Positions 1 through 64,000 of a stretch of DNA of 64,000 nucleotides are shown piece by piece. Where the stretch lies: assembly GCA_014384675.1 (NCBI GenBank), contig JACNFK010000024.1, positions 17,018 through 81,017 of the forward strand, written 5' to 3'. Every line of letters starts with the position of its first letter. Position 1 is the first letter of the stretch. The translations under genes and the position numbers were made by a program. The notes below the pieces were generated by a model, which was not told the origin of the DNA, searched no databases, and saw only the letters and a program-made list of their open reading frames with translations. This DNA is from Candidatus Thiopontia autotrophica. GTDB taxonomy: Bacteria > Pseudomonadota > Gammaproteobacteria > GCF-002020875.

Positions 1-413
1 ACTGGACAGGGATTTCGCTGCGCTACATCCCCGCCAGTGAGCTTTAGCGGTAGCTGCTTTGCTCCATCACCTCTTTGTCTTTGATCATGAGTTGTGACAT
101 TTCAGCCATTCGGCCCTTGGGTGCTTCGTTGGTTGCGGGTCCATTCGATATGATCGCTTTCGGGCATCACCAGTTTCCAGGTCTTGCGACATACAGAGAG
201 ATTCTTGGTTCTTCGGATACGTCTTGCAGCTACCAAGCCAGTGGAGTCAACCGGGTGAGCCGGGTTCACGGGAGCTTCATTCACTCCTCGACTCCTTTTC
301 TCTTCACGCCCGGTGACTCACTTTCACGGTAGCCCCTGAAACCATGTCCGCTCTACTTGCATACTTCGTCGCTCTTTTCGTGTGCCATATAGCGTACCTA
401 TTTGCGCAGATAC

Positions 414-443
414 CATTCGGCATACTGGCATTCGGCATACTGG
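414..443 (+). repeat. Tandem direct repeat, 2 x 15 bp (cattcggcatactgg), in degenerate DNA upstream of the NirT remnant
   Basis: Two adjacent identical 15-mers are visible in the sequence. Confidence 0.8.
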
Positions 444-609
444 CACCGATTGCGCGTCGTAGTCCCGGCGCCGCCAGCTATATCGGGACGCTCATGGGCT
501 TTGGCGCAGCTTACGTCTCCGTGCCAGCATTGCTGTTGTTCTCATTGCCGTTCACCAAGACATGCCTTATCGCGCCTGCACTTGTTCGCCTCCTTTCTGA
601 TTTGTCGCG

Positions 610-1002
610 TTGGAGTCGATCGAGTGCCGCGTTTGCGGAGGCAGATCCAGCCACACAAAAGTAGTACGCAAGATCAAGGCATCCAATGAGCTCTACCACA
701 AGATGATGGGGACTATAGATACTCCAGAGAAATTTGAAGAGAAACGGATGGAGTTGGCACAAAATGTCTGGAAAACAATGAAAGATACTGACTCAAGGGA
801 GTGCAGAAACTGTCACGGCTTTGACTACATGGATTTTGATAAACAGGAAGAGCGTAGTGCAGACCGTCATGATGAGGCGATAGAGAACAGAGATCCGGAT
901 AATGAGGAGACTCATGGAGAGGGAGAGACCTGTATCGATTGTCACAAGGGAATCGCACATCGCCTGCCTGAGGGGTATGACCCTGCAGAGGATGACTCCT
1001 GA
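610..1002 (+). pseudogene. C-terminal fragment of a NapC/NirT-family tetraheme cytochrome (haem motifs 3 and 4 only), a probable gene remnant
   Basis: The 130 aa ORF aligns with the C-terminal half of the NirT domain at 8975 (KIKASNELYHKMMGTIDTPEKF, CRNCH, CIDCH). The TM helix and first two CXXCH motifs are missing. Upstream frames contain no cytochrome sequence. Confidence 0.55.
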
Positions 1003-1086
1003 GGGGTCACAGGATGAAATACTATTGAAATATTTCAGTGAAAGAATAGCTGGTAAGGAGGGATGTAACAGGTAAGGAGTTTTAAT

Positions 1087-1875
1087 GTGACAATGGGGAA
1101 ACGTCTGGGCCGTAGAGAGTTTATGGTCGAAAGTGGAAGAGTGGTCGGTGGAGTTTCCCTGCTGGGGGCAATTATAAGCCTCTTTGGCAAACAGGCTGCA
1201 TCAATGCCAGCTTATGCCATCAGGCCGCCAGGGGCAATTGCGGAAGAGAGCTTTCTTGGGGCCTGTACACGTTGTGGGATGTGTGTAAGTGATTGTCCTT
1301 ACGATATTCTTCACCTTGCCGAACTTCAGGAGGGGGTTGCTCTTGGCACTCCATATTTTGTTGCACGTGAAATACCATGCGAGATGTGTGATGACATTCC
1401 CTGTGTCCGTAACTGTCCGACTGGAGCATTGGACAGGGATATGGAGGATATTGAAAAAGCAGAGATGGGGATAGCAGTTCTTGTTGACCGCGAGACATGC
1501 CTGAATATTCTGGGGCTGCGTTGTGATATCTGCTACCGGGTCTGTCCGGTTATGGATGAGGCCATTAGTCTGGAGCGGATCCCCAATCTTCGTACGGGCA
1601 CCCATACTATTTTTGTTCCCACAGTTCACTCCGGCCGCTGTACTGGCTGCGGTCTCTGTGAGCATGCCTGCCCACTTCCTGTGGCAGCAATCAAAGTACT
1701 TCCTGAAACTATAGCTAAGGGGCAGATGGGAGAACACTATCGTCTGGGATGGAATGAAAAGGAGAAGGCAGGCAAGGCTCTGGTTACCCCAGATATTGAG
1801 CATAAATACAATCTCCCTGAGGGGTTCAGTTATGAGCTAATGGGCGAGGGTCTGATTGAGGTGCCGGACAGATGA
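1087..1875 (+). CDS. NapG/NosG/MauM-family periplasmic poly-ferredoxin (4x [4Fe-4S]) with a Tat signal
   Basis: RREFMV twin-arginine motif and several CxxCxxCxxxCP motifs. GGTAAGGAG SD lies 9 nt before a GTG/ATG start. Paired with a NapH-like gene. Confidence 0.8.
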   Translation: MTMGKRLGRREFMVESGRVVGGVSLLGAIISLFGKQAASMPAYAIRPPGAIAEESFLGACTRCGMCVSDCPYDILHLAELQEGVALGTPYFVAREIPCEMCDDIPCVRNCPTGALDRDMEDIEKAEMGIAVLVDRETCLNILGLRCDICYRVCPVMDEAISLERIPNLRTGTHTIFVPTVHSGRCTGCGLCEHACPLPVAAIKVLPETIAKGQMGEHYRLGWNEKEKAGKALVTPDIEHKYNLPEGFSYELMGEGLIEVPDR

Positions 1876-1893
1876 TCAAGGAGAGAGAGTAAA

Positions 1894-2787
1894 ATGGCAC
1901 GTAAGGAGATTGGCGCAGCAGCAATCGAAGAGAAGGGGTGGATCCGTTCCCACAAGTGGCTACTAATGAGGAGGATATCCCAGCTCTCCATTATAGGGCT
2001 GTTTCTGCTCGGTCCATTAGCCTCAATCTGGTTTTTGGGGAGGCTGGAAGAGGAGTTCTGGATCATCAAGGGCAACCTGGCATCCAGTGTAGTGCTGGAT
2101 ACAATTCCACTAACTGATCCCTTCATCTACCTGCAGACTCTGTTTGCAGGACAGGCCTTTGAGGCAACAGCCCTGGTTGGCGCTCTGATTGTGACAATCT
2201 TCTACCTGGTAGTGGGTGGACGAGTCTACTGCTCTTGGGTCTGTCCCATGAATATGGTGACCGATGCGGCGGGCTGGTTACGGCGCAGACTAGGGATAAA
2301 GAAAAAATGTGACTCCTCCCCCAATATTCGCTTCTGGATTCTTGGGATGGTGATGATCATAGCCATGTTCAGCGGTATTATGTTATGGGAACTGATAAAT
2401 CCAGTCACTCTGTTGCAGCGAAGTATCTTCTATGGTTTTGGAATGGGTTGGATTATTGTGGTTACTCTCTTTTTCTACGATCTACTCTGGAGTCGTAATG
2501 GGTGGTGCGGTCACCTATGCCCTATGGGTGCTTTTTACAGTCTGTTGGGAAAATTCAGCCTGCTACGGGTACGTGCAGCAGAGCGCGCTGCCTGTGACGA
2601 CTGTATGGACTGTTTTGCTGTCTGCCCGGAGCCTCAGGTTATAAGGCCGGCACTCAAGGGGGAGAGTGGAGAGAGCCCGGTCATTGATCACTCTCAGTGC
2701 ACCAACTGTGGCCGCTGTATCGATATATGTGGACCAGATGTGTTTAGTTTTGGGAGTAGATTTAACAACAGACAGTATGATTTATAA
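1894..2787 (+). CDS. NapH/NosH/MauN-family integral-membrane ferredoxin (quinol dehydrogenase membrane subunit)
   Basis: TM helices, CSWVCP and CGHLCP motifs, and two C-terminal 4Fe-4S motifs (CDDCMDCFAVCP, CTNCGRCIDIC). Confidence 0.8.
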   Translation: MARKEIGAAAIEEKGWIRSHKWLLMRRISQLSIIGLFLLGPLASIWFLGRLEEEFWIIKGNLASSVVLDTIPLTDPFIYLQTLFAGQAFEATALVGALIVTIFYLVVGGRVYCSWVCPMNMVTDAAGWLRRRLGIKKKCDSSPNIRFWILGMVMIIAMFSGIMLWELINPVTLLQRSIFYGFGMGWIIVVTLFFYDLLWSRNGWCGHLCPMGAFYSLLGKFSLLRVRAAERAACDDCMDCFAVCPEPQVIRPALKGESGESPVIDHSQCTNCGRCIDICGPDVFSFGSRFNNRQYDL

Positions 2788-2872
2788 GTAATATATTGCA
2801 TTAATATCTTCTTAAAACATTATGTTCCTGCTGCCATTCTAAGGGATGTTGCAGTTATTAGTTGAATCTAGG

Positions 2873-4099
2873 CTAAAGCCCGATCTGCCCGGCACGGTTG
2901 GTAAAGAAGATGCCGCTGGGGCTCTCCATTGGCAGGCTCTTCAGTAGCTCAAATGTCTCTGTGTCATAGATCTCTACCAAGTTTTTGTCACGCACTGAAA
3001 CCCATACCTCTTCACCTCTGGGGGTGAACTCCATATGCAGAACCCCTTTGCCTGGGTGCATCTGGTGGATTATATTCAGACTCTCTGCATCAATAATTTG
3101 CAGGGTGTCGTTGTGCGGGAATGCAAAATTTACCCAGATCTGACGGCCATCCGGACGGCTTATGGCAAATACGGGCTGGCTATGTACCTGAATTCGTCCG
3201 CTCTCTTGCCAGCTTCCGCTATCAACAACCAGTAGTTCGTGACGGCCCACAGCTGGCAGAAATGTTTTATCTCCAGCCTCTGCCCACCCCTCAAGATGAG
3301 GCATTTTGTATACCGGGAGTTTCTGTTCGCCACGTCCATAGTGGTCAAGAATACGTTTCACCCCATTTTCCGGGTGCCAGAGATCGAGCAGGGCGAGCCC
3401 ATCCTCGCCAAACAGCCCGGCAATGTAGATTCGGCCATCAGGAGTAATCAATCCATCATATGGTTGTCGGCCGATATCGGTGAATTTTTTGATGGATGAT
3501 GAGCCATCATCACTCATCTTGATAAGCCATATCTCGCCACTATCAAACAGACTGAATACAAAATGGTTTCCGGGGGCATCTACCAGACCAACCGTGCGAG
3601 ACCTCTTCTGCTCTGAGAGTGCAGTTGCCTCGATATCTGCTACCAGCTCAAGGGTTTTGCTGTCAAAAATGCGTACACCACCAGGCTCATAGTTTGATAC
3701 AGCAACCCATCTGCCGTCCTGAGAAATTGCCCCACCAATACTGTTGCCGCCCTGAATAATACGTTTTTCTATCTTTTTGCAGAGCAGGTCAATCTTGGTG
3801 AGGCCACCATCTCTACCGAAGATAAAGGCGTAGCGTGCATCGCGAGAGTAGACAGCGGAGGCGTGGGAGAGGTCACCAAGCTCCTCAACTCTTCCCAGTG
3901 ATATACGTTCTGTGGTATCGACTATCTGCACAGAGCCACTGGCACGTTCGATTATTATGCCAAGGTCGCCGGTTCCTCTGGTCTCACAGGCGAGCAGTGA
4001 GGTATGAATAGTTCCCAGCAGGATAATTATTGGTATCAACAGGTTATTTCTCATACCAGGTGCCTTGCAGTAGATGTGTAGCAATATAGTGGATCTCAT
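2873..4099 (-). CDS. nirF: NirF, a haem d1 biosynthesis protein with a cd1-like beta-propeller; probably a lipoprotein (likely start MRNN..LLAC)
   Basis: About 390 aa of propeller sequence similar to the NirS C-terminal domain, with no c-haem motif. Lipobox LLAC. Adjacent to nirC and nirE. Confidence 0.75.
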   Translation of the reverse strand: MRSTILLHIYCKAPGMRNNLLIPIIILLGTIHTSLLACETRGTGDLGIIIERASGSVQIVDTTERISLGRVEELGDLSHASAVYSRDARYAFIFGRDGGLTKIDLLCKKIEKRIIQGGNSIGGAISQDGRWVAVSNYEPGGVRIFDSKTLELVADIEATALSEQKRSRTVGLVDAPGNHFVFSLFDSGEIWLIKMSDDGSSSIKKFTDIGRQPYDGLITPDGRIYIAGLFGEDGLALLDLWHPENGVKRILDHYGRGEQKLPVYKMPHLEGWAEAGDKTFLPAVGRHELLVVDSGSWQESGRIQVHSQPVFAISRPDGRQIWVNFAFPHNDTLQIIDAESLNIIHQMHPGKGVLHMEFTPRGEEVWVSVRDKNLVEIYDTETFELLKSLPMESPSGIFFTNRAGQIGL

Positions 4100-4400
4100 T
4101 GCCGGTTAAAATAGGGGCCCATGGAGGCATTGGAGTGCCGGGACGGCCATGAGATATGGTTATCTCCAGAAAATTCTCAGGGTATAGGTTGAGCCGGACC
4201 GGATCCAGACTTGGGCCCAATCCTCCCTTTAGGGTCAGGCCATGGCATGAGCCACAATCCTGTTTGACCATATGGGCAATCTCGGCCTTCCTCTTTTCAG
4301 TCAGGCCATTATCTGAGCTGTTATCTCCAGCCCCAATAGATACGGGAGAGATTGTGATGAGGAGTGGAATCAGCAGGAGAGATAGATATTTCATCCACAA
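4044..4400 (-). CDS. nirC: Monohaem cytochrome c55X (NirC)
   Basis: Signal peptide, a single CGSCH motif and a ~100 aa mature protein, sitting between nirE and nirF. Confidence 0.75.
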   Translation of the reverse strand: MWMKYLSLLLIPLLITISPVSIGAGDNSSDNGLTEKRKAEIAHMVKQDCGSCHGLTLKGGLGPSLDPVRLNLYPENFLEITISHGRPGTPMPPWAPILTGNEIHYIATHLLQGTWYEK

Positions 4401-4409
4401 TACAGCCTG

Positions 4410-5216
4410 TTAGCCATGCAGGGAAGTGGTGGCAGATGGGTTCAACTCTTCATCAACCATCCCAAACCAGTCAAGCTCGTCACTGAGTTTTACAACCTTG
4501 CCTACAACAATCAGGGCAGGGGATTTTAACCCCTCTCTTTTGACCGCATCTTCAATGGTGTGGAGGGTTGCAATAGCCTTGCGTTGCTCCCTAGATGTGC
4601 CGTTCTCGATAACAGCGACAGGGGTGTCGGCAGAGAGTCCATGTCTGGTTAGATTGTCAGCAATCATGGATAGATTATGCAGCCCCATGTAGATCACAAG
4701 GGTTAATTCCGGGTTGGCCATTCCTCTCCAATCCAGCTCAACAGCCTCATCATTCTTGAAGTGCCCGGTAACGAATAGAACTCCCCTGGAGAGTGATCTA
4801 TGAGTGACCGGGATCCCGGCATATGCTGAGGCGGCAATTCCAGAGGTGATTCCCGGGACGATCTCAAATCGGATCTTCTCTCTCTTGAGAACAAGAGCCT
4901 CCTCACTGCCACGACCGAAGATAAATGGATCACCTCCCTTGAGTCTAACAACACTACGCCCATTTTTGGCAAGATTAACCAGGGTCTGATTTATCTCATC
5001 CTGGGTCATTGAGTGTTTGCCACAACTCTTGCCTGCATATATGCGTGGCACCCCCTGGGGTATAAGATCAAGAATTTCCTGGCTTACCAGACGGTCATGA
5101 ACTACTACCTCAGCCTGCTCAATACGTCGTAATGCCTTGATTGTAAGTAGGTCTGGGTCTCCAGGGCCGGCACCAATCAGGGAAACTACCGGTTCTCTAT
5201 TAATACTCTTGTTCAT
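4410..5216 (-). CDS. nirE: Uroporphyrinogen-III C-methyltransferase (SUMT) for the haem d1 pathway
   Basis: LIGAGPGDPDLLT SAM-methyltransferase motif and CobA/CysG-C-like sequence throughout. Context within the nir cluster. Confidence 0.85.
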   Translation of the reverse strand: MNKSINREPVVSLIGAGPGDPDLLTIKALRRIEQAEVVVHDRLVSQEILDLIPQGVPRIYAGKSCGKHSMTQDEINQTLVNLAKNGRSVVRLKGGDPFIFGRGSEEALVLKREKIRFEIVPGITSGIAASAYAGIPVTHRSLSRGVLFVTGHFKNDEAVELDWRGMANPELTLVIYMGLHNLSMIADNLTRHGLSADTPVAVIENGTSREQRKAIATLHTIEDAVKREGLKSPALIVVGKVVKLSDELDWFGMVDEELNPSATTSLHG

Positions 5217-5251
5217 ATAGGCAAATGTAGTAGATAACAGAGTCTCCGTAA

Positions 5252-5265
5252 TTGATTCATATCAA
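5252..5265. promoter_or_regulatory. Perfect FNR/Dnr box TTGAT-TCAT-ATCAA, centred 42 bp upstream of the nirE ATG
   Basis: Exact match to TTGAT-N4-ATCAA in the nirE/nirS divergent intergenic region. Confidence 0.7.
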
Positions 5266-5345
5266 TAACAATGCTCCATTATCTTCATAGAATGGATACC
5301 TGTAACCGCACTCGGAAGGGTTAATTTATATTAGTAATTTGTGGT

Positions 5346-5359
5346 TTGATCTAGATCAA
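5346..5359. promoter_or_regulatory. Perfect FNR/Dnr box TTGAT-CTAG-ATCAA, centred about 134 bp upstream of the nirS copy 1 ATG
   Basis: Exact consensus match. A Dnr-type regulator is encoded at 11058. Confidence 0.7.
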
Positions 5360-5486
5360 TGAACTGCAGGTGACTTTTGGTGGATCCTTAGTGGCGTGTG
5401 AAAAAACCTGACAACAGGAATGGGAATTATCTTTGTTCTCTACCTGCTGTTTTAACTTCTGTAAATTGTAAAGAGGGATATCCAAG

Positions 5487-7232
5487 ATGATTGATGGTAA
5501 GAAGAGGAGTTTCAAGAGGGGTGCAACCCTGGGTCTGGCAATAGCCATTACTCTGGGATTATCAGGGTGTGGTGACTCTGGTGATTCAGGCGCATCAAAA
5601 ACGGCAGCACCAGCACCGGCTCCAGCAGCAGCCCCAGCACCGGCTCCTGTCCCAGCAGCACCAGTCAAGGTGGCTGCGTCCGGGCCATCACTATCAGAGG
5701 CTGATTTTGAGCACTCCAAGAAGCTCTACTTCCAGCGCTGTGCAGGTTGTCACGGTGTACTGAGAAAAGGGGCGACAGGCAAGAGTCTGGAGCCAAAAGA
5801 TACTCGTGAGCTAGGTCAGGAGCGTCTGGAGAAGATTCTGACTTACGGAACAGACGGTGGAATGAACAACTTTGATGATATCTTCAGCAAGGAAGAGATC
5901 TCAATGATGGCCACCTACATTCAGTTGGAGCCACCAATTCCACCAGAGATGTCACTGGCGATGATGAAGGAGCGTACCGAGGTATTTATTGATCCCAAGG
6001 ACTATCCAACCAAGCCACTACATGGACGTAACTGGGAGAACTTCTTCGTAGTTATCGAGCGTGATGCTGGTAAGGCAGCAGTAATCGATGGTGATACCAA
6101 AGAGATTATCGACCATATTGACACTGGTTACGCAGTACACGTAATCAAGGCTACCGAGCACCATGAGACCGAGCATCCTGTTGGCGGTGTTGCCGGACGC
6201 TTCTGGTACACAATGGGTCGTGATGGCGTAATGAGCAAGATCGATCTGTGGCAGAACCCAGGAAGCATGCTGGTTGCCAAGACCCAGATTGCATATGATG
6301 CACGTGATGTTGCGATCTCTGGAGATGGTAAATATGTAATTGGTGGAGGCTACTGGCCACCACACTTCGTAATTGCCGATGCTGTTACCATGGAGCCACT
6401 GAAGGTAGTATCCACTCGTGGGGTAAATGTTGATGGTGAGTATGTAAATGAGTCACGTGTAGCTGCGGTCTACACCACTCCAAACGAGCCAACCTTCCTG
6501 GTTGCGGTCAAGGAGCTGGGGCAGATGTGGCAGGTTGACTACAGTGATATCGAGAATTTGGATATCACCAAAATCGACTCTGCGAAGTTCCTCCATGATG
6601 GATTCTTTGATCCAACCGGACGTTACTTCCAGATTGCGGCAAATGCATCCAACAAGATGGTTGTAGTAGATACCAAGACCCGCAAGCTTGAGGCGATGAT
6701 TGATACCACTGGCAAGAAGCCACACCCTGGCCCTGGTGCAAACTGGGATGATCCAAAACATGGTCCTGTAGGTGCTACGGTCCATCTGGGAACAGGTATG
6801 GTAACTGTATGGGGTAATGATCCAGCCGGTACACCAAGCAAGGCCTGGAAGATCGTACGTGAGATTGAGACTGATGGAGCAGGTGCATTTATCCGTACCC
6901 ATCCAAACTCCAAGTATGTATGGGCAGATCAGGTCAAGAACCCTGAGCCTGAGATACAGCAGTCTGTACAGGTTATCTCCAAGGAGACCGGCGAGATCGT
7001 CAAGACTATCCGGGTAACTGAAGAGCAGGGCAAGGCGGCACTCCATATTGAGTTTAACAAGGATGGAAGTGAGGCTTGGGTATCTGTCTGGAACCGTACA
7101 GATAACTCTAACCCAACTGGTGAGATCGTAGTCTACGATGCAGATACTCTTGAAGAGAAGGCTCGTATCAAGGGGCTGACCACACCAACCGGTAAGTTCA
7201 ACGTTTATAGTAGAACTAACCACGTAACTTGA
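5487..7232 (+). CDS. nirS: Cytochrome cd1 nitrite reductase NirS, copy 1, a lipoprotein form with an Ala/Pro-rich linker
   Basis: CAGCH c-haem domain plus a d1 propeller. The N-terminus has lipobox LSGC followed by GDSGDSG and (AP)n low-complexity sequence. Residues GPSLSEADF onward are identical to copy 2. Confidence 0.9.
   Translation: MIDGKKRSFKRGATLGLAIAITLGLSGCGDSGDSGASKTAAPAPAPAAAPAPAPVPAAPVKVAASGPSLSEADFEHSKKLYFQRCAGCHGVLRKGATGKSLEPKDTRELGQERLEKILTYGTDGGMNNFDDIFSKEEISMMATYIQLEPPIPPEMSLAMMKERTEVFIDPKDYPTKPLHGRNWENFFVVIERDAGKAAVIDGDTKEIIDHIDTGYAVHVIKATEHHETEHPVGGVAGRFWYTMGRDGVMSKIDLWQNPGSMLVAKTQIAYDARDVAISGDGKYVIGGGYWPPHFVIADAVTMEPLKVVSTRGVNVDGEYVNESRVAAVYTTPNEPTFLVAVKELGQMWQVDYSDIENLDITKIDSAKFLHDGFFDPTGRYFQIAANASNKMVVVDTKTRKLEAMIDTTGKKPHPGPGANWDDPKHGPVGATVHLGTGMVTVWGNDPAGTPSKAWKIVREIETDGAGAFIRTHPNSKYVWADQVKNPEPEIQQSVQVISKETGEIVKTIRVTEEQGKAALHIEFNKDGSEAWVSVWNRTDNSNPTGEIVVYDADTLEEKARIKGLTTPTGKFNVYSRTNHVT
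5682..7228 (+). repeat. Copy 1 of a 1547 bp perfect tandem direct repeat (nirS core); copy 2 lies 1712 bp downstream
   Basis: The 515 aa translations are identical and all off-frame and antisense ORFs are identical in both copies (e.g. 6018..6365 = 7730..8077). The boundaries are marked by mismatches at 5681/7393 and 7229/8941. Confidence 0.85.
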
Positions 7233-7240
7233 TGAGAGAG

Positions 7241-7276
7241 GCCCCTTTAACCTGACTGGTGAAAGGGGCTTTTTAC
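7241..7276 (+). terminator. Rho-independent terminator between nirS copy 1 and copy 2
   Basis: gcccctttaacc...ggtgaaaggggc hairpin followed by TTTTT. Confidence 0.6.
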
Positions 7277-8944
7277 AAGAGGAGGTTTTTTGTTTTGTTT
7301 AGGAGAACTATAAAGATGAAGAAATTATCATTGACTGCATTAAGTCTTGCAGTAGGTGTTGCAATGGGAGGGGTTGGCACTACAGTAAGTGCTGGGCCAT
7401 CACTATCAGAGGCTGATTTTGAGCACTCCAAGAAGCTCTACTTCCAGCGCTGTGCAGGTTGTCACGGTGTACTGAGAAAAGGGGCGACAGGCAAGAGTCT
7501 GGAGCCAAAAGATACTCGTGAGCTAGGTCAGGAGCGTCTGGAGAAGATTCTGACTTACGGAACAGACGGTGGAATGAACAACTTTGATGATATCTTCAGC
7601 AAGGAAGAGATCTCAATGATGGCCACCTACATTCAGTTGGAGCCACCAATTCCACCAGAGATGTCACTGGCGATGATGAAGGAGCGTACCGAGGTATTTA
7701 TTGATCCCAAGGACTATCCAACCAAGCCACTACATGGACGTAACTGGGAGAACTTCTTCGTAGTTATCGAGCGTGATGCTGGTAAGGCAGCAGTAATCGA
7801 TGGTGATACCAAAGAGATTATCGACCATATTGACACTGGTTACGCAGTACACGTAATCAAGGCTACCGAGCACCATGAGACCGAGCATCCTGTTGGCGGT
7901 GTTGCCGGACGCTTCTGGTACACAATGGGTCGTGATGGCGTAATGAGCAAGATCGATCTGTGGCAGAACCCAGGAAGCATGCTGGTTGCCAAGACCCAGA
8001 TTGCATATGATGCACGTGATGTTGCGATCTCTGGAGATGGTAAATATGTAATTGGTGGAGGCTACTGGCCACCACACTTCGTAATTGCCGATGCTGTTAC
8101 CATGGAGCCACTGAAGGTAGTATCCACTCGTGGGGTAAATGTTGATGGTGAGTATGTAAATGAGTCACGTGTAGCTGCGGTCTACACCACTCCAAACGAG
8201 CCAACCTTCCTGGTTGCGGTCAAGGAGCTGGGGCAGATGTGGCAGGTTGACTACAGTGATATCGAGAATTTGGATATCACCAAAATCGACTCTGCGAAGT
8301 TCCTCCATGATGGATTCTTTGATCCAACCGGACGTTACTTCCAGATTGCGGCAAATGCATCCAACAAGATGGTTGTAGTAGATACCAAGACCCGCAAGCT
8401 TGAGGCGATGATTGATACCACTGGCAAGAAGCCACACCCTGGCCCTGGTGCAAACTGGGATGATCCAAAACATGGTCCTGTAGGTGCTACGGTCCATCTG
8501 GGAACAGGTATGGTAACTGTATGGGGTAATGATCCAGCCGGTACACCAAGCAAGGCCTGGAAGATCGTACGTGAGATTGAGACTGATGGAGCAGGTGCAT
8601 TTATCCGTACCCATCCAAACTCCAAGTATGTATGGGCAGATCAGGTCAAGAACCCTGAGCCTGAGATACAGCAGTCTGTACAGGTTATCTCCAAGGAGAC
8701 CGGCGAGATCGTCAAGACTATCCGGGTAACTGAAGAGCAGGGCAAGGCGGCACTCCATATTGAGTTTAACAAGGATGGAAGTGAGGCTTGGGTATCTGTC
8801 TGGAACCGTACAGATAACTCTAACCCAACTGGTGAGATCGTAGTCTACGATGCAGATACTCTTGAAGAGAAGGCTCGTATCAAGGGGCTGACCACACCAA
8901 CCGGTAAGTTCAACGTTTATAGTAGAACTAACCACGTAACCTAA
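7259..8944 (+). CDS. nirS: Cytochrome cd1 nitrite reductase NirS, copy 2, a soluble periplasmic form (likely start ATG 7316, MKKLSLTALSLAVG)
   Basis: Sec signal peptide ending VSA-G; otherwise identical to copy 1. Confidence 0.9.
   Translation: MKGAFYKRRFFVLFRRTIKMKKLSLTALSLAVGVAMGGVGTTVSAGPSLSEADFEHSKKLYFQRCAGCHGVLRKGATGKSLEPKDTRELGQERLEKILTYGTDGGMNNFDDIFSKEEISMMATYIQLEPPIPPEMSLAMMKERTEVFIDPKDYPTKPLHGRNWENFFVVIERDAGKAAVIDGDTKEIIDHIDTGYAVHVIKATEHHETEHPVGGVAGRFWYTMGRDGVMSKIDLWQNPGSMLVAKTQIAYDARDVAISGDGKYVIGGGYWPPHFVIADAVTMEPLKVVSTRGVNVDGEYVNESRVAAVYTTPNEPTFLVAVKELGQMWQVDYSDIENLDITKIDSAKFLHDGFFDPTGRYFQIAANASNKMVVVDTKTRKLEAMIDTTGKKPHPGPGANWDDPKHGPVGATVHLGTGMVTVWGNDPAGTPSKAWKIVREIETDGAGAFIRTHPNSKYVWADQVKNPEPEIQQSVQVISKETGEIVKTIRVTEEQGKAALHIEFNKDGSEAWVSVWNRTDNSNPTGEIVVYDADTLEEKARIKGLTTPTGKFNVYSRTNHVT
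7394..8940 (+). repeat. Copy 2 of the 1547 bp perfect tandem repeat
   Basis: See copy 1. Confidence 0.85.
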
Positions 8945-8954
8945 GTAGAGTAGT

Positions 8955-8990
8955 GGCCGGCACCTGCATATCAGGTGCCGGTTTTTTTAT
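8955..8990 (+). terminator. Rho-independent terminator after nirS copy 2
   Basis: ccggcacctg / caggtgccgg stem followed by TTTTTTT. Confidence 0.6.
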
Positions 8991-10708
8991 ATAATTTATT
9001 TGTACTGCCTGAGGAGCCTTTAATGCCGATTCCTGAAAGACCAAGTTTCAAAGAGAGAATAAAGGTGCTGTTTTCGCGTCGTTTGATCCTCAATACGACA
9101 CTTGGAGGTGGTCTGGTGTTTGCCCTGTTTGGAATTATCTTTTGGGGTGGATTCAATACGGCAATGGAGGTAACAAATACCCTGGAGTTCTGTATCTCAT
9201 GTCATGAGATGGAGGACAATGTATACAAGGAGTACCAAAAGACTATCCACTATGCGAATCGTACTGGAGTACGGGCAACCTGTTCGGATTGTCATGTGCC
9301 TGATCCATGGATACATAAGGTAGCCAGAAAGATTGAGGCCAGTAACGAGGTGTTACACAAGATGTTGGGGACTATTGATACCCCTGAAAAGTTTGATGCA
9401 AAACGTCTGCAGTTGGCAAAAAATGTATGGCGTTCGATGAAGAGTACTGACTCCAGAGAGTGTCGGAACTGTCACAATTTTGAGGCGATGAATGGAGACA
9501 TGCAGAAGCCTCGTGCGATGAATCAACATACCAATGCGCTCAGGTCAGGACAGACCTGTATCGACTGCCATAAGGGTATTGCGCACAAAGGGGTTCATAA
9601 GCTGTTGAGTGATGAAGAGAAGGAGGCGATGGAGGCCCCTGATGAGTCACTGGCGAAACCTGAGGCAAAACTGTTCCAGCTGGCTGATCTGGATCCGGTA
9701 GCTGCGGCAGCAGCCAAGGCTGCAGCAGAGAAGGCAGCAGCAGAGGCAGCAGCAGAGGCAGCAGCCTCGGCCCAGGCAGGTAATTGGGAGACTATTGTGG
9801 GACGAGAGATTCACCTCATCTATCCTGGCCAGACATCCATAGAGTGGGTGCTGAATGGAACAGATCACGGTGGAGCAAATGCCTTTAAAAAGGGTGGAGA
9901 TCGATGCGTTACCTGTCATGACAAAGAGGCCAAGATTATGGGCGACCGTATAGTTGGTGGCACGCATGAGAAGGCGATGGAGCCAACTCCGATTGCTGGC
10001 AAGCGGGGTGGAGTTCCTGTCATGGTGAAGGCCGCTCATGATGGCGATAATCTATACATGCAGTTTACCTGGCATGATGTTGACCACCATACAGCGGGGC
10101 ATAAGTCGGTTGTTGAGGCTGAGCGGATGGATCCCGAGAACCCTGTCAAGCTGGCGATAATGTTTGCGACCGATCAAGTAGAGTTTGCAGACCGTTCAGG
10201 ATGTTGGGGAACTTGTCACCATGATGCCAATGGCATGCCCCATCAGCCAGAGGGTACAGATGTAACCAAGTACACCAAGGAGTCACGCACCAAGATTGAG
10301 GTCAAGGGGCGTCGTGGCAAGAAGCGTGGTGGCTGGGACAAGTTGAGAAAGCCTGAAGAGATTAAGGCTGCACTTGATCAGAAAAAGATCATGGATCTTG
10401 TGCGCTACAAGGCTGGCAGCAACCAGGCAGAAGATGGAATGATCCTGGCCAGCCGTGATATGAGTGGTAACAGTGATGACCTTGAGTTTGAGGGCAAGAG
10501 AGATGACCAGGGAAACTGGGTGGTAGAGATGAAGCGTAAGCTGAATTCCGGTGATGCAGATGATCTGTCACTGGCGCTGGACCAAGTCTATAATTTTGGT
10601 TTTGCTATCCATGATGACTACACCAATGGACGCTTCCACCATGTCTCATTTGGTTACAAGCTTGGGTTTGATGACCCAAAAGCGGAGATCAATGCTGTAA
10701 AATGGTGA
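8975..10708 (+). CDS. nirT: NirT/NapC-family membrane tetraheme quinol dehydrogenase fused to a ~330 aa C-terminal domain with extra haem motifs (likely start 9023, MPIPERP)
   Basis: TM helix then CISCH, CSDCH, CRNCH, CIDCH. An Ala-rich linker (AAAAAKAAAEKAAAEAAAEAAA) follows. The C-terminal domain carries CVTCH and CWGTCH (CX3CH). Confidence 0.8.
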   Translation: MPVFLYNLFVLPEEPLMPIPERPSFKERIKVLFSRRLILNTTLGGGLVFALFGIIFWGGFNTAMEVTNTLEFCISCHEMEDNVYKEYQKTIHYANRTGVRATCSDCHVPDPWIHKVARKIEASNEVLHKMLGTIDTPEKFDAKRLQLAKNVWRSMKSTDSRECRNCHNFEAMNGDMQKPRAMNQHTNALRSGQTCIDCHKGIAHKGVHKLLSDEEKEAMEAPDESLAKPEAKLFQLADLDPVAAAAAKAAAEKAAAEAAAEAAASAQAGNWETIVGREIHLIYPGQTSIEWVLNGTDHGGANAFKKGGDRCVTCHDKEAKIMGDRIVGGTHEKAMEPTPIAGKRGGVPVMVKAAHDGDNLYMQFTWHDVDHHTAGHKSVVEAERMDPENPVKLAIMFATDQVEFADRSGCWGTCHHDANGMPHQPEGTDVTKYTKESRTKIEVKGRRGKKRGGWDKLRKPEEIKAALDQKKIMDLVRYKAGSNQAEDGMILASRDMSGNSDDLEFEGKRDDQGNWVVEMKRKLNSGDADDLSLALDQVYNFGFAIHDDYTNGRFHHVSFGYKLGFDDPKAEINAVKW

Positions 10709-10709
10709 G

Positions 10710-11069
10710 ATGATAATTATTAATTACAGGCCTCTCATGCTTCTGCTGGGAGGCCTTTTTTTTGTTTCAGGATGTTCAAATGATCTGCCTGTGCCAAAGG
10801 TGGTTGAGATTGAGATCATTAATTATGGATACCAACCACAAACTGTGACCATTAATCCCGGTGATACAGTACGCTGGATTAACCGTGAGAAGAGACAGTA
10901 CCACTCGGTAAAACTTGATGGTGATGGTGGCGGTGGTTCGGTTAATTCAGAGTATCTCTTTCCTGGGGAGAGCTGGGAGCATACCTTCAGTCAAGAAGGG
11001 GTGTACAACTATATGTGTGGCCCACATTCGGAAATGGTTGGAGCTGTGAAGGTGAAATCACTCATCTAG
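10710..11069 (+). CDS. Type-1 (blue) copper cupredoxin lipoprotein (plastocyanin/pseudoazurin-like)
   Basis: Lipobox FVSGC. H..YMCGPHSEM(V) has the C-x-P-H-x-x-M copper-ligand spacing. Its start lies 2 bp after the nirT stop. Confidence 0.75.
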   Translation: MIIINYRPLMLLLGGLFFVSGCSNDLPVPKVVEIEIINYGYQPQTVTINPGDTVRWINREKRQYHSVKLDGDGGGGSVNSEYLFPGESWEHTFSQEGVYNYMCGPHSEMVGAVKVKSLI

Positions 11070-11744
11070 GGTTTCTCGCATCTTCTCGGCATTGAGGATG
11101 TGGACCTCGTAGCCATGAACCTCAATCATCTTGTTCTTTTTCAGTTTCCCAAGAATGCGAGAGAAGGTCTCTCTCTGAATCGAGAGTCTGGAGGCAATTA
11201 CACTTTTCTGGGTCGGTAACTGAAAGGTGCCTTCATTGTCCTCGGCAGGAATGAAGGTGAGCAGATAGCTTATCAATCTGTGGGTGGCATTATGCAGGCA
11301 TAGGCCATCTATCTCCTGTACATAACTCTGTAGTCGCATACTAAGGTCAGACATGATCGAGAAGGTAGTGTCCGGATCTGAGCGCAAGATATTTTTGTAT
11401 ATCTTACTGTTGAAAACAAAGATCTCTCCACTCTCCAGGAACTGGCTGTTGACAGGGTAGGTGCCACCATCCATAAACATCATCGCCTCAGCAAAGGATT
11501 GGCCAGCCTGGAGAATATTTACCGTCTTCTCACCGCCGTCGAGGGCTAGTAGATAAAGTCGAATGGTGCCGGTTCTTACGATAAAGAAATGGGTTGCTGC
11601 TTCATCTTTAAGGAACAGGGTCTCATTTGGTTTTTTTCTGATTAGTTCGGATGTCTCCAACATCTCTTGCATGGACTCTTTGGTGAGAGAGGCAAAAAGC
11701 GGAGAGCGGCGAAGTTCACGCTCAAAAACAGTGGATAGAGACAT
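11058..11744 (-). CDS. dnr: Crp/Fnr-family regulator of the Dnr/NnrR type (no N-terminal Cys cluster)
   Basis: cNMP-binding fold plus a C-terminal HTH with the E--SR recognition motif (RETFSRIL) expected for TTGAT half-sites. Confidence 0.75.
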   Translation of the reverse strand: MSLSTVFERELRRSPLFASLTKESMQEMLETSELIRKKPNETLFLKDEAATHFFIVRTGTIRLYLLALDGGEKTVNILQAGQSFAEAMMFMDGGTYPVNSQFLESGEIFVFNSKIYKNILRSDPDTTFSIMSDLSMRLQSYVQEIDGLCLHNATHRLISYLLTFIPAEDNEGTFQLPTQKSVIASRLSIQRETFSRILGKLKKNKMIEVHGYEVHILNAEKMRETLDE

Positions 11745-11814
11745 AGGTTATTTGGTAATTGTGTTTTATAATTTTCGCTATAGTGTATAGGTATTATCTG
11801 GGCTTGTTAAGGTT

Positions 11815-11828
11815 TTGATGTAAATCAA
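11815..11828. promoter_or_regulatory. Perfect FNR/Dnr box TTGAT-GTAA-ATCAA between dnr and the hemerythrin gene
   Basis: Exact consensus, 66 bp upstream of the hemerythrin ATG and 78 bp upstream of the dnr ATG. Confidence 0.7.
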
Positions 11829-11887
11829 ATCACAAAAAATGGTATCTTAGGTACACTATGGTTAGTTCTGTTTAACCCCTGAGAGGA

Positions 11888-12475
11888 ATGAGTTTTATGA
11901 AGAAAAGTTACTCTATGTTTGCGCTATTTTCATTAATCATTATAGCGCTGGTAGTTGTCTTTCTGGGGTTCGTGGTATTTGGCCCGGGTAATCCGGTTCC
12001 ATGGGTAATATTGGTTATTCTGGCATTGATCCCATACTTTCATGAACGCAGTGTGCGCAAGGAGTATATAGAGTGGAGTAGCCAGTACGAGGTTGGTGTC
12101 AAATTAATTGACCATGACCACCAGAAGTTGGTTGGGCTGTTAAACCAGGTTGTCAGTGCCTCTCACTATAATATGGGGAAGGGGTATGTGAAGGGTGTCA
12201 TTGAGGAGCTGATCGAATATACCAAATACCACTTCGAGCGCGAGGAGGGGTTGATGCGGGATAACAACTGGACTGATATTGATGCCCATATGAAACAGCA
12301 CAGGGATATGGTGGATAAAGTGGAGGCCTTTAGTAGTAAATATACAGGGGATCTGGATGGTCAGGAGGAGCTCAGTACAGAGATTCACCACTTCCTGAAG
12401 GATTGGTTGCTTGACCATATTGTACGTACCGATAAAGAGCTTGGTCAATTCCTGATATCCAGTGGAGTGAAGTAG
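11888..12475 (+). CDS. Membrane-anchored hemerythrin-like (bacteriohemerythrin) protein
   Basis: Two N-terminal TM helices followed by an HHE cation-binding domain (IDHDHQKL, HFEREE, DWLLDHI). Confidence 0.75.
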   Translation: MSFMKKSYSMFALFSLIIIALVVVFLGFVVFGPGNPVPWVILVILALIPYFHERSVRKEYIEWSSQYEVGVKLIDHDHQKLVGLLNQVVSASHYNMGKGYVKGVIEELIEYTKYHFEREEGLMRDNNWTDIDAHMKQHRDMVDKVEAFSSKYTGDLDGQEELSTEIHHFLKDWLLDHIVRTDKELGQFLISSGVK

Positions 12476-12481
12476 AGTTAG

Positions 12482-13168
12482 ATGAGATATCCAGGCAGGC
12501 TATTTGGGGTTGGTGCACTACTCCTCTCCTTTGCGATCTATGCTGATGCACCGCTGGATAATGAGCTTACTCTTGCAATGGCAGCCACCCCAAACGTGGA
12601 GTCGGGCAGAGAGGTTTTTAGACTCTGTGTTGTCTGTCACCAGATTAACTCATGGGGAACTATTGATGGCAGCTATCCACAACTGGCGGGACAGCATAGC
12701 AGTGTAATCATCAAGCAGATTGCCGATATCAGGGCAGGCAATCGGGATAATCCATCCATGCTGATAATAGCCCAGGAGAAGGTGATGGGTGGCCCCCAGG
12801 CAATTGCAGATGTAACTGCCTATATCCAGACGTTACCTATGACCCCGACCCCTGGCGTTGGCCCGGGACACAAACTGGGTAAGGCAGAACGTACATATTT
12901 CAGAAAATGTGCCGAGTGTCATGGTGGTGATGGTGGTGGAGATTCGGGTAGATATTTCCCCCGCCTTCAAGGGCAGCACTATGCCTATCTGTTGAGACAG
13001 TTACAGTGGATCCGTGATGACAAGAGACGCAATGCCAATAGCGAGATGATGCGCAGGGTTAGCAAGATGAAGGATGCCGAGCTTTCAATCCTGGCGGACT
13101 ATATCTCCAGAATCAGGCCGCCTGCAGAGGATATGGCACCAGAGGGTTGGAAGAACCCGGATTTTTAA
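12482..13168 (+). CDS. Dihaem cytochrome c4-family protein
   Basis: Signal peptide with CVVCH and CAECH motifs. Paralogous to the dihaem cytochrome at 31748 (shared QHYAY.LRQ..WIRD.KRRNAN). Confidence 0.8.
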   Translation: MRYPGRLFGVGALLLSFAIYADAPLDNELTLAMAATPNVESGREVFRLCVVCHQINSWGTIDGSYPQLAGQHSSVIIKQIADIRAGNRDNPSMLIIAQEKVMGGPQAIADVTAYIQTLPMTPTPGVGPGHKLGKAERTYFRKCAECHGGDGGGDSGRYFPRLQGQHYAYLLRQLQWIRDDKRRNANSEMMRRVSKMKDAELSILADYISRIRPPAEDMAPEGWKNPDF

Positions 13169-13172
13169 TCTG

Positions 13173-13463
13173 CTATCGGGGGCGACAGGTTGATCTGACG
13201 TTGAAAACTTCTTTACTGTTGTCGGCAGCTTTTTCAGGCATGGCTATGGTTATCAAAAAATCACCATCTGCTGTTGTCTCCGTCTTGGTAGTAAACCCAA
13301 GCTCATTAAGATGGCCGTAGAGTGGGTGTGGCTCAACAGAGATATGGAGCTGGAATGAGTCACCTGGCTGCAGTGTCATTGCCATTGATGTAGCCTGCTT
13401 GAAAGGTTCGGGACACTTTAGTCCGCGCACATCAATAACGGCTATAGGTTGATTGCTTCTCAT
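13173..13463 (-). CDS. TusA-family sulfurtransferase (SirA/YedF/YeeD-like)
   Basis: About 80 aa with the DVRGLKCPEP motif (CPxP). Confidence 0.7.
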   Translation of the reverse strand: MRSNQPIAVIDVRGLKCPEPFKQATSMAMTLQPGDSFQLHISVEPHPLYGHLNELGFTTKTETTADGDFLITIAMPEKAADNSKEVFNVRSTCRPR

Positions 13464-13565
13464 TGAGTGGCATTATCCTACGGTTTCTCCTCTATAGTAA
13501 ATAGCTATTAATAATTGCGATTACTGTCGCAAGGATCAGTCGTAAGGATCAATACTTGGGAATCT

Positions 13566-15023
13566 CTAAAAAAGTTTAATAGGATGGGGGTTTGGGGGAT
13601 TTGACAAAATCTCTCTGATCCGGGCAGCCATATCATTGGCTGATATGCCATGAGCCAGTTTTGTTATGAATTCACCATTGGGAGCCATCAGAAAGACCCC
13701 TGAGGAGTGGTCCATAATGTATTGCTCAGGATCTCTCGATTCGTCCACAACCTTCTCATACTTCACATTATATATCCGGGCGACTCGGTCAGTCATGGCC
13801 TGAGTGCCGGTTAGTCCTGTCAGGGCAGGGTGAAAATAGTTAACATAGGTGCTTAGTACATCAGGGGTGTCTCTGGCAGGATCAACCGTAATAAAGTATG
13901 GCTGAATCTGCTCTGCATCATCCCCTATCCTGTTTAGTGCTGAAGAGATGGTGAGTAGTGAGGTTGGGCAGACATCGGGGCAGAAGGTGTATCCAAAGTA
14001 GACCAGGTGAAATTTCCCCAACATATCCTGATCAGTAAAGAGTTTGCCGTGATGATCACGTAGCATGAATTTGCCGCCAATATAGCTGGACGGTGTAGTG
14101 TCTTGGGCGCTGTTTTTAGCCACCTCTTTTGCAGACTCCTCTACAATTGAGTCATCCACATACTTGAGGCACTGTTTGATGGTGACTGTATTATGCTCCA
14201 TCAACTTGAAGTAGTGGTCTTCTCCAGCCTCTATCCTTGATCCAAAACTGTCCAGTAGACCAATATTTAGAGTGGTTCCATCGGTAAGCAGAGATAGTGC
14301 ATCTGGATCAATCTGTTGTTCAGTCAACAGACAGCTGTAGTCACCGCTCTTGAGCCGGGCTCTGTTTTGCAGAAATGAGAGCCCTCTGACTGGTGTCATT
14401 GGGGACTCTGCAACTACCCCTCGAATTTTTAGTGCATATGCCTGTTCAAAGTACTGCAAGGTATCATAGTAGGCCATTCCAATGCCGCTCTTCAATCCAC
14501 GGTATCCATACTCCAGACGACGATCCAGTTCAGCCAGTCTTCTCAATAGATTGCGACGGTTGTTTTCATATAGTGACTTACGTTCTGGATCAAGCTTTGT
14601 CAGCGCCCTGGCAAGTTCATCGGTAATGATGAGAATATTGCGGCTATCAAGCCAGATGAATGGATCACGCCTCTCCTTGTTCCAGCGTGATGTAAGGACC
14701 TTGATCTCCTCATTGTCGAGCAGGGTAAAGAGGGTGGTGTTTGGGCCAAGCAGCTCTAGCTGATTAACCATAAACTGCTCCAGCTCGGGCCCTATCCATA
14801 CAACCATATCTGCATCTCTGAGAGCATGTTGTTTGGATTTTGAGAGAGTTGCCGTGTATGGCGACTGCTGGTTGTCTACAAGTAGCTCGGGTGGGCGTGT
14901 ATCTGCCAGTAGACCAGAGAGAATTGAGTGGATTGGTTTTATGGTAGTGACAACCTTGAGCGGCTCACCACTCCAGGTAGCTGAAGAGAAGATCAGTAGT
15001 GCAAAGATGGAGAGCAGTCTCAA
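13566..15023 (-). CDS. Fusion protein: ZnuA/TroA-like periplasmic metal-binding SBP domain plus a C-terminal SCO1/SenC copper-chaperone domain
   Basis: Signal peptide and ~300 aa of cluster-9 SBP fold (DPFIWLD where ZnuA has DPHxWLD). The C-terminal ~170 aa carry CPDVCP (CxxxC) and a conserved His (MDHSSGVFL) as in Sco proteins. Confidence 0.7.
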   Translation of the reverse strand: MRLLSIFALLIFSSATWSGEPLKVVTTIKPIHSILSGLLADTRPPELLVDNQQSPYTATLSKSKQHALRDADMVVWIGPELEQFMVNQLELLGPNTTLFTLLDNEEIKVLTSRWNKERRDPFIWLDSRNILIITDELARALTKLDPERKSLYENNRRNLLRRLAELDRRLEYGYRGLKSGIGMAYYDTLQYFEQAYALKIRGVVAESPMTPVRGLSFLQNRARLKSGDYSCLLTEQQIDPDALSLLTDGTTLNIGLLDSFGSRIEAGEDHYFKLMEHNTVTIKQCLKYVDDSIVEESAKEVAKNSAQDTTPSSYIGGKFMLRDHHGKLFTDQDMLGKFHLVYFGYTFCPDVCPTSLLTISSALNRIGDDAEQIQPYFITVDPARDTPDVLSTYVNYFHPALTGLTGTQAMTDRVARIYNVKYEKVVDESRDPEQYIMDHSSGVFLMAPNGEFITKLAHGISANDMAARIREILSNPPNPHPIKLF

Positions 15024-15367
15024 AACAGCTTCTCCTGATGGTTCAGAAATCCTGTTTCCAGCTGCTCAATACTGCTATCAACCTGCTGACTGAGCTCTTT
15101 TTCACTGGGACATTGGGTTCCTGATTTTATAATGGCGAGAAAGGATTTGTTGGTTGCCTCGTCAAAAGCTATCCCGATAACCCTGATCTTGGGGACCGTT
15201 GCAACCATGGACCGCTTCATTCTACGGGTCTCATCGATGTATCCACAATTAAGAGCAATACCGTTAAGCTCACCCAGCTGCTTCACTCTCTCAAGTTGTT
15301 GGTCACTGACGGCATAAGCTGGTGCAGTCAGCAGTGCAAGACAAGGTATAAGGTATCTTTTTTTCAT
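15020..15367 (-). CDS. Hypothetical small secreted protein (signal peptide, two Cys)
   Basis: ORF with a signal peptide ending AYA-VS. No recognisable family. Confidence 0.4.
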   Translation of the reverse strand: MKKRYLIPCLALLTAPAYAVSDQQLERVKQLGELNGIALNCGYIDETRRMKRSMVATVPKIRVIGIAFDEATNKSFLAIIKSGTQCPSEKELSQQVDSSIEQLETGFLNHQEKLF

Positions 15368-15439
15368 GGGGGTGAACTATCGGTTGTTGAGGAGTTGTTA
15401 CTTGCAGACAATCTTACCAAATGCGAGACTGATATCGTG

Positions 15440-15453
15440 TTGATCAAGATCAA
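15440..15453. promoter_or_regulatory. Perfect FNR/Dnr box TTGAT-CAAG-ATCAA between the small secreted-protein gene (-) and menA (+)
   Basis: Exact consensus. Centre is 20 bp before the menA ATG and 80 bp before the minus-strand gene start. Confidence 0.6.
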
Positions 15454-15465
15454 AAGTAGATATTC

Positions 15466-16341
15466 ATGAGCTCCCCATGGCTACAGGCTGTACGCCCCAA
15501 AACCCTCTCAATGGCGGTAATTCCCGTTCTTCTGGGGGCTGTGGTAGCCCATACAGAGAGCGCTCTATTTAAACCGCTACTACTCTCCCTTGTCCTTCTG
15601 GCTGCTCTTCTTATCCAGATTGGAACAAATCTATACAATGATGTTGGGGATGCAGAGCGTGGGGCAGATGGGCCAGACCGTCTGGGTCCAAAGCGGATGG
15701 TAGCGGCAGGGGTGTTGAGTGCGGGCAGTGTTCGAAAGGCTGCGATTCTCTCTTTTTTTGGTGCTTTTGTAATAGGTGTGGCCCTGGTTGTGGTTGGTGG
15801 GTTGCCAATCATCTTTATCGGGTTGTCATCAATTGCCGCAGGGATCGCCTATACCGGAGGCAGACTTCCCATTGCCTACACATTTATGGGGGAGCTGTTT
15901 GTCTTTCTCTTCTTTGGGGTTGTTGCAGTTATGGGTACTACCTATCTCATCACTCTGCAGTGGAGCTCTACAGCACTGTTGGTTGGGTCCGTCATAGGGT
16001 TGTTGGCGGCGGCAGTTCTGGTTGTAAATAACTATCGGGATATTGATACTGACCGTGCGGTGGGGAAGAATACCCTGGCAGTCACTCTTGGAGCAGCGCT
16101 CACCAGGGTTCTCTATCTCACGCTTTTATTGACCCCATTTCTGGTGTTGCTGGTGCTCTCTGAACAACTTCAGAAGCCGCTACTGATCTGGGTTATGATG
16201 CCGGCACTGCCGGTTTCACTCTATCTGGGGAGAAAGATATATCTTCTCCCTCACGGTCGAGGGTTAAACCAGCTGTTGGCGCAGACGGCTCAGCTGCAGC
16301 TTCTGTTCGGGATATTGATGATGTTTGGACTTTACCTATGA
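15466..16341 (+). CDS. menA: 1,4-dihydroxy-2-naphthoate octaprenyltransferase (UbiA family)
   Basis: N-terminal WLQAVRPKTL as in MenA, NDVGDAERGADGPDR motif, multiple TM helices. Confidence 0.8.
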   Translation: MSSPWLQAVRPKTLSMAVIPVLLGAVVAHTESALFKPLLLSLVLLAALLIQIGTNLYNDVGDAERGADGPDRLGPKRMVAAGVLSAGSVRKAAILSFFGAFVIGVALVVVGGLPIIFIGLSSIAAGIAYTGGRLPIAYTFMGELFVFLFFGVVAVMGTTYLITLQWSSTALLVGSVIGLLAAAVLVVNNYRDIDTDRAVGKNTLAVTLGAALTRVLYLTLLLTPFLVLLVLSEQLQKPLLIWVMMPALPVSLYLGRKIYLLPHGRGLNQLLAQTAQLQLLFGILMMFGLYL

Positions 16342-17180
16342 AAATAAAAAATATAGCCATTGTAGCCGCTCTTTTACTCTCACCCCTCTCTCTTGCCGAC
16401 ACCCACAGTCAGGAGCATGAGGCATCAGTTCTGCTCCCCCCAACATCCATTGCCCAGTGGTACAAGCCACAAAACAAGCGACAGGTATGGCTTCATACCA
16501 TGTTCCGTCTACGCCGCGCTATGCTGGCAATCCAGGAGTATACGGCTCTGCAGGATGAGAAGCTGCTGGACAAGTGGGGCTCACAATTTATCAAGGACTA
16601 CAGAAGTATCACCGAGATGGTTCCAGAGTGGGGTGACGAGATTGAGCCAGGGTGGATTAATCGACTTGAGCAGGTGATCAGAGATAGAGATTGGGAGGCT
16701 ATGGGTGGGGCACTCAGAAAGGTGGGGATGACCTGTAGCTCATGCCATGATGACTATCGTGCAGTTACTGCGGCACTATACAGAACCCCGGATTTTGAGA
16801 AGGTGATGGTTGAGGATAGTGAGACCATGGAGGATCTATCTTATAAAGAGACAATGAATAACCTTACAACTTCCATGAACCGTTTCAAGATAGCGGTTGA
16901 GGATGGTCGCAAAACTGCTGCAACGGAGTATCTTGAGATGTTCTCAATCAGGGTAATTGATCTGGGTGAGAGCTGTAGCGGATGCCACCGTGATGAACAA
17001 CCTCGTGAACGCATTCTTGGTGAGGAGACAGAGTTCCTGCTGGAGGAGCTATCGGTTCTGCTGGCCGAAAATCCCGAAGGGGTTGGGAGAAAACTGGGTG
17101 AGGTGGGGGTTGCTGTCTGTGCTCGCTGTCACGGTGTTCATCGTACCCTCGCAGATCTGAGAAGAGTGGTTGAGCCATGA
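16338..17180 (+). CDS. Secreted c-type cytochrome with three CXXCH motifs, translationally coupled between menA and ubiE
   Basis: Signal peptide. CSSCH, CSGCH and CARCH motifs. Start overlaps the menA stop (ATGA) and stop overlaps the ubiE start. Confidence 0.65.
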   Translation: MKIKNIAIVAALLLSPLSLADTHSQEHEASVLLPPTSIAQWYKPQNKRQVWLHTMFRLRRAMLAIQEYTALQDEKLLDKWGSQFIKDYRSITEMVPEWGDEIEPGWINRLEQVIRDRDWEAMGGALRKVGMTCSSCHDDYRAVTAALYRTPDFEKVMVEDSETMEDLSYKETMNNLTTSMNRFKIAVEDGRKTAATEYLEMFSIRVIDLGESCSGCHRDEQPRERILGEETEFLLEELSVLLAENPEGVGRKLGEVGVAVCARCHGVHRTLADLRRVVEP

Positions 17181-17905
17181 GTGACAAGGGAGAGCAGCTT
17201 TCGCAGACCTTCGGTTACTCCAGGGTTGATGAGCAGGAGCGTGAAAAGAAGATACGTGCCGTTTTTCAGGCGGTCGCCCCCCGTTATGATCTGATGAACG
17301 ATATGATGAGCTTTGGTATCCACCGCCTCTGGAAGCGTCGTTTGGTAAAGATGGTCAACCCACAGAGCGCTGAGCTGATAGTCGATCTGGCTGGTGGTAC
17401 CGGCGACATTGCCGAGAAGATGGCGGCAGAGGGGCGTACGGTTGTTGTAATAGACCCCAGTGAGGCGATGATGGCAGAGGGGAAGAGGCGAGGTATCAGG
17501 GGAGTCGAGTTCCGGGTGGGAACAGGGGAGTCCATACCCCTGCCTGACAGCTCGGTTGATCGTCTTACCATCTCCTTTGGTATCCGCAATATGACAAATA
17601 TGGGGCAAGCTCTGAGTGAGATCAATCGTGTGTTAAAGCCTGGTGGAAAAATGTACTGCCTTGAGTTCTCCAGACCCCACTGGTTGATCAAGCCTTTTTA
17701 TGATCTCCACTCCTTTTATCTGATCCCACGTCTGGGAGCATGGGTGGCCAAGGCGCCAATCGCCTACAATTATCTGGTGGAGTCAATTCGCCGCTTCCCC
17801 GATCAGGAGGAGATGAAGAGGATGATGGAGCAGGCAGGATTCACCAATGTCAGTTACAGAAACCTCACCTTTGGAATTGCCGCCATTCATACTGGTGAGA
17901 AATGA
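17177..17905 (+). CDS. ubiE: Demethylmenaquinone/ubiquinone C-methyltransferase
   Basis: UbiE/MenG signature (DLMNDMMSFG, VDLAGGTGD), 242 aa. Confidence 0.85.
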   Translation: MSDKGEQLSQTFGYSRVDEQEREKKIRAVFQAVAPRYDLMNDMMSFGIHRLWKRRLVKMVNPQSAELIVDLAGGTGDIAEKMAAEGRTVVVIDPSEAMMAEGKRRGIRGVEFRVGTGESIPLPDSSVDRLTISFGIRNMTNMGQALSEINRVLKPGGKMYCLEFSRPHWLIKPFYDLHSFYLIPRLGAWVAKAPIAYNYLVESIRRFPDQEEMKRMMEQAGFTNVSYRNLTFGIAAIHTGEK

Positions 17906-18888
17906 GTGTTGATGAAGTAGATATCACCCTGGAGACCAGTGGCACCGAGGGTGTTGCAAAACAAGTCAGCTTCTCTGTAGAGAGATTGCGAGCCAGTGCC
18001 CGCATGGGGCGAGCGTTGGAGGATCTTCAGTCTGGTGACTGCTGGCTTAACTGTCTGCCACTGAACCATGTTGGTGGTCTCTCTATCAAGTATCGCTGTG
18101 AAGAGGCAGGAGCCGCCATGCTGCTTCATGAGGGCTTTGACCCGGAAAAAATTTATGGTGATCTAAAGCGGCACTTTGTTACTCATATTTCACTGGTTCC
18201 GGTAATGCTCTCGAAATTGCTGGACTATTTTGGAGATAAGCCCGCCCCTACATATCTAAAGACGGTACTGATCGGTGGAGACCATCTGCCAAAGTCACTG
18301 GCCCAGCGTGCTGTAGAGAGGGGGTGGCCCATTGTGGTCTCCTATGGGCTGACAGAGACTGCATCAAGGATCACCATGTTGCGACTCTCTGGTGAAAATA
18401 TTGCGGCATGGGATGATAGTGATGTAGGTCCTCCTCTGCCTGGAGTCTCTGTAACCATAGGGGGGCAGGGTGAGATCAGGATAAGGAGTGATCAGCTGCT
18501 GGGTGATCATGAGGTTGTAACCGCTGACCATGGGGCAGTTGATGACAGCGGTCACCTTCATGTTTATGGAAGGCTGGACTGTCGGATTATCTCGGGAGGC
18601 GTGACTATTGATCCTGTAACCATAGAGCAGCTGATGATCTCTGCACCAGGGGTAAAAGATGTGGGTGTAGGCTCTGTTCCTGACAAGGAGTGGGGTGAGC
18701 GTATTGTTGCAGTTATAGCTGGTGATATGAATCAGGACATTGTGGCTGGCTGGATGAGAGAGAATATTCCATCTGGTCTGCGCCCACGAGAACTGCTGTT
18801 GGTCTCCGAGTTAAGACGCAATCGTCTGGGCAAGCTGGATCGAGAGTGGTTAAAAAATCAGGCAGAGAGTGCGTTTAGCATACCCTGA
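17902..18888 (+). CDS. menE: Short-form o-succinylbenzoate-CoA ligase (AMP-binding superfamily)
   Basis: TSGTEG P-loop-like motif, YGLTET, and a length and context typical of short MenE. Confidence 0.65.
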   Translation: MSVDEVDITLETSGTEGVAKQVSFSVERLRASARMGRALEDLQSGDCWLNCLPLNHVGGLSIKYRCEEAGAAMLLHEGFDPEKIYGDLKRHFVTHISLVPVMLSKLLDYFGDKPAPTYLKTVLIGGDHLPKSLAQRAVERGWPIVVSYGLTETASRITMLRLSGENIAAWDDSDVGPPLPGVSVTIGGQGEIRIRSDQLLGDHEVVTADHGAVDDSGHLHVYGRLDCRIISGGVTIDPVTIEQLMISAPGVKDVGVGSVPDKEWGERIVAVIAGDMNQDIVAGWMRENIPSGLRPRELLLVSELRRNRLGKLDREWLKNQAESAFSIP

Positions 18889-20228
18889 ATCTTTAGTCCG
18901 ATCTCTGCTATCTCGTCTTCAGCAACTGACCCCTTAACAATGCCGGCACCGGCGTAGAGAATAGCTTTTTCATCTTCAACCATTGCGCAGCGTAGTAGCA
19001 CATGGATCTCTCCATCTCCATCAGGATCAATCCAGCCGGCACCACCACAATACCCGCCACGGTAGCTGTTGTTGTGTTCAGTTAGCCACTGGAGAGCCGC
19101 TGTTCTTGGGGTTCCACAGATTGCAGGGCTCTGGTGAAGGGCCTCAATCAGCTCAAATATGGAGGTACTGTCTCTTCCGTCTTCTGTTTTCAGCCTCCCC
19201 TTGATCGCGGTCAGTAGATGTTGAATATTCTCAAGCTTGTGAATGGTTGGCGTGGCTGGTATATCTACGGTCTCACAGAGTGGTAGCAGTGCACTGCCGA
19301 CAGCATCAACCACCAGCTGGTGTTCATGACGTAGCTTGGGATTCTTGAGCAGGAGCTGTTCCTGCATACTCTCCTCTTCTTCACTGCTGCCCCGGGGAAG
19401 GGTGCCTGCCAGGGCGTCAGACTCCACGTCGGCTCCTCGCTTGGAGAAGAGGCGTTCAGGAGGTGCGGCAATAAAATGTCTCCCTTCTATGGAGAACGAG
19501 AACTGCGCGGTTGATGGGCTGCTCCGTTCCAGTTTTTTCAGGGTTCGCTCTGTGCCTATCGGATTGGAGAAGTGAAACCGTTGCTGCTCTCCTATTACCA
19601 GCTTCTCGATTGTGTTGGAGTAAATGGTCTCAATAGCATCCCTGAAAATCTGATCTGCCGAATCAAGGCTGTTGTCCGGAGTAATGGTTGATGGGGCGCC
19701 TGGAGGAGGGTGGTTATCTAGAATTTCTCTCAGCTGGTTGATATCCTCCTGCCAGTTTTCCAGGATCTCTTCCTCTGCTATCCCCTCTCTCTGGTGTGAA
19801 AAAATGACACTCTGTCTCCCGCTCTGGTTGATGAGCTGAACGCGTGGCAGCATAAGTAGGGTGTTGGGGAACCCGTGCCACTCATTCTGCATTGGATCAT
19901 CCTCATGGAATGCGTAATGAAACAGAGTTCTTGGTGAGGCTCCGGTCTCTTCCGGGTCAAAAACAGCCCATGAGTTTGTGAGTTGCAGAAACTGTTCCCT
20001 GGCCTCGGTAAAGCGTTCTCTCCCTCTCAGCTCTCTCTGCCATCCGCTCTGCAGTGCGAGCAGCCTTACCCCTTCACGTGGGCTCCTCCAGTAGATACCA
20101 TTTTTTAGGGGTGGTGGGGCAGTGAATGGGCGCTCATTGAATGGCAGAATGATGCTGATAACCTGATCAATTTGGCTGTCACTGTTATTATAAACTAGAT
20201 TAAGTTCATGTTTTAACTTATTGATCAT
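18858..20228 (-). CDS. menF: Isochorismate synthase (chorismate-binding family)
   Basis: C-terminal chorismate-utilising motifs (GGAGWIDPDGDGE, YAGAGIV). Context in the men cluster. Confidence 0.8.
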   Translation of the reverse strand: MINKLKHELNLVYNNSDSQIDQVISIILPFNERPFTAPPPLKNGIYWRSPREGVRLLALQSGWQRELRGRERFTEAREQFLQLTNSWAVFDPEETGASPRTLFHYAFHEDDPMQNEWHGFPNTLLMLPRVQLINQSGRQSVIFSHQREGIAEEEILENWQEDINQLREILDNHPPPGAPSTITPDNSLDSADQIFRDAIETIYSNTIEKLVIGEQQRFHFSNPIGTERTLKKLERSSPSTAQFSFSIEGRHFIAAPPERLFSKRGADVESDALAGTLPRGSSEEEESMQEQLLLKNPKLRHEHQLVVDAVGSALLPLCETVDIPATPTIHKLENIQHLLTAIKGRLKTEDGRDSTSIFELIEALHQSPAICGTPRTAALQWLTEHNNSYRGGYCGGAGWIDPDGDGEIHVLLRCAMVEDEKAILYAGAGIVKGSVAEDEIAEIGLKIQGMLNALSA

Positions 20229-20255
20229 TGGGTGTTGTCTAAGTAAAAACCTGGA

Positions 20256-21077
20256 CTAGGTTCTTCGCTTGTGCTTTGTGAAGTCTGGCGGACGTTTTTC
20301 ATTAAAGGCATTACGGCCTTCCTGTCCTTCGTCTGACATGTAAAAGAGGGCAGTGGCGTTACCTGCCAGCTCCTGAATTCCGGCAAGCCCATCGGTATCT
20401 GCATTAAATCCAGCCTTGAGAAGACGTAGTGCTGTTGGACTGTGCTGCAACATCTCCTGGCACCAACGGATGCTCTCCTCCTCCAGCTTGTCAGCGGGGA
20501 CAACACGGTTGACTAGCCCCATATCCAGTGCCTCCCCGGCACTGTATTGACGACAGAGAAACCAGATCTCTTTTGCCTTTTTCATCCCTACGGTGCGTGC
20601 CAACAGACCCGCTCCAAGACCTGCATCAAAACTTCCGACCTTGGGGCCGGTCTGTCCAAAGATGGCACTGTCGGATGCGATGGAGAGATCACAGATCAGA
20701 TGGAGGACATGGCCACCACCTATGGCGTATCCATTTACCATCGCCACTACCGGCTTTGGCAAGGTACGTATCTGACGCTGCAGGTCGAGTACATTGAGAT
20801 GCTCTCCACCACTCTCATCCTTGTAGCCGCTAGCGCCACGAATCTTCTGGTCACCACCTGAGCAGAATGCCTTCTCTCCTGCACCGGTCAGGATAATGGC
20901 TCCTATCTCACTGTCCATATGTGCGCGGTGAAATGCATCTATCATCTCCTCTACAGTCTCCGGGCGGAAGGCGTTATGTACCTGGGGACGGTTGATGGTG
21001 ATTTTGGCAATCCCCTCTGCACTATCGTAGAGGATATCCCGGTAGTTGGAATCGATATCTCTTATCCACTCAATCAA
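20256..21077 (-). CDS. menB: 1,4-dihydroxy-2-naphthoyl-CoA synthase (crotonase fold)
   Basis: Crotonase signatures ([26 protein letters not shown]), 273 aa. Confidence 0.9.
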
Positions 21078-22903
21078 TGTAGTGACTCCCAGTATTGGTG
21101 ATGGTTACGGTTGCTGATATTGCGATCAATGGTCAATTCTATCAGTTTGGGATGGGGCTGTTGGAGCACCTCATCCAGGTATAGTGCCAGGCCATCTCTA
21201 TCTGTTACCTCTCTGTAGGGGATATCATAGAGGGCGGCAACTCTCTTGAACTCTACCGTAGTTGGGGTTAGCCAAAGTGACTCAAATTCAGGTAGCTGGG
21301 CTGGGGGAAGATGGCTGAAGATGTTGCCGCCACCATTATTGATCACAATAATTGTCAGATCCATCTCCAGCTCTTTTGCCAGATAGAGGGCGTTCAGATT
21401 GTGAAAGAGGGTAAGGTCACCTAGTAGTGCAACAACAGGGGTGTCGGGGTCTGTAACTGCACGAATGCCACAGACGGTGGCAAGGTTGCCATCAATCCCG
21501 CTGGCCCCGCGATTTGCAAACAGTTTTAGAGGCTCCTCTCTTTGAGTCATCCAACCATCGATATCTCTGATCACCATGGAGTTTCCACTAAACAGAATGG
21601 TGCCGCCAGGCAGTTGTCGGTTTAGCGTCCTGATTACCTGATCTTCACTCAGGTCGTCAGGGTTGCTTCTCCATTCTGCCGCTAACCGCTCCTTCTCTTT
21701 TAGTGTATGAAGATGGCTATTACCAGCCTGTGGCTGTGGGCGTCCAGAGGGACACCCGCAAGGCGAAGCGGGGAGATTGTCTGTAGGGTTGGGGTCTGCA
21801 TACTGTAGTAACTGTTGGCAGAAGGTTGCAGGGGAGGTAGAGATTTTTGTATTGGATAGTGATAGTGGATCGCTCCAGACAGTTTTGTGGTGCACGGTGA
21901 TGTAGCGTTTTGGCAGGCTCTCTTGTAGCAGAGTAGCTACCGCTTTCGATAGCGGAAAACGACCAAACTGGATAACCCACTCTGGACGACATAACCTGCG
22001 GTTCTTCTCATTACGGAGGATTCCGTCGTAGTGGGTAAAGAACAGTTGATTGTCGTCATCTCCCCAGCGCAGGTTGGAGAGTGGGTCTGCAAAAACTGGA
22101 GCCCCAAGACTCTCGGCAAGCTGGTTCAGTACTGTATTGAAGCCCTTGGGATAATGTGACTCTCCACACAAGATAACCCCTGGTTTGCCACTGACCTCCT
22201 GGCATATCTCCTGGTAGTCAATAACAGGGATGGTGTTATCAGCATGGTCCCTGGCGGCATATTGCAGGCCACTATTGTGCCACTTGATCTGCTTGCTGTT
22301 GCGGGCAAGAAGTGGTTCTCTAAACGGGATATTCAGGTGGACGGGCCCCGGTGCCGGATTCTCCATTGACTCAATCATCTGTGGAACCAGCTCTGTCAGC
22401 TGAGTAACTGGATCATCTATCTCATCCGGGGGAGGGGTGGTGTATCTGGCACTAACCTGTTCCCCAAAGATATTGTTCTGGGCAATGGTCTGGTTGGCCC
22501 CACAGTTGTGAAGTTCTGGTGGGCGATCTGCAGAGAGTAGCAGAAGAGGGGTGGATGAGTGGTATGCCTCAATAACGGCAGGGAGCCAGTTTGCAACCGC
22601 AGTTCCAGAGGTGCAGATCAGAGCTGTTGGGACTTCTCTCTTTTTGCTCTGTCCAAGTGCCATGAAGGCTGCATCACGTTCATCTACGATGACCCAATAT
22701 TTTGTATCGGGGTGACGAGCTACAGCAAGAGCCAGAGGAGTTGATCTGGAACCGGGTGAGATAACAAAGTGGGTTATGCCGCCATCCACCAGAGCCTGTA
22801 TCAGGGTGGCAGACCACTGCAGGTTTATAGCACCTATATCACTCATATCTCTGCAAAATATCTCTGAGAGCATCAGGGAGGGGTATCTTCTCTCCACTAT
22901 CAA
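21074..22903 (-). CDS. menD: SEPHCHC synthase (ThDP-dependent); likely true start near 22846 ([11 protein letters not shown])
   Basis: N-terminus resembles MenD ([21 protein letters not shown]), ThDP fold. Overlaps the menB start. Confidence 0.85.
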
Positions 22904-23261
22904 TAGAGGTGGTTACATGGGTAGTTGTAACTGTGGCCTTGAGTTGTGGCTTGCCGCCATCATCAAAACCATGCGTCAGGGTTTTCAGGGTAAATGAGTG
23001 GTTGCCAATGGCTGTCACCTGAATAGTAAGGGTAAGGGTTTCACCAAGTTTTATCGGTTGGTGATAATCCGCATCGGCATGGACCAGAGGGATGGCCTCT
23101 CCTCTCTGTTGAATAATGTTGTGAAGAGGCAGGTTGTTGCTGAATAGCATCTCCTCATAGGCATTGTGGGTCAGCCTGAAGAGCTCTCCATAGAAGAGCA
23201 GGCCGGCGCCATCAATCTCGTGAAGTTGAACTCTATGGGGGTAGGAGAAAAAATTATTCAT
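22839..23261 (-). CDS. Hotdog-fold (4HBT/YbgC-like) acyl-CoA thioesterase, probably DHNA-CoA hydrolase
   Basis: 140 aa with the 4HBT-type N-terminal motif (YPHRVQLHEIDGAGLLFYG). Sits between menC and menD. Confidence 0.6.
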   Translation of the reverse strand: MNNFFSYPHRVQLHEIDGAGLLFYGELFRLTHNAYEEMLFSNNLPLHNIIQQRGEAIPLVHADADYHQPIKLGETLTLTIQVTAIGNHSFTLKTLTHGFDDGGKPQLKATVTTTHVTTSIDSGEKIPLPDALRDILQRYE

Positions 23262-24379
23262 GGCAGGGTCAGTATCCCGTTTTTTATCGGTAGAGCCAAC
23301 ATAAGATCTTCTGCTAGCAGTGATGAGGTTGCAAGCCCGTGAGCATGTCTCTGTTCCGGGTCAACAGCTCCAGCACAGTATGCTGCCGAGATTATGCCCA
23401 CGCTACTCTCCAGTGCTGAGGTGATGATGACATCAACCCCTCTCTCTTTAAACTGAGTGGCAATCTTGAAAGTTGTATATGGTCCTCCCATCAGAGCAGG
23501 CTTAAGGACAACACGCTGGAGCTGTTCATTTTTTAGTAATGTCTCAACCCCAAAGTCAGACACTGATTCATCCAGTGCCAGCGGGAAGGGTGTCTCTCTC
23601 TGTAGTTTATTAATAGTCTCAAGGGTGGGGTTTTTAAGTGGCTCTTCCAGAGACTCTATATTTATGGGCATGGGTAGCGCTTGAATGGCAGAGATAAATT
23701 GAGATGCTTCCGTTATGCTCCATGCCTGGTTTGCATCAAGCCTTATTTCAGTGTGCTGTGGCAGTGTTGCAGCTAAGCTGTACAGTTGTGCAACCTCTTC
23801 ATCAATAGATGACAGGCCAACCTTTACCTTTATAACTGATTCACCATCAACTGGTTCTGTTGCTTTGGCAAGAGTACCGGCAGGGTGGTTGACCCTGATT
23901 TTATTGGTGGCATTGGGGGATATCCAGCTGCCTGGGGTCAGGCCGCATCTTTTCGCCAGTATTGTAATCAGGGCAGACTCTACCCCACAACAGGCTGCAG
24001 GAGAGGTGTTGCGTAGATCTGGAAGTCTGGCCAGCAGGTCATCGACAGAGATGTTGTCTGCCTCTTCCTTTAATAGCTCCAGAGTTTTGCGGCACTGTTC
24101 CAGTGATTCGCTACCCATCTCTGGTAGAGGTGCCGCATCTCCCAGCCCTGCTACGCTATCCTGCTCACTTATCTCTACAAGAAAACCTGCACGATTGTTG
24201 ATGGTTCCATGGCTAGTTACCCATGGATGCCTGAGTGGCAAGTGATAGGGGAGGATGAAGAGTGAATTAATCATCATCCAGGATGGATAGATAGGCCAGC
24301 AGGTTGTGAATATCTTCCTCGCTATACTCGTTGAAGAGGGATTCATTTGTCTCCTCATTGTCATGAACCCTGTTGCCAT
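23258..24379 (-). CDS. menC: o-Succinylbenzoate synthase (enolase superfamily); likely start near 24277 (MMINSLFILPY)
   Basis: Enolase-superfamily catalytic residues (KVKVG, DANQAW, LEEP, ALDES..D). Context in the men cluster. Confidence 0.75.
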   Translation of the reverse strand: MATGFMTMRRQMNPSSTSIARKIFTTCWPIYPSWMMINSLFILPYHLPLRHPWVTSHGTINNRAGFLVEISEQDSVAGLGDAAPLPEMGSESLEQCRKTLELLKEEADNISVDDLLARLPDLRNTSPAACCGVESALITILAKRCGLTPGSWISPNATNKIRVNHPAGTLAKATEPVDGESVIKVKVGLSSIDEEVAQLYSLAATLPQHTEIRLDANQAWSITEASQFISAIQALPMPINIESLEEPLKNPTLETINKLQRETPFPLALDESVSDFGVETLLKNEQLQRVVLKPALMGGPYTTFKIATQFKERGVDVIITSALESSVGIISAAYCAGAVDPEQRHAHGLATSSLLAEDLMLALPIKNGILTLP

Positions 24380-24935
24380 CCCTGTAGGCGAAGATCTGTT
24401 TCAATAGATATGCACTATATTGTCCAGTTAGTAGAGGAATACTCTTTTTAGGTTTCCCCTCCCCATGACGGCCATGACAGCTTGCACACTCTTGGTTGTA
24501 GAGCTTTTCTCCTGCATTCACATCACCTTCGAGCCTGGGTATGGTGAGTAGCTTCTTACTTAGTAGCAGACGTTCATAGGCATCAAAGTTCTCTTCATCT
24601 ATTGGCGGAAGTTTTGAATAGAGTTGTATGGTCGGGAGGTATGCAGATACATCCAGCAGATCCTCCTCCGGCAGCTCTCGCTCCTTGGTGTATGGAATCA
24701 TGGGGTGGTTGAGACGTTCACGACTTTTGAAACGACGTAGCTCCTCTGCAATGTATTTTTCCGGCAGTCCTGCTAGACGGGGATACTCTCCCTCCTTGCC
24801 CCCTTCGGCATATTCACCATGACAGCCTGCACATACCTCGTTGATCTCCTCACCAATCTCAAGATTTGCAGCAGATGAGATACCTGATACAACCACAATG
24901 GCCATTGCTCTGAATGTCTGTTTGATTCCTTCCAT
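24267..24935 (-). CDS. Dihaem cytochrome c (c4-like), the last gene after nosY
   Basis: Signal peptide plus CAGCHGE and CASCHGRHG motifs. Confidence 0.75.
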   Translation of the reverse strand: MEGIKQTFRAMAIVVVSGISSAANLEIGEEINEVCAGCHGEYAEGGKEGEYPRLAGLPEKYIAEELRRFKSRERLNHPMIPYTKERELPEEDLLDVSAYLPTIQLYSKLPPIDEENFDAYERLLLSKKLLTIPRLEGDVNAGEKLYNQECASCHGRHGEGKPKKSIPLLTGQYSAYLLKQIFAYRDGNRVHDNEETNESLFNEYSEEDIHNLLAYLSILDDD

Positions 24936-24961
24936 GGCAGGTATTCAGGATGGTAGAGTTG

Positions 24962-25789
24962 CTAAAGTTGATCACCACGGCGGAACAGCATATATCCGAC
25001 AGAGGCAGCGACTGTACCTAGTACAAGAGGGTATGCCATAGCCCATACCAGATACCAGAACTCGCCAAAATGGTCGAGAATGAGATAGGCTGAGGGGCCG
25101 AGCAGAACAAGCTGAGGATCAAACAGCAGCATCGATGCGGTACGAAAAACCTGTAGTGGGTTGCTCAGTGCGATGGCAACAATAGTATCCGAGGGGATCT
25201 GTTGCTGAATCATTATGCCAAGCAGAATAAGATCCAGAAACAGTAGCAGGAAGAGCCAGATCATGAAGGCGCTACCCTGAGCCACATCTGGTGACCTGGC
25301 AATGGTGGAGATTAGCATCCCAATACCAAGGAAGCACCACGATAGAGAGAAGAGCATGGCTGTGTAGAAGAGGAAGATGGACCATGGAATCTCCATATCC
25401 TGAATAACTCCCCATGCAATTGCCCCTGCCATGGCAAGGAAAACAGGAAGGAAGACTACGGTAAAGCGACCAAACATCTTTCCCCAGAACCATGAGGAGA
25501 GAGATATGGGTAGTGAGAGCAGGTACTCAAAGATTCCTGCATCACGATCACCGGCGACAGAGCGTACTGTGGTTATCAGAATAAATATCGGGAGAATAGC
25601 CATTGATAGCTGAATGTATGTAATCAGGAGGCGGGAGAGTCCGACAAACCCCATTATTCTGGATTCAGTCAATCCAAAGGCAAATAGCAGGGCAATAATT
25701 CCCCCAAAGACAATTGAATATATAAGGAACCACTTGCTACGCAGTGACTCGGAGATATCTGCCTTTGCTGTCATCAAGGTGTGCTTCAT
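24962..25789 (-). CDS. nosY: ABC-2 type permease NosY
   Basis: Six TM helices, ~275 aa, overlaps the nosL stop by 4 bp. Context with nosD and nosF. Confidence 0.7.
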   Translation of the reverse strand: MKHTLMTAKADISESLRSKWFLIYSIVFGGIIALLFAFGLTESRIMGFVGLSRLLITYIQLSMAILPIFILITTVRSVAGDRDAGIFEYLLSLPISLSSWFWGKMFGRFTVVFLPVFLAMAGAIAWGVIQDMEIPWSIFLFYTAMLFSLSWCFLGIGMLISTIARSPDVAQGSAFMIWLFLLLFLDLILLGIMIQQQIPSDTIVAIALSNPLQVFRTASMLLFDPQLVLLGPSAYLILDHFGEFWYLVWAMAYPLVLGTVAASVGYMLFRRGDQL

Positions 25790-26415
25790 GGTTTGCTACC
25801 ATCCTGTGGCTGTTTGGGGCGATTGGCCTCTTCGGCACGGTGGGCAAGACGAGCCTTTAGTGAGGCATAGTAGCTCTCCTCCTGACTGAAGACAGAACTT
25901 CTCATCTCCAGGAAGCCGACTGAATCCTGAGTGGCTTTGGGTTGCGCACTAAAGCCATAATTCATCGGGGTATGGGTAACTTTTACATATTGTGCCTCTC
26001 TGGCGTTTAGCCACCCTCCATCTTGATAGTTGTTTACCCATATCTCGGTTTTTGGGTCATCTCTCCATGGCTGCTCTTCGAGCCAGAGTAGAGCACAGCC
26101 TATATCATCAAAAGTATATGGCTTATGGTGTTTGCCACCACGAATCTGGGCAGAGTGGTTGCGATCACTAAGTGCCATCATGCAACGATCACAATTGTCG
26201 CGATCCCAGGTGACATCAACCGGGCCTGTTGCGGGATCACCGCTACAACCAGCAAGAGAGAGCAATAGGGCCAGAGATGCCATCTTCAGTGAGTTTATGG
26301 TTGCCCATCTCACTGTCTGCTCTCCTCGATATTGACTGTTGCCAGCAAGGCGGCATAGCGTGAAAGTACTCCCAGAAAACGGAGGCGATCTGGTCCTGGA
26401 ATAGTTCCAGTCCAC
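25786..26415 (-). CDS. nosL: Copper-binding lipoprotein NosL (likely start MASLALLLSLAGCSG near 26285)
   Basis: Lipobox LAGC. CDRCMM..DRNHSAQI resembles the NosL CxxCxM copper motif. Confidence 0.65.
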   Translation of the reverse strand: MDWNYSRTRSPPFSGSTFTLCRLAGNSQYRGEQTVRWATINSLKMASLALLLSLAGCSGDPATGPVDVTWDRDNCDRCMMALSDRNHSAQIRGGKHHKPYTFDDIGCALLWLEEQPWRDDPKTEIWVNNYQDGGWLNAREAQYVKVTHTPMNYGFSAQPKATQDSVGFLEMRSSVFSQEESYYASLKARLAHRAEEANRPKQPQDGSKP

Positions 26416-27299
26416 TCTGTTTCAGAGTCCTGGTTGCTGAATCCCCATGAGCTGATGGCGGCAGAAAATGCTGGTTCGATACGAGTGGTCTTGATGGTGC
26501 AGTTGAGCAGGCTGGATAGCTCAACACTATCATCAACTCGATCATCCAGAATTACCTTGCCTCGATCCAGCTCAATCACCCGGTTTACCAGTGATGCAAC
26601 CTCATCAAGTCGATGGCTGGAGATCAGCATTGCGGTCTCTTTTCTCTTCTTCTCAAGCATGGAGAAGAGGATATGTCTGGCCTCAGGATCAAGGTTGGCA
26701 GCCGGCTCATCCATTATGAGTAGATTGGTAGGGCGCCCAAGCGCTATGGCAATCAGCAGTTTCTGTTTCTGCCCGCCAGAGAGTTTTACAAATGGCCTTT
26801 TTTTGATGGTATCCAGTCCGAGCCCCAACTGTTCAGCTACTGATGCCATCTCTTCTGTGGAGCACCCACAGACACTGGCAGAGAAATCGAGAAGTTGTTG
26901 AACCGGCATCTTTAGTGGTGGAGGGAGTTGGGGTACAAATCCTATCCGTGAGAGAACCTCTTTTCTCTCCTTGCGAGGGCTCTTGCCATCAAGGGTGATC
27001 TCTCCATCGCAGCTGTATTCACCGAGCAGACAGCGGATCAGAGTTGTCTTGCCGGCACCATTGGAGCCGATAAGGGCAACCCTGTCACCAGTCTTGATCT
27101 CCAGATCAAGCTCCTGCAGAACTGTGGTGCGTCTGAAGCTCTTTGATACCCCCTGCAAGATGATCATTTTTTCTTGCTCAGCCCTTTGAAGTGGTAGCTT
27201 AGAGAGTCTGTTGGACAGACATCTACACACATGCCGCACCTGGTGCAGTCGGGACCTATGCCCACATTCACATCTGGTGCACGTCCCTTGATTGTCCAC
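26310..27299 (-). CDS. nosF: ABC ATPase NosF (likely start MIILQGV near 27167)
   Basis: Walker A GSNGAGKTT, ABC signature LSGGQKQK, Walker B LLIMDEP. Confidence 0.8.
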   Translation of the reverse strand: MDNQGTCTRCECGHRSRLHQVRHVCRCLSNRLSKLPLQRAEQEKMIILQGVSKSFRRTTVLQELDLEIKTGDRVALIGSNGAGKTTLIRCLLGEYSCDGEITLDGKSPRKERKEVLSRIGFVPQLPPPLKMPVQQLLDFSASVCGCSTEEMASVAEQLGLGLDTIKKRPFVKLSGGQKQKLLIAIALGRPTNLLIMDEPAANLDPEARHILFSMLEKKRKETAMLISSHRLDEVASLVNRVIELDRGKVILDDRVDDSVELSSLLNCTIKTTRIEPAFSAAISSWGFSNQDSETEWTGTIPGPDRLRFLGVLSRYAALLATVNIEESRQ

Positions 27300-28156
27300 T
27301 CCAGCACATGTGGAACCAGACAGACCTTGCGGCAGTCTCCTTCATGGTGGCAGGCGTCAACATTGTAGTTGATCTTCAATGGGGAGAAGATACCAACAAA
27401 GCCATAGGTAAGGCCGATAGGGCAGGCATAGCGACACCAGGCTCTGCGCGAGTAGAGGATCTCTACAGTAAGCAGAAACAGTACCCAGAGCAGCGCAACT
27501 GTAGGGCCATAAATCAGTGCTCGACTCAGAATTCCCGTGGGGGAGATCGCCTCAAAAATCGTGTAACCGGTACCAAGTGCCAGGGCAATAAAGATGATAT
27601 ATAGGTAGAGGCGTGCCTTACGGTTAAAGAGATGGTTTTTGATTATCTTCTTTTCAACCAGTTTAATATGGATCATCTCGGCAAATTCCGAGAGCAGATG
27701 GTATGGGCAGACCCAGGAGCAGAAGGTGCGTCCGCCCAATAATAGCCAGAGGATAAGGATAGTGACAGTTCCAATAAGCAGGTTGATTACAACTGTCTTG
27801 AAGGCGAGCATCACCTGCAGAGCTGAGTTTAGGTCAGCCATATGGAATCCAAGAAAACGGGATGCAGTTAGTGCGCCCTCCAATACCTGGATATCCAGCG
27901 TATAGGAGACGACAAAAAGGAGGTTAATCAGGATTAGAGTGGTCCAGCGTCTTTTGCGCCACTTTTTGTTGTGAGTTTCACGATATATCTGGTGCTCTTC
28001 ACGTGCCTTTACCTTATCTATATCGCCATTTTTTCTCTTGCGCTCATGGAGCTCTTGCGCCGCGGCAGAAATTTTTTCAGGAGGAGTTTTGGCGGGGCTT
28101 TTCCCCATCATTATGTTGACGCAATACTTGCCGATCTTCATGCGACATCCTCCCAC
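27164..28156 (-). CDS. nosH: NosH, a NapH-like membrane ferredoxin
   Basis: CSWVCP and CPIGL motifs, two C-terminal 4Fe-4S motifs, paralogous to the ORF at 1894. Inside the nos cluster. Confidence 0.75.
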   Translation of the reverse strand: MGGCRMKIGKYCVNIMMGKSPAKTPPEKISAAAQELHERKRKNGDIDKVKAREEHQIYRETHNKKWRKRRWTTLILINLLFVVSYTLDIQVLEGALTASRFLGFHMADLNSALQVMLAFKTVVINLLIGTVTILILWLLLGGRTFCSWVCPYHLLSEFAEMIHIKLVEKKIIKNHLFNRKARLYLYIIFIALALGTGYTIFEAISPTGILSRALIYGPTVALLWVLFLLTVEILYSRRAWCRYACPIGLTYGFVGIFSPLKINYNVDACHHEGDCRKVCLVPHVLEWTIKGRAPDVNVGIGPDCTRCGMCVDVCPTDSLSYHFKGLSKKK

Positions 28157-28962
28157 ACTTTTCTCTCATCTATGACAATTGATGGAGCAGCAGTTGGGCA
28201 GACCATCTCGCAGACTCCGCATCCTACACATCCCTCCAGCACGGTAGGGCGGTAACGCAGGCCACCATCTGGCTTCTTCTCTACGGAAAGCATGATTGCC
28301 CGGTGTGGAGGACACTGATTCTTGTCTCCGGACGGTGGTTTACCTGCATCACACTGGTTGGCCCGTATCTCTATTGGACAGAGGCGAACGCAAAGATCAC
28401 AGAGTGGCAGATCAAAATGTTGTTCATTAAGTTGTTGTGGCTCCCAGCGGTCAATCTCGTCAAAGCGAAGCTTGCCGTTGTACTCGGGCCCACGGGTAAT
28501 CCCCCTGAACCCCTCTTTTTTCATCGCAAGACATTCATCTGGCAGTTCAAGGCGCGCGATCCCCATCCTGGTTTCATGGGAGTAGTTGATCTCATGGGTC
28601 AGTGCACCGGTTGGGCATGCCAGAACACACTGCAAGCCATCACAGGAGAAGTCACAAGCCTGGTCACGGGCATCAATATAGGCTGCCCCCTGACCCTGGC
28701 CATCAAAAATATCTGCCAACTCAATGGCCTCTACCGGACATACCTGAACACACTGCCCGCACTTGATGCAGGAGGCCAGGTACTCCTTCTCATCGAGGGC
28801 GCCGGGGGGGCGTAATCTAGGGGCAGTATTGCTTACTGTGGGTAGCAGGGTAAGTAATGAGAATCCTGTAACCCCAACAACCATGGCTGAGGTTCTCATG
28901 AACTCTCGACGCTCCCTCTCTTTTCTTGATAGACGCTTAGGTCTCTTCTCTGATTCGCTCAT
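28138..28962 (-). CDS. nosG: NosG, a NapG-like periplasmic poly-ferredoxin with a Tat signal
   Basis: RREFMR twin-arginine motif and four 4Fe-4S cysteine motifs. Overlaps the nosD stop. Confidence 0.75.
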   Translation of the reverse strand: MSESEKRPKRLSRKERERREFMRTSAMVVGVTGFSLLTLLPTVSNTAPRLRPPGALDEKEYLASCIKCGQCVQVCPVEAIELADIFDGQGQGAAYIDARDQACDFSCDGLQCVLACPTGALTHEINYSHETRMGIARLELPDECLAMKKEGFRGITRGPEYNGKLRFDEIDRWEPQQLNEQHFDLPLCDLCVRLCPIEIRANQCDAGKPPSGDKNQCPPHRAIMLSVEKKPDGGLRYRPTVLEGCVGCGVCEMVCPTAAPSIVIDERKVWEDVA

Positions 28963-30380
28963 TGCAGGCTATTCTCAAGTAGTCTTAGTGATGATGACCA
29001 ATCCTTTTTGGCCTGTTTTTCATCTTCAATTGTAGCTTCCTCTATTAAATCGTTCAGCTCTGCTGTTGTCTCGGCAACACGATTTTCACTGTTTAGTATA
29101 CGGCTATCCAGGGATGCCAATAGTGGTTTTTCATCCCTCAACAGTAGTGTTGGTTCAGAGAATGGGGCAAGCTGCTCAAGAAAATCAAGTGATGCAAGAA
29201 GTGGTGTTCCCATAAAGAAGCGGGCATCAGGGCGGTCCATCCAGAGTCGATCAGCATAGGCGTAGAGCTCGTAGGGCGTATCTCCAGTGCCGTCACTATT
29301 CTGATCAAATCCCTCATAGTCATCCCAGTGATTTCCTTCCCACACATTTTTGGTGGCACCGCCGTTTCCATCGACAGCCACCTGCGTGATGTTGTCCTTG
29401 AAGCTATTATTGCGCGCAACATTTCCCCACCACGGGGTATGGAAGAGCATACCGATGCCATTAAAGGCAATCAGGTTGTCCTCCATCAGGTTGATGGTAT
29501 CTGGTTGGTATGGGGATACATCACTATAGATGCCGGTGGCACAGTATAGAATCTTGTTGCCGGTGATTTTAACGTCACTGGTCTCCTTGAGCCCTATCCC
29601 CATCCCTGTTGTCCCCTGAGAGTGGGCTATATAGTTGTTTTTGATTACTGCACTATCACTGTACATCAGGAATATACCTACAGAGTTGTCTGTATACTCA
29701 TTCTCCTCAATCAGATTTCCCTGTGAGTACATAAAGTGGAGAGCATAGCGTCCACCGGATGATCTGTTGCGAGCAATGGTGTTGTCTTTCGAGTACCAGA
29801 CAACCATATCTCGAGAGTTGGTAATAATGTTATCGGTGACCTGGTTATCAAAGCTATACCAGAGTCGGACCGAGTCCCCCTGAAGACCAAGAGCCCGATC
29901 ACTTTTAGAGCTGATTTTGTTGCGACGAATAATGTTGTTCTTTGATTGGCTCAGGTCGATCCCGAACAGACACTCTTCTATGGAGTTGTCCTTCACTACA
30001 TTAAAGTCTCCCTTAACCTGAACCCCGGAATCTACATCATTATGAGAACCGCCAGAATTGATTAGGCGGAGATTCTGTAGAGTTGCTCCATCAGTATCCA
30101 GGTAAATTACACTTCCTTTTCCACCTGCATCAATGGTAACCCCATTCTTTCCATCAATGGTGATAGGGGTCTCAATGGTGACGGGACCAGCATATATTCC
30201 TGCTGGTGGTGTCAACAGACCACCCTTTGGGGTGGCATCTACAAGATCCTGAAAGGAGGGAAGATCTGTAGCCTTAGACTGAGGCATGATCACAGAAAGA
30301 GTTACAGTTAATGCTGTTAACAGTAACCAGCGTGTAGTGAGATGAGGTCGGTTCCAGCTCTCCACCATCACTTGTTTCAC
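28959..30380 (-). CDS. nosD: NosD, a periplasmic right-handed beta-helix protein for CuZ assembly
   Basis: Signal peptide and repeated PbH1-like units (NNxI..N, multiple N/D-rich turns), ~470 aa. Confidence 0.8.
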   Translation of the reverse strand: MKQVMVESWNRPHLTTRWLLLTALTVTLSVIMPQSKATDLPSFQDLVDATPKGGLLTPPAGIYAGPVTIETPITIDGKNGVTIDAGGKGSVIYLDTDGATLQNLRLINSGGSHNDVDSGVQVKGDFNVVKDNSIEECLFGIDLSQSKNNIIRRNKISSKSDRALGLQGDSVRLWYSFDNQVTDNIITNSRDMVVWYSKDNTIARNRSSGGRYALHFMYSQGNLIEENEYTDNSVGIFLMYSDSAVIKNNYIAHSQGTTGMGIGLKETSDVKITGNKILYCATGIYSDVSPYQPDTINLMEDNLIAFNGIGMLFHTPWWGNVARNNSFKDNITQVAVDGNGGATKNVWEGNHWDDYEGFDQNSDGTGDTPYELYAYADRLWMDRPDARFFMGTPLLASLDFLEQLAPFSEPTLLLRDEKPLLASLDSRILNSENRVAETTAELNDLIEEATIEDEKQAKKDWSSSLRLLENSLQ

Positions 30381-30410
30381 GTTTACGGACTTCGACTAAA
30401 TCGATCGGTT

Positions 30411-31622
30411 TTAATTGTGCGATGATTTCAGGCGAATCAGTGCAACTGCAGCCAGAACTACAGAGTTGAGCATGATTAGTCCAAAACCATAATTTGGGTA
30501 TGAGTAGGTGGCAAACTGGGCAACCTTGCCAACCCCAAATACGGTTGGCATAAATGGTTTTACAGTAAATGCACCCATCTCACTCAGATTGTGACCAAAC
30601 CACCAGAGCCATCCGGCGTAATCCATAATAAAGAATATTGGCAGTGCCATGGGAACAAGAATCAGTATCCAGGTAAAGATTTTCTCCATCTTCCAGAGGC
30701 CAATTATAATCAGTGCCATGGCAGCCAGCAGTCCGCCAAAGACAATATTGGTAATGGTCATAATTAGCTCGGTACGCTCAATATCAGTCATTCCTACCTT
30801 GTCTGCCATAATCCCGCAACGAGACATAAATTCACTCTGTTGCTGTTCGGTAGTCATGGATGAGTCACTCTGAATCATCTTGTACATTTCATGGAAGGTG
30901 GACATGACGGCAGGGGTCGCACCAGCGTTGACCAGGAGATCATTCAGATCTTCAAAAGGACGCTCCTGAGTTGCATATAGGTCAACATAGGTCATCTTTT
31001 CTGCATAACTGTCACAATCCACCCCAATGGTTGGGAAGTAGCGTGCCAGGGCCTCTTCATAACTCGCCTCGATAGCCTGGGTTCCGCTCCAGCTCTCTAT
31101 CTCTTCAGGATTTAGTTGCATGGTGCTCATCAAGTCGTCACGATAGGGAGAAGACTGCATATTCAATCCACCTTCGGTGTAAAGGGTGGTGTATGCCCAG
31201 CCAGCTATTACAATGGAACCAGCCCCCATCAGCATGATACGTTGTCGATTATTGGGTATGGCAAAGGCGATAATCATCAGCCCAAGCAAAACAAATACAA
31301 ATGGAGATACCGCACGCTCTACCGGGGCACCGGCAGCAATTGGATACATTCCCACATAGTGGTTGATGGCGTCCATCTCATGTTTGCAGTTGAGAGCCTC
31401 CTCCTCAAATTTCTCTTCGGTCTCGACTTTCTCGCAACCATTAAAGACACCATTGACGTGGAAGTGGATGCGAATCCCCTGAGGGAATGCAGCTTCTGGA
31501 TACTGCGGCGCCTTTAGTGATACCCACCAAACCGGGCTATAGAAGATGGAGATCAGCAGACCGATGGCAACCATGGAGAGGGTGCCGATAATAAAGTGCT
31601 GTTTTGTGCTGGTAGTGCTCAT
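30411..31622 (-). CDS. nosB: NosB-like polytopic membrane protein, a hallmark of clade II nos clusters
   Basis: 403 aa membrane protein between the nos cytochromes and nosD. Called from position and membrane topology. Confidence 0.55.
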   Translation of the reverse strand: MSTTSTKQHFIIGTLSMVAIGLLISIFYSPVWWVSLKAPQYPEAAFPQGIRIHFHVNGVFNGCEKVETEEKFEEEALNCKHEMDAINHYVGMYPIAAGAPVERAVSPFVFVLLGLMIIAFAIPNNRQRIMLMGAGSIVIAGWAYTTLYTEGGLNMQSSPYRDDLMSTMQLNPEEIESWSGTQAIEASYEEALARYFPTIGVDCDSYAEKMTYVDLYATQERPFEDLNDLLVNAGATPAVMSTFHEMYKMIQSDSSMTTEQQQSEFMSRCGIMADKVGMTDIERTELIMTITNIVFGGLLAAMALIIIGLWKMEKIFTWILILVPMALPIFFIMDYAGWLWWFGHNLSEMGAFTVKPFMPTVFGVGKVAQFATYSYPNYGFGLIMLNSVVLAAVALIRLKSSHN

Positions 31623-31747
31623 GTTGTAAAAACCCTTATATCTTTTGTTGTCTGGTTTTATTGCCCTGTCTTGTTCTATACGTCGTTACTCACTCCTCCA
31701 TGAGAAAATCTGGATTCACCCTCCTGTAGGGGAGGGTGAATCAAACA

Positions 31748-32476
31748 TTAGTCGTAGTCGGGGTTGATCCAGCCAACAGCCCCCAGATCCTCTGCAGGTA
31801 CAGGGATACGGGATGTATAGTCTATAACCGCCTTCATATCTGCATCACTGAATTCGGCAATCTGCTTGACCATGTCAGGGTTGGCATTACGGCGCTTGCC
31901 ATCACGAATCCACTCGAACTGACGCAACATATAGGCATAGTGCTGCCCATGGATCTTGGGATAGAACTTCTCCTGGTTGCCCTCACCATTGTCACCATGA
32001 CACTGTGTGCAGTTTTTCTTGTAGAGCTCTTCGCCTCGGGCAAGATCTGTTCCGTCACCCTTGCCATTGTCCGGGTTCATTGGCAGTTTGGCGATGTAGT
32101 CGGTTACATCTGCAATTGCCTGCTCGTCACCAATCGACTCAGGAAGGGCAAAAGGGTACATTGTTGGGTTATCACGATTCAGGGCACGAATATCTGCCAA
32201 CTGTTTGATCAGTACATTTTTGTGCTGTCCTGCCAGTTGGGGGAATGTTCCGTTCTGCATCCCCCACCCCTCCAGAAGGTGACATGCAGAGCAGACCTCG
32301 TATACCTCGATTCCATTCTCACGGTCAGGAGTAAGTGTCATTGCAACACTCTGCTCACCTTCACCGGTATTCCAGTCCTTTACATCGGTAACCTGTCCAC
32401 CGGCTGATACCGAGGCGTTAACTCCTATTCCAATAAATGCGACCCCAGCCACAATTGCCGTAATTTTCTTCATCAA
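31748..32476 (-). CDS. Dihaem cytochrome c (NosC2-like, c4 family)
   Basis: Signal peptide plus CSACH and CTQCHG motifs. Paralog of the ORF at 12482. Confidence 0.75.
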   Translation of the reverse strand: MMKKITAIVAGVAFIGIGVNASVSAGGQVTDVKDWNTGEGEQSVAMTLTPDRENGIEVYEVCSACHLLEGWGMQNGTFPQLAGQHKNVLIKQLADIRALNRDNPTMYPFALPESIGDEQAIADVTDYIAKLPMNPDNGKGDGTDLARGEELYKKNCTQCHGDNGEGNQEKFYPKIHGQHYAYMLRQFEWIRDGKRRNANPDMVKQIAEFSDADMKAVIDYTSRIPVPAEDLGAVGWINPDYD

Positions 32477-32566
32477 TATCTCTCCACTATGTTCTGTTTA
32501 TTCAGGCGTTCTATAGATTATGTGATAGAGCCATTTTTTGCTTTGATCTGTGTCAATGCTCTCTTT

Positions 32567-32887
32567 TTACTTCAGGGTTGATAGCCACTCGGCAATCTCT
32601 GCCATCTCTGTCTCATTAACCAGCCCCATTACACCTTGCATGGCGGCAGCACCGCCGTTATTACGAACTCCGGACTTGATATCCTTCATCTGATTAAGAG
32701 CATACTCTTTGCTCTGGCCAGCCAGTTTTGGGTATGTAGGAAGTACAGGGGTCTGTGCATCCTTTCCATGACATGCCCAGCATGTCTTGCTCTCATAGAG
32801 TGCTGCACCATCTGCCGATGCTGTTGTAGCCATTGTAGATAACATGGCTATTGATGTTGCTACCAGGAGAGTTTTACTAATATTCAT
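32567..32887 (-). CDS. Monohaem cytochrome c (NosC1-like, c551/c552 family)
   Basis: Signal peptide and a single CWACHG motif, 106 aa. Confidence 0.75.
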   Translation of the reverse strand: MNISKTLLVATSIAMLSTMATTASADGAALYESKTCWACHGKDAQTPVLPTYPKLAGQSKEYALNQMKDIKSGVRNNGGAAAMQGVMGLVNETEMAEIAEWLSTLK

Positions 32888-32983
32888 TATCTATTCCTCT
32901 GTTCAATTATTGTCAAACTGCATTAGATCCTATTCAAACTTTATTTCCAAACTATTTCAGAACAGTTTTTCAAGGAATTTTTA

Positions 32984-33018
32984 TTAAAAAAGGGGAGAGC
33001 AATAAATGCTCTCCCCTT
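32984..33018 (-). terminator. Rho-independent terminator directly after nosZ (minus strand)
   Basis: On the minus strand, ggggagagcatttattgctctcccc followed by TTTTTT. Confidence 0.6.
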
Positions 33019-33045
33019 AAGGACTAACAGTGTGTTAGTTGCGCA

Positions 33046-35415
33046 TTATTTAGCTTGCACAACCGCACCGTGTTGTTCCAGGTAGGTTTTGGCGCGCAGA
33101 CCAATGTCCGCAGCCTTCACCTGGTACTGCCACCACTGACCAGCCTGCAGAGTTGCATTCTGGAAGTCGTTGGCAGCTGCAGATTCCTCTGCCTTTTTCT
33201 GCCATGCTGCAGCAAAGCCCAACTGATCAACGGCATCCTCAACCAGTGCAGTTACTGGTGCGAAGTCCTTGAAGTTGGTGCTGGTGATATAACCTACAAC
33301 ACTGTCGATAATGGCTTGCGTATCCAGATTGGTCTGGTACTGCTTGTCATAGTCTGCCTTGTTATAGGTTGTACCATCAACAATCTCACCCTCTACAGCC
33401 TTGTAGCCTTTGGGTTTGACCAGCAGATAGCCTTCCATCTCAAGGTGGAGTGCTGAACAGAACTCAGTACAGTAGTAGGGGAATACGCCCTCTGTGTCTG
33501 CCATGAATGTTGCAGATACAGTCTTTCCTGGTTCCAGTGAGAGGTTTACATTGGTGCCGTTGATTGCGAAACCGTGGGTCTCATCCTCAGCACGCTCCAG
33601 GTTGGTAAGGTGAATAATTACCTTGTCACCAACCTCGGCCTCAATGGTCTCTGGAGTGATATGTGAACGGATCACAGTACCAAATACCTCAACAGTACAG
33701 TTGTCACCATCACAGGTGCGAGATGTCTTCTCACGACCAGCACGGGTCTTGTAAGGAGAGCGCTTGTCGGAGCGGCTATCCCAACCAGACTTGTAGCGGA
33801 TAGCTGGCTTAAGCTTGTCTGCCTTAATCGCAACCGCGTAGTGCGGTTCGCCCAGTGGTATAGGCATATCATAGAGCAGCTCCATCTTGTCGCCACTGAT
33901 ATCGATCAGCTGGTGGTTCTGTGGATGGAGTGGGCCGACAGGATTGAATCGGTCAATCGCCAGCTTGTCCAGTGCTACCAGATACTTGCCGTCTGGAGAT
34001 GCAGAGTCACCCTCCATAGTCATCAGATGGCCAATATTGTAGTGAATGGAGAGCTTGTCCAGAATCTCACCAGTACAGTAGTTCCACTTGGTGACCTGAG
34101 AGTCTACGTAGATAGAGGTGTAGACAGTACAGTCTTTGGAGTCATACTGCGTATGCAGTGGCCCAAGACCAACCTGTACCTGTCTTTCCAAAGCATCTTC
34201 CAGAGAGACAATGGGGATACCATAGTCATCACGAGCCTCATATTTACCGGCACTGTGTGCAGCCATCATCTTCGCGAAGCTGTATACATATGCGTGGCTA
34301 TCCAGCTTGCCGGATACGATCATGAACTTGCCGTCAGGAGAGACGTCAACACCATGAGGACTCTTTGGTTCAGGAACCAGGAATAGAGCATTGTTCTCAA
34401 CCATGGTCTCCATGGAGAGCACATCCATGCCATTCACTGATTTACCCTTGCCGGCCTTGTAGAGCTCTACTGCCTTCTTCCAGTTAACTGCATGGAGGAA
34501 GTCAGTATCCTTCTGCGAACAGCCTGCCTCATAAGGAGGACGCCCCTTCTCGATACCGCCTACGTAGCGCTCGGAACAGAATGAGTTGGTGAAGGACCAG
34601 CCATCACTACCAAACTTGCCGAAGTCGGAGAGGTCCTGACTGTATGGAGGCATCTCAACTGTAAATGATTGAGATGGATCAAGGCGACCTATCTCACGGT
34701 TGAATTTCCAGTAGGTAACACCGCCACGATAGCGGTCATTGAACTGCTCCAGAGGTACATACTCATCCTCAAATGGTGCAGGGTACTGGGCTGCCTCAAT
34801 TACATAGTCAGTATTTGGAGTTACAAATGCACCACCATGCTCATTATTAAAGTGTGGGTTGACTACAATCTGTTTGGTTTCGAAATCATGTAGATCAACT
34901 ACCGCCAGACGAGGGTTGTTCTTGTCATTAATGAATAGATACTGTCCATCATACTCAGCGTTGGTTTCGGAGATCGCTGGATGGTGGGTATCACCAAAGT
35001 TGATATCCTTACCGTTGATTCTTCCTTGAGCCAGGACTGCCTTGGACTCATCATCAAAGCCGTAACCCTGCCACGGCTCTGGGGTGAATACCGCAACGTA
35101 TTTGAGAATACGCATTGAGGGAATTCCGTAGACAATTAACTGACCACTTTGACCACCAGAACTGAAGGCGAGATACTCATCACGACCTCCAGAAGGGGTG
35201 TAGGTTTTTGCTGCCGCCAATAGATCCTTTTGTGTAAGGCCACGGGCCTCCATCACATCGTCCAGCGCGGATGACCACGCTGCACTTCCGGTTCCGAGCG
35301 ACATTCCGATGGCCATTGCCATTGTGAGTGTCTTTTTAAACATAAGTTGTTGACTCCTGATTGTTTTTTTATCGCCTCGATCTCCTGGGAGAGAAATCTG
35401 GGCGCATGATTTCAA
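33046..35415 (-). CDS. nosZ: Nitrous-oxide reductase NosZ, clade-II-like with a Sec signal (likely start MFKKTL near 35343) and a ~120 aa haem-free C-terminal extension
   Basis: Seven-bladed propeller region. CuA site HGF..CTEFCSALHLEMEG. Signal peptide without RR. Accessory genes nosB/G/H/C are present. Confidence 0.9.
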   Translation of the reverse strand: MKSCAQISLPGDRGDKKTIRSQQLMFKKTLTMAMAIGMSLGTGSAAWSSALDDVMEARGLTQKDLLAAAKTYTPSGGRDEYLAFSSGGQSGQLIVYGIPSMRILKYVAVFTPEPWQGYGFDDESKAVLAQGRINGKDINFGDTHHPAISETNAEYDGQYLFINDKNNPRLAVVDLHDFETKQIVVNPHFNNEHGGAFVTPNTDYVIEAAQYPAPFEDEYVPLEQFNDRYRGGVTYWKFNREIGRLDPSQSFTVEMPPYSQDLSDFGKFGSDGWSFTNSFCSERYVGGIEKGRPPYEAGCSQKDTDFLHAVNWKKAVELYKAGKGKSVNGMDVLSMETMVENNALFLVPEPKSPHGVDVSPDGKFMIVSGKLDSHAYVYSFAKMMAAHSAGKYEARDDYGIPIVSLEDALERQVQVGLGPLHTQYDSKDCTVYTSIYVDSQVTKWNYCTGEILDKLSIHYNIGHLMTMEGDSASPDGKYLVALDKLAIDRFNPVGPLHPQNHQLIDISGDKMELLYDMPIPLGEPHYAVAIKADKLKPAIRYKSGWDSRSDKRSPYKTRAGREKTSRTCDGDNCTVEVFGTVIRSHITPETIEAEVGDKVIIHLTNLERAEDETHGFAINGTNVNLSLEPGKTVSATFMADTEGVFPYYCTEFCSALHLEMEGYLLVKPKGYKAVEGEIVDGTTYNKADYDKQYQTNLDTQAIIDSVVGYITSTNFKDFAPVTALVEDAVDQLGFAAAWQKKAEESAAANDFQNATLQAGQWWQYQVKAADIGLRAKTYLEQHGAVVQAK

Positions 35416-35468
35416 AACTAAGTTGAACTTAGTACCCGTGAGAGTAATACATTAGAGCACCAACTCAC

Positions 35469-35482
35469 TTTGACCTAGATCA
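35469..35482. promoter_or_regulatory. FNR/Dnr-like box TTGAC-CTAG-ATCAA upstream of nosZ
   Basis: 13 of 14 positions match the consensus. Centre is 60 bp before the annotated nosZ ATG and 132 bp before the internal Met. Confidence 0.55.
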
Positions 35483-35613
35483 ATTTGGTTGTTTAATATA
35501 GCCTGAACACAGCATTACACCATTCTGTTACGGAGTGTTTATGTTGCAGGATTCAACCGTTCAGTTATAGTTGGTCGCTACAGCTTTAAAAACCACCGAC
35601 GGAGAGAACAATA

Positions 35614-36006
35614 ATGAAAAAAGTGATTGGAGCAATTTTGTTGGCAGGCAGCTTTGGTGCCTATGCTGATACCCAGTTGAGTTGTGATCTGGACGAGATT
35701 GATAGCTATTCAGGCGAGGTGACTCATAATGCTGATGTCAAGGTCTCGGTACCTGACAACCATTTCCGTGACAAGCGTGTCAGTGAACATGATGAGGATT
35801 ATGTCATTTATGAGGAGTGGGTAATCAACCCGCAGGCCTCGATCTACCGTCTCAGAGGCAAACTGGATGGTGAATTGGTCACTCTGGAGAAAAGCATGAT
35901 TGAGGCAGGTACAGGGATTGTGCGCGGAGAGATTCGCCACAAGGAGCTGGGTAGTCGTCCAAGAAAGAACACTACCTATGAGGGACGTTGTTATCTGGAT
36001 GAGTAG
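35614..36006 (+). CDS. Hypothetical secreted protein
   Basis: Signal peptide ending AYA-DT, 130 aa, no recognisable motifs. Confidence 0.4.
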   Translation: MKKVIGAILLAGSFGAYADTQLSCDLDEIDSYSGEVTHNADVKVSVPDNHFRDKRVSEHDEDYVIYEEWVINPQASIYRLRGKLDGELVTLEKSMIEAGTGIVRGEIRHKELGSRPRKNTTYEGRCYLDE

Positions 36007-36028
36007 TGTTTAGGAAATATATTGACCC

Positions 36029-36060
36029 AAAAAAGCCGTTACGTGTAACGGCTTTTTTTA
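36029..36060. terminator. Bidirectional rho-independent terminator between the 35614 ORF and purT
   Basis: AAAAA-gccgttac..gtaacggc-TTTTTTT. Confidence 0.65.
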
Positions 36061-36075
36061 TGTGTCTGGTTGTTA

Positions 36076-37260
36076 TTACTGGGTTTTTATAACAATGGAA
36101 GAGGCTGCACGGTTGGCCTTTTCCCGTGCCTGGTCTGTGGATTTGTCACGTGATAGCACAACCCCCATTCTGCGTCGCCCACTTACCTCAGGCTTGCCAA
36201 ACAGTCTGAGTTGAGTGTCAGATTCAGCCATGGAAGATTCAATGCACTGGTAGCAGATCTCGTCTGATTCACCCTCTACAAGCAGGACGCTTGATGCAGA
36301 TGGTCCATGTTGATGAATGTTCGGTATGGGAAGCCCAAGGATCGCACGGGCATGGAGAGCAAACTCGGAGAGGTCTTGTGAGATAAGGGTAACCAGACCG
36401 GTATCGTGGGGGCGGGGAGAGACCTCACTGAATATTACCTGGCCCCCCTTTATGAATAGCTCAACCCCAAACAGGCCACGTCCACCCAGTGCATCAGTAA
36501 CCTTTTTTGCCATCTCTTCGGCAGCTGCCAGGGCATCAGGGGTCATTTGTTGTGGCTGCCATGACTCTCTATAATCTCCATCTTCCTGGCGGTGACCTAT
36601 TGGTTGGCAATATGAGGTGCCATCATTGTGACGAATAGTCAGCATGGTTATCTCGTAATCAAAATCGACAAATCCCTCAATTATGATTCGCCCAGCACCA
36701 GTACGACCTCCCTCTTGAGAGTAGTTCCAGGATGACTCTATATCATCCTCACACCTAACTGTGCTCTGCCCCTTGCCGGATGATGACATGATTGGTTTGA
36801 CAACGCAGGGTATTCCGATATCTCTGATTGCCTCCAGATACTCCTCTCTGCTCTCTGCAAAACGGTATGGGGATGTCTCTATTCCTAGCTCTTCGGCGGC
36901 TAGACGACGAATTCCCTCCCGGTTCATGGTCAGTTGTGCGGCCCGGGCAGTTGGTATTACGGTAAAGCCCTCATGTTCAAGCTCAACCAGGGTATCAGTT
37001 GCTATTGCCTCGATCTCGGGGACAATAAGATCTGGTTTCTCCTGCTCAACAACCTCTCGTAGAGCTGAGCCATCTAGCATGGAGATAACATGGGAGCGGT
37101 GGGCGACCTGCATTGCCGGTGCGTTTGGATAGCGGTCAACAGCGATAACCTCAACCCCAAGGCGTTGCAGCTCTATGGCTACCTCCTTGCCAAGTTCGCC
37201 ACTTCCACAAAGCAGGACACGGGTTGATGTAGATGAGAGCGGGGTTCCAATAGTAGTCAT
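36076..37260 (-). CDS. purT: Formate-dependent phosphoribosylglycinamide formyltransferase (ATP-grasp)
   Basis: N-terminal [14 protein letters not shown] and ATP-grasp motifs, 394 aa. Confidence 0.85.
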
Positions 37261-37305
37261 GATTGCAATAATACCATCTACCCAAACCTCGGTTCAGAGG
37301 ATAGA

Positions 37306-38094
37306 ATGCTCCGCATTCAATTTTTATGGAGAAGAGATATGTTTAGAACGGTAGCAGCATCAATTTTGGTTCTGGCAATGGCTGGGTGTTCCGACAGTGG
37401 TAATGCTGTAGAAGAGATTGCAGTCTCCCCAGGGTTTGAGATGACGACGCTAAAGGATGGTAGCGGAGCAGGCGCCAAGCCTGGTGATATTGTCTCTGTT
37501 CACTATACAGGAACCCTGACTGACGGCACCAAATTTGACTCCAGTCATGATCGTAACGAGCCTTTCAGCTTTACTCTGGGTGCTGGAAATGTGATCAAAG
37601 GGTGGGATCATGGTGTCAAGGGGATGAAGCGCGGAGAGCAGCGCAAGCTGGTGATTCCGCCAGAGATGGGGTATGGCAGCCGTTCAATGGGGCCAATTCC
37701 TGCGAGTTCTACCCTGCTGTTTGATGTGGAGCTGATAGATATCCTGAGCTATACAGATATCAACAATGAAGAGTTACAGACGTTGTTGAAAGAGGACGAT
37801 ATTGTGCTGGTAGATATCCGCCGACCAGAGGAGTGGAAAAAGACAGGTATTGTCGAGGAGTCAGAAATGATTACAGCCTTTACCAAACGCGGCAGTCTCC
37901 ATCCTGAGTTTAACGAGAAATTCCTGAAACGCTTCAAGGCAGATGATCGAGTCATCATTATCTGCCGTACCGGAAACAGGACAGCTCGTCTGGCTCAGGC
38001 TTTGGTAGGGGAGATGGGTTGGAAGAATGTATATAATGTAAAGAGAGGTATTACTGACTGGATCAAGAAGGGGTATCCAGTAGTAAAACCATAG
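37306..38094 (+). CDS. Lipoprotein fusion of an FKBP-type peptidyl-prolyl isomerase with a rhodanese domain
   Basis: Lipobox [12 protein letters not shown] motifs ([26 protein letters not shown]). The C-terminal rhodanese has active-site CRTGNR. Confidence 0.8.
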
Positions 38095-38135
38095 AGTGTT
38101 ATAGCCTGTAGAAACAATAATTAAGGAGAGTAATT

Positions 38136-38705
38136 ATGAAGAGAACAATTTCAGCAACACTGGTTGCAGGCATGCTTACTATGCCGTTGGCCGCATCAGC
38201 AGACAGAACCGATCAGTATGTAAATGAGAGTCGTGCTGCCGTTAAGTCACTATTCAAGACTCTGAAGGGTAATCTTGTCGGAGCGATGAAAGCTGGTGGA
38301 CCAATCAAGGCTATTGAGGCCTGTAACCTCAGTGCCCAGCCATTGACTGTGGCGGAGGCAGGGCGCCTCGGTTACGATATTGGCAGAACCAGTCTGCGTC
38401 TGCGTAACCCTGTTAATGAGGCGGATGCGTGGGAGATCAAGGTGCTGCAGCAATTTGAGGCTCGCAAGTCTGCTGGTGAAGACCTCAAGAAGATGGATTA
38501 CTACGAGGTTGTTGATAGTGGTGGTGGCAAGACATTCCGTTACATGAAGGCTATTCCCGCGGGTAAGCCATGCATGGTATGTCATGGCGATATGGTTGCA
38601 CCGAAGGTTCTGGAGAAGATTCGTAGCCACTATCCACTTGATCAGGCAACCGGCTTTAAACCAGGAGACCTGAGAGGGGCGTTTACTATCTCAAGAAAGA
38701 TGTAA
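38136..38705 (+). CDS. Periplasmic monohaem c-type cytochrome (DUF3365/Tll0287-like)
   Basis: Signal peptide and a single CMVCHG near the C-terminus. Confidence 0.55.
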   Translation: MKRTISATLVAGMLTMPLAASADRTDQYVNESRAAVKSLFKTLKGNLVGAMKAGGPIKAIEACNLSAQPLTVAEAGRLGYDIGRTSLRLRNPVNEADAWEIKVLQQFEARKSAGEDLKKMDYYEVVDSGGGKTFRYMKAIPAGKPCMVCHGDMVAPKVLEKIRSHYPLDQATGFKPGDLRGAFTISRKM

Positions 38706-38766
38706 TTCAGGAGAGAGAAAAACAGTGTATTTTTTGGTCTGAGCGTATAAAATGCGCCACACTTTT

Positions 38767-38851
<85 letters not shown>

Positions 38852-38861
38852 TATATAAAAA

Positions 38862-38895
38862 AGGGGCAACCACTGTTGGTTGCCCCTTTTTATTT
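38862..38895 (+). terminator. Rho-independent terminator after tRNA-Leu
   Basis: ggggcaacca..tggttgcccc followed by TTTTTATTT. Confidence 0.65.
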
Positions 38896-38924
38896 CTACC
38901 GGCTGTGAGCCTGTCAGGTTGTAG

Positions 38925-39464
38925 TTACTCTGTTGTAGCGTCACCTGTTGTTGCTGTCTCGGCAGAACTATCAGCCTCCTCACCCTTCGGCCTTCTTGGG
39001 TAGCGATCAGTCAGATCCGCTGCAGGTGGTTGCTGAGGAGCACTCCAGCCCTGTTGCGGACCATACCCATAAGGTTGTTGCTGACCCCATCCTCTGTTGC
39101 CTCCCCAGGGCATGCCGCCCCAGCCTCCATTGTTTCCACCACCCCAGGGCATTCCACCCCAGCCGCCACGGTCACCGCCTCCCCAAGGCATGCCACCACC
39201 ACGGCCACCCCACGGGCTGCCCCCGCCCCAGCCAGGCTGTGATCCCCAGGGGGTCTGCCATCCGCTTGGACCCCACTGCTTCATATCTTGCCCCCAATAC
39301 TCTTTTTTCCATTCGCGAGCCTCAGGCGGGCCATCCCACTTGTCCCATCCGCCCCATTTGTCCATCTTCCAGTCCTCGGGATCGACAAAGGCATTTGCGC
39401 TGGTGGTAAAACTGGCAACTGCTGCAAGCAGAAGTGCGGTTGTGAGTTTGTTGGTTTTTTTCAT
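38925..39464 (-). CDS. Secreted Gly/Trp/Pro-rich low-complexity repeat protein (GGMPWGG repeats); a possible sulfur-globule-type structural protein
   Basis: Signal peptide ending ANA-FV. Repeats GGMPWGGG(N/D)xGGWGGMPWGG. An acidic Thr-rich C-terminus. Confidence 0.55.
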   Translation of the reverse strand: MKKTNKLTTALLLAAVASFTTSANAFVDPEDWKMDKWGGWDKWDGPPEAREWKKEYWGQDMKQWGPSGWQTPWGSQPGWGGGSPWGGRGGGMPWGGGDRGGWGGMPWGGGNNGGWGGMPWGGNRGWGQQQPYGYGPQQGWSAPQQPPAADLTDRYPRRPKGEEADSSAETATTGDATTE

Positions 39465-39533
39465 GGCAGGCTCCTCAGTTTATTGTTCTGTTATTTGACA
39501 GAAGCTACCACCATGCGGGGTTTAATACAAATT

Positions 39534-39620
39534 TGGTACCGAGGGGGGGACTTGAACCCCCAAGACATTGCTGCCGGCGGATTTTGAATCCGCTGCGTCT
39601 ACCAATTCCGCCACCTCGGC
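39534..39620 (-). tRNA. tRNA-Leu (anticodon CAA)
   Basis: The reverse complement folds as a type II tRNA. Anticodon loop gcgga-TTCAAAA-tccgc. CCA end present. Confidence 0.85.
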
Positions 39621-39715
39621 ATTGAGGGTGCGGATTATAGGCGCAGTGTGTTGATGATACAACGGGATTATTGACAATGAATGGTTGCACTGTACAATGC
39701 CCATTCGACTTTACA

Positions 39716-39791
39716 GGCGCGTAACTCAGTTGGTTAGAGTGTCACCTTGACATGGTGGAAGTCGGTGGTTCGAATCCACTCGCGCCTACCA
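39716..39791 (+). tRNA. tRNA-Val (anticodon GAC)
   Basis: 76 nt. GGCGCGT acceptor stem, anticodon loop TTGACAT, T-loop GGTTCGAAT, CCA end. Confidence 0.85.
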
Positions 39792-39832
39792 AATTTTTTA
39801 AGATTTTTTATTATTAACATGCGGCCTTTGGT

Positions 39833-41770
39833 GTGGGTCGCCACTGGAGATTGATAATGCCTTTGATTACCCTGCCCGACGGCTCCCAACGTAGTTTTGA
39901 CCAAGCAGTTACTGTTTTTGATGTTGCCTCTGATATTGGCCCGGGCCTTGCAAAAGCCGCCCTGGCCGGAAAGATTGGGGATCAATTGGTCGATACCTCT
40001 TATCTTATTGAAGAGGATGTCTCTCTCTCCCTGATTACCAGTAGAGATGAGGAGGGGGTGGAGATTATTCGTCACTCCACAGCACATCTTCTGGCGCAGG
40101 CAGTTAAAGAGATTTTTCCAGAGACCCAGATCACTATTGGTCCAGTGGTAGAGAACGGCTTCTACTACGATTTTGCTCGTGATGAGAAGTTTACCCCGGA
40201 TGATTTCAAGATCATCGAGAAGAAGATGGCTGAGCTGGCGAAGCAGAATATAAAGATAGAGCGTTCCGAGATGGGGCGTGATGAGGCGGTAGCTTTTTTT
40301 GAGGAGCAGGGGGAGGCCTACAAGGCTGAGATCATTCGGGATATCCCGGCTGATCAGACCCTCTCGCTCTACCGTCAGGGGGATTTTATCGACCTCTGTC
40401 GTGGTCCCCATGCCCCCTCTACTGGACATCTCAAGGGCGGCTTCAAGTTGATGAAGCTGGCCGGCGCCTACTGGCGTGGTGACTCCAGCAATGAGATGTT
40501 GCAGCGCATCTACGGTACCGCCTTTCCAGACAAGAAGCAGCTCAAGCAGTATCTGCATCGGCTGGAGGAGGCAGAGAAGCGTGATCACCGCAAGATTGGC
40601 AAGAAGCTCGATCTATTCCATAGCCAGGAGGAGGCGCCAGGGATGGTCTTCTGGCACAGCAAGGGGTGGTCGATCTATCGTGAGGTGGAGGAGTATGTGC
40701 GTGAGAAGCTGCGCCACCACGGGTATCAGGAGGTCCATACCCCGCAGGTGATTGATCGGGTGTTGTGGGAGAAGTCGGGCCACTGGGACAAGTTTGGTGA
40801 CATGATCTTCACTACCCACTCCGAGAATCGTGACTATGCAATCAAGCCGATGAACTGTCCTGGCCATGTGCAGATCTACAATCAGGGGCTACGCAGTTAT
40901 CGTGACCTGCCGTTGCGAATGGCAGAGTTTGGCTCCTGTCATCGCAATGAGCCATCAGGCACCCTGCATGGGTTGATGCGAGTTCGCAACTTTACCCAGG
41001 ATGATGCCCATATCTTCTGTACAGAAGATCAGATTCAGTCTGAGGTGGCGGCCTTTATGGATCTGCTGTTTGAGGTCTATGAGGACTTTGGCTTCAAGGA
41101 GGTATTGATCAAGCTCTCCACCCGCCCAGAGAAGAGGGTTGGTAGTGATAAGGTGTGGGATCAGGCCGAGCAGGCACTAGAGACTGCGCTCAATACCAAG
41201 GGGCTGGATTGGGAACTGCAGCCAGGTGAGGGGGCATTCTACGGCCCAAAGATCGAATTTTCGCTCAAGGATTGTATTGGTAGGGTCTGGCAGTGCGGCA
41301 CCATTCAGGTTGATTTCTCAATGCCTGGCCGACTGGATGCCACCTATATTGATGAGCATGGTGAGAAGAAGAGTCCGGTCATGTTGCACCGTGCAATCCT
41401 CGGTTCGCTCGAGCGTTTTGTTGGAATTTTGATTGAGGAGTACGCAGGCTCGATGCCGGTATGGTTATCCCCACTGCAGGCTGTTGTGGTCAATATTACG
41501 GATCATCAGCGCGAAACTGCGGAAAATGTGGCAAAACAGTTGAATAATGCAGGGTTTAGGGTCGAATCGGACTTGAGAAACGAGAAGATAGGACTTAAAA
41601 TTCGCGAGCATTCCATGCAACGTCTCCCCTATATCTTGGTGATTGGGGATCGTGAGATGAAAGAGGGTGCTGTCGCAGTCCGTGCCAGAGGTGGTGAAGA
41701 CCTCGGTACACTATCTATTGAGGCGTTTATTGAGCGTCTGAGAGAGGATGTGGAGAGACGCAAACAGTAG
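39833..41770 (+). CDS. thrS: Threonyl-tRNA synthetase (likely start 39857, MPLITLPDG)
   Basis: TGS and editing domains, class II core and anticodon-binding domain. Conserved thrS-infC-rpmI-rplT order. Confidence 0.95.
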
Positions 41771-41854
41771 TTTTGTGTGCACAGCCCCATGGTTTTTATT
41801 TTTTGAACAGGAGAACTTGAGATCGCACTTCAGCCAAGAGGCCCTAGAGGCCGG

Positions 41855-42385
41855 ATGCCAGAGAAGGTAAGAGAGCATCGAATCAACGAGGAGATTACAA
41901 CATCCCAGTTGCGTGTATTTGGGGCAGACCAATCAGAGTCGGTTGTGGTTTCACGAAGTGAGGCGCTGGAGATGGCAGATGAGGCCGGACTGGATCTGGT
42001 TGAGATCTCACCAAAAGCGGAGCCGCCAGTCTGTCGAGTGATGGATTACGGCAAGTTCCTGTTTGAAGAGAGCAAGAAGAAGAACGCGGCCAAGAAGAAG
42101 CAGAAGAAGGTTCAGGTCAAGGAGATCAAGTTTCGCCCCGGTACTGGTGAAGGGGACTATCAGATTAAACTGAAAAATCTGATGAAGTTTCTAGGTCAGG
42201 GAAACAAGACAAAGATAACCATCCGTTATCGTGGTCGTGAGATGGCTCACCGTGAGCTTGGGATGGAGATGCTCAAGAGGATCGAAAAAGATCTGGAAGA
42301 GTATGGGAAGGTTGAGCAGTTTCCCAAGATGGAGGGGCGGCAGATGGTTATGGTGGTCGGCCCAATCTCCAAAAAGAAGAAGTAG
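41855..42385 (+). CDS. infC: Translation initiation factor IF-3 (true start probably a non-ATG codon upstream)
   Basis: IF-3 N- and C-domain sequence. Position after thrS. Confidence 0.9.
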
Positions 42386-42479
42386 ATACAGTTTATTTGG
42401 TCTCAGTCTGGTCAATGGCACACCGGCTGAGAATTTGAAACGAGAGCCTGGCTCTCACTATTAAGCAAGAGGTGAAAAG

Positions 42480-42677
42480 ATGCCAAAGATGAAGTCTAAG
42501 AGAGGCGCTTCCAAGCGCTTCAAGCGTACCGCGTCCGGCGGTTTCAAGCGTGGACAGGGTTTCCGTAGTCATATCCTGACAAAGAAATCGACCAAGCGTA
42601 AGCGTCAGCTACGTAGTCCATTAAGTGTTCATGAAAGCAATGCAGGTGCGGTAAAACGTATGCTGCCTTATAGCTAA
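42480..42677 (+). CDS. rpmI: 50S ribosomal protein L35
   Basis: [15 protein letters not shown]. Confidence 0.95.
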
Positions 42678-42692
42678 GCCGGGAGCAGAATT

Positions 42693-43046
42693 ATGCCAAG
42701 AGTAAAGAGAGGCGTTCAGGCACGTGCACGCCATAAGAAGGTTCTAAAGGAAGCGCGCGGTTATTATGGTGCCCGTAGTAGGGTCTACCGCGTTGCTAAG
42801 CAGGCGGTTACCAAGGCTGGGCAGTATGCCTACCGTGACCGTCGTCAGAAGAAGCGTCAGTTTCGTTCACTATGGATTGTTCGTATCAATGCGGAGGCTC
42901 GTAATAACGGGATCTCTTACAGTAATATGATCAATGGTCTCAGCAAGGCAGGGATCGAGGTCGACCGTAAGGTTTTGGCTGACCTGGCTGTTCATGACAA
43001 GGCAGCATTTGCGGCAATTGCGGAACAGGCAAAAGCTGCACTTTAA
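42693..43046 (+). CDS. rplT: 50S ribosomal protein L20
   Basis: [16 protein letters not shown]. Confidence 0.95.
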
Positions 43047-43121
43047 AAAACGGTGTTGAACACCATAAAAAGGGGTGACAGTCTTTTGCAGAAAAGATTG
43101 CCGCCCCTTTTTTATTTCTGA

Positions 43122-44153
<1,032 letters not shown>

Positions 44154-44181
44154 AAACATATAACAACATATTGTATAAATT

Positions 44182-46566
44182 ATGAAATTTAGTGAATCAT
44201 GGTTGCGTGAATGGGTTAATCCAGAGGTCTCTACCGAGACTTTGCTGGAGCAGTTGACGATGGCTGGACTTGAGGTTGATTCAGTCGAACCGGCAGCCCC
44301 TGCCTTTGAAAATGTTGTGATTGGCGAGATTATGGAGGTGGAGCCACACCCTGATGCAGACCGTCTGCGTATCACCAGGGTTGAGGCAGGCGAGAGTGAG
44401 CTGCTGACAATAGTTACCAATGTAGCTGATATTGCTGTGGGCGAGAAGATTGCTGTTGCCAAGGTTGGGTGCGTTCTTCCTGATGGCATGAAGATCAAGC
44501 GAGCAAAGTTGCGTGGCGTAGAATCATTCGGCATGTTCTGCTCCATGGGGACCTTGGGTCTTTTGGAGGAGAGTGATGCTCTTGAGCGTTTCTCTGCAGA
44601 TACTGTTCCAGGCATTAATATTCGTGATCTTCTGGGGCTGGATGACCAGGTTATAGAGGTTGATCTGACCCCTAATCGTGGTGACTGTCTGAGTCTCTCC
44701 GGAGTTGCTCGCGAGGTGGGGGTTATTAACAAGAGTGGTGTAAAAGCGGTTGAGTTTGATTTGGCGGCTGTCGGTTCAGACAAGACCTTCCCCGTTGTTG
44801 TTGAAGACAGTAATGGGTGTCCCCGTTATCTGGGGCGGGTTGTTGATGGAGTTAATCCGGCAGCAGAGACACCGCTCTGGATGCAGGAGCGCCTGCGTCG
44901 CGGAGGTTTGCGTTCTCTGGGTCCTCTGGTTGATATTACCAATTATGTGATGCTGGAGATGGGGCAGCCTATGCATGCATTTGATCTCTCCAGGTTGAGT
45001 GGTGGAGTGGTTGTGCGCAGTGCCAGATCTGGCGAAACTATGACTCTGCTCGATGGCAAAGAGATTAAGCTGAATGAGGATACCCTGCTGATTGCAGATG
45101 ATAATGGACCGCTTGCGCTTGCAGGAATCATGGGTGGGGAACAGAGCGGGGTTGCTGATGAGACCACCGATATCTTCCTGGAGTGCGCCTTCTTTGCGCC
45201 GCTTGCCATTGCCGGCAAGGCGAGAAGTTATGGGCTGCATACTGACTCGTCTCACCGTTTTGAGCGGGGGGTCGATTCACAGCTGCAACAACGTGCCATG
45301 GAGCGTGCAACCCAGCTTATAGTTGATATTGCCGGAGGTGTGGCAGGGGCTGTTCAGGAGGTGGTAGACAGTGCTGCTCTTCCTCAGACTGAGACAATTA
45401 TTTTACGCAAGGATAGATTGCAACGCACCTTGGGGCTGACTTTGTCGACTGATGAGGTTACCGAGACTTTGACCGGTTTAGGGCTTGCGGTTGAGCTTCA
45501 GGAGGGTGGATGGAAAGTGGCCTCTCCTTCGTGGCGTTTTGATTTGTCTATTGAGGCAGATCTGATTGAAGAGGTGGGTAGAATTTATGGGTATGATCGG
45601 TTGCCTAGTACTCATCCAGAGCTTAGTGCAGAGATCAGAAAGAATCCTGAGTCAAAAATTGCACTACGAAATATCAGGGAGACCCTGGTTGATCATGGTT
45701 ACCATGAGGTTATTACCTATAGTTTTGTGGATCCGGAGATGCAGAAGGTGCTTGATCCGGAGGTTGAGGCATTGGCACTGGCCAACCCAATATCAAATGA
45801 TTTGTCTGTTATGCGAACTACCCTCTGGCCAGGACTGTTGCAGAGCCTTGGGTTTAATGCCAAGCGTCAACAGAGCCAGGTGCGTCTGTTTGAGACGGGG
45901 TTGAGTTTCGTCCCTTCTGAGGACGGTCTTCGGCAGAAGCGCAAGATTGCAGGGCTAATTTATGGTGAGTCATCCCCCGAGCAGTGGGGCACAAGCGGCG
46001 AGGCGGTTGACTTTTTTGACATGAAGGGAGATCTATCTCCGCTGCTCGATCCTCTTGACAGTGCAGAGCATCCATTGAGGTTCGTTGCTGCTGAGCACCC
46101 TGTTCTTCATCCTGGCAAGAGTGCCAGAGTAATGGTTGGTGATCGGGCTATTGGGTGGATGGGGGCTATTCATCCGGGGGTGGCTGTCAGGCTTTCATTA
46201 TCAAAGGGTATTTTCCTGTTTGAGTTTGATCTGGACTCCTTGCAGGAGGGGAGTATTCCTGGTTTTGAACAGCTATCCAAATTCCCGATGATCAGGAGGG
46301 ATATAGCACTACTGGTTGATCAGGATCTGTCGGCACAATCCTTGATGGATACGGTGGTGGAGTCTGTGTCCAGGGATCTGTTGAGTGAGCTGCGTCTCTT
46401 TGATCTGTATCAGGGCGATAATCTGGCGGCTGGTCAGAAGAGCCTGGCTATAGGAATTTTCCTTCAACACAGGGAGAAGACATTAACCGATGAGGATGTG
46501 GAGGAGGTTGTAGGCCTGGTTGTGGAGAGGCTGAAACTTGTCCACGGAGCAAAATTGAGGGATTAA
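44182..46566 (+). CDS. pheT: Phenylalanyl-tRNA synthetase beta subunit
   Basis: 794 aa with B3/4, B5 and FDX-ACB domains. Confidence 0.95.
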   Translation: MKFSESWLREWVNPEVSTETLLEQLTMAGLEVDSVEPAAPAFENVVIGEIMEVEPHPDADRLRITRVEAGESELLTIVTNVADIAVGEKIAVAKVGCVLPDGMKIKRAKLRGVESFGMFCSMGTLGLLEESDALERFSADTVPGINIRDLLGLDDQVIEVDLTPNRGDCLSLSGVAREVGVINKSGVKAVEFDLAAVGSDKTFPVVVEDSNGCPRYLGRVVDGVNPAAETPLWMQERLRRGGLRSLGPLVDITNYVMLEMGQPMHAFDLSRLSGGVVVRSARSGETMTLLDGKEIKLNEDTLLIADDNGPLALAGIMGGEQSGVADETTDIFLECAFFAPLAIAGKARSYGLHTDSSHRFERGVDSQLQQRAMERATQLIVDIAGGVAGAVQEVVDSAALPQTETIILRKDRLQRTLGLTLSTDEVTETLTGLGLAVELQEGGWKVASPSWRFDLSIEADLIEEVGRIYGYDRLPSTHPELSAEIRKNPESKIALRNIRETLVDHGYHEVITYSFVDPEMQKVLDPEVEALALANPISNDLSVMRTTLWPGLLQSLGFNAKRQQSQVRLFETGLSFVPSEDGLRQKRKIAGLIYGESSPEQWGTSGEAVDFFDMKGDLSPLLDPLDSAEHPLRFVAAEHPVLHPGKSARVMVGDRAIGWMGAIHPGVAVRLSLSKGIFLFEFDLDSLQEGSIPGFEQLSKFPMIRRDIALLVDQDLSAQSLMDTVVESVSRDLLSELRLFDLYQGDNLAAGQKSLAIGIFLQHREKTLTDEDVEEVVGLVVERLKLVHGAKLRD

Positions 46567-46568
46567 CT

Positions 46569-46692
46569 AAGAAACCTCTGAAAAAGCTTAATGGGATGTT
46601 GTAACATACTGAACCATAACCTCTCCCCCATAGGATAACTTGTGAGGGAGCTCTGATTTGGTCACGAGGTGACTTAATCAGAGGTTTCTTAA
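46569..46692 (+). repeat. MITE-like intergenic repeat, copy A (~124 bp), with 12 bp perfect terminal inverted repeats AAGAAACCTCTG/CAGAGGTTTCTT and an internal palindrome
   Basis: The TIRs are visible. The core ccataggataacttgtgagggagctctgatt..gtcac-gag-gtgacttaatcag is shared with copies at 47898, 57189 and 61665. Confidence 0.75.
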
Positions 46693-46710
46693 CCGAATTC
46701 TGCATAATTT

Positions 46711-47088
46711 TTGTTGCCGAAAGGTTTTAAATTTTATATTGTTACGGCAATTAGTAGAACCAGATTAACCGAGGGAACTGACACAATGACTCTAACAAAA
46801 GCATCTCTTTGCGAGGCACTTAATAATGATCTTGGGCTGAACAATCGTGAATCCAAGGAGATGATTGAGCAGTTCTACGAGGAGATACGCTCTTCTTTGG
46901 AGGATGGAGAGAATGTTAAGTTGTCTGGTTTTGGGAATTTCGATCTGCGCGACAAGTCTCCCCGTCCTGGACGCAACCCCAAAACGGGTGAGGAGATTCC
47001 CATAACTGCGCGGCGTGTGGTGACATTCAAGGCGGGGCTAAAGTTGAAAGAGAGTGTTGCTGGATACAGCAGTTCAGTTCTCTCCTGA
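46711..47088 (+). CDS. ihfA: Integration host factor alpha subunit (likely start 46786, MTLTKA)
   Basis: [37 protein letters not shown]. Confidence 0.9.
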
Positions 47089-47109
47089 CTAAACTCTTCT
47101 CTATAGATA

Positions 47110-47472
47110 ATGAGCCACGATCCGGAGTCAACAGAGGTAAAGGTTAGCGAGCTTCCTCCGATACCGTCAAAGCGTTACTTTACGATTGGAGAGGTTTCGA
47201 CTCTCTGTGTGGTAAAACCTCATGTGCTGCGTTATTGGGAACAGGAGTTTGCCCAGCTTAAGCCGGTTACCAGAAGGGGTAATCGTCGCTACTATCAGCA
47301 ACATGATATAAAGTTGATTCGAAAAATTCGTGGTCTTCTCTATGAGGAAGGGTTCACAATAAGCGGCGCACGCCACAGACTTGGAAAGAAAGGGCAGGGC
47401 GTAAGTGCCAAGGCAGATATCTCTGAGGTCCGTAGAGAACTTGAGACTCTTCTCAAAGCGATATCAAAATAA
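47110..47472 (+). CDS. MerR-family transcriptional regulator (conserved ihfA-downstream gene)
   Basis: N-terminal MerR HTH (YFTIGEVSTLCVVKPHVLRYWEQEF). Confidence 0.7.
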   Translation: MSHDPESTEVKVSELPPIPSKRYFTIGEVSTLCVVKPHVLRYWEQEFAQLKPVTRRGNRRYYQQHDIKLIRKIRGLLYEEGFTISGARHRLGKKGQGVSAKADISEVRRELETLLKAISK

Positions 47473-47474
47473 CC

Positions 47475-47885
47475 TTACTGTTCAGTAAGTTCTATACTAT
47501 TTTTAATTAAGTTTATAGTTTTTTCCAGCTTCTTTATAGAGTATGGGATGGCAGGGCTGTGTCCCCATACAGGCCCCGGCCATGCAGGATCACCACTCTC
47601 TCTTGCAATATGGTGAAGATGTAGCTGGGGAACAATGTTGCCCAGTGCCCCCAGATTCAGTTTGTCTGGATGGAACAGATCAACTATCAACTGCTGTATC
47701 AGACAGGATTCATTCATTAACAGAACGCTTTGCTCTTCTGTCAGCTGGTAGATCTCCTCTGCATCATCCACATCGGGTACCAGAATAATCCATGGATAGC
47801 GGGAATCATTCATCAGCAGGCAGTGGCTGAGTTCGAGTTTTCCCAGGTATTTTGTATCTTCTATTAGTTTGGGGTGAATGTTCAT
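47475..47885 (-). CDS. HIT-family (histidine triad) hydrolase
   Basis: HLHLHHIARE histidine-triad motif, 136 aa. Confidence 0.75.
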   Translation of the reverse strand: MNIHPKLIEDTKYLGKLELSHCLLMNDSRYPWIILVPDVDDAEEIYQLTEEQSVLLMNESCLIQQLIVDLFHPDKLNLGALGNIVPQLHLHHIARESGDPAWPGPVWGHSPAIPYSIKKLEKTINLIKNSIELTEQ

Positions 47886-47897
47886 GAGGGGTATACT

Positions 47898-48052
47898 AGG
47901 GAAACTCTGAAAAAGCGTAATGGGATGGGGGTTTGGGGGAAGGGCTCAACAGTTGTTATTGTAACATGCTGAACTATAATCCTTCCTCCATAGGATAACT
48001 TGAGAGGGAGCTCTGATTGAGTCACGAAGTGACTTAATCGGAGCTTCCCTAA
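47898..48052 (+). repeat. MITE-like repeat copy B (~155 bp), the same family as 46569 with a ~30 bp internal insertion (ggggtttgggggaagggctcaacagttgttatt) and imperfect TIRs
   Basis: Aligns with copy A across both arms. Palindrome ctgattgagtcac-gaa-gtgacttaatcg. Confidence 0.7.
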
Positions 48053-48093
48053 CGAAAAACCGGGATAACAGTTACATAAGCTAGGGGGAGAGA

Positions 48094-49395
48094 TTGGAAC
48101 AGCTACAACTATTGGCATTTGATGAGCTTCTTGTTCGTCTGCAACCCACACTGTTAATTAGTGAACTGGTGATATTGATGCTGGCGGTAGCGACAGCATT
48201 CTGGACCCAGAAGAATATTACCAATTACCTGCAACTGGTTGCCGATGGTAACTACCAATCTTTAAGACGTTTCACCCGCCACTCCCTGAAGAGGATCATC
48301 TTTCCACTCAGTATGATGTTTGTGGTACTGGTTGGCAGAGTGATTGTGGAGCGTATCTTCACATCTGCAATACTCCTAAATGTGGCGGTTCCACTGCTGT
48401 TTTCTCTGGCTCTTATCAGACTTATGGTCTACCTGTTGAGAAGGGCATTCAAGCCCGGGCCACTGGTCAAGGCATGGGAACACCTGATTAGTACATCTAT
48501 CTGGATAATTGTTGCGCTACATCTATTGGGGTGGCTACCAGAAGTGGTGCGTGCGATGGATGTAGTCGGTGTCAGTGTTGGGGATGTCCGTATTTCTCTC
48601 AGAACTGTGGTCAAGCTGTTTGTGGTGGTTGGAGCCCTGCTGGCATTGGCAGCATGGATCTCACGGATGATAGAGAACACTCTGCGCCACTCAAGACATC
48701 TGACTGCAGCAGCCAAGGTAGGGATTGGCAAGAGCAGCAAGTTTGCGCTTTATATACTTGCAGTATTGATTGCGCTCAACTCGGTTGGTATTGATCTGAC
48801 AGCGCTTGCAGTCTTTGGTGGTGCGCTCGGTGTTGGGCTTGGATTTGGTCTGCAGCGTATTGCCAGCAATTTTATCTCTGGTTTTATCCTTATTTTTGAT
48901 CGCTCAATTCGACCTGGTGATGTAATCAGTATCAATGATAAATTTGGATGGGTTCAGGAGTTGCGAGCCCGTTATGTGGTGGTGCGTGATCGTGACGGGG
49001 TGGAAACACTGGTGCCAAATGAGAACCTGATTACTACAGAGGTGATTAACTGGAGTTACAGCGATCACCAGGTTCGTCTTAAACTACCTGTACAGATTAG
49101 TTACAAGGATGACCCAGAGCAAGCAATGAAGATTCTTGTTAATGCGGCAAAGGCGTGTAAGAGGGCGCTTGATGACCCTGCTCCTGTGGCACGTCTTATG
49201 GAGTTTGGAGATAACGGTATTGAGCTGGAGTTGCGGGTCTGGATTATGGATCCCAATAATGGGGTTGGTAGTGTACGCTCCGATATTAACCTGGTTATCT
49301 GGAGAGAGTTTAAGAAGGCCGGCATTACCATCCCTTATCCACAGAGAGATATTCGTCTTGTTGATGGAGCTTCCCTAGAAGCTGTAGATGGGTAA
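48094..49395 (+). CDS. MscS-family mechanosensitive channel
   Basis: N-terminal TM helices plus a conserved MscS beta-domain (PGDVISIND..G.V.EL..RYVVVRDRDG). Confidence 0.75.
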   Translation: MEQLQLLAFDELLVRLQPTLLISELVILMLAVATAFWTQKNITNYLQLVADGNYQSLRRFTRHSLKRIIFPLSMMFVVLVGRVIVERIFTSAILLNVAVPLLFSLALIRLMVYLLRRAFKPGPLVKAWEHLISTSIWIIVALHLLGWLPEVVRAMDVVGVSVGDVRISLRTVVKLFVVVGALLALAAWISRMIENTLRHSRHLTAAAKVGIGKSSKFALYILAVLIALNSVGIDLTALAVFGGALGVGLGFGLQRIASNFISGFILIFDRSIRPGDVISINDKFGWVQELRARYVVVRDRDGVETLVPNENLITTEVINWSYSDHQVRLKLPVQISYKDDPEQAMKILVNAAKACKRALDDPAPVARLMEFGDNGIELELRVWIMDPNNGVGSVRSDINLVIWREFKKAGITIPYPQRDIRLVDGASLEAVDG

Positions 49396-51205
49396 GTTAA
49401 CCCCATACCTGTGGGTGCTGTTTCTGAATGCGTTTGTTGATCTTGGCCACAAGATCACAATTCAGAACAGTGTCTTCAAGGTTTATGATGGGGAGATGCA
49501 GATTGTCCTTACTGCACTGGTTAATGCACTTATTCTGATTCCGTTCATCCTGCTGGTAACTCCTGCCGGCATTATCTCTGACCGACTTCCCAAGGTGGAG
49601 GTTATGAGAAGATCTGCTGGAGTGGCCGTGATTATCGCGTTGCTCATCACCCTTAGCTACTATCAGGGATGGTTTGAGGCAGCATTTTTCATGACCCTGT
49701 TGCTTGCTATCCAGAGTGCATTTTTCTCACCAGCAAAATATGGGTACATCAGGGAGCATGTTGGCATGAGAGGATTAACCAGTGCCAATGGTGTGGTACA
49801 GGCAGTTACCATCATTGCGATTCTCCTCGGAATGTTCTTCTTCTCTTTTCTGTTCGAGTTGATGTTGACCAACTCTTCACCGGATGGCGGTTCTGCCTAC
49901 CTACAGACCATTGCACCACTTGGTTGGTTATTGGTTGCGCTCTCTCTGGTCGAGTGGCGCATTGCACGTTATCTGCCTGAGGGGGAGTATAAGGTGGTGC
50001 CAGAGATTCACGGCGGCCATACTTTAGGGTTGATTCGAGAGCACTCTGTTATCTGGTACTCCATTCTGGGGCTCTCTCTATTTTGGGGAATATCACAGGT
50101 TTCTATTGCAGCTTTTCCTGCTTTTGCAAAAGAGACACTTCAGGTGACAAATACCCTGGTGATTCAGGGAGTGTTGGCCTCTGCAGGTGGAGGTATTCTG
50201 CTGGGCTCTTTGATGGTTACATGGTTATCCAGAGGGTATATAGAGACAGGACTGATTCCTGTTGGTGCTGTAGGAGTTGCTATTGCCTTGAGTGCAGTTC
50301 CTGGTGCCGAGTCGCTTCACTCATTAACTCTTCTATTTTTTCTTATGGGAGTCTCTGGAGGGTTGTTGATTGTGCCTCTTAATGCACTGATTCAGTTTTA
50401 CGCCAAGAGCTCCCGTCTGGGGAGGATTCTGGCGGGAAACAACTGGGTGCAAAATATAGTCATGCTACTGTTTCTTGGGGTGACAATGGGTGTGGCACTG
50501 CTAAGTTTTGAGACTACAGTTAATCCTGCAACCCTTTTCTGGGGTATTGCCATGGTTGCATGGGCAGCAATTGGGGTGGCTTTTATCAGAAGACCCCGTG
50601 AGACGATCACCTCTCTGATTCGTATGTTGGTAAGGGTGCTGTTCAGATGCAGGTACAGAATTGATGCTGTAGGGGTAACCAACATTCCCTCTCAGAAAGG
50701 AGCTCTACTGCTGGGGAATCACATCAGCTGGCTGGATTGGGCTATGTTACAGGCTGTTTCGCCACGTCCGATCCGTTTTGTAATGGAGTATTCCATTTAT
50801 CAGAAGCCATCACTAAAGTGGTTTCTTGATCTTTTTGAGGTGATACCGATATCGGCAGAGAGGAGCAGGCAACCACTGGAAGAGGCTAAACGGTGCCTGC
50901 AGTCTGGTGATCTGGTCTGTCTATTCCCGGAAGGGGCAATTAGCCATGATGGTTGTCTCGGGAAGTTTAGGCGTGGTTTTGAGATGATTGTCGATGATAG
51001 TGGCGCAGTTATTGTTCCATTCTATATAGAGGGGTTGTGGGGGAGCAGATTTTCCCGTGCGGATATGGATGAGCGCTCTCTTTATGCAACTGGATGGCGG
51101 CGTAGAGAAGTTCAGGTGCTCTTTGGAGAGCCGGTTTCCAGTACCGTAAAAGCGGATGAATTAAGGCTGTTGGTGGCTGCTCTCTCATCCCGGGATTGCG
51201 ACTAA
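49388..51205 (+). CDS. Fusion of an MFS transporter (LplT-like) with a C-terminal PlsC-type lysophospholipid acyltransferase domain
   Basis: Twelve TM helices, then the HxxxxD acyltransferase motif (NHISWLD) and FPEG. Confidence 0.65.
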   Translation: MGKLTPYLWVLFLNAFVDLGHKITIQNSVFKVYDGEMQIVLTALVNALILIPFILLVTPAGIISDRLPKVEVMRRSAGVAVIIALLITLSYYQGWFEAAFFMTLLLAIQSAFFSPAKYGYIREHVGMRGLTSANGVVQAVTIIAILLGMFFFSFLFELMLTNSSPDGGSAYLQTIAPLGWLLVALSLVEWRIARYLPEGEYKVVPEIHGGHTLGLIREHSVIWYSILGLSLFWGISQVSIAAFPAFAKETLQVTNTLVIQGVLASAGGGILLGSLMVTWLSRGYIETGLIPVGAVGVAIALSAVPGAESLHSLTLLFFLMGVSGGLLIVPLNALIQFYAKSSRLGRILAGNNWVQNIVMLLFLGVTMGVALLSFETTVNPATLFWGIAMVAWAAIGVAFIRRPRETITSLIRMLVRVLFRCRYRIDAVGVTNIPSQKGALLLGNHISWLDWAMLQAVSPRPIRFVMEYSIYQKPSLKWFLDLFEVIPISAERSRQPLEEAKRCLQSGDLVCLFPEGAISHDGCLGKFRRGFEMIVDDSGAVIVPFYIEGLWGSRFSRADMDERSLYATGWRRREVQVLFGEPVSSTVKADELRLLVAALSSRDCD

Positions 51206-51281
51206 AAAGATTGTTGCAGACAGCCCTATTGGTGCTATCCTATGGCCTCTTTTAACGGCTAACCATGATAAGGGAGAAGGT

Positions 51282-51557
51282 ATGAATAAAGGGGAATTGG
51301 TTACACTGCTATCAGCTAAAACCGGAGTTTCCAAAAGTGGTTCCAAGGATGTTCTGGATGCATTGGTAGAGATTATTGGTGACAGTCTACAAAGTGGAAA
51401 CAATGTACAGATTGCAGGGTTTGGTACGTTTAAGGTAACTGACCGAGCTGCCAGAATGGGCAGAAATCCAAAGACTGGAGAGGCGCTACAGATAAAGGCA
51501 TCTCGCTCTCCATCCTTTAAGGCAGGAAAGGGTCTTAAGGAGAAGGTAAACGGATAG
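51282..51557 (+). CDS. hupB: Nucleoid protein HU (beta-like)
   Basis: MNKGELV...[34 protein letters not shown]. Confidence 0.85.
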   Translation: MNKGELVTLLSAKTGVSKSGSKDVLDALVEIIGDSLQSGNNVQIAGFGTFKVTDRAARMGRNPKTGEALQIKASRSPSFKAGKGLKEKVNG

Positions 51558-51589
51558 CAACCCAGTAGAAACTGATAGTTGTACACACT

Positions 51590-51621
51590 AAAAGCGGCAC
51601 CATTATGGTGCCGCTTTTTTT
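51590..51621. terminator. Bidirectional rho-independent terminator (hupB / proS)
   Basis: AAAA-gcggcacc-atta-tggtgccgc-TTTTTTT. Confidence 0.7.
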
Positions 51622-53354
51622 ATGATCCAGGAGACTACATCATCCAGAGGGATCTCCTGGCTATCCTGATCACTACGTCCCTTGTACTCAATAACCCCCT
51701 TATCCAGACTACGATCACCCAGTACCAGACGGTGAGGGATACCGATAAGTTCCATATCGGCAAACATTATTCCAGCCCGCTCCTTGCGATCATCAAGCAA
51801 TACATCGATTCCTGCGTCGAGTAGATCCTGATATATCTTTTCAACAGCCTCGCGCAGACGATGTGATTTGTGCATGTTCATCGGCAACAGGGCAACAGAG
51901 AATGGAGCTATTGCCTCTGGCCAGATAATTCCACGATCATCGTGGTTCTGCTCAATTGCTGCAGCAACCACACGGGTTACCCCGATACCATAACATCCCA
52001 TGGTCATGGTACGAGCCTTGCCACCTTCGTCCAGCACATTGGCTTTCATCGCCTCACTGTATTTGGTTCCAAGCTGGAAGATGTGCCCAACCTCGATCCC
52101 GCGCGCAATACGAATGGTCCCAGAGCCATCAGGGCTAGGGTCTCCATCAGTTACATTTCTAAGATCTGCGATGTTGGATGGATCCGGAAGATCACGTCCC
52201 CAGTTGACTCCGGTGAGGTGGTAGCCATCCTCATTTGCACCACAGACAAAATCAGCAACCTGGGCGGCCGATCTATCTACAATCAGCTTGAGCTCCAGAC
52301 CAACAGGTCCCAGAGATCCGGCGTCAGCCCCTGCAGCCGAGCGGATATCTTCATGCTCAATAAGTTGTAGTGGTGACTCCACGCCATCAAGTTTTTCTGC
52401 TTTTAACTCATTTAGCTCATGATCTCCTCGCAGTAGCAGTGCAACGACAGACTCATTTGTGCCACGAACCAAAAGAGTTTTAACTGTCTGTTGGGGATCA
52501 ACTTCAAGAGTATTGCAAACCTCCTCGATGGTCTTGCTGTTTGGAGTTGCCACTTTTTCCATTATGGCGGTTGCTTCACTGCGTTCGGTAGTCGGGGCAA
52601 CTGCCTCTGCCAGTTCAACATTGGCAGCAAACTCACTCTGATCCGAGAAGGCGATGGCATCCTCACCTGAGTCAGCCAGTACATGGAACTCATGTGAGGT
52701 GCTGCCGCCAATTGATCCGGTGTCGGCATCAACAGGACGGAAGTGAAGACCCATGCGCTCAAATATTCTTGAGTAGGTGGCATACATTACCTGGTAGGTC
52801 TCCTGCAGTGAGTCCTGATCCATATGAAAGGAGTAGGCATCTTTCATGATGAATTCACGTGAACGCATTATCCCGAAGCGAGGGCGGATCTCATCACGGA
52901 ACTTGGTCTGAATCTGGTAGAGATTAAGTGGCAGCTGCTTGTAGCTGCGGATCTCCCTGCGGGCAATCTCGGTAATTACCTCCTCATGGGTTGGTCCAAG
53001 CAGAAAATCTCTCTGGTGACGATCCTGAATCCGTAACAGTTCAGGGCCATACTGTTCCCAGCGTCCAGACTCCTCCCACAGTTCTGCTGGTTGTACTACT
53101 GGCATCAAGAGCTCTTGTGCACCGGACCTGTTCATCTCTTCACGAATAATGTTTTCGACCTTTCTGAGAGTTCTGAGTCCTGTTGGTAGCCAGGAGTATA
53201 ATCCAGAGGCTAGCTTGCGAACCATGCCGGAACGAATCATTAGCTGGTGGCTGATAATCTCTGCTTCAGCTGGGGTCTCCTTGATGGTGGAGAGGAGAAA
53301 TTGAGATGTGCGCATGGGTAAATTCCTTAAAAAGTTCCACCATTCCAGCCCCAC
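51603..53354 (-). CDS. proS: Prolyl-tRNA synthetase (bacterial type with INS editing domain)
   Basis: 583 aa with class II motifs and an editing-domain insertion. Confidence 0.95.
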
Positions 53355-53671
53355 ATATGTCTTGCGGGCGCAGAAAATTCAATATATATACGGTTACTGT
53401 GAATACCTGTTCTGGCACCAAGCAGTTTTGTTATAGCATCTGAAAAAAACTGGGTAGATGATTCTGGCAACCCAAGGCTCTTGAATTCAAGATAGGCGCA
53501 TGGGTCTGTAGTTCCACCAAACATCAGATTGGCATCGGTACGGATAGATATCATTACATATCCCTCTGGTTTTTGGAGCAGGTCGGCAAGCAGTTTTGAG
53601 CTGTCCGCCATCAGTCGCTCTTTTTCATCATGGTCGAGCGACACATTGGTCTCGATATTAAGGTATGGCAT
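53327..53671 (-). CDS. MIF/tautomerase-superfamily protein (N-terminal Pro after Met)
   Basis: Begins MPYLNIETN, 114 aa, typical of MIF-like tautomerases. Confidence 0.5.
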
Positions 53672-53857
53672 TTAAATAACCTGATGTTATGTATGGCAAA
53701 TATATTTTTAAATTGATAAAAAAACGTCTTTTTGATCTTGTTTCAGTTTATTGAAACAGGCAATATAAGCAGTTCGTGAATTTGAATTATAACTTATGAG
53801 CGAGACTGCAGATCAAAGCAGTGTAGATCATACGTAAAGCAGATAGATTATTGTAGA

Positions 53858-55561
53858 TTGAGAGGCAAAAAAGTGGAGTTATCGGGCGCAGAGGTCATTA
53901 CACATTTTCTCAGGGATGAGGGCGTAGAGTATATCTTTGGCTACCCTGGTGGTGCTGTACTTCATATCTACGATGCAATCTATCGACAGGATGATGTAAA
54001 GCATGTTTTGACCCGTCATGAGCAGGGTGCGGTACATGCAGCAGATGGTTATGCTCGATCCAGCGGCAAGCCTGGAGTGGTGCTGGTTACCTCCGGCCCA
54101 GGCGCAACCAATGCAGTTACTGGTATTGCCACAGCATATATGGACTCCATTCCGCTGGTAGTTATTACCGGACAGGTTCCAACCCCACTGATTGGAAATG
54201 ATGCCTTTCAGGAGGTGGATACAGTTGGCATTACTCGCTCCTGTGTTAAACATAATTTCCTGGTTACCAATGTTGATGATCTGGCCATTACACTGAAGAA
54301 GGCGTTTACCATTGCAACTACCGGGCGCCCCGGTCCTGTAGTTATTGATGTACCCAAGGATGTATCTGGTTTCAAGACAGAGTACAGCTATCCTGAAAGT
54401 GTAGAGATTCGCTCATACCAGACATCCATTGATCTACCAGATGAAAAGATCAAACAGGCTGTAGAGATGATGGTTGAGGCTGAGAAGCCTGTGCTCTATA
54501 CCGGTGGAGGAGTGATTCTTGGTAATGCATCAGATGAGCTTAAAGAGGTTGCGCAGCGTCTGCGGGCTCCAGTGACTAATACCACAATGGGGCTTGGTGG
54601 TTACCCGGCAACCGACCCACAATTTATCGGTATGTTGGGGATGCATGGAAACTATGAAGCCAATATGGCTATGCACAATACCGATCTTTTGATTGCTGTT
54701 GGTGCCCGTTTTGATGATCGCGTAACCGGCAATATAGAGAAGTTCTGCCCTCAGGCAAAAATTATCCATATCGATGTTGACCCGTCATCTATCTCCAAAA
54801 ATGTACAGGTTGATATGCCTATTGTAGGAGATGTAAAGAAGGTGCTCAGTGAGATAGTGACAATTCTGCAGCAGCAGCCTGAGAAGAAACTGGCTTCATG
54901 GTGGGGTGAGATCAATGAGTGGCGCAAGGAGGATTGTCTTGCCTTTGACAACTCTGGTGGAGTAATCCATCCACAGTTTGTGTTGCAAACCCTCTATGAG
55001 GTGACTCATGGGGATGCCTACGTGGTATCGGATGTTGGTCAGCACCAGATGTTTGCTGCACAGTACTACAAGTTTGACAAACCGCGTCACTGGATCAACT
55101 CTGGTGGCCTTGGAACAATGGGTTTCGGTCTTCCGGCAGCCATGGGAGCCCAGTTTGCCCACCCTGATGCTACTGTATGCACGGTAACTGGTGATGGCAG
55201 TATCCAGATGAATATTCAGGAGCTGGCAACCTGTCAGGAATTCTCGTTGCCACTAAAGATTATCAATCTCAATAACGGTTATCTGGGTATGGTGCGTCAG
55301 TGGCAGGAGTTTTTCTATGAGAGGCGCTACTCCGAGGTCACGCTGGAACGTAACCATCAGCCTGACTTTGTAAAGCTGGCAGAGAGTTATGGTCATGTTG
55401 GAATGCAGATCAGGAATCCTGATGATGTGCGTGGTGCACTCGAAGAGGCTTTGGCAATGAGGGACCGTCTGGTCTTTATGGATTTCATAACCAACCCTGA
55501 AGAGAATGTATATCCGATGGTGCCGGCTGGGGCAGGTCTTAACGAGATGATCCTGATATAG
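53858..55561 (+). CDS. ilvB: Acetolactate synthase large subunit (true start possibly GTG 53873 after a GAGAGG SD)
   Basis: ThDP-binding motif GDG(X)nNN plus an FAD domain. Followed by the small subunit. Confidence 0.9.
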   Translation: MRGKKVELSGAEVITHFLRDEGVEYIFGYPGGAVLHIYDAIYRQDDVKHVLTRHEQGAVHAADGYARSSGKPGVVLVTSGPGATNAVTGIATAYMDSIPLVVITGQVPTPLIGNDAFQEVDTVGITRSCVKHNFLVTNVDDLAITLKKAFTIATTGRPGPVVIDVPKDVSGFKTEYSYPESVEIRSYQTSIDLPDEKIKQAVEMMVEAEKPVLYTGGGVILGNASDELKEVAQRLRAPVTNTTMGLGGYPATDPQFIGMLGMHGNYEANMAMHNTDLLIAVGARFDDRVTGNIEKFCPQAKIIHIDVDPSSISKNVQVDMPIVGDVKKVLSEIVTILQQQPEKKLASWWGEINEWRKEDCLAFDNSGGVIHPQFVLQTLYEVTHGDAYVVSDVGQHQMFAAQYYKFDKPRHWINSGGLGTMGFGLPAAMGAQFAHPDATVCTVTGDGSIQMNIQELATCQEFSLPLKIINLNNGYLGMVRQWQEFFYERRYSEVTLERNHQPDFVKLAESYGHVGMQIRNPDDVRGALEEALAMRDRLVFMDFITNPEENVYPMVPAGAGLNEMILI

Positions 55562-55574
55562 AGAACGTATTACG

Positions 55575-56069
55575 ATGAGAAGACACATTATTTCACTGCT
55601 GATGGAGAATGAGGCCGGCGCACTGTCACGGGTTGCAGGACTCTTCTCTGCTCGTGGTTACAACATCGAGACCCTGACAGTTGCTCCCACCAATGATCCA
55701 ACCCTCTCCAGAATGACTATTGTTACATCTGGAACCGAAGCGGTTATTGAGCAGATCAACAAGCAACTGAACAAACTTATTGATGTGGTTACCCTTGTCG
55801 ACCTGACGGAGGGAGTACACATTGAGAGGGAGTTGGTCATGGTCAAGGTGATGGCGTCTGAGGCTGATTGTAATACTGTTCGTCAGGTGGTTGCAGAGCA
55901 TCATGCCGATGTTGTTGACGAGACTGACCATGCATGTGTTATCGAGTTGCTTGGAAATAGCGAGAAGATCAATGCATTTATATCTGCGCTGGAGCCATTC
56001 TCGATACTGGAGGTTGTTCGTTCCGGGGTCTCCGGAATTGCCCGTGGTGAGGATGCCCTCAGAATCTGA
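55575..56069 (+). CDS. ilvN: Acetolactate synthase small (regulatory) subunit
   Basis: ACT domain (HIISLLMENEAGALSRV), 164 aa. Confidence 0.9.
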   Translation: MRRHIISLLMENEAGALSRVAGLFSARGYNIETLTVAPTNDPTLSRMTIVTSGTEAVIEQINKQLNKLIDVVTLVDLTEGVHIERELVMVKVMASEADCNTVRQVVAEHHADVVDETDHACVIELLGNSEKINAFISALEPFSILEVVRSGVSGIARGEDALRI

Positions 56070-56148
56070 TTGATTGTCCGCAGTCGCTTTTTAGTGGATA
56101 ATTCGCCGCTCTGTTTTGTAACACCATTATATTTAAAAATTTTTGTAA

Positions 56149-57188
<1,040 letters not shown>

Positions 57189-57189
<1 letters not shown>

Positions 57190-57250
57190 GAAAGTTCTGA
57201 TTAAGTCACTTCGTGACCTAATCAGATCTCCCTCACAAGGATTCATATAA
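57189..57250 (-). repeat. MITE-like repeat half-copy C, in inverted orientation relative to copy A
   Basis: ctgattaagtcac-ttc-gtgacctaatcag palindrome plus ctccctcacaag, matching the reverse complement of copy A's right arm. Confidence 0.65.
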
Positions 57251-57252
57251 GA

Positions 57253-57293
57253 AACGCCTGTACTGAATAAAAATCGGTACAGGCGTTTTTTTA
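57253..57293 (+). terminator. Rho-independent terminator after ilvC
   Basis: aacgcctgtac..gtacaggcgtt followed by TTTTTTT. Confidence 0.7.
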
Positions 57294-57304
57294 TTTGTGA
57301 CAGT

Positions 57305-58147
57305 GTGCCTCTATCAGCGATAATAGGAGGAATGAATACAACTGTAGAAAAACAGCGCAGAAGAGGGATCTATCTACTCCCAAATCTGTTTACCACCGCA
57401 GCCCTGTTTGCTGGTTTTTTTGCCATTATCTCGGCAATAAAAGGGAGCTATGAGGCGGCCGCTATCGCCATTTTTATTGCCATGGTTCTGGATGGACTGG
57501 ATGGACGTGTTGCTCGCATGACCAACACCCAGACTGAATTTGGCGCCGAGTATGACAGCCTCTCTGATATGGTTTCGTTTGGAGTGGCACCCGCGCTGGT
57601 GGTATATCTTTGGGGGTTGTCAGCCATGGGTAAATTGGGGTGGCTGGCTGCATTTATATATACTGCAGGCGCAGCACTTCGTCTGGCCCGTTTTAATACT
57701 CAGGTAAGCAGTGCAGACAAAAGGTATTTTCAGGGGTTGCCAAGTCCTGCATCAGCGGCGGTGGTGGCAGGCATGGTCTGGGTTGCAGTTGATTACGGTT
57801 TTTACGGTGAGGGTGTTCCGCTAGAGCTGAGTTATATCGCGGCTCTGATTACGGCCTTGTCCGGATTGTTGATGGTCAGCAATATACGCTATCACAGTTT
57901 CAAGGAGCTTAATCTCAAAGATCGTATCCCTTTTGTTGCCATGATTCTGATGGTGGCGTTGATAGTATTGATATCGGCAGATCCACCACAGGTTCTGTTT
58001 GGAGGGTTCTTGATTTATGCGATTTGGGGGCCAGTCTCCAACTTGCTGGAGCTTAGAAAGAAGCGTGCGGAGCGTGCAGCTTCGGGTTCCGTGGTAGAAC
58101 AATCCACAGATAAATTTTCAACTGACAAGGCAGATAGTGATGAGTAA
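57305..58147 (+). CDS. pssA: CDP-diacylglycerol--serine O-phosphatidyltransferase (CDP-alcohol phosphatidyltransferase family)
   Basis: DG(x)2AR...G...D...D motif (DGLDGRVAR...GAEYDSLSD) and membrane helices. Confidence 0.8.
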
Positions 58148-59678
58148 GGATCAGTTAATAATATTTGATACCACTCTGCGTGATGGTGAGCAGAGTCCTG
58201 GTGCATCCATGAATATGGATGAGAAGTTAAGAATTGCACGTGCCCTGGAGAAGATGAGAGTTGATGTTATTGAGGCAGGTTTTCCGATCGCAAGCCCGGG
58301 AGACTTCGAGTCGGTTAGAGCAGTTGCTGGAGCGATCAGTGAGAGTACGGTCTGTGGTCTGGCGCGTGCTCTGAAGAAGGATATCGAGACAGCCGGTCGA
58401 GCTCTGGAACCTGCGGCCAAGGGAAGAATCCATACCTTTATTGCAACCTCACCAATTCATATGGAGAAAAAACTTAGAATGTCTCCAGATCAGGTGGTGG
58501 AGCAGGCGGTGCAAGCCGTCAAGTGGGCACGAGAATATACCGATGATGTTGAGTTCTCTCCTGAGGATGCAGGGCGTTCAGAGCCTGATTTTCTCTGCAG
58601 AATTCTGGAGGCAGTTATCGATGCAGGGGCAACCACTCTTAATATTCCAGATACGGTTGGTTATAATCTGCCGCACCAGTTTGGTGGGTTGATCAGCGAC
58701 CTTATTGAACGTGTTCCAAATTCGGACAAGGCTATTTTCTCGGTTCACTGCCATAATGATCTTGGGCTGGCGGTTGGCAACTCACTCTCGGCTGTTCTTA
58801 ATGGGGCTCGTCAGGTTGAGTGTACGATCAATGGTCTTGGTGAGCGCGCAGGTAATGCATCACTGGAAGAGGTGGTTATGGCCGTGCGAACCAGGCAGGA
58901 TCTGTTTAGCTGTGATACTCGTCTTGATACCACACAAATTGTTCCATGTTCTAAAATGGTTTCCGGTATCACCGGATTCCCGGTGCAGCCCAACAAGGCA
59001 GTGGTGGGGGCCAACGCATTTGCTCATGAGTCTGGAATTCACCAGGACGGTGTACTAAAACAGCGTGAAACTTACGAGATCATGCGTGCTGAGGATGTCG
59101 GTTGGTCGGCAAACCGTATGGTACTGGGTAAACACTCCGGACGTAATGCATTCAAGACCAGGCTGAGTGATCTTGGAGTTGAGTTTGGTTCTCAGGAAGA
59201 GCTGAACGAGGCCTTCGCCCGCTTCAAGGATCTGGCCGACAAGAAGCATGAGATTTATGATGAAGATCTACAGGCGCTGGCGACAGACTCAGTGCAGTGG
59301 TGTGCTGACGAGTGTTACCGATTGATCTCGCTTCATGTCTGCTCCGAGACAGGTGAAATCCCCAATGCTGAGGTTACTGTACTTGTTGATGGAGAGGAGA
59401 AGACGGCCAAGGCAACGGGTGCGGGTCCGGTTGATGCCGTGTTTGGTGCTATTGAGTCTCTGGTGGAGAGTCATGCAAAGCTTGACCTCTACTCGGTCAA
59501 CAGCATAACCGAGGGTACCGATGCTCAGGGTGAGGTTACTGTACGGCTCGAAAAGAATGGCGGTTTCATCAATGGCCAGGGGGCAGATACCGACATTGTA
59601 ATCGCTTCTGCCAAAGCCTATATCCACGCACTGAACCGTGTTGCAGAACCAAAAGGACGTGAACATCCTCAATTATGA
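58137..59678 (+). CDS. leuA: 2-Isopropylmalate synthase
   Basis: [18 protein letters not shown] and a C-terminal LeuA dimerisation/regulatory domain. Confidence 0.95.
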
Positions 59679-59730
59679 TTTTTGCTGCGTTTGAATTGTT
59701 GCTGATTTTTGCGCTGGTTGGCTGGGTGGT

Positions 59731-60210
59731 ATGGATGATAAGAAAGTAAATATGCAGTCACCATATTTGAATATAATGGGTATTCAGCAGTGGGTACGCA
59801 GAGATAGTACTGAAAACAGTACCACCAATAGCGACGACAATGAATTTTCCAGATATGTTGAAGAGAGCAAAGTAGCAACATCACCGCTACTTGTCATAAC
59901 CACCTCGCTTGACGGAGAGGAGAGAATCCTTCTCGACAACATGCTGCAGGCTATAGAAATTAGTGGTGCAGAGGTTCAGCAGATAACTATCCTCAAACCG
60001 GAGCTGCTCTCTCAACAGGAGTTCCAGCAATATCTTGTGGGGCGTATCAGAGAATCATCGGCGCAAGCGGTAATCCAGTTGGGTGGTGACGTCATCAACC
60101 ATACCCTGGTTGAGTACACCTTTCACCCATCCCACCTGATGCAGCATAAAAGTGACAAGCGGCACGCATGGGAGGCCTTGAAGCGAGTAAAGAAGAGGAT
60201 TGATGGCTGA
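59731..60210 (+). CDS. holD: DNA polymerase III psi subunit
   Basis: LNIMGIQQWVRR resembles the HolD N-terminus (LQQLGITQWSLRR). Immediately upstream of rimI, as in E. coli. Confidence 0.6.
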   Translation: MDDKKVNMQSPYLNIMGIQQWVRRDSTENSTTNSDDNEFSRYVEESKVATSPLLVITTSLDGEERILLDNMLQAIEISGAEVQQITILKPELLSQQEFQQYLVGRIRESSAQAVIQLGGDVINHTLVEYTFHPSHLMQHKSDKRHAWEALKRVKKRIDG

Positions 60211-60661
60211 CCTCAATATTCGTCAGATGGGGGAGGCAGATCTTGAGGGTGTGTTGGAGATCGAACAACAGGTCTACCCATTTCCATGGTCCAGACAGAT
60301 ATTCATCGACTCAATCGAGGCTGGATCACTTCTGGTAGTGATGGAACAGCGCAACAAGATTGTTGGATATGGTGTGCTTTCCAGTGGTGGTGGAGAGTCT
60401 CAGCTGCTCAATATCGCCATTGATCCGGAGTCACAGAAAAAAGGGATGGGAGAGATTCTGTTGAGCTGGCTGATAGAGCGGGCGCGAAGCAAAGGTTCTG
60501 AGATGCTTTTTCTGGAGGTGAGACTATCCAATATCTCTGCTCAGAACCTATATCTCAAGCTTGGATTTAACGAGATTGGTGTACGTGATAACTACTATCG
60601 CGTGGCTGGCGGAAAGCGCGAGGATGCGTTGATATATGCGCTACAGTTTTTACCAAAATAA
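60200..60661 (+). CDS. rimI: Ribosomal-protein-alanine N-acetyltransferase (GNAT)
   Basis: GNAT motifs (Q..G.G..LL) and holD-rimI synteny. Confidence 0.8.
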   Translation: MMADLNIRQMGEADLEGVLEIEQQVYPFPWSRQIFIDSIEAGSLLVVMEQRNKIVGYGVLSSGGGESQLLNIAIDPESQKKGMGEILLSWLIERARSKGSEMLFLEVRLSNISAQNLYLKLGFNEIGVRDNYYRVAGGKREDALIYALQFLPK

Positions 60662-60777
60662 TCACAGCCTCACCCATGCAACACGCTCAAGCACATCCCT
60701 GTGTCGCTCGCCTGTGGTCGTCCAGGCCACAGACGGTTACCCGTGTGAGGCTGCGATCACTTTCGCAAGGATTTATA

Positions 60778-61575
60778 CTATCGTTTCAGATTGTTAGGTA
60801 GTAGCGGGGCAATCGTCTTTTGGATGGCACCATGCACCTCCAGCCCACCAGCAATAACATTTCCTGTCTTCAGAAAATCGGCGCCACCGGAAAAATCACT
60901 ACACACACCACCAGCCTCGGAGACCAGTAGCGCACCGGCAGCTATATCCCATGGGTTGAGCCCAATCTCCCAAAAGCCATCCAGCCTGCCAGCGGCCACA
61001 TAGGCTAGATCAATCGCGGCCGATCCGGCACGACGTATTCCTGCACTGTCAGGAAATAGTGCCTTGAAAGTCTCCATATATACCTCAAGATGCTGCTGGT
61101 CCTTGAATGGAAACCCTGTGCCCAGCAGAGACCCGCTAATCCCTTTTCGGTTGGTGGTGCGAATACGACGATTGTTGAGCATGGCGCCATCGCCCTTGGA
61201 GGCAGTAAAAAGCTCATCCCTCAACGGATCATAGACAACGGCGTGAAGGAGGTTGTCACCAAATGCCAGGGCGATAGAGACTGAGAAAACCGGAAATCCA
61301 TGCAGGTAATTCGTGGTGCCATCCAGAGGATCAATAATCCATTTGTACTCATTGCCCTCAAAGGAGCCATTCTCTTCGGCCAGAATAGAGTGGTCTGGAT
61401 AGGCTTGGTGAAGGATTTTTATTATTTCAGCCTCTGCCTTGCGATCAACCTCGGAGACAAAGTCATTCTTTCCCTTGGATTCAATGTTAAGTGCATCCAG
61501 TCTGTCAATGGAGCGCAGAATTACAGAGCCTGCACGACGCGCTGCCTTGACGGCTGTATTGAGCATTGGGTTCAT
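60778..61575 (-). CDS. suhB: Inositol monophosphatase family protein
   Basis: WIIDPLDGTTN and other IMPase motifs. Divergent from trmJ, as in enterics. Confidence 0.9.
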   Translation of the reverse strand: MNPMLNTAVKAARRAGSVILRSIDRLDALNIESKGKNDFVSEVDRKAEAEIIKILHQAYPDHSILAEENGSFEGNEYKWIIDPLDGTTNYLHGFPVFSVSIALAFGDNLLHAVVYDPLRDELFTASKGDGAMLNNRRIRTTNRKGISGSLLGTGFPFKDQQHLEVYMETFKALFPDSAGIRRAGSAAIDLAYVAAGRLDGFWEIGLNPWDIAAGALLVSEAGGVCSDFSGGADFLKTGNVIAGGLEVHGAIQKTIAPLLPNNLKR

Positions 61576-61664
61576 AACAAGATCCTGAGAAGTGATATAG
61601 GGAGAAGGATTTTACTCTACTGGTATACTATCGGCCACTCAAAACAGTAAAGTATGGTTAGGGA

Positions 61665-61733
61665 ACCACCATAAGATAACTTGTGGGGGAGATCTGATAG
61701 AGTTACGAAGTGACTTAATCAGAGCGTTCTTGG
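61665..61733 (+). repeat. MITE-like repeat partial copy D (right arm with palindrome)
   Basis: ccataagataacttgtgggggagatctgatagagttac-gaa-gtgacttaatcagagcgttctt matches copy A's right half. Confidence 0.65.
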
Positions 61734-61755
61734 CATTGATAATGGATATTCTGAT

Positions 61756-62499
61756 ATGAATCACCTGAGGGTAAGGTTTGTGCTGGTAGAGACTTCCCAT
61801 CCGGGAAATATTGGAGGCGCTGCGCGTGCCATGAAGAATATGTCTCTTGACCAGCTGGTGTTGGTTAATCCAAAACAGTTTCCATGTGCTGAGGCGACCT
61901 CGCGGGCATCAGGGGCAGATGATATTTTGATGAACGCCTCTGTTGTCAAAACGGTAGATGAGGCGCTGAATGGGTGCTCTCTGGTTATCGGAACTACCGC
62001 ACGTCCCAGAAACCTGTATCTGCCTGAGCTTGATCCAAGGGAGTGTGCCGAGAGAGTTATGGATGAGTCTCTCAAGGGGGAGGTTGCGGTACTGTTTGGT
62101 CGAGAAGATTCCGGGCTTAGTAATGAGGAGCTGGATCGCTGTAATCTGTTGATGAGGATCCCAACCAGTCAGGATTACTCTTCACTGAATCTTGGGGCTG
62201 CAGTGCAGGTTCTTGCTTATGAGTTGATGATGCAGAGAGGTACACAATTAAAGCGACCTGTTGGAGAGGTTGTGCGTCAATATCCATTGGCAACAGCGGA
62301 TGAGATGGAGGGCCTTTTTGGGCATATTGAGAAGGTAATTATCGAGACCGGTTTTCTTGATCCAGAAAACCCCAGACAGGTAATGCGTCGTCTGCGTAGA
62401 CTGTTTAACAGGGCAGAGGTGGATCACAATGAGATTAATATTCTTAGGGGTATTCTTACCTCTATCAATTCCAATATGGGCCGTTCCAGAAATGTATAA
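61756..62499 (+). CDS. trmJ: tRNA (cytidine/uridine-2'-O)-methyltransferase (SPOUT class)
   Basis: N-terminal VRFVLVETSHPGNIGGAARAMKNM. Confidence 0.85.
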   Translation: MNHLRVRFVLVETSHPGNIGGAARAMKNMSLDQLVLVNPKQFPCAEATSRASGADDILMNASVVKTVDEALNGCSLVIGTTARPRNLYLPELDPRECAERVMDESLKGEVAVLFGREDSGLSNEELDRCNLLMRIPTSQDYSSLNLGAAVQVLAYELMMQRGTQLKRPVGEVVRQYPLATADEMEGLFGHIEKVIIETGFLDPENPRQVMRRLRRLFNRAEVDHNEINILRGILTSINSNMGRSRNV

Positions 62500-62544
62500 T
62501 CTTGCAATAATAATTTGATTGGGATTTTGGAAAGTTGACGAGCA

Positions 62545-63378
62545 ATGTTTAAGCGTATAAAAGAAGATATTCAGTGCGTATTCGAAAGAGACCCCTCGGC
62601 AAGAAATTCTGTTGAGGTTTTGATCTCATACCCAGGTGTGTTTGCGGTATTGATGCACCGTTTTAACCACAAGATATGGAATGTTGGATTGCGAGGGGTT
62701 GCACGCTGGTTGTCCACCATTGTTCGCTGGATAACCGGAATCGAGATTCACCCTGCCGCAACCATTGGCCGACGTTTTTTCATTGATCACGGTATGGGGG
62801 TGGTGATTGGTGAGACTACGATGATTGGCGATGATTGTACTCTATATCATGGCGTTACTCTGGGTGGAACCAGTTGGGACAAGGGTAAACGTCACCCTAC
62901 ACTTGAGAATAATGTGGTGGTTGGAGCAGGGGCAAAGATTCTTGGTCCAATCGTGCTTGGTGAGGGTGCACGGGTAGGATCCAATTCTGTTGTGGTCAAG
63001 GATGTACCCAATGGGGCCACGGTTGTTGGTATTCCTGCACGTATTATTCAGCGCAAGAAACCAATTAATCCTCATGTTGAGGAGTTTGCCAAGAAGATTG
63101 GTTTCGATGCCTATGGCGCCTCCAGCGAAATGCCGGATCCCGTTGCTAATGCCATAAACTGTATTCTGGACCATGTGCACGCTATGGATTCACAGATGGA
63201 GCAGATGTGCGATGCCATCAAGCAGATTGGTGGTGAGGTTGAGGGGGTTGATCTTCCCGCAATAAACGTATCCTGTTCAATCCGCAAGCAGTCCTGTGAT
63301 GTTGATTGTGATAGTGACGCATGTTCTGTAACAGTTGATAGTAGTGGTCTAACAGGCAGTTCAGAAGCCGCAAAATAA
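62545..63378 (+). CDS. cysE: Serine O-acetyltransferase with an unusual Cys/Asp-rich C-terminal tail
   Basis: SAT N-terminal domain plus hexapeptide repeats. A C-terminal ~60 aa tail carries [18 protein letters not shown]. Confidence 0.8.
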
Positions 63379-63457
63379 ACTTGACCTTTTTAGTCAGTTA
63401 AAGCAATATAACCACAGTAATTTTCTGGGTTATTATTATTTAAGCTGAGGAGACCTT

Positions 63458-63916
63458 ATGCGTCTGACAACAAAAGGAAGGTATGCGGTTACTGCCATGC
63501 TGGATCTGGCAATTAACGAAGGCTGTGGGCCAATTACACTCTCTGAAATTTCTGGACGACAGGGGATATCACTCTCCTATCTCGAACAACTTTTTGCCAA
63601 GTTGAGGAAAAAGGGGTTGGTCAAAAGCTCACGTGGACCTGGGGGTGGTTACCGCTTGGCGCAGAGAGCCAATGATATTGCTATCTCGGAGATTATTCTT
63701 GCAGTGGATGAGGCTATTGATGTTAGAAAGTGCAAGGGTGATGGAAATTGTCAGGGGGACCACAGTTGTCTGACTCATGATCTGTGGACTGATCTTAGTG
63801 ACCAGATTCAGGATTTTCTCTCTTCTATCTCATTGGGTGCACTTACAAAGAACAAGAGCATCCATGAGTTGAATCGTTGCCATGGTAACGCATTGCAAGA
63901 AGAGGCAGCAGCCTGA
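63458..63916 (+). CDS. iscR: Rrf2-family Fe-S cluster regulator IscR
   Basis: MRLTTKGRYAVTAMLDLA, HTH, and three clustered Cys (C92, C98, C104). Confidence 0.85.
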   Translation: MRLTTKGRYAVTAMLDLAINEGCGPITLSEISGRQGISLSYLEQLFAKLRKKGLVKSSRGPGGGYRLAQRANDIAISEIILAVDEAIDVRKCKGDGNCQGDHSCLTHDLWTDLSDQIQDFLSSISLGALTKNKSIHELNRCHGNALQEEAAA

Positions 63917-64000
63917 CAGTTACTTTTTGTAATGTACCGATGGCTCTCTATCTTGACTGCAATGCAACGACACCACTTGCCTCAAAGGTTTTTGAGGCAA

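Follow-up and report, generated by a model that had tools for sequence, protein, structure and literature searches.

Why does one genome carry two tandem nitrite reductase genes that share a single catalytic sequence and differ in the signals placed before it? The pair lies within a 64-kb window (the whole stretch of DNA analysed) of the short-read MAG 'Candidatus Thiopontia autotrophica', BS-GSO2 clade, from the Black Sea. The host is a sulfur-oxidising denitrifier of that basin. Coordinates are window positions, on the + strand unless noted. The first gene, nirS-L (5487–7232), encodes a cytochrome cd1 nitrite reductase precursor of 581 aa that carries a lipoprotein-type signal and the domains PF13442 and PF02239; its product is identical to GenBank MBC8519503.1. 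The second, nirS-S (7316–8944), encodes a 542-aa precursor with a Sec (signal peptidase I) signal, was likewise identified with Pfam, and is identical to MBC8519504.1. An earlier note on this DNA had described two tandem genes that differ solely at the N-terminus, where one has a lipoprotein-type and the other a Sec-type targeting part, and this description holds. The true start of the second copy is most likely the ATG at 7316, preceded by an RBS (AGGAGA, 7302–7307), which yields 542 aa; gene callers place a product of this length at the same position in two other assemblies (L001 and L095). A GTG at 7259 is the less likely start.

Both ORFs match the cytochrome d1 profile PF02239 (E about 1e-117) and the cytochrome c profile PF13442. 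The haem-c motif of nirS-L is CAGCH (residues 85–89; PF13442 E = 1.7e-10), aligned with P. aeruginosa NirS, and its haem-d1 beta-propeller covers profile positions 2–367 of 368 (PF02239 E = 8.5e-117); the AlphaFold2 model shows only beta structure between about residues 186 and 572. The best PDB matches are P. aeruginosa NirS structures 5guw/1nir (E about 1e-136). Over residues 51–577 the protein is the same two-domain enzyme as known soluble NirS (E about 1e-136 to 1e-131), with aligned CXXCH and d1-site histidine motifs and with nirF, nirC, and nirE adjoining nirS in the window. The motifs GYAVH, FLHDG, and PHPG align with their P. aeruginosa counterparts, and we take their histidines, per 1NIR, to be the d1 proximal His and the two distal catalytic His. 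Judged by these profile, motif, and structure matches, both genes are complete cytochrome cd1 nitrite reductases (NirS). Compared with known NirS, the mature N-terminal arm (Tyr10/Tyr25 region) is missing, so that the core begins about 18 residues before CXXCH, and there is an 11-residue insertion after GYAVHVIKAT. Known NirS enzymes are soluble and have a Sec signal, whereas one of the copies here has a lipoprotein signal and a predicted tether.

The cores at 5682–7228 and 7394–8940 are identical over 1547 nt with 0 mismatches, as the earlier note reported, a figure drawn from a short-read assembly. Each runs from the first residue of the mature enzyme (Gly66 of nirS-L, GPSLSEADFE...) to the last codon, and together they form the sole long exact repeat within the window. 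The mature proteins would be the same 516-residue cytochrome cd1 nitrite reductase, with the tether as their sole difference. Single mismatches had been proposed as the limits of the repeat. This is correct on the right, where the third base of the last sense codon differs (ACT vs ACC) and different stops follow (TGA vs TAA); on the left, homology is lost completely at the end of the signal- and linker-coding parts.

Because the window is a short-read MAG, the exact identity of the copies could stem from the assembler. When a tandem A-R-B-R-C repeat exceeds the insert size, it becomes a loop with one collapsed R, so that the two copies are identical by construction. Loop-resolving short-read assemblers write such a repeat twice, and the assemblies with near-identical nirS copies are all short-read; we estimate the true core identity at no less than about 99.2%. 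At the extreme, the genome would hold a single nirS, with the second copy or the tandem order produced by metagenome misassembly: short-read data, exact 1.5-kb repeats (typical trouble spots), and the many public NirS N-terminal fragments that end at contig ends are all compatible with this. However, the 165-nt segment at 7229–7393 (hairpin, RBS, Sec signal) has core on either side, so two cores are needed. The same order is present in four further assemblies, which come from this population or a sister one (L001, L095, L015, and Logan contig L002). It is also present in relatives with clearly different copies, L003 (88.9%; 172 differences) and L006 (97.4%; 40 differences), both recovered from many independent assemblies, and orthologs of both unique 5' ends occur elsewhere. 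Both forms are found in many independent assemblies, as cluster members of 581–585 aa and 542–544 aa on contigs (34, 23, 14...) of up to 192 kb. We therefore consider a misassembled single gene highly improbable.

A subtler version concerns the degree of identity. The copies might be ~99.3% alike, with paralog SNPs collapsed by bubble-popping and the consensus written twice; both the zero divergence and the concerted strain SNPs would then be assembler-made. When the window is compared with L001 (12.5 kb) and with L095 (9.7 kb), the flanks are identical and all differences fall within the nirS cores (1 and 11 sites, respectively), always in both copies; the 11 variable sites are at core positions 76, 862–900, 1146, and 1395. 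Such a pattern would result if every assembly kept a single allele at each bubble, and real paralog differences at up to 11 sites, resolved differently per assembly, explain it equally well. Yet real strain variants spread by conversion yield the same pattern, and counts of 0, 1, and 11 differences place the window, L001, and L095 in a simple series. Collapsed SNPs are an unlikely explanation, although one that carries real weight, and the conversion conclusion would be unchanged even if it were true, since paralog identity would still be at least ~99.2% vs 93% to the sister species.

The earlier note left a choice between very recent duplication and gene conversion. Comparison with the closest sister species (L015) favors conversion over recent duplication, because the pair and its unique 5' parts are common to both species and, of the 108 core differences per paralog, 107 are common to both copies. 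Codon changes that are synonymous and common to both paralogs number 84. Between the two species the unique 5' parts match at only about 92%, with both segments and the gene order common to both, and the pair order recurs in L003 and L018. At least six lineages pair a long with a short nirS, most often with an unchanged order of genes, and in six lineages the paralogs are closer within a genome (88.9–99.9%) than orthologs are between genomes (70–93%). Within-genome core nucleotide identities are 99.94% (window), 99.81% (L015), 99.36% (L018), 99.81% (L077), 97.4% (L006), and 88.9% (L003). The two most diverged pairs are mosaics: L006 has a stretch of 836 nt with zero differences (P about 1e-12), and L003 one of 215 nt (P about 1e-9). 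The gene structure, its conservation, and its concerted evolution are shown by these data; as far as sequence comparison indicates, the pair is an old duplication subject to recurrent gene conversion and not a fresh duplication or an assembly artefact.

Grouping of paralogs by genome would also be produced by independent recent duplications in each lineage, with the long 5' end acquired separately. Pair-bearing and short-only, single-copy lineages are interleaved in core similarity, which is in keeping with that history; under an old pair it requires several losses or gains, a point against the conversion reading. Against separate duplications, one gene order and one module of lipobox, (G/S)DSGD, and Ala/Pro linker would have had to originate repeatedly, and the window and L015 have both unique 5' segments in common at about 92% identity while 107 substitutions between their cores occur in both paralogs. 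The zero-difference tracts in the diverged paralogs of L003 and L006 are a signature of conversion, not of duplication. Separate duplications therefore seem very unlikely. For the deepest lineages, the evidence that suggests a single origin of the pair is the shared N-terminal motif.

The signal peptide of nirS-L (5487–5570) has the n-region KKRSFKR, a hydrophobic core, and the lipobox L-S-G-C, with the Cys28 codon TGT at 5568–5570. Lipoboxes were called with a PROSITE-PS51257-like rule: the pattern [LVI][ASTVI][GAS]C, an h-region without D/E/R/K, [AGS] at -1, Cys at position 15–35, and K/R in the first 7 residues. By this rule, nirS-L (LSGC, Cys28) and the long forms of six other lineages have a lipobox and nirS-S does not. 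The Pfam lipoprotein-signal motif PF13627 scores 15.6 bits over this part of nirS-L, short of its 27.3-bit cut-off. From Cys28 to the shared core extends an Ala/Pro-rich linker, GDSGDSGASKTAAPAPAPAAAPAPAPVPAAPVKVAAS (5571–5681; 59% Ala+Pro), of 37 residues and not the ~45 originally estimated. AlphaFold2 pLDDT is < 50 for residues 1–64 (10-residue block means 28–34), without secondary structure. The second copy begins with a 26-residue Sec signal, MKKLSLTALSLAVGVAMGGVGTTVSA (7316–7393), which ends exactly at the start of the identical core; it has no lipobox, and orthologous, near-identical signals in the short-form NirS of relatives bear out its description as an ordinary Sec signal.

In long-form NirS from seven lineages, the lipobox is accompanied by a linker rich in Ala/Pro and by the conserved motif (G/S)DSGD. 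In P0001, P0002, P0003, and P0005 and at loci L015, L003, L018, L006, L077, and L010, [LI][ST]GC is followed by x(D/G)(S/G)GD and an Ala/Pro linker of 36–66 aa, always in frame. Lipobox and linker are conserved across lineages with only 70–80% identical cores, which argues for a selected role of the tether. Lipidation of nirS-L and its membrane location are predictions. The classical rule for inner-membrane retention in E. coli (Lol avoidance) calls for Asp at +2 after the lipidated Cys. Gly-Asp at +2/+3 had been read as such a retention signal, a reading that this rule does not support: the +2 residue varies among orthologs, being Gly (window, L015, L003), Ser (L018, L006, L010), or Phe (L077), and because it is not Asp, Lol avoidance is not inferable.

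The same variation at +2 suits a different fate for the long form. It may be cleaved elsewhere, or its linker proteolysed, to give soluble NirS; it may be sorted to the outer membrane or surface as Neisseria AniA is; or it may simply add dosage. Ala/Pro-rich linkers are typical of Neisseria outer-membrane lipoproteins, which fits the second of these. Pure dosage, however, would need no different signal, and the conservation of lipobox and linker over such diverged cores speaks for a selected tether. We regard these alternatives as improbable.

On the - strand upstream of the pair are nirF (2873–4099; PF02239), a d1-type beta-propeller protein of haem d1 biogenesis with its own lipobox (LLAC), a nirC-like mono-haem cytochrome c gene (4044–4400; PF13442), and nirE/cobA, encoding uroporphyrinogen-III C-methyltransferase (4410–5216; NCBIfam NF004790, above cut-off). 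Downstream, a NirT/NapC tetrahaem quinol dehydrogenase is fused to an EB_dh haem-b domain (9023–10708; PF03264 and PF09459; start taken from a 561-aa gene call in L001) and is a candidate membrane-bound electron donor. This gene follows short-form nirS, paired or single, in nine of the ten relatives compared and is absent from L010. It is followed by a small cupredoxin with a lipobox (VSGC; 10710–11069; PF00127) and, on the - strand, a Crp/Fnr-family regulator, candidate Dnr/NnrR (11058–11744; PF00027 and PF13545). The conserved order is nirF-nirC(-nirE), divergent from nirS-L, nirS-S, nirT-EB_dh, and the cupredoxin, then crp in reverse orientation, then hemerythrin and di-haem c; where a relative has one copy, it is the short form and occupies this position. 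A tblastn search of the 64-kb window for nirN, nirJ, and nirH gave only cross-matches to the nirS, nirF, and nirC genes; these haem d1 biogenesis genes adjoin the pair in the relative L006.

Taken together, the pair is probably an evolutionarily maintained set of isoforms of one enzyme, a lipid-tethered nirS-L and a soluble nirS-S, with cores homogenised by gene conversion. The nirS-L product would be exported via its lipoprotein (signal peptidase II) signal and, once Cys28 is lipidated, would hang from a membrane by a roughly 37-residue disordered Ala/Pro-rich tether, while nirS-S would be exported via its normal Sec signal and freed as soluble periplasmic NirS. The duplication would be old, being found also in the sister species and, with the gene order retained, in more distant sulfur-oxidising marine gammaproteobacteria. 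Intrachromosomal conversion would repeatedly homogenise the catalytic cores, its tracts limited on the left by the non-homologous signal- and linker-coding 5' ends and reaching, on the right, no further than the stop codon. Lipidation, the membrane concerned, the expression ratio, and the physiological role of the isoforms are inferences. The tether may hold a fraction of NO-producing NirS at the membrane, close to partners that are themselves membrane-bound (NO reductase, the NirT-EB_dh fusion, and the lipoproteins NirF and cupredoxin), while soluble NirS may draw on diffusible donors; identical cores would permit mixed dimers and common maturation factors. More tentatively, and with doubts outweighing our confidence, we suggest that several lineages of chemolithoautotrophic denitrifiers from the sea (BS-GSO2 'Ca. 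Thiopontia', Thioglobus-like, and related Thiotrichales MAGs) deliberately produce cd1 in a tethered and a free form, with catalytic parts kept identical by recurrent conversion and both signals kept by selection. Alone or in mixed dimers with soluble NirS, the tethered enzyme would join the NirT-EB_dh fusion, the cupredoxin lipoprotein, and NO reductase in a module that produces NO close to the membrane. If true, the denitrification chain would be organised here in a way not described before, and the pair would offer a natural test of the contested NirS-NOR channelling hypothesis.

We found no lipoprotein NirS and no concerted evolution of nirS in the published literature. The same design is known from Neisseria, where AniA is a lipoprotein NirK, Laz is an azurin with an AAEAP-rich H.8 linker, and an outer-membrane location has been demonstrated. 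In both systems a lipobox and a low-complexity Ala/Pro-rich linker precede a redox domain of the denitrification chain that would otherwise be soluble in the periplasm; a cupredoxin with a lipobox is encoded in the window as well. Folds and cofactors differ (copper vs haem c/d1), the membrane location of nirS-L is predicted only, and we know of no soluble twin kept identical by conversion in Neisseria. The d1-type beta-propeller NirF of the nir system is an inner-membrane lipoprotein in P. aeruginosa and soluble in P. pantotrophus (PMC3694632), and the NirF of the window also has a lipobox; there, however, the contrast is between species and involves a maturation protein, whereas here both forms of the catalytic enzyme are in one genome. 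The passages that cite Hole et al. 1996 (in PMC6872814 and PMC8139620) describe a membrane-bound cytochrome cd1 in Thiobacillus denitrificans, purified from the membranes of a sulfur-oxidising denitrifier; this organism belongs to a different lineage (Betaproteobacteria), and no isoform pair is reported in those passages. Long-lasting concerted evolution, explained by recurrent gene conversion, has been described for tufA/tufB and for amoCAB, hao, and cyc of Nitrosomonadales (PMC6053082). Those paralogs, like the nirS pair, are closer within a genome than orthologs are between genomes and occupy distinct conserved contexts. nirS is not among the 26 genes listed in that study, and the nirS pair differs in that conversion stops precisely at the targeting-signal boundary, so that the catalytic parts become uniform without erasing the functional difference between the paralogs.

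Perfect TTGAT-N4-ATCAA sites number 4 in the window vs 0.15 expected. Among them are the FNR/Dnr-type boxes TTGATTCATATCAA (5252–5265, unstranded), in the divergent nirE-nirS intergenic region, and TTGATCTAGATCAA (5346–5359, unstranded), whose center lies about 135 nt before the start codon of nirS-L. A perfect box about 100–230 nt upstream of the long gene is present in six of the seven long-form lineages, L010 being the one in which none was found. No FNR box or recognisable promoter belonging to nirS-S was found in the window. With the box ahead of the pair and a hairpin with a U-tract between the genes, the tethered form is promoter-proximal, and the soluble form in this genome probably relies on read-through or an unrecognised promoter. 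The earlier note had assigned each copy its own terminator, and a stable hairpin with a U-run does follow both: an intrinsic terminator 3' of nirS-S (8955–8990; 12-bp stem, U7; -22.7 kcal/mol, z = -4.6) and a stem-loop with U5 between the genes (7236–7279; terminator or attenuator; MFE -28.2 kcal/mol, z = -4.4). A simple terminator consensus scan lists only the former. The inter-gene hairpin has a 13-nt loop region and no more than U5 behind it, and so may terminate transcription only in part; a hairpin occupies the same position in L015, L003, L018, and L077.

Two adjacent genes in the window, nirS-L (5487–7232, 581 aa) and nirS-S (7259/7316–8944), encode the Pfam domains Cytochrome_CBB3 and Cytochrom_D1, with the full Cytochrom_D1 profile covered in both ORFs (E ~1e-117). 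The closest solved structures for both are the NirS enzymes of P. aeruginosa and P. pantotrophus (E 1e-136 to 1e-131), and the CXXCH and d1-pocket histidine motifs align with these proteins. By these matches the enzyme is a bona fide NirS. The best structural match, PDB 5GUW, is a co-crystal of a NirS-NOR complex. In GenBank the two proteins (MBC8519503.1 and MBC8519504.1, 'Candidatus Thiopontia autotrophica', 147-kb contig) are each named 'c-type cytochrome', and the long form is annotated as nothing more. The start of nirS-S is most plausibly ATG 7316, which has AGGAGA 9 nt upstream and gives a 542-aa product that is also called in other assemblies and deposited in GenBank. A GTG start at 7259 was rejected because its N-terminus is not signal-peptide-like and because gene callers and orthologs take ATG 7316. 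A reverse-strand ORF at 5351–5719 was discarded as an artefact of the GC-rich, Ala/Pro-coding stretch. An earlier note had described the two nirS cores as identical over 1547 bp, and comparison of the assembled window sequence bears this out: 5682–7228 and 7394–8940 (1547 nt) agree at every base, and no second long exact repeat is found within the 64-kb window. The left edge of identity is the first codon past the nirS-S Sec cleavage site (between VSA and GPSLSE), and the right edge is the third base of the last sense codon; the stop codons of the two copies differ.

The N-terminus of nirS-L, MIDGKKRSFKRGATLGLAIAITLGLSGC, has a basic n-region, an uncharged h-region, and an L-S-G-C lipobox with its Cys at position 28, followed by a 37-residue linker, GDSGDSGASKTAAPAPAPAAAPAPAPVPAAPVKVAAS, that is 59% Ala+Pro. 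The Pfam lipoprotein-signal motif matches this lipobox, but below threshold. The N-terminus of nirS-S, MKKLSLTALSLAVGVAMGGVGTTVSA, is an ordinary Sec signal from which the lipobox is absent. The mature proteins would therefore be identical apart from the lipidated tether. The peptide TAAPAPAPAAAPAPAPVPAAPVK is a linker peptide of the long form, and the semi-tryptic peptide GPSLSEADFEHSK is the N-terminus of the short form after predicted signal-peptidase-I cleavage. In an AlphaFold2 model of the long form, residues 1–64 have pLDDT <50 (10-residue block means of 28–34) and no secondary structure, and are followed by a folded cytochrome c domain and then a beta-propeller. Retention of NirS-L in the inner membrane, which the earlier note had proposed, is unsupported because the +2 residue is Gly here and Ser or Phe in orthologs, and not the Asp of the classical signal. 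Localisation, expression, and function of the isoforms are predictions from sequence.

The 165-nt segment between the cores at 7229–7393, which comprises a hairpin, a ribosome-binding site, and the Sec signal, is bordered by core on both sides, so two cores are required. The tandem order also occurs in four other assemblies: two from the same population (L001, ENA assembly ERZ24794671 NODE_218; L095, ENA assembly ERZ24794639 NODE_1696), a sister-species MAG (L015, CAYQBY01), and a Logan contig (L002) that spans from upstream of copy 1 through the core to the copy 2 signal. Diverged pairs in relatives are stronger proof of the tandem. L003–L005 and L016 (a second Piscirickettsiaceae-labelled MAG) encode a 610-aa lipoprotein-type NirS and then a 543-aa Sec-type NirS, with cores that differ at 172 of 1548 positions, and contigs from Saanich Inlet (L006–L009) encode a 584-aa long and a 542-aa short form with 40 differing positions. 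These diverged pairs were obtained from many independent assemblies and cannot be collapse artefacts; the tandem lipoprotein/Sec nirS pair is a real, conserved feature. Many public NirS entries (within P0121–P0240) are N-terminal fragments ending at contig ends, some of them named 'cytochrome c, partial', as would be expected if short-read assemblies break at near-identical nirS copies or at strain variants.

Every near-identical pair derives from short-read assembly. When a tandem repeat exceeds the insert size, the assembly graph shows it as a simple loop; SPAdes-type assemblers pop SNP bubbles, traverse the loop once, and write one consensus twice. The window differs from L001 at one site (12.5 kb aligned) and from L095 at 11 sites (9.7 kb aligned), all inside the cores and seen in both copies, and the flanks of the three (8–11 kb) are identical. 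The variable core positions (76, 862–900, 1146, and 1395) include a 9-nt patch with six changes (…NLDITK versus …NLRITK). These core-only differences could be strain variants that spread to both copies, or true paralog differences that each assembly resolved otherwise; both readings still fit after alleles at the 11 sites were compared with those of relatives. In the worst case, with all such variation being hidden paralog divergence, the copies are still ~99.2%–99.3% identical, well beyond the 93% shared with the sister species, and the conclusion of gene conversion stands. Of the zero divergence claimed in the earlier note, near-identity (at least ~99.2%) is therefore retained, and an exact 100% is unproven because a short-read consensus may have been written twice.

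Paralog identities were calculated at the nucleotide level from a codon alignment of the 516-residue core. Within genomes they are 99.94% in the window (only the last codon differs), 99.81% in both L015 and L077, 99.36% in L018, 97.4% in L006, and 88.9% in L003, compared to 70%–93% between genomes. Between the window and L015, the long genes and the short genes each have 108 core differences, 107 of them the same. The codon differences are 84 synonymous and 12 nonsynonymous in the long genes (83 and 13 in the short), and the synonymous changes common to both paralogs are beyond what selection on protein can explain. Both unique 5' segments are common to the window and L015 (~92% identical, with 80% in the upstream intergenic region), so the pair predates the split of these species. 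The 40 differences in L006 all fall outside an 836-nt difference-free run (P ~1e-12 under uniform scatter), and L003 has a difference-free run of 215 nt (P ~1e-9); these mosaics look like conversion tracts. The homogenised tract begins within the first two codons past the signal or linker in the window, L015, L018, and L077, as expected if the end of homology limits conversion. The alternatives of a very recent duplication or ongoing gene conversion had been left side by side; the age of the pair argues against the first, and the mosaics and common synonymous changes argue for the second. Together the alignments show an old pair homogenised by gene conversion.

Long-form NirS was identified in seven lineages: the group formed by the window, L001, and L095, and L015, L003, L018, L006, L077 (labelled Candidatus Thioglobus), and L010. 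All seven have a lipobox, a (G/S)DSGD-like motif, and a linker of 36–66 aa that is rich in Ala and Pro. The short form is also present in six, directly downstream of the long gene in five and 2.6 kb from it in L006; L010 is a long-only locus. The short form occupies the same place in single-nirS relatives. Gene order around the pair is conserved, with divergent nirF-nirC(-nirE) upstream and the NirT-EB_dh fusion, cupredoxin, crp/fnr, hemerythrin, and di-haem cytochrome c genes downstream. When the protein collection was searched with a profile built from the seven long N-termini, the matches were mostly contig-end fragments and no new long-form clade emerged, so the search is unsuitable as a census of long forms. 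Another NirS clade (L079, L043, L048, L060, L072, L086, and L089), which includes the Olavius algarvensis Gamma 3 symbiont, has a Cys within the signal h-region (…LLTACIGLATTSGVAFAKK…). This fits a loose lipobox pattern, yet a normal AxA cleavage site comes after it, which leaves the targeting ambiguous.

The window contains four perfect TTGAT-N4-ATCAA (FNR/Dnr-type) boxes where 0.15 would be expected. Two are in the nirE-nirS-L intergenic region, one is upstream of the hemerythrin gene (11815–11828), and one is between an ORF at 15020–15367 and the UbiA gene (15440–15453). In six of the seven long-form lineages the long gene is preceded by a perfect box at a distance of ~100–230 nt; the exception is L010, where none was found. 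A separate box for the short gene is present only when the two genes are not tightly adjacent (L006, one mismatch; L077, perfect). Between the two nirS genes is a stable hairpin with U5 (-28.2 kcal/mol, z = -4.4); L015, L003, L018, and L077 also have a hairpin at that position. A second, canonical terminator lies 3' of nirS-S. The earlier note had an intrinsic terminator after each copy, and the first of these may be a partial one. An Rfam scan of positions 1–12000 returned nothing at E ≤ 0.01, and the intergenic regions there thus contain no known RNA element. We infer a promoter-proximal tethered form and a soluble form that relies on read-through or an unrecognised promoter, in which case the intergenic hairpin could set the isoform ratio.

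The locus shows one catalytic sequence with two targeting signals in two genes, behind an anaerobic-type promoter box. Cys28 would be lipidated, and the Ala/Pro linker would be a leash holding NirS near a membrane. At 8975/9023–10708, a NapC/NirT tetrahaem cytochrome is joined through an Ala-rich linker to EB_dh (ethylbenzene-dehydrogenase gamma-like, haem b). This fusion is downstream of short-form nirS in nine of ten relatives compared, is absent from L010, and is an unusual candidate electron donor for NirS. Members of the NapC/NirT family are membrane-anchored tetrahaem cytochromes, and the fusion would be anchored via its NapC/NirT-family N-terminal region (Pfam PF03264). Lipoboxes also occur in NirF (2873–4099, minus strand, …HTSLLAC-ETRG) and in a small cupredoxin (10710–11069, plus strand, …FFVSGC-SNDL), and several components of the nir cluster are therefore predicted to be membrane-tethered. 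That these neighbouring products are predicted to be membrane-bound or bear lipoboxes suggests a nitrite-reducing module close to the membrane. With identical cores, the two isoforms could form mixed dimers and be matured by one set of factors. If the tandem cores recombined by unequal crossing-over, this would remove the soluble gene and leave a long-only locus such as L010, yet both genes are kept in several lineages, which would imply selection for both.

In textbooks NirS is a soluble periplasmic enzyme. Neisseria AniA (a lipoprotein NirK) and Laz (a lipoprotein azurin), both with Ala/Pro-rich linkers, are among the nearest precedents for a tethered NirS. Others are the lipoprotein NirF of P. 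aeruginosa (PMC3694632) and a membrane-bound cd1 enzyme purified from Thiobacillus denitrificans (Hole et al. 1996, as cited in PMC6872814 and PMC8139620). A lipid-tethered NirS (lipoprotein, membrane-tethered, or lipid-anchored) was not found in the searchable literature, where NIRS spectroscopy papers clutter nirS queries, and the pair was not described in literature on nirS gene conversion or concerted evolution or on Thiopontia/BS-GSO2. Papers on SUP05 cultivation and on Beggiatoaceae NirS contained nothing of relevance. Among bacterial genes, tuf, amo/hao, and a few others are documented to have evolved in concert over long periods, and nirS is not one of them (PMC6053082). The need for NirS beside NO reductase at the membrane is still debated, and measurements in Paracoccus gave a weak interaction (PMC6872814).

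A NirS with a predicted lipoprotein tether, kept as a converted isoform pair, adds to known NirS. A natural pair differing only by a lipid tether would be a clean system for the question of NirS at the membrane with NO reductase, and it offers a bacterial case of gene conversion limited to the catalytic part, with sub-functionalised targeting signals escaping conversion. There are practical stakes for nirS-based surveys and for assembly. nirS is a standard marker gene, and two near-identical copies per genome double its apparent abundance in qPCR and read-based counts; the repeat also breaks or collapses short-read assemblies. The pair has ecological relevance too. The window comes from NIOZ-UU100, a Black Sea MAG in the BS-GSO2 clade; the organism is autotrophic, oxidises sulfur, and has every step of denitrification. 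Its clade may be more abundant than SUP05 at the Black Sea and Cariaco interfaces, and BS-GSO2 and SUP05-like sulfur oxidisers are major agents of nitrogen loss at sulfidic interfaces in the Black Sea, the Cariaco Basin, and Saanich Inlet (PMC8359478).

The window also encodes napGH, a nos cluster, and menaquinone-type genes (menF/D/C/E-like, UbiA, and UbiE; 15.4–24.4 kb). The nos cluster (26310–35415, minus strand) codes for a 789-aa NosZ-like protein with nos_propeller, a cytochrome c, a 403-aa protein, NosD, two Fe-S proteins (Fer4/Fer4_5), and an ABC ATPase, a gene set resembling that of clade II. Beside the nir cluster, the gene for a di-haem cytochrome c (12482–13168) has a diverged, opposite-strand paralog inside the nos cluster (31748–32476), with similar segments at 12784–13038 and 31881–32135. 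A single 485-aa ORF (13566–15023, minus strand) fuses ZnuA-like metal-binding and SCO1/SenC copper chaperone domains, and it adjoins the nir cluster in relatives too. Positions 1–654, which have no convincing ORF and no Rfam match, are unmatched in L001, which has napA-napB-5' napC at that place; only the C-terminal part of napC is present in the window (ORF 610–1002). A rearrangement, an insertion, or a chimeric contig join near position 654 would account for this. A ~95-nt intergenic repeat occurs in four copies with 66%–85% identity (46599–46693, 47959–48053, 61640–61734, and inverted at 57187–57248). It has an internal palindrome (…CTGATT..GTCAC.A.GTGAC..AATCAG…) and may be a REP/MITE-like element or a structured RNA.

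Follow-up and report, generated by a model that had tools for sequence, protein, structure and literature searches.

Although known since 1991, NirT and NirB remain poorly characterised biochemically. In the nirSTBM cluster of P. stutzeri (Stutzerimonas), they are encoded in this order immediately 3' of nirS (PMC3884062, PMC13086519, PMC8954225). NirT is a tetrahaem cytochrome of the NapC/NirT family, NirB is a dihaem cytochrome c-552 with an EbdC-like domain that contains a CXXCH and a CWXXCH motif, and the next gene is nirM (cytochrome c551). NirT presumably passes electrons on to NirB, and NirB in turn reacts with NirS (PMC8954225); nitrite reduction in strain ZoBell requires NirT (PMC13086519). 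Both proteins are missing from many NirS denitrifiers (PMC13086519), and Rhodocyclus contains NirB without NirS (PMC8954225). The electron route to the cd1 nitrite reductase sets the passage through the proton-motive bc1 complex, and hence the energy conserved; it may also affect nitrite accumulation and the release of NO and N2O (discussed in PMC13086519).

Three further systems share parts of this architecture. In Azospira suillum, the same pair of families lies side by side as Dsui_0144 (NapC/NirT) and Dsui_0143, an EbdC homologue whose CXXCH and CWXXCH pair is conserved in P. stutzeri NirB (PMC3884062). The two are proposed to link the quinol pool to a periplasmic reductase in the perchlorate reduction island (PMC3884062). 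The gamma subunits of ethylbenzene dehydrogenase (EbdC) and of the Kuenenia nitrite oxidoreductase (NxrC) have the fold and belong to the Pfam family of the NirB-type domain; they are subunits of molybdoenzymes with one non-covalent haem b (PMC3884062 for EbdC). The pentahaem cytochromes TorC and DorC follow the same general design, in which a NapC/NirT tetrahaem quinol dehydrogenase is extended by an extra C-terminal haem domain for a terminal reductase. The C-terminal domain of TorC is small and monohaem.

In the window (the whole 64,000-nucleotide stretch of Candidatus Thiopontia autotrophica DNA that was analysed), the NirT and NirB parts form one polypeptide, NirTB, joined by a predicted helical Ala-rich linker. 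In this it differs both from nirSTBM and from the Azospira suillum pair, which consists of split genes serving perchlorate reductase rather than NirS. Also unlike in nirSTBM, the NirB part lacks a separate signal peptide, and the next gene encodes a lipoprotein cupredoxin instead of nirM.

The nirTB gene and its neighbours

The genes flanking nirTB include nir genes, the cupredoxin gene and a Dnr-type regulator. The features of the locus are as follows.

4044..4400, nirC-like monohaem cytochrome c, possible other donor to NirS
5487..7232, + strand, nirS1, cytochrome cd1 nitrite reductase (PF02239, E=8.5e-117), with lipobox LSGC and an Ala/Pro-rich tether
7316..8944, + strand, nirS2, the second cd1 nitrite reductase, which has an ordinary signal peptide and shares 100% identity with nirS1 across 1547 nt
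8955..8989, + strand, intrinsic-terminator-like hairpin and T-run 3' of nirS2, containing GTG 8975
9011..9016, + strand, ribosome-binding site GAGGAG, 6 nt 5' of ATG 9023
9023..10708, + strand, nirTB coding sequence, 561 aa from the most likely start; stop TGA at 10706-10708
10710..11069, + strand, lipoprotein cupredoxin of the plastocyanin/azurin family (PF00127, E=6.4e-12), with lipobox VSGC
12482..13168, dihaem cytochrome c, possible other donor to NirS

An uninterrupted open reading frame spans 8975..10708 on the + strand and carries both modules, as stated in the initial annotation. The start at GTG 8975, which had been proposed together with a length of 577 aa, is probably not the true one. 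This codon falls within the terminator-like hairpin of the upstream nirS2 (8955-8983; a 12-pair stem with 8 G-C pairs, then TTTTTAT), while the ribosome-binding site and the N-termini of the closest homologues (P0001 and P0097, which share the start Met in MPIPE/MSIPE) favour ATG 9023. The latter is most likely the start codon, which makes NirTB 561 rather than 577 aa long. The start of nirS2 likewise looks to be MKKLSL at 7316 rather than the listed GTG 7259. As a strong terminator-like hairpin lies between nirS2 and nirTB, co-expression of the two genes is not guaranteed. At the other end, 1 nt separates the stop of nirTB from the start of the cupredoxin gene. The Cu-ligand pattern H...C-x2-H-x2-M is present in the cupredoxin sequence, and the protein is a probable partner or electron shuttle of NirTB.

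Domains and haem motifs of NirTB

Both halves of NirTB have domain matches far beyond chance, with PF03264 at E=2.6e-72, PF09459 at E=1.8e-29, and thousands of homologues. The features within the protein are listed below.

9083..9157, + strand, transmembrane anchor helix LILNTTLGGGLVFALFGIIFWGGFN, residues 21-45 (highest Kyte-Doolittle window)
9113..9595, + strand, NapC/NirT tetrahaem domain (PF03264, TIGR02161, four CXXCH)
9191-9205, + strand, CISCH, haem c motif of the NirT part
9281-9295, + strand, CSDCH, haem c motif of the NirT part
9461-9475, + strand, CRNCH, haem c motif of the NirT part
9557-9571, + strand, CIDCH, haem c motif of the NirT part
9695..9769, + strand, Ala/Glu/Lys-rich linker PVAAAAAKAAAEKAAAEAAAEAAAS, predicted single continuous alpha-helix
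9776..10705, + strand, NirB (cytochrome c-552-type) domain, EB_dh/DOMON beta-sandwich (PF09459, Foldseek and profile matches)
9905..9919, + strand, CVTCH, canonical haem c attachment motif; C, C and H invariant in fused and standalone relatives
10202..10219, + strand, CWGTCH, atypical CWXXCH (CX3CH) haem c motif, invariant in all modules
10235..10237, + strand, Met of GMP, near-invariant candidate distal haem ligand
10610..10642, + strand, two invariant candidate distal haem ligands, the AIHDD His (10610) and the first of the two RFHHVS His (10637), columns H282 and H291

The description of the N-terminal part as a NapC/NirT module with a transmembrane helix and four CXXCH motifs is confirmed throughout. 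PF03264 (Cytochrom_NNT) matches over profile positions 13-172 of 174 with 242.6 bits against a cut-off of 24.1; the hydrophobic segment has its counterpart in an N-terminal helix at residues 27-53 of the AlphaFold model; and CISCH, CSDCH, CRNCH and CIDCH are invariant among homologues. TIGR02161 (napC_nirT) gives E=1.2e-78 and 263.2 bits, below its trusted cut-off of 310.6. This strong yet sub-threshold score argues against NapC proper, not against the NapC/NirT superfamily. A PDB sequence search with the NirT part returned no match at E<=0.001. From its domain matches, the NirT part is a predicted quinol dehydrogenase of the NapC/NirT superfamily.

The TorC models also score below their cut-offs (TIGR02162 torC, 239.8 vs 478.2 bits; NF011606, 174.1 vs 455 bits). 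The TorC match covers model positions 25-247 of 387 only, which is the NapC-like half, and is confined to the N-terminal 220 residues of NirTB. Membership in TorC is rejected on this score and on the C-domain, which in NirTB is of the EB_dh type, with a 310-aa, predicted dihaem DOMON/EB_dh fold in place of the small domain of TorC/DorC. The earlier view that the C-domain resembles neither a class I cytochrome c nor a TorC-type domain thus holds.

The low-complexity linker is also present as described, but it is shorter than the 30 residues first given. It comprises about 25 residues (18 A, 3 E and 2 K), and the acidic segment LLSDEEKEAMEAPDE that precedes it is conserved and remains within the alignment to the TorC model. 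In the full-length model, DSSP assigns helix to the linker (residues 225-249), with low-to-moderate confidence.

The C-domain matches PF09459 (EB_dh) with 103.9-107.5 bits against a cut-off of 33.3. A Foldseek search with its structural model retrieved NxrC (7b04_C, 3.9e-8) and EbdC (2ivf_C, 1.3e-7) with probability 1.0, and a sequence-profile search found the same two chains (9.1e-7 and 2.5e-6). A single-sequence PDB search with the C-domain gave nothing meaningful, NxrC and EbdC being reached by the profile and fold searches only. Unlike these subunits, the C-domain contains two c-type motifs. It scores 23.8 bits with TIGR03477 (cut-off 169.85), and the annotated flanks of nirTB showed no molybdoenzyme genes; a haem b gamma subunit of the EbdC type, as in type II DMSO reductases, was rejected on these three grounds.

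As proposed in the initial annotation, the C-domain has one canonical motif (CVTCH) and one non-canonical motif (CWGTCH), which contain its only cysteines. All 12 cysteines of NirTB fall in the six Cys motifs of the protein, and both C-domain motifs are invariant across 120 fused homologues and the standalone relatives. Two further segments, HHTAGH and GMPHQ, had been put forward as sources of conserved His/Met ligands. The Met of GMPHQ stands, being conserved at 90% or more in fused and standalone forms, but HHTAGH lies in a variable loop, is not conserved, and was rejected as a haem-ligand motif. The invariant His residues of AIHDD and RFHHVS had not been flagged before; the segment that holds them (10610..10642) aligns with the C-terminal strand region of EbdC and NxrC (2ivf_C, 7b04_C). 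These His residues and the Met of GMP are candidate distal haem ligands. The haem-binding loops have low confidence in both AlphaFold models (pLDDT <50). With all motifs occupied, NirTB would carry two predicted covalent c-type haems in the NirB domain and six overall.

The idea of a novel cytochrome-like extra domain is not borne out, given the EB_dh/DOMON family, the NirB Cys signature and the existence of standalone genes with 48% identity. The C-domain is accordingly read as NirB. Its tie to P. stutzeri NirB (UniProt P24037) rests on literature statements and on the source names of homologues, which include 'cytochrome C552' and 'cytochrome c-552 precursor'. The gene two loci 3' of nirS in P. 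stutzeri RCH2 bears the annotation 'Ethylbenzene dehydrogenase'. One nir cluster contains the two parts as standalone genes, a nirT of 204 aa and, after it, a nirB of 341 aa that shares 48% identity with the C-domain. With a NapC/NirT module and an EB_dh domain bearing NirB-type Cys motifs, the protein is therefore read as a NirT–NirB fusion.

The fusion in related loci

The in-frame joining of a NapC/NirT module to a larger haem domain is genuine. The two parts share one frame, with no intervening stop, in all 79 related loci that could be assessed, and the best 80 loci of a genome scan are all fused (Stutzerimonas is not among these 80). The low-complexity, GCA/GCG-rich DNA of the linker (9695-9769) makes indel errors plausible, and split nirT/nirB arrangements are known elsewhere; an assembly or sequencing artefact, in which a frameshift in the linker joins separate nirT and nirB genes, might on these grounds be suspected. 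A frameshift or stop within 9600..9700, which would mean two separate genes, had been named in the initial annotation as refuting the fusion. The artefact is countered by the single frame in 79/79 independent genomes and MAGs, with finished plasmids from cultured Azospirillum and Ruegeria among them, and in four independent metagenome contigs that encode the same fusion at 92% identity. Furthermore, standalone NirB relatives have a signal peptide, which the C-domain lacks. The artefact is effectively refuted by the 79 fused loci and can be regarded as extremely improbable.

NirTB shares 92% identity with the metagenomic P0001, 88% (C-domain) with an uncultured Piscirickettsiaceae MAG and 52-69% with the other genomes of the scan. 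The gene order is also conserved: nirS is directly upstream of nirTB in all 63 loci with enough sequence, and a cupredoxin gene is downstream in 53 of the 69 loci with enough downstream sequence. Fused NirTB with the same motifs and the same nirS-nirTB-cupredoxin neighbourhood is found in Sedimenticola, tubeworm and clam symbionts, Candidatus Thioglobus and Oleispira, as well as on plasmid p4 of Azospirillum brasilense Sp7 and on Ruegeria plasmids. Many relatives differ from the protein of the window in carrying the NirB module twice in tandem (about 900-960 aa; 36/82 related loci and 118/120 best protein matches), whereas the NirTB described here is the short form with one.

The fusion is widespread, and NCBI annotation names it 'NapC/NirT family cytochrome c' or 'cytochrome C552'. 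NirTB is also said to have been described in Halomonas (Halomonas sp. 2A) by Li et al. 2018. The term 'fused NirTB' is already in print (PMC13086519). A fusion that is common, annotated in databases and present in the literature is therefore ordinary. Together with its tight linkage to nirS and the cupredoxin gene in many marine sulfur oxidisers, symbionts and oxygen-minimum-zone bacteria, it makes a good comparative case for NirT and NirB acting as one unit. As this unity has already been argued in the literature, the window provides one further example and no new principle.

Proposed electron route to NirS

Quinol would be oxidised by the NirT part at the membrane face, and the electrons would pass from its four haems to the two haems of NirB. 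From there they might reach NirS, the cytochrome cd1 encoded immediately upstream, either directly or via the lipoprotein cupredoxin encoded immediately downstream and presumably translationally coupled to nirTB. Nitrite reduction could thus be supplied without the bc1 complex. The initial proposal that the fusion wires quinol oxidation to NirS agrees with the standard hypothesis for NirT and NirB (PMC8954225, PMC13086519). The analysis establishes the identities of the domains, the conserved motifs, the fusion and the nirS-nirTB-cupredoxin order; haem occupancy, direction of electron flow, partner and bc1 independence are inferred. A membrane-anchored NirT, a helical spacer and a NirB domain that together relay quinol electrons to NirS, directly or via the cupredoxin, is the preferred reading, with a probability of about 0.7.

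The adjacency of nirS and nirTB in 63/63 loci and the conserved dedicated cupredoxin suit such a stoichiometric chain better than an occasional activator. The latter role, in which NirTB is a reductive activator, maintenance partner or regulator of cd1 while steady-state electrons arrive via bc1 and soluble c-type cytochromes, is unlikely. For this role, the presence of NirTB is tied to nitrite-accumulation phenotypes and not to the ability to reduce nitrite (PMC13086519), and reductive activation of cd1 by a NapC-type cytochrome has been described (Zajicek et al. 2004, as cited in PMC13086519). The nirC-like cytochrome and the dihaem c encoded nearby, as well as the terminator separating nirS2 from nirTB, are also in its favour; the reported necessity of NirT for nitrite reduction in ZoBell speaks against it.

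A profile search showed that NapC/NirT-EB_dh-MtrA-MtrB clusters, which are not nir clusters, house a subgroup of standalone NirB-like forms. As pairs of NapC/NirT and NirB-like proteins occur beside MtrA/MtrB(PioB)-type genes and in the Azospira perchlorate island, the module is not NirS-specific. NirT-NirB might be a generic unit that connects quinone pool and periplasm in either direction, whose real partner is the cupredoxin serving NirS, Nor and Nos, or through which electrons flow in reverse into the quinone pool. The conservation of the cupredoxin gene downstream, and its apparent translational coupling to nirTB, would fit this possibility. Yet the upstream neighbour is nirS in every related locus, neither the annotated flanks of the window nor loci L001-L004 showed a further terminal reductase gene, and the nitrite-reductase cluster offers no obvious donor into quinone. 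Such a generic link is accordingly improbable, and the relay to NirS remains the better account of the locus.

The lipid anchor suggested for NirS1 is corroborated by its lipobox, but its placement in the same membrane plane as NirTB is not, as Gly or Ser follows the lipidated Cys in both NirS1 (lipobox LSGC) and the cupredoxin (lipobox VSGC). In E. coli, Gly or Ser at this +2 position leads to sorting to the outer membrane. Under this rule, NirS1 and the cupredoxin would reside in the outer membrane and NirTB in the inner membrane. It is tempting, though rather doubtful, to extend the preferred reading to a tethered, bc1-independent quinol:nitrite oxidoreductase made up of the nirS-nirTB-cupredoxin triad with its lipid-anchored NirS copy and lipid-anchored cupredoxin. 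By analogy with Neisseria AniA/Laz/c5, a rigid helical linker (and, in the long forms, the second NirB module) might serve as a spacer through which the inner-membrane quinol dehydrogenase reaches partners on Ala/Pro-rich arms, possibly at the outer membrane.

Reading frame and neighbourhood of nirTB

The surroundings of nirTB (nirT fused to nirB) constitute a nir regulon, which includes two nirS genes, nirTB, and a cupredoxin gene.

Features of the nirTB neighbourhood
1087-2787: two adjacent ferredoxin-type ORFs with multiple 4Fe-4S motifs, the second with Fer4_5
5487-7232, plus strand: nirS1, cytochrome cd1 nitrite reductase
about 7240-7275: hairpin 3' of nirS1
7316-8944, plus strand: nirS2, cytochrome cd1 nitrite reductase
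8955-8989: strong, T-tailed, intrinsic-terminator-like hairpin (12-bp stem) separating nirS2 from nirTB
9023-10708, plus strand: nirTB
10710-11069: cupredoxin, a lipoprotein (lipobox VSGC), beginning 1 nt past the nirTB stop
11888-12475: protein with a hemerythrin domain and a hydrophobic stretch at its N-terminus
13566-15023, minus strand: ZnuA-SCO1 fusion, a single ORF adjoining the DUF2249 gene
Minus strand: nirF, nirC-like gene, nirE
Further regulon neighbours: Crp/Dnr-type regulator, dihaem cytochrome c, DUF2249

A plus-strand ORF extends without interruption from 8975 to 10708 and contains all the elements described in the initial annotation: four CXXCH motifs (all within the first 200 residues), one CVTCH and one CWGTCH in the C-terminal part, a single strongly hydrophobic segment (residues 21-45) as the sole membrane-helix candidate, and, between the halves, the low-complexity linker PVAAAAAKAAAEKAAAEAAAEAAAS (9695-9769). 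All 12 cysteines of NirTB lie within the six haem motifs. The full-length AlphaFold model renders residues 225-249 as an unbroken helix, with modest confidence. The start initially assigned, GTG 8975, should probably be moved: because this codon sits within the hairpin 3' of the upstream nirS stop, GAGGAG precedes ATG 9023, and the nearest homologues begin at the equivalent methionine, the product is most likely a protein of 561 residues.

Identity of the C-terminal domain

The N-terminal part corresponds to Cytochrom_NNT (NapC/NirT; Pfam, E=2.6e-72), which is also the NCBIfam assignment. For the C-domain, profile searches and structure prediction, both suggested initially, were carried out. 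Residues 333-558 of the long ORF match EB_dh (PF09459, "ethylbenzene dehydrogenase" gamma-subunit-like; Pfam, E=1.8e-29). The structural model (mean pLDDT 63; the beta-sandwich core is confident, the haem loops are poor) matches Kuenenia NxrC (7b04_C, E=3.9e-8) and Aromatoleum EbdC (2ivf_C, E=1.3e-7) in a fold search, with weaker matches to CBM9 and DOMON domains, and a profile built from diverse relatives reaches the same two PDB chains. The C-domain thus belongs to a well-known haem-binding fold family. NirTB scores below the NCBIfam cut-offs of the TorC-type and EbdC-type equivalogs.

Searching 1.84 billion representatives in full with HMMER gave 464 C-domain relatives, many of which are standalone proteins of ~315-345 aa that have a signal peptide of their own. 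An alignment of 17 standalone representatives shows both Cys motifs and two histidines to be invariant. Homologues bear database names such as "cytochrome C552" and "cytochrome c-552 precursor". One standalone relative (48% identity) is encoded directly 3' of a standalone 204-aa NirT, in a cluster containing nirS/nirE/nirC/nirF/nirDLGH/nirJ/nirN. NirB is described as the dihaem cytochrome c-552 that shares a transcript with NirS and tetrahaem NirT; in the proposed order, NirT reduces NirB and NirB reacts with NirS (PMC8954225, PMC13086519). P. stutzeri RCH2 has a gene annotated "Ethylbenzene dehydrogenase" two loci past nirS. Azospira Dsui_0143, an EbdC homologue, is encoded beside a NapC/NirT gene, and its CXXCH plus CWXXCH pair is stated to be conserved in P. 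stutzeri NirB (PMC3884062). What the initial reading called a "large extra cytochrome-like domain" is NirB, whose family has been known since 1991; the link to P. stutzeri NirB itself rests on the literature.

Distribution and gene order of the fusion

The full-length search yielded 2884 proteins at E<=1e-5, and PF03264 and PF09459 occur together in 120/120 of the best of these. The window encodes a one-module form, shared by two of the 120 (92% and 78% identity); 118 are ~830-975 aa long, 116 of which contain two complete NirB modules. A tandem NirB pair follows NirT in most homologues (~900-960 aa; loci L013, L024, L026, L028, and others; proteins P0002-P0120). Mean identity between the two modules of one protein is 77%, versus 67% for module 1 between proteins, which suggests repeated duplication or concerted evolution.

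Among the matches listed, NirT and NirB parts share one frame with no stop in 79/79 testable loci, which bears out a genuine fusion; nirS lies immediately upstream in 63/63 loci with enough sequence, and a plastocyanin/azurin-family gene within 900 nt downstream in 53/69. The survey of its distribution, proposed initially, finds the fusion widespread. The closest relative listed, among one-genome-per-species contigs, is an uncultured Piscirickettsiaceae MAG (88% over the C-domain); other listed carriers are Methylophaga, Sedimenticola, tubeworm and bivalve symbionts, Candidatus Thioglobus, Oleispira, Amphritea, Thiothrix, and some Alphaproteobacteria. nirTB is also present on finished plasmids of Azospirillum brasilense Sp7 and Ruegeria, where it is annotated "NapC/NirT family cytochrome c" and is likewise followed by a cupredoxin gene. 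The initial observation stands with small corrections, and its interpretation is partly supported: the fusion is genuine and its function plausible; the C-domain is a known protein, and the fusion is annotated and already noted in print. For biochemistry, the conserved nirS-nirTB-cupredoxin gene order and the difference between one- and two-module forms offer modest leads.

Proposed electron transfer to NirS

A 1547-nt block (5682-7228 and 7394-8940), spanning the whole mature protein, is 100% identical between nirS1 and nirS2, which differ only at the N-terminus; this could reflect recent duplication, gene conversion, or assembly collapse. Two copies are also present on related contigs L001, L003, L004, L005, L010, L011, and L079, and one on L002. 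NirS2 carries an ordinary signal peptide, NirS1 instead a lipobox (LSGC), consistent with the lipid anchor claimed initially, and after it an Ala/Pro-rich (AAPAPAP-type) tether. Lipoprotein sorting in E. coli depends on the residue following the lipidated Cys; by this rule, the Gly of NirS1 and the Ser of the cupredoxin would point to the outer membrane, not to the inner membrane that NirS1 would share with NirTB in the initial proposal. Partners tethered across the periplasm, as in Neisseria AniA/Laz, are conceivable. The cupredoxin, with its type-1 copper ligand pattern (His...Cys-x2-His-x2-Met), is likely a dedicated redox partner of NirTB.

Domain identities, conserved haem motifs, fusion, and synteny are established. 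In the proposed path, the NirT part would oxidize quinol, and electrons would cross the six haems of NirTB and exit to NirS directly or via the cupredoxin, bypassing bc1. Fusion of adjacent partner genes is classic evidence that NirT and NirB act as a complex, as PMC13086519 also concludes. Several findings call for caution: the terminator-like hairpins 3' of both nirS copies suggest that nirS transcripts often stop before nirTB, other cytochromes that could serve NirS are encoded nearby, Rhodocyclus possesses NirB without NirS (PMC8954225), and similar pairs occur beside other gene sets, as set out below. The main alternative is that NirTB acts on cd1 as an activator or regulator, not as the bulk electron donor.

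At three further loci (L087, L088, L089), a standalone NirB-like EB_dh gene (~320 aa) lies between a standalone NapC/NirT gene and genes for an MtrA-like decahaem protein and an MtrB/PioB porin; there the quinol-dehydrogenase/dihaem pair seems to serve outer-membrane electron conduits. As such pairs adjoin MtrA/MtrB-type genes and also occur in a perchlorate island (PMC3884062), NapC/NirT-NirB is a general quinone-pool-to-periplasm module.

The hemerythrin-domain gene stays close to nirS/nirTB across many related loci, whichever way it is oriented, and its product may sense or scavenge NO or O2 as part of the nir regulon. The ZnuA-SCO1 ORF joins a ZnuA-type periplasmic metal-binding domain to an SCO1/SenC copper chaperone domain and may provide the copper of the cupredoxin or of other respiratory enzymes. 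The ferredoxin-type ORFs resemble NapG/NapH-type quinol-oxidizing Fe-S proteins; contigs L001-L004, syntenic elsewhere, are different in this region.

Follow-up and report, generated by a model that had tools for sequence, protein, structure and literature searches.

A ZnuA-like/Sco fusion protein and its small secreted partner: a candidate copper-site maturation module linked to clade II nos operons

Introduction

Nitrous oxide reductase (NosZ) destroys the greenhouse gas N2O, and organisms with clade II NosZ are major N2O sinks. The donor of copper to the CuA site of any N2O reductase is debated between NosL/NosDFY and Sco/PCuAC and, to our knowledge, little is understood of how the copper centres of clade II NosZ are assembled once the protein has left through Sec. 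A single Sco protein often has more than one cuproenzyme as its client.

Copper is handed to CuA in the periplasm by multi-protein pathways such as ScoI–PcuC, for which a mechanism has been described (PMC6669012), and NosL/NosDFY; in clade I, NosL acting via NosDFY was reported as the copper source for both centres in PMC8457098 and in a preprint, and because of these reports a requirement of Sco for the CuA of NosZ is not established. Mutants of P. denitrificans in senC2 and pcuC were found to lose N2O reduction at low copper (PMC7558416), and a clade II nos cluster of Bacillus holds a senC paralogue (PMC3475470). Clade II NosZ is exported by the Sec pathway in an unfolded state (PMC11409646). 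Small Nos proteins, NosP and NosQ, have been described in a 2025 preprint as cytoplasmic and restricted to clade I.

The Sco/SenC/PrrC proteins (B. diazoefficiens ScoI, P. denitrificans SenC2, human SCO1) are thioredoxin-fold proteins with a CxxxC motif and a His, usually membrane anchored and associated in genomes with PCuAC and a CuA-containing enzyme. ZnuA and the other cluster A-I substrate-binding proteins (SBPs; PF01297) are two-lobed, with a long backbone helix and a metal site of three His (or His/Glu/Asp) between the lobes; ZnuA itself is a zinc protein with three His ligands, a His-rich loop and a nearby ABC-3 permease and ATPase. An SBP with a C-terminal second metal-handling domain is known from Streptococcus AdcA (ZnuA-like plus ZinT), both domains of which bind zinc and feed the AdcBC importer.

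In the present work, a protein joining a ZnuA-like domain to a Sco domain is described from Candidatus Thiopontia autotrophica. The window is a stretch of 64,000 nucleotides of contig JACNFK010000024.1, to which all coordinates refer; homologous loci are designated by L numbers.

Architecture of the Fusion Protein

13566..15023, minus strand: ZnuA-like/Sco fusion ORF, 485 aa, TTG start
14967..15023, minus strand: predicted Sec signal peptide, aa 1–19, MRLLSIFALLIFSSATWSG, read from the sequence
14160..14954, minus strand: ZnuA-like pseudo-SBP domain, aa 24–288, from Pfam, PDB alignment and Foldseek
14079..14159, minus strand: inter-domain linker, aa 289–315, variable in sequence and length
13599..14078, minus strand: Sco/SenC thioredoxin-fold domain, aa 316–475, from Pfam, a match to 4WBJ and Foldseek

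The TTG start of the fusion overlaps the stop codon of the gene upstream (cTGTTTTGAgac) and is preceded by AGGAG 6–7 nt on its 5' side. Both Pfam profiles were matched whole, PF01297 (ZnuA) at aa 24–285 (E = 3.8e-36; 125.4 bits, cutoff 29; profile positions 1–263 of 263) and PF02630 (SCO1-SenC) at aa 316–452 (E = 1.4e-46; 158.2 bits, cutoff 22.8; profile positions 1–134 of 134), in agreement with the initial annotation, which had read the 485 aa as an SBP and a Sco domain in one ORF. The co-occurrence of the two families, which it had proposed as a check, was found in all of the 120 best of 454 matches, down to 46% identity, and fused members reach down to about 35% identity. About 70 of the 80 metagenome loci, which come from many projects and were found with an alignment of the ZnuA-like part only, are fused, and complete genomes also carry the fusion. 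A search of genome contigs with the full-length alignment was dominated by the ubiquitous Sco motif FGYTxCPD, and 7 of its 80 loci were fusions. The fusion is genuine, widely conserved and periplasmic. A read-through of two adjacent genes created by a sequencing or assembly error, to be recognised by a stop codon or ribosome-binding site near residues 290–320, is refuted because the same in-frame fusion recurs in independent protein clusters numbering more than 120, about 70 metagenome contigs and complete genomes; all homologues read in frame across the junction, the linker varies yet is never interrupted, no point in favour of an artefact was found, and the probability left to this explanation is negligible. 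No literature on the PF01297 plus PF02630 architecture or on a ZnuA–Sco fusion was found.

The signal peptide, a helix at residues 2–15 in the predicted model, is poorly conserved (25% pairwise identity), and the N-terminus presents neither a lipobox Cys nor the transmembrane anchor that bacterial Sco proteins commonly possess. The linker shows 15% pairwise identity and low model confidence (pLDDT about 50), and the relative orientation of the two domains is uncertain in the model of the fusion (pTM 0.68).

The Sco Half

13968-13982, minus strand: C348-P-D-V-C352 (CPDVC), Sco CxxxC motif
13707-13709, minus strand: H439, distal copper-ligand His of Sco

Judged by its motifs and predicted fold, the Sco half is canonical, with the copper/redox motif intact. 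C348, C352 and H439 were invariant in all 65 homologues, bearing out the SCO1/SenC domain with CxxxC and His that had been recognised before, and these residues align with the Cys/Cys/His ligands of ScoI and SCO1. The sequence matched B. japonicum ScoI (4WBJ, E = 1.2e-35); the domain was modelled by AF2 with a pLDDT above 90, and Foldseek gave TM scores of 0.89–0.93 to copper-bound Sco structures, including 6n5u, 4wbj and 1wp0, the identity to solved Sco structures being 36–41%. Unlike ordinary Sco proteins, the fusion has a cleavable signal peptide in place of the membrane anchor, its Sco domain is joined to a 265-residue SBP-fold domain and always paired with a novel small protein, and its gene lies inside clade II nos operons, not in cox/cco loci. 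In L169, where the two halves are encoded by separate genes, the Sco homologue retains an N-terminal hydrophobic segment of its own.

The ZnuA-Like Half

14856-14858, minus strand: Y56, former zinc ligand position, from PDB alignment to ZnuA
14658-14660, minus strand: F122, former zinc ligand position, within DPFIWLD, replacing His143 of E. coli ZnuA
14466-14468, minus strand: Y186, former zinc ligand position, aligned with ZnuA His207
14499-14513, minus strand: subfamily-specific loop E171-Y-G-Y-R175
C231/C285: structural Cys pair, retained in the ZnuA-like domain

The fold of ZnuA is retained over the whole domain (TM 0.90–0.91, rmsd 2.2 Å to E. coli ZnuA by Foldseek), together with the motifs KPIHS, GPELE, DP.WLD, YFE and LD..G and the Cys pair, and the scores against the ZnuA equivalog NF007091 (102.8, cutoff 268) and AztC NF040870 (67.6, cutoff 350) fall below the respective cutoffs. 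The replacement of His by Phe in DPHxWLD, noticed in the initial annotation, was found to be part of a wider change, since all three His ligands of ZnuA are replaced by Tyr or Phe. Among 65 sequences of the family, position 56 is Tyr in 43 and Phe in 18, position 122 is Phe in 43 and Tyr in 20, and position 186 is Tyr in 54 and Phe in 11. No His, Cys or Met occurs at any ligand position in 62 of the 65, compared with His at all three positions in 117 of the 117 nearest ordinary ZnuAs; the third ligand His persists in more distant members. Because Tyr swaps with Phe and Trp at these positions, the side chains there seem to serve packing and not coordination, and an alternative conserved cluster of Cys, Met or His was absent from the ZnuA-like half among the 65 sequences. 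The earlier proposal that the SBP half captures copper therefore has no support in the sequence. P55 is common to ordinary ZnuAs and is hence no family-specific loss.

The scanned ORFs of the window contained no ABC-3 permease or ZnuC, as had been stated for the adjacent genes, and neither did the 12 loci with precomputed Pfam annotations, though a permease may be encoded at a distance. The ZnuA-like half has lost its zinc site and has probably ceased to work with an ABC importer; the His-rich loop of ZnuA is missing as well. This half is under strong constraint, comparable to that on the Sco half (pairwise identities of 56.9% and 60.1%, respectively). The subfamily-specific residues R119, R128, Y185, T188, Q194 and S259, near the old site by sequence, would line a remodelled cleft, with D258 invariant, and the EYGYR loop, unique to the fusion family when compared with the 117 ordinary ZnuAs, is a new conserved loop predicted at the surface. 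The description of this half as a possible scaffold thus stands as far as the lost metal site and the absent transporter are concerned, but the term understates the constraint, the remodelled cleft and the new loop. AdcA (7jj9) was the sole two-domain ZnuA fusion among the PDB matches listed; where both domains of AdcA bind zinc for an importer, the present fusion combines a ligand-less SBP with a copper chaperone and no importer.

The Small Partner Gene and Neighbouring Genes

15020..15367, minus strand: partner gene, secreted protein of about 115 aa, directly upstream of the fusion
13173..13463, minus strand: DUF2249 protein (TusA-like clan, CPEP motif), 96 aa, 102 bp downstream of the fusion

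The partner gene had been overlooked in the initial annotation. No other feature of the locus is as constant, the gene being directly upstream of the fusion in 11 of 11 external loci, in L091 and L092, and in nearly all of the 80 metagenome loci. It travels with the ZnuA-like half even without Sco, as in L089, where the partner (HMM E = 6e-33) adjoins a Sco-less ZnuA-like gene of 294 aa. The signal peptide ends at AYA|V by inspection and is followed by four helices, as also modelled by AF2 (pLDDT 87.8). C41 and C86 are invariant, and the motif reads LG.LNG.AL.C.Y...MK...PK.R..G..F..TN..F...CP; the two Cys may merely form a structural disulfide. At least 254 homologues were collected, for which no consistent Pfam or NCBIfam match was obtained (60 and 20 homologues scanned), and the predicted structure gave no PDB match. 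The label DUF3718, attached to one homologue in UniRef, was not reproduced in profile scans, and NosP and NosQ were rejected as the identity of the partner, these proteins being confined to clade I, without signal peptides and assembling in the cytoplasm.

The downstream neighbour, previously called TusA, scores as DUF2249 (44.8 bits, cutoff 29.5), whereas TusA PF01206 stays below its cutoff (24.8 bits, cutoff 28.6) and covers profile positions 2–34 only. This gene lies beside the fusion only in the twin of the window and close relatives (L087, L094–L096), the other loci being without it, and between it and the fusion lie a hairpin resembling a terminator and a weak promoter-like site; it is probably outside the core system.

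PCuAC adjoins the fusion in L147 and L168, and L169 holds a split operon in the order PCuAC, ZnuA-like, Sco. In L088, genes for a DsbA-like thioredoxin and a DsbD_TM/CcdA reductant transporter share an operon with a ZnuA-like gene that stands alone, and a DsbA-like match is found upstream of the pair in L104.

Linkage to nos Genes and Regulation

24267..35415, minus strand: clade II nos cluster, likely client system
33046-35415, minus strand: NosZ, probable true start MFKKT... at about 35343, with a Sec-type signal
30411-31622, minus strand: putative nosB
28959-30380, minus strand: nosD
28138-28962, minus strand: nosG
27164-28156, minus strand: nosH
26310-27299, minus strand: nosF
25786-26415, minus strand: nosL
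24962-25789, minus strand: nosY
24267-24935, minus strand: dihaem cytochrome c
15440..15453, no strand assigned: perfect FNR/DNR-type palindrome TTGAT-N4-ATCAA, predicted, centred 79 bp upstream of the ATG of the small ORF
11058..11744, minus strand: Crp/Fnr-family regulator

The NosZ gene noted 18 kb away was confirmed in the window, where the pair of partner and fusion genes lies 10 kb from nosY with the men operon between. The suggested link to NosZ was strongly supported by other genomes from many lineages, in which the genes lie within or beside nos operons. The pair stands directly before nosZ or after nosL/nosY, on the same strand, in at least 22 loci, the placement being contiguous in L003/4, L010, L091 and 19 of the 80 metagenome loci. 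The order partner, fusion, nosZ was found in L003/L004, L113, L118, L144 and L149, and the order nos...nosL(-Y), partner, fusion in L010, L091 and 15 metagenome loci; in L091 the nosY stop is overlapped by the ATG of the small ORF, and in L086 the pair is divergent from nosZ. The carriers with the pair in nos operons are marine sulfur-oxidising Gammaproteobacteria, and the carriers include Sedimenticola, Thiolapillus, tubeworm and clam symbionts, and Chromatiales. Specificity for nos is not universal, because many loci are without nos or nir genes: of the 21 loci whose flanks extended to 12 kb or more, 6 had nos genes, about two thirds of the long-flank loci lacked nos and nir genes up to 10 kb away, and in S. 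thiotaurini and Thiolapillus the pair occurs in unrelated contexts, with nosZ of S. thiotaurini elsewhere in the genome (PMC6440730).

The palindrome at 15440–15453 lies in the intergenic region shared with the divergent menA. Four perfect FNR boxes occur in the window against 0.15 expected, a number reached in 0 of 100 shuffles, and the other three lie in the promoter regions of nirE/nirS and of crp-fnr/hemerythrin. The Crp/Fnr-family regulator is a candidate for reading these boxes. The box was rejected as a universal feature of the family, since a perfect copy was confined to the window, its twin and L007, where it lies 242 bp upstream; the box of L003 carries one mismatch, and the remaining loci have no box.

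Discussion

The partner and the fusion would form a two-gene periplasmic module, in which a secreted four-helix protein of about 115 aa with two Cys accompanies a soluble Sco linked to a ZnuA-derived domain. We lean, with a little better than even confidence, towards a so far uncharacterised module that matures a copper site, in all likelihood the CuA of clade II NosZ. The module may help to build a NosZ copper centre, and CuA of the Sec-exported enzyme is the best candidate because of the analogy with Sco/PCuAC-assisted CuA assembly. The flexible linker would tether the Sco chaperone or thiol-disulfide oxidoreductase to the pseudo-SBP, and the Sco half might bind copper, reduce the cysteines of the CuA site in apo-NosZ, or do both. 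The pseudo-SBP could act as a protein-binding adaptor that replaces the usual membrane anchor of Sco, holding the small partner or docking on apo-NosZ or the Nos machinery, and the partner is a possible Cu(I) donor because PCuAC occupies the adjacent slot in two loci. The module resembles ScoI–PcuC in that PCuAC is found in the same operons as the fusion or its split homologues (L147, L168, L169), and NosL/NosDFY in that the pair adjoins nosL/nosY; beyond these pathways it has two extra components, the pseudo-SBP and the 115-aa partner, and its link to NosZ is putative. A more specific version, offered only tentatively, is that the SBP was exapted as a metal-free protein binder which, with the two-Cys partner and the tethered Sco, makes up a dedicated three-part copper-insertion machine for Sec-exported clade II NosZ. 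Such a machine might also combine Cys reduction with copper insertion.

Other roles were also considered. The fusion could be a Sco of general use that acts in the biogenesis of haem-copper oxidases (cbb3, or aa3 CuA/CuB) in microaerobic or anaerobic sulfur oxidisers, with the nos linkage reflecting shared low-oxygen regulation and island structure only. The many loci without nos or nir neighbours fit this role, an FNR box suits a microaerobic oxidase regulon equally, and model bacteria need Sco/SenC for their cbb3 and aa3 oxidases (PMC7558416). We consider it unlikely, given that the linkage, where present, is at operon level (same strand, contiguous, with the stop overlap of L091), that no cco or cox gene was found in the 12 Pfam-annotated loci, and that the nos operon of L147 has an ordinary Sco and PCuAC besides the pair. 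To a similarly low degree, the Sco half may be mainly a TlpA-like thiol-disulfide reductase that keeps the cysteines of CuA or of the partner reduced and does not deliver copper, the ZnuA-like half being an adaptor for thioredoxin-fold proteins of the periplasm at large. The cysteines of clade II NosZ would be exposed to DsbA because Sec exports the protein unfolded (PMC11409646), and the two invariant Cys of the partner and the Dsb-type neighbours in L088 and L104 point the same way; these neighbours occur at only one or two loci, however, while the copper donor PCuAC recurs beside split or variant operons and the invariant ligand His439 would be superfluous for purely redox activity.

More doubtful still is the suggestion that the ZnuA-like cleft captures a ligand, whether copper through Tyr/Asp or an anion such as sulfide or thiosulfate, for transfer to Sco or NosZ. 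In its favour, conservation of the domain is strong and its cleft is remodelled, not decayed: D258 does not vary, the old ligand positions are flanked by conserved Tyr, Thr, Gln, Ser and Arg, and more distant members keep the third His. Against this, 62 of 65 members are without Cys, Met or His at these positions, Tyr, Phe and Trp swap freely there, the transporter partner is absent and no ligand was identified by any of the present results.

The ZnuA-like half is a clean case of a metal-transport SBP without any metal ligand that is nevertheless strongly selected, and the database name "zinc ABC transporter solute-binding protein" given to the fusion is a systematic misannotation. The partner family, with its 254 or more members, has so far been without any annotation. 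The locus offers two concrete candidate genes within nos operons for the copper assembly of NosZ. If the dedicated insertion machine were true, both of these unnamed genes would be nos accessory genes, accounting for the assembly of CuA in N2O reducers of clade II.

The fusion protein and its two halves

The two genes of the pair and their downstream neighbor were placed in the window as follows.

13566–15023 (−), fusion ORF, ZnuA-like half joined to a Sco half, 485 aa, TTG start
15020–15367 (−), small partner ORF, 115 aa, signal peptide by inspection
13173–13463 (−), DUF2249 protein (Pfam), 96 aa, downstream of the fusion

The fusion ORF was present as the initial annotation had described it, with a complete ZnuA domain (aa 24–285, E 3.8e-36) and a complete SCO1/SenC domain (aa 316–452, E 1.4e-46) in Pfam, and it scored far under the cutoffs of both the ZnuA and AztC equivalogs of NCBIfam. 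An AGGAG lies 6–7 nt 5' of the TTG, which overlaps the stop codon of the small ORF, so that the two genes are probably translationally coupled. Among 5.8 billion proteins searched, 454 matched the fusion; both Pfam domains were found in all of the best 120 clusters, at lengths of about 460–500 aa and identities falling from 100% to 46%, the named sources among these 120 being Sedimenticola, Thiolapillus, Chromatiaceae and the endosymbiont of a Ridgeia tubeworm. An exhaustive HMMER search in which the query was only the ZnuA-like half recovered fused members down to about 35% identity and then ordinary ZnuAs of about 300 aa. A metagenome scan seeded with this half only yielded 80 loci, including about 70 in-frame fusions and 6 cut by contig ends. 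The linker varied in sequence and length among homologues and was interrupted in none, which, with the conservation of the fusion, excluded the read-through artefact that the initial annotation had considered. The fusion is thus real and conserved.

The Sco half is of the canonical kind. Among solved structures it was closest to B. japonicum ScoI (E 1e-35) and to human and plant SCO1, its AlphaFold model matched Cu-bound Sco structures with TM values of 0.89–0.93, and C348, C352 and H439 were invariant in 65/65 homologues. Typical bacterial Sco proteins carry a membrane anchor, whereas this half has none of its own.

The model of the ZnuA-like half superposed on E. coli ZnuA (TM 0.90–0.91, rmsd 2.2 Å). 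The replacement of a ligand His by Phe in DPFIWLD, reported initially, was confirmed as F122, but proved to be one of three, since His60, His143 and His207 of E. coli/Salmonella ZnuA align with Y56, F122 and Y186. This half lacks a His-rich loop and still has the structural Cys pair, C231/C285. Among 65 fused homologues, the residues were Y43 F18 L2 D1 H1 at position 56, F43 Y20 H2 at 122 and Y54 F11 at 186; His, Cys and Met were missing from all three positions in 62 of the 65, and no other conserved Cys/Met/His cluster was found in the domain. As a control, the 117 nearest ordinary ZnuAs had His at all three positions (117/117). Because Tyr, Phe and Trp exchange freely at the ligand positions, the alignment suggests that the old Zn site is packed by aromatics rather than coordinating. 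The third His is retained by more distant members, both fused and stand-alone, suggesting that the ligands were lost stepwise. Mean pairwise identities (ZnuA-like half 56.9%, Sco 60.1%, linker 15%, signal peptide 25%) argue that the ZnuA-like half is not decaying. Subfamily-specific residues (R119, R128, Y185, T188, Q194, A195, A197 and S259) lie beside the old ligand positions, and where the backbone helix ends, the loop E171-Y-G-Y-R175, modeled with low confidence, is unique to the subfamily and absent in ordinary ZnuAs. As first noted, no cognate transporter genes are adjacent: neither an ABC-3 permease nor a ZnuC-type ATPase was found in the scanned window ORFs or in 12 Pfam-annotated loci.

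The small partner

The small partner, which the initial annotation had overlooked, was modeled as four helices (pLDDT 87.8). Its family has at least 254 members, all of about 115 aa, with the motif LG.LNG.AL.C.Y...MK...PK.R..G..F..TN..F...CP and invariant C41 and C86; no matches to it were found in Pfam, NCBIfam or solved structures. A homologue lay directly 5' of the fusion in 11/11 external loci, as well as in L091 and L092, and in nearly all metagenome loci with upstream sequence, making the partner an obligate companion of the fusion. In locus L089, a bona fide partner (HMM E 6e-33) precedes a 294-aa ZnuA-like gene with a natural stop and no Sco domain; the partner therefore belongs with the ZnuA-like module and not with Sco.

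The module is linked to known copper chaperones by operons in which it is split or rearranged. The gene products of L169 are, in order, PCuAC (E 3e-35), a ligand-poor stand-alone ZnuA-like protein whose start overlaps the PCuAC stop, and a stand-alone Sco (E 2e-46). The order is nosL-sco-pcuAC-small-fusion in L147 and fusion-pcuAC, without the small partner, in L168, and in L088 a stand-alone ZnuA-like gene is coupled to genes for a DsbD_TM/CcdA protein and a DsbA-like thioredoxin. Just 5' of their stand-alone ZnuA-like operons, L089 (at 2680–3126) and L169 (at 8255–8875) each have a PEMT/ICMT-family membrane methyltransferase-like gene; these two genes are 34% identical and their contigs unrelated. 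In L098 (8678–10731), a ZnuA-like gene of 319 aa stands alone, with 60% identity to the window N-domain, a natural stop, neither Sco nor small partner, and an adjoining Cas1 gene; it may be a remnant.

Genomic setting

The window is a denitrification island, with the following features.

5252–5265, 5346–5359, 11815–11828 and 15440–15453, perfect TTGAT-N4-ATCAA boxes, FNR/DNR-type
5487–7232 (+) and 7259–8944 (+), tandem nirS pair
8975–10708 (+), NapC/NirT tetrahaem cytochrome fused to an ethylbenzene-dehydrogenase-like (EB_dh) domain
11888–12475 (+), hemerythrin-domain protein with an N-terminal hydrophobic (membrane) region
15466–24379, full menaquinone (men) operon, between the Sco pair and nosY
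17902–18888 (+), menE-like ORF, 328 aa, matching AMP-binding profile positions 170–357 only
30411–31622 (−), 403-aa ORF, putative nosB, between nosZ and nosD, no Pfam match
31748–32476 (−), ORF between the 403-aa ORF and nosZ

Its nir content comprises the tandem nirS, nirE, nirF and the nirT-EB_dh fusion; a cupredoxin, a Crp/Fnr regulator, hemerythrin and c-type cytochromes accompany the men operon and a nos cluster. The latter is of clade II, its nosZ encoding a Sec-type signal and being followed by putative nosB and then nosD, G, H, F, L and Y. The four perfect boxes, against 0.15 expected, are all intergenic, in promoter regions of denitrification-related genes: that at 15440–15453 lies 79 bp 5' of the small ORF, and the others are at nir and regulator promoters. 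A box upstream of the pair was not general across the loci examined. The neighbor initially called TusA belongs to DUF2249; it keeps a TusA-like VRGLKCPEP motif (CPEP) but does not reach the Pfam cutoff for TusA. Its gene adjoins the fusion in the lineage of the window (L087, L094–L096) and is absent from other loci.

Over the mature region, 516/518 residues of the nirS products are identical, and differences are confined to the N-termini; the tandem genes either were duplicated very recently or are a repeat produced by the assembly. The NirT-EB_dh fusion directly follows nirS, before the cupredoxin, and recurs beside nirS in L086, L087 and L157. The hemerythrin-domain gene, just 3' of an FNR box, has a homologue in the L086 nir/nos region. 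The men operon (menA, cytochrome c'-like, ubiE/menG, menE-like, menF, menB, menD, thioesterase and menC) may supply menaquinol for NosGH in this gammaproteobacterium; its menE-like ORF appears to be without the N-terminal ~170 residues of the AMP-binding domain. Other loci with men genes beside the pair or beside nos genes are L003, L116, L127, L132, L134, L138, L153 and L154. The 403-aa ORF is conserved, at an equivalent position, in L003, L086 and L010, and its place agrees with that of 'nosB' in clade II clusters.

Outside the window, the small and fusion genes often belong to the nos operon itself. They are arranged as small-fusion-nosZ in the Ridgeia symbiont (L003/L004), L113, L118, L144 and L149, and nosZ...nosL(-nosY)-small-fusion in L010, L091 and 15 metagenome loci; in L091 (35% identical), the ATG of the small ORF overlaps the nosY stop. 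The pair and nosZ point in divergent directions in Ca. Sedimenticola PURPLELP (L086). Nos genes lay near the pair in 6/21 loci that had 12 kb or more of flanking sequence and in 8/22 that had 5–12 kb, far above chance expectation for a single-copy 10-kb cluster. Many loci had no nos neighbor; in S. thiotaurini, nosZ is elsewhere in the genome (PMC6440730).

Proposed role

The best-supported reading, drawn by analogy, is that the module would serve periplasmic copper-site maturation for NosZ. Its target would most likely be CuA in the clade II enzyme, which is exported through Sec, given the precedents of the ScoI/PcuC mechanism for CuA (PMC6669012), the P. denitrificans senC2 and pcuC phenotypes in N2O reduction at low Cu (PMC7558416) and the senC paralogue in a Bacillus nos cluster (PMC3475470). 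The pseudo-SBP, the ZnuA-like half without its Zn ligands, may act as a soluble adaptor in place of the Sco membrane anchor and may bind the client, the small partner or both. The partner, in turn, might donate Cu(I), since PCuAC takes the neighboring position in two loci from which the small gene is missing; its two Cys, C41 and C86, could be explained just as simply by a structural disulfide. As rival readings, Sco could be general and oxidase-directed, or the module mainly reductive and TlpA-like; the ZnuA-like cleft could also still bind some ligand.

No description of the ZnuA-like plus Sco architecture was found in the literature searched, and in databases the fusion proteins go under 'zinc ABC transporter solute-binding protein' or 'SCO family protein'. 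NosP/NosQ, described recently, have no relation to the module. The finding amounts to a Sco chaperone system extended by two components that are uncharacterised, and the small and fusion genes are candidate new nos accessory genes.

Follow-up and report, generated by a model that had tools for sequence, protein, structure and literature searches.

A three-haem class II-like cytochrome encoded between menA and ubiE in Candidatus Thiopontia autotrophica: probable electron carrier of denitrification

Why should an exported multihaem cytochrome be encoded in overlap with enzymes of menaquinone (MK) biosynthesis? The question is raised by an operon of Candidatus Thiopontia autotrophica located in a stretch of 64,000 nucleotides (the window), in which the gene of a three-haem c-type cytochrome (cyt3) is placed between menA and ubiE. 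The open reading frame occupies positions 16338..17180 of the plus strand, starts with ATG and encodes a protein of 280 aa identical to MBC8519514.1 ("cytochrome c", Candidatus Thiopontia autotrophica). Since its relatives are found elsewhere beside genes of nitrate respiration, an electron carrier for this process is most likely, and not a new step of the menaquinone pathway.

On the upstream side, menA (DHNA polyprenyltransferase; 15466..16341, plus strand) ends in CTA TGA (16339-16341) and the ATG of cyt3 (16338-16340) overlaps this stop as ATGA (16338-16341); on the downstream side, cyt3 ends in CCA TGA (17178-17180) and the ATG of the methyltransferase gene ubiE/menG (17177..17905, plus strand) lies at 17177-17179, forming a second ATGA (17177-17180). 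The coupling with both genes that an earlier note had described was thus read directly from the sequence, and overlaps of 1-4 nt of cyt3 with menA and ubiE are again present in ten related loci (L001-L010). The end of ubiE is overlapped by a short menE-like gene for an o-succinylbenzoate-CoA ligase of 328 aa (17902..18888, plus strand), and menF, menB, menD and menC are encoded on the minus strand (18858..24379). MenA matched NF004751 with 278 bits (cut-off 264) and TIGR00751 with 192 bits (cut-off 102), UbiE/MenG matched TIGR01934 with 260 bits (cut-off 158), and the MenE-like protein matched TIGR01923 with an E-value of 9e-59 and a score under the cut-off. Internal promoters and terminators between menA and menE were no more numerous than in shuffled sequence. 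A recent horizontal insertion was considered and rejected, as the GC content stays at 46-52% along the sequence and does not shift at the men genes.

The first 20 residues of cyt3, MKIKNIAIVAALLLSPLSLA (16338..16397, plus strand), followed by DTH, have the features of a typical Sec signal peptide, namely a basic n-region, a hydrophobic core and an SLA cleavage site, with the cut predicted before Asp21; reading of this signal peptide detected no lipobox cysteine, and the N-termini of the homologues in alignment A1 are hydrophobic and variable. Haem attachment to CXXCH motifs via Sec export and Ccm maturation is a periplasmic process. Together, the signal peptide and the CXXCH motifs imply export of cyt3 to the periplasm, where the mature protein would reside.

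Three haem-binding motifs are present as CSSCH (C133-S-S-C136-H137; 16734..16748), CSGCH (C213-S-G-C216-H217; 16974..16988) and CARCH (C261-A-R-C264-H265; 17118-17132), the last of them followed by the invariant His268 (feature 17118..17141), all on the plus strand. The proposal of a secreted three-haem cytochrome is therefore borne out by reading frame, signal and motifs alike. These motifs do not occur by chance: they are invariant in A1 and in the wide alignment A2 (the third even there), their nine Cys/His positions being unchanged in alignments down to about 22% identity, and exactly three CXXCH are kept in all 118 of the top 120 homologues that are full-length as well as in all 69 full-length representatives obtained by 50% clustering. 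Candidate sixth ligands are also conserved. Met55 (16500..16502, plus strand), in the early part of helix 1, is invariant in A1 and present in at least 90% of A2, and is the putative distal ligand of haem 1; Met173 (16854..16856, plus strand), at the beginning of helix 1 of the second domain in the AF2 model, is likewise invariant in A1, predominates in A2, and may serve haem 3 in the same manner. In cytochromes c556 and b562 the Met ligand has a similar place early in helix 1, and cyt3 resembles these proteins in this conserved Met as well as in its predicted helical fold. With His268 as the probable distal ligand of haem 2, haems 1 and 3 would be His/Met-ligated and haem 2 His/His-ligated. 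The conservation of the motifs together with His268, Met55 and Met173 suggests six-coordinate haems of the electron-transfer type, and the three kept residues argue against the vacant sixth site of cytochrome c' proper, which is five-coordinate and binds NO and CO.

The cyt3 family comprises 1036 homologues with a uniform length of about 280 aa. A relationship to cytochromes c' and b562, two four-helix-bundle families named in the earlier note, is supported by sequence for the N-terminal half. The Pfam family of cytochrome c' (PF01322) matched cyt3 with 41.8 bits (cut-off 26.5; E 2.5e-10), the match spanning only residues 107-141, that is, positions 87-121 of the 121-position profile (35/121 aligned). 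Cytochromes c' (1bbh, 1cpq, 1e83) and b562 from the PDB matched residues 98-141, so that in sequence and profile searches the alignment is limited to the last two helices of the N-terminal domain, including the CXXCH-x-Y-R motif. This domain, assigned from PF01322, the PDB matches and the AF2 helices (47-70, 74-89, 104-116 and 119-147), covers approximately residues 45-147 (16470..16778, plus strand) and carries haem 1, C133-H137 being located within helix 119-147. The C-terminal domain (residues 148-280; 16779..17177, plus strand) is a two-haem helical domain in which C261-H265 ends helix 246-265. It was not recognized by Pfam and occurs almost solely as the C-terminal half of proteins of about 280 aa; comparison of both halves with hhalign (probability 86%, E 5e-6) pairs the haem-1 helix with the haem-3 helix, as expected of a diverged repeat of the N-terminal domain. 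On these profile alignments and the predicted helices, cyt3 is best described as a tandem of two helical units of class II (cytochrome c'/c556 type), the second with an extra haem, and would add a new, three-haem form to this class of cytochromes.

The likeness to class II cytochromes c and b562 consists of a PF01322 score over the gathering threshold, the last two helices, a C-terminal CXXCH-x-Y-R and a haem motif in the last helix of each unit, at the end of which class II proteins carry their only CXXCH; however, known members of this class are monohaem proteins of about 105-135 aa, whereas cyt3 has 280 aa, three invariant CXXCH and two tandem units, the additional haem being bound behind helix 2 of the second unit. 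Small soluble periplasmic proteins with several haems are also found among the c3/c7 families (PF14522, PF14537, PF02085), tetrahaem CctA and DsrJ-type trihaem cytochromes. Yet c3/c7 folds use about 25-30 residues per haem, in contrast to about 93 in cyt3 with its predicted helical-bundle architecture, and membership of a c3/c7/MtrC-type multihaem family was rejected because all matches were sub-threshold and centred on the CXXCH motifs (PF14522, PF14537 and PF22113 with 18.7, 17.7 and 18.1 bits against cut-offs of 24.8, 25 and 30). A Foldseek search of the whole AF2 model against the PDB returned generic helical bundles (best E 0.17) and no significant neighbour. Literature searches on three-haem four-helix-bundle cytochromes, denitrification cytochrome c556 and Thiopontia retrieved nothing on this family, and no characterized or experimentally studied member was found.

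The genomic context of the homologues was surveyed in 80 related loci. The co-occurrence of menA, cytochrome and ubiE in relatives, which the earlier note had proposed to survey, was found in part: the order menA-cyt3-ubiE-menE occurs only in the ten closest loci (L001-L010), the cytochrome being encoded outside men operons in the other 70, and in 67 of the 80 no men gene is near it. The placement of cyt3 in the men operon is thus lineage-specific. Denitrification genes are frequent neighbours, with nir, nor or nos within 6 kb in 42 of the 70 loci outside the men-operon clade (27/40 when only those of at least 10 kb are considered); the flanks of the remaining 28 hold no denitrification gene, and some contexts are unrelated (L089). 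Co-directional genes at less than 350 bp from the cytochrome encode an upstream cupredoxin (8 loci), a downstream cytochrome c peroxidase (CCP; 6 loci, and in L071 the two genes overlap as ATGA) or a downstream octahaem cytochrome plus cytochrome b (6 loci). In Thiodiazotropha the gene order is nirS, NirT-EB_dh, cupredoxin, cyt3, CCP, and in the window it is nirS, nirS, NirT-EB_dh, cupredoxin and then, about 5 kb on, cyt3. An FNR-type box precedes the cytochrome gene in 7 of 66 other loci, against a background of 3%, and most of the seven share one Sedimenticola box sequence; this excess is too weak to assign the cytochrome of other lineages to an FNR/DNR regulon.

In the window, a denitrification island surrounds the men genes, which are flanked by a nirS and a nosZ cluster. 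The upstream part (1087..11744) encodes NapG/H-like Fe-S proteins, a nirF-like protein, nirE, two nirS, a NapC/NirT-EB_dh fusion, a cupredoxin and a Crp/FNR regulator, and the downstream part is a clade II nos cluster on the minus strand (24267..35415) with a dihaem cytochrome c, nosY, nosL, nosF, nosH, nosG, nosD, a 403-aa ORF and a Sec-type nosZ. NosGH has been described as a quinone-oxidizing module (PMC3475470). The presence of a complete men set between nirS and the clade II nosZ/NosGH genes suggests that denitrification is run on MK in these bacteria. The position of cyt3 downstream of nirS, NirT(-EB_dh) and a cupredoxin, in Thiodiazotropha and less strictly in the window, is analogous to that of the carriers encoded in nir clusters, such as NirM (cytochrome c551), NirB (dihaem c552) and pseudoazurin or azurin, and as a haem protein of the periplasm it has a size that would suit a shuttle; these carriers are class I cytochromes or cupredoxins with no sequence relation to cyt3, the function of which is proposed from context. 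In the nirSTBM cluster of Pseudomonas stutzeri, NirT is a quinol dehydrogenase.

On this evidence cyt3 is probably a cytochrome that transfers electrons in the periplasm as part of the denitrification chain, and in the Candidatus Thiopontia clade it would be co-expressed with menaquinone synthesis. As a soluble protein it would shuttle electrons in an anaerobic, denitrifying respiratory chain, receiving them from quinol-oxidizing modules of the membrane (in the window, the NirT-EB_dh fusion, NosGH and perhaps a bc1 complex are candidates) and delivering them to reductases or peroxidases of the periplasm, for example cd1 NirS, cNor, NosZ or CCP. In the Candidatus Thiopontia clade, cyt3 has become fixed between menA and ubiE in the middle of the denitrification island; the men operon being located within the island and joined to cyt3 by stop-start overlaps, the cytochrome would therefore be made together with the MK that presumably feeds the same chain. 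The context of the gene suggests the carrier role, these partners and MK as the quinone of the chain.

One feature is covered only partly by the shared island. Outside the men-operon clade, menA alone adjoins the cytochrome gene in L034 and in two loci of Sedimenticola symbionts of Thyasira (L083/L084), which form a second, separate cytochrome clade with menA as the immediate divergent neighbour. That menA stands beside the cytochrome in two separate clades hints at an MK-specific link. In such a case cyt3 could be a menaquinol-specific periplasmic redox partner, docking on an MK-dependent NirT-EB_dh or NosGH or acting on the MK pool at the membrane surface, and both the coupling with men genes and the second menA adjacency would reflect selection for a fixed ratio of carrier to low-potential quinone; this refinement has a slim chance of being correct and, if true, would constitute a "supra-operon" of quinone biosynthesis and electron carrier of a kind not described so far.

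A different role is suggested by the sole recognizable homology of cyt3, that with cytochrome c'. Cytochrome c' binds NO and is linked to protection from nitrosative stress. Like it, cyt3 might be a sensor, buffer or binding protein for NO or some other gas, guarding the cell against NO from the cd1 nitrite reductase, and not an electron shuttle; norCB adjoins the gene in 12 loci and hemerythrin genes are near it in several. The near-invariant Met55 and the invariant His268 nevertheless suggest that sixth sites are filled, a chain-like protein of two domains with three haems has the typical make-up of an electron-transfer protein, and the part of the c' profile that holds the distal pocket is left unaligned, the match being confined to the last two helices. 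A gas-binding function is thus doubtful.

Still less probable is a function tied to MK itself, in which cyt3 would oxidize newly made (demethyl)menaquinol or perform an accessory redox step of MK synthesis, coupling with MenA and UbiE being the consequence. The short overlaps at both ends and in the ten related loci speak for this explanation, as does the divergent menA of the Thyasira Sedimenticola and L034. MenA, however, catalyses its reaction within the membrane or at its cytoplasmic side and UbiE works in the cytoplasm, whereas cyt3 is predicted to be exported. Since the substrate of UbiE/MenG (EC 2.1.1.163) is a quinol, its reaction can follow that of MenA without an intervening oxidation. 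No Men family appears among the Pfam and NCBIfam matches of cyt3, which agrees with the lack of similarity to Men enzymes stated in the earlier note. Some men operons, in turn, lack the cytochrome: the orthologous menA-ubiE-menE operon of L085, which nests within the cytochrome-bearing clade in NJ trees of MenA and UbiE, and the Thiohalobacter operon of L086 (menF-D-B-A-C) are both without it, and in one Sedimenticola thiotaurini assembly (DRKP01) the contig with menA is not the one that carries the cytochrome gene. With most relatives encoded away from men genes, a role of cyt3 in MK biosynthesis is unlikely, and the novel accessory step once envisaged for it finds no support; the weaker reading, an electron-transfer function made in step with MK, survives and is compatible with a denitrification carrier.

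The least probable explanation, that of a maturation helper taking electrons from NirN in the last step of haem d1 synthesis or acting as redox partner of an SCO1-type copper chaperone for NosZ or oxidases, would fit the nirF-DLGH-J-N haem d1 operon adjoining the gene in about 25-35 loci, cox15 plus SCO1 in five and ZnuA-SCO1 in the window clade and L036, but these d1 and SCO1 neighbours are convergent or divergent and not co-transcribed with the cytochrome (as is the nir haem-d1 operon, convergent, in most Sedimenticola loci), the neighbours that share its direction encode electron-transfer proteins (cupredoxin, CCP, octahaem cytochrome plus cytochrome b) and many loci have neither d1 nor SCO1 genes.

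Should the reading as a denitrification carrier be true, the family would be an unstudied periplasmic electron carrier with about 1000 known sequences, and the class II fold would be extended from monohaem proteins to a tandem three-haem form (six-haem in fusions), with no new step of MK biosynthesis revealed. The gene is carried by free-living and symbiotic sulfur-oxidizing Gammaproteobacteria, including symbionts of tubeworms, lucinids and thyasirids, Sedimenticola and Candidatus Thiopontia, organisms of importance for the loss of nitrogen from the sea and for N2O turnover, and denitrification based on MK would bear on the energetics of this process in oxygen-minimum zones.

Among the four perfect FNR boxes in the window, one FNR/DNR-type box, TTGATCAAGATCAA (15440..15453), lies in the 98 bp that separate the divergent genes hyp115 and menA and is conserved in L001-L010. 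It is 12 bp from the menA ATG, and on the minus strand a -10-like TAAGAT is found at a distance of about 33 bp; this short distance and the TAAGAT spacing fit a class II promoter of the minus-strand hyp115-ZnuA/SCO1 operon better than one of menA, and on this geometry the box was set aside as a menA promoter element and not counted for anaerobic control of the men genes. In L036, cyt3 has the ZnuA-SCO1 and hyp115 genes of the window as neighbours, but no men genes.

The three-haem cytochrome is encoded by an ORF at 16338-17180 (+), read as 280 aa, and its ATGA coupling to both menA and ubiE, as described in an earlier note, was confirmed in the DNA: the 3' end of menA (...CTA TGA) contains the ATG of the cytochrome gene (ATGA at 16338-16341) and the 3' end of the latter (CCA TGA) contains that of ubiE (ATGA at 17177-17180). 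The product is indeed a secreted protein with three CXXCH motifs, CSSCH at residues 133-137, CSGCH at 213-217 and CARCH at 261-265, and its N-terminus (MKIKNIAIVAALLLSPLSLA followed by DTH) is a classical Sec signal; since a lipobox cysteine is absent, a soluble periplasmic form is expected after cleavage. The neighbours named in the note (MenA, UbiE) were upheld by NCBIfam-type profile matches, with MenA above the cut-offs of NF004751 and TIGR00751 and the UbiE/MenG-type methyltransferase above that of TIGR01934; a short MenE-like ligase follows ubiE, and menF, menB, menD and menC come next on the opposite strand. From menA to menE neither an internal promoter or terminator signal nor a compositional break was found. 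The ligase (17902-18888, +; 328 aa) begins ~10 residues ahead of its nucleotide-binding motif, TSGTxG; the match to TIGR01923 starts only at position 111 and is below the cut-off. The 3' end of the ligase gene shares 31 bp with the convergent menF. The MenE of a Thiotrichales MAG (locus L085) is similarly short (331 aa).

Pfam recognises a single family in the cytochrome, over residues 107-141 only: cytochrome c' (PF01322), with 41.8 bits for a cut-off of 26.5. The comparison with cytochromes c' and b562 proposed earlier, carried out by sequence and profile searches of solved structures, gave a match for these same residues, comprising the last two helices and CXXCH-x-Y-R, and none beyond that stretch. 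When the two halves of the protein are compared profile to profile, the helices of haem 1 and haem 3 align (probability 86%, E 5e-6); the protein is therefore made of two class II-like units in tandem, the second of which has gained an extra haem site. An AlphaFold2 model built on a 39-sequence alignment is all-helical and confident (pLDDT 83, pTM 0.77); Foldseek with the whole model found no significant PDB neighbour. Class II cytochromes c (c'/c556-type) are a known kind, from which this protein differs by its tandem units and three haems; the architecture is new and the family has no characterised member.

The window protein is identical to MBC8519514.1 of Candidatus Thiopontia autotrophica and has 1036 homologues at E <= 1e-3. 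Its C-domain occurs in 114 clusters at 50% identity, almost always as the C-half of a 270-300-aa protein, and exactly three CXXCH motifs are present in every full-length sequence inspected, 118/118 close homologues and 69/69 distant representatives. Three longer proteins from the search of representatives (P0324, P0325 and P0328; 539-608 aa) are six-haem tandem fusions of the same architecture: their six CXXCH motifs repeat the spacing of the three-haem unit twice over. The family occurs widely in bacteria of oxygen-minimum zones and in symbionts of ecological importance. Source databases go no further than 'cytochrome c', 'cytochrome c556' or 'Cytochrome C'' in naming the protein, and a literature search found no paper on the family.

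In an alignment reaching ~22% identity, the nine motif Cys/His residues together with P44, W98 and H268 are invariant, M55 is at least 90% conserved, and M173 is the majority residue, becoming invariant among closer relatives. In cytochromes c556 and b562 the sixth ligand is a Met early in helix 1. By analogy, haem 1 would be ligated by His137/Met55 and haem 3 by His265/Met173, with His217/His268 as the probable pair of haem 2; with these pairs all three haems would be six-coordinate, which would signal electron transfer and not gas binding. The conserved sixth-ligand candidates thus make it unlikely that the protein is a cytochrome c'-like NO binder.

The menA-cytochrome-ubiE arrangement was surveyed with one genome per species; 285 relatives were detected, and the survey rests on the loci of the best 80. 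Within this set, the order menA-cytochrome-ubiE-menE is found only in the ten closest loci (57-87% identity), which share the 1-4 nt overlaps of the window, and a men operon adjoins the cytochrome in none of the other 70 (Sedimenticola, siboglinid tubeworm symbionts, Thiodiazotropha, Thiohalomonadaceae and others). In an NJ tree the ten men-operon cytochromes and that of the window are monophyletic (11 sequences); the placement of the gene is clade-specific. Among the 70 loci, nir, nor or nos genes lie within 6 kb of the cytochrome in 42, and in 27 of the 40 with a length of at least 10 kb. A repeated layout consists of a convergent SNase-like gene and then a haem d1 operon (cd1-type nirN/S, nirJ, nirDLGH, nirF), and norCB is upstream in 12 loci. 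Near neighbours in the same direction are electron-transfer proteins: a cupredoxin upstream (8 loci), and downstream a dihaem cytochrome c peroxidase (CCP; 6 loci, the two genes overlapping by ATGA in Thiodiazotropha endolucinida) or an octahaem cytochrome with a PF01292 cytochrome b (6 loci). The order in Thiodiazotropha is hemerythrin, nirS, NirT-EB_dh, cupredoxin, three-haem cytochrome, CCP. Men genes are absent from a Sedimenticola locus (L036) in which the cytochrome has as neighbours the two genes found ahead of menA in the window, the ZnuA-SCO1 fusion and the 115-aa gene; nirS, nosZ and an FNR-type gene are also close by. The cytochrome is a regular resident of denitrification/respiratory islands in these sulfur oxidisers, and the men genes, rather than the cytochrome, are the unusual part of the island in the window clade. 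In tubeworm symbionts (L081/L082, L016-L025) a conserved 568-aa multihaem cytochrome (PF11783) and a PF01292 cytochrome b, which may form an uncharacterised quinol-linked module, lie downstream, and norCB with CbbQ/VWA-type (NorQ/NorD-like) genes upstream.

A role specific to menaquinone (MK) would fit the conserved coupling to menA and ubiE and a second menA adjacency: upstream of the cytochrome, and divergent from it, L034 and a Thyasira-symbiont Sedimenticola (L083/L084) carry the gene of a MenA orthologue (54-56% identity). As their cytochromes group apart in the NJ tree, in a small clade of their own, menA adjacency occurs in two cytochrome lineages. In L083 nosZ is 3 kb downstream of the cytochrome; in the region 5762-7806 of this locus an IS110-family transposase flanks menA, and no other men gene was found within 8 kb of it. 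Topology, the distribution of the family and the existence of men operons without the cytochrome oppose such a role, which is quite improbable, and leave the novel pathway step suggested earlier unsupported. As a reciprocal test, the gene neighbourhoods of the closest MenA homologues not covered by the scan were examined. L085 (59% identity) has Crp/FNR beside menA-ubiE-menE, with a menA/ubiE overlap and no cytochrome in the operon; Thiohalobacter (L086) has menF-D-B-A-C, also without it; and in S. thiotaurini DRKP01 menA is followed by class I dihaem cytochrome and nosL genes (L087), the three-haem cytochrome being on a different contig, adjoining norCB (L027). In NJ trees of MenA and UbiE, which carry no bootstrap support, L085 falls inside the cytochrome-bearing clade, which suggests a clean secondary loss; whether or not this is so, the MK operon works without the cytochrome. 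Help in the maturation of haem d1 or copper centres is very unlikely, as gene orientations oppose it.

The most economical reading, and probably the correct one, is that this multihaem protein is a periplasmic electron carrier in the denitrifying chain. The nirS cluster (1-11.7 kb; 1087-11744) encodes NapG/H-like Fe-S proteins, nirF-like, nirE, two nirS, a NapC/NirT-EB_dh fusion, a cupredoxin and a Crp/FNR-family regulator; hemerythrin, a dihaem cytochrome c, DUF2249, the ZnuA-SCO1 fusion and the 115-aa ORF follow at 11.9-15.4 kb, the men genes (menA, ubiE, menE, menF, menB, menD, menC), with the cytochrome between menA and ubiE, at 15.5-24.4 kb (15466-24379), and a clade II nos cluster (nosZ, nosD, NapG-like nosG, NapH-family nosH, nosF, nosL, nosY and a dihaem cytochrome c) at 24.3-35.4 kb (24267-35415), with housekeeping genes beyond ~36 kb. 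NosZ is of the Sec type (TIGR04246, 862 bits), and NosGH is regarded as a quinone-oxidising, NapGH-like module (PMC3475470). A men set lying between the nirS cluster and this nosZ/NosG/NosH cluster suggests that denitrification in this gammaproteobacterium uses menaquinone. In the Candidatus Thiopontia clade the cytochrome would have come to stand between menA and ubiE and so be made together with menaquinone, which presumably feeds the quinol dehydrogenases NirT-EB_dh and NosGH; the coupling is best explained by co-expression inside an MK-dependent denitrification island. All four perfect FNR/DNR-type boxes of the window (TTGAT-N4-ATCAA; 5252-5265, 5346-5359, 11815-11828 and 15440-15453, the last before menA) are intergenic and within the island; by a rough estimate, chance alone would give 0.1 perfect 10-base palindromes of this type in 64 kb. 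The one at 15440 is kept across the ten closest loci, with flanking GTG...GAG; as it lies 12 bp ahead of the menA ATG, at a spacing that suits the divergent promoter of the 115-aa ORF and ZnuA-SCO1 genes, it is not taken as proof of FNR control over the men operon.

Several other features of the island were recorded. No menH or DHNA-CoA thioesterase was found among the annotated window ORFs, and a 403-aa ORF between nosD and nosZ (30411-31622, -), with no Pfam or NCBIfam match, could, from where it lies, correspond to the NosB-type membrane protein that clade II nos clusters encode. The tandem nirS genes (cytochrome cd1; 5487-7232 and 7259-8944, +) are 99% identical over 518 aa (516/518), diverge in the N-terminal signal and linker regions, and represent either a very recent duplication or a MAG assembly artefact. 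In the fusion at 8975-10708 (+), an EB_dh domain (ethylbenzene-dehydrogenase gamma-like, haem b) is attached to a tetrahaem quinol dehydrogenase of the NapC/NirT type, and a lipoprotein-like cupredoxin comes directly after it (10710-11069, +). In Thiodiazotropha these two stand ahead of the three-haem cytochrome, the fusion there having two EB_dh repeats (928 aa). The gene at 13566-15023 (-) fuses a ZnuA-type metal-binding domain to SCO1/SenC (485 aa) and overlaps that of the unannotated exported 115-aa protein (15020-15367, -), a pair conserved in the window clade and also adjoining the cytochrome in Sedimenticola L036.
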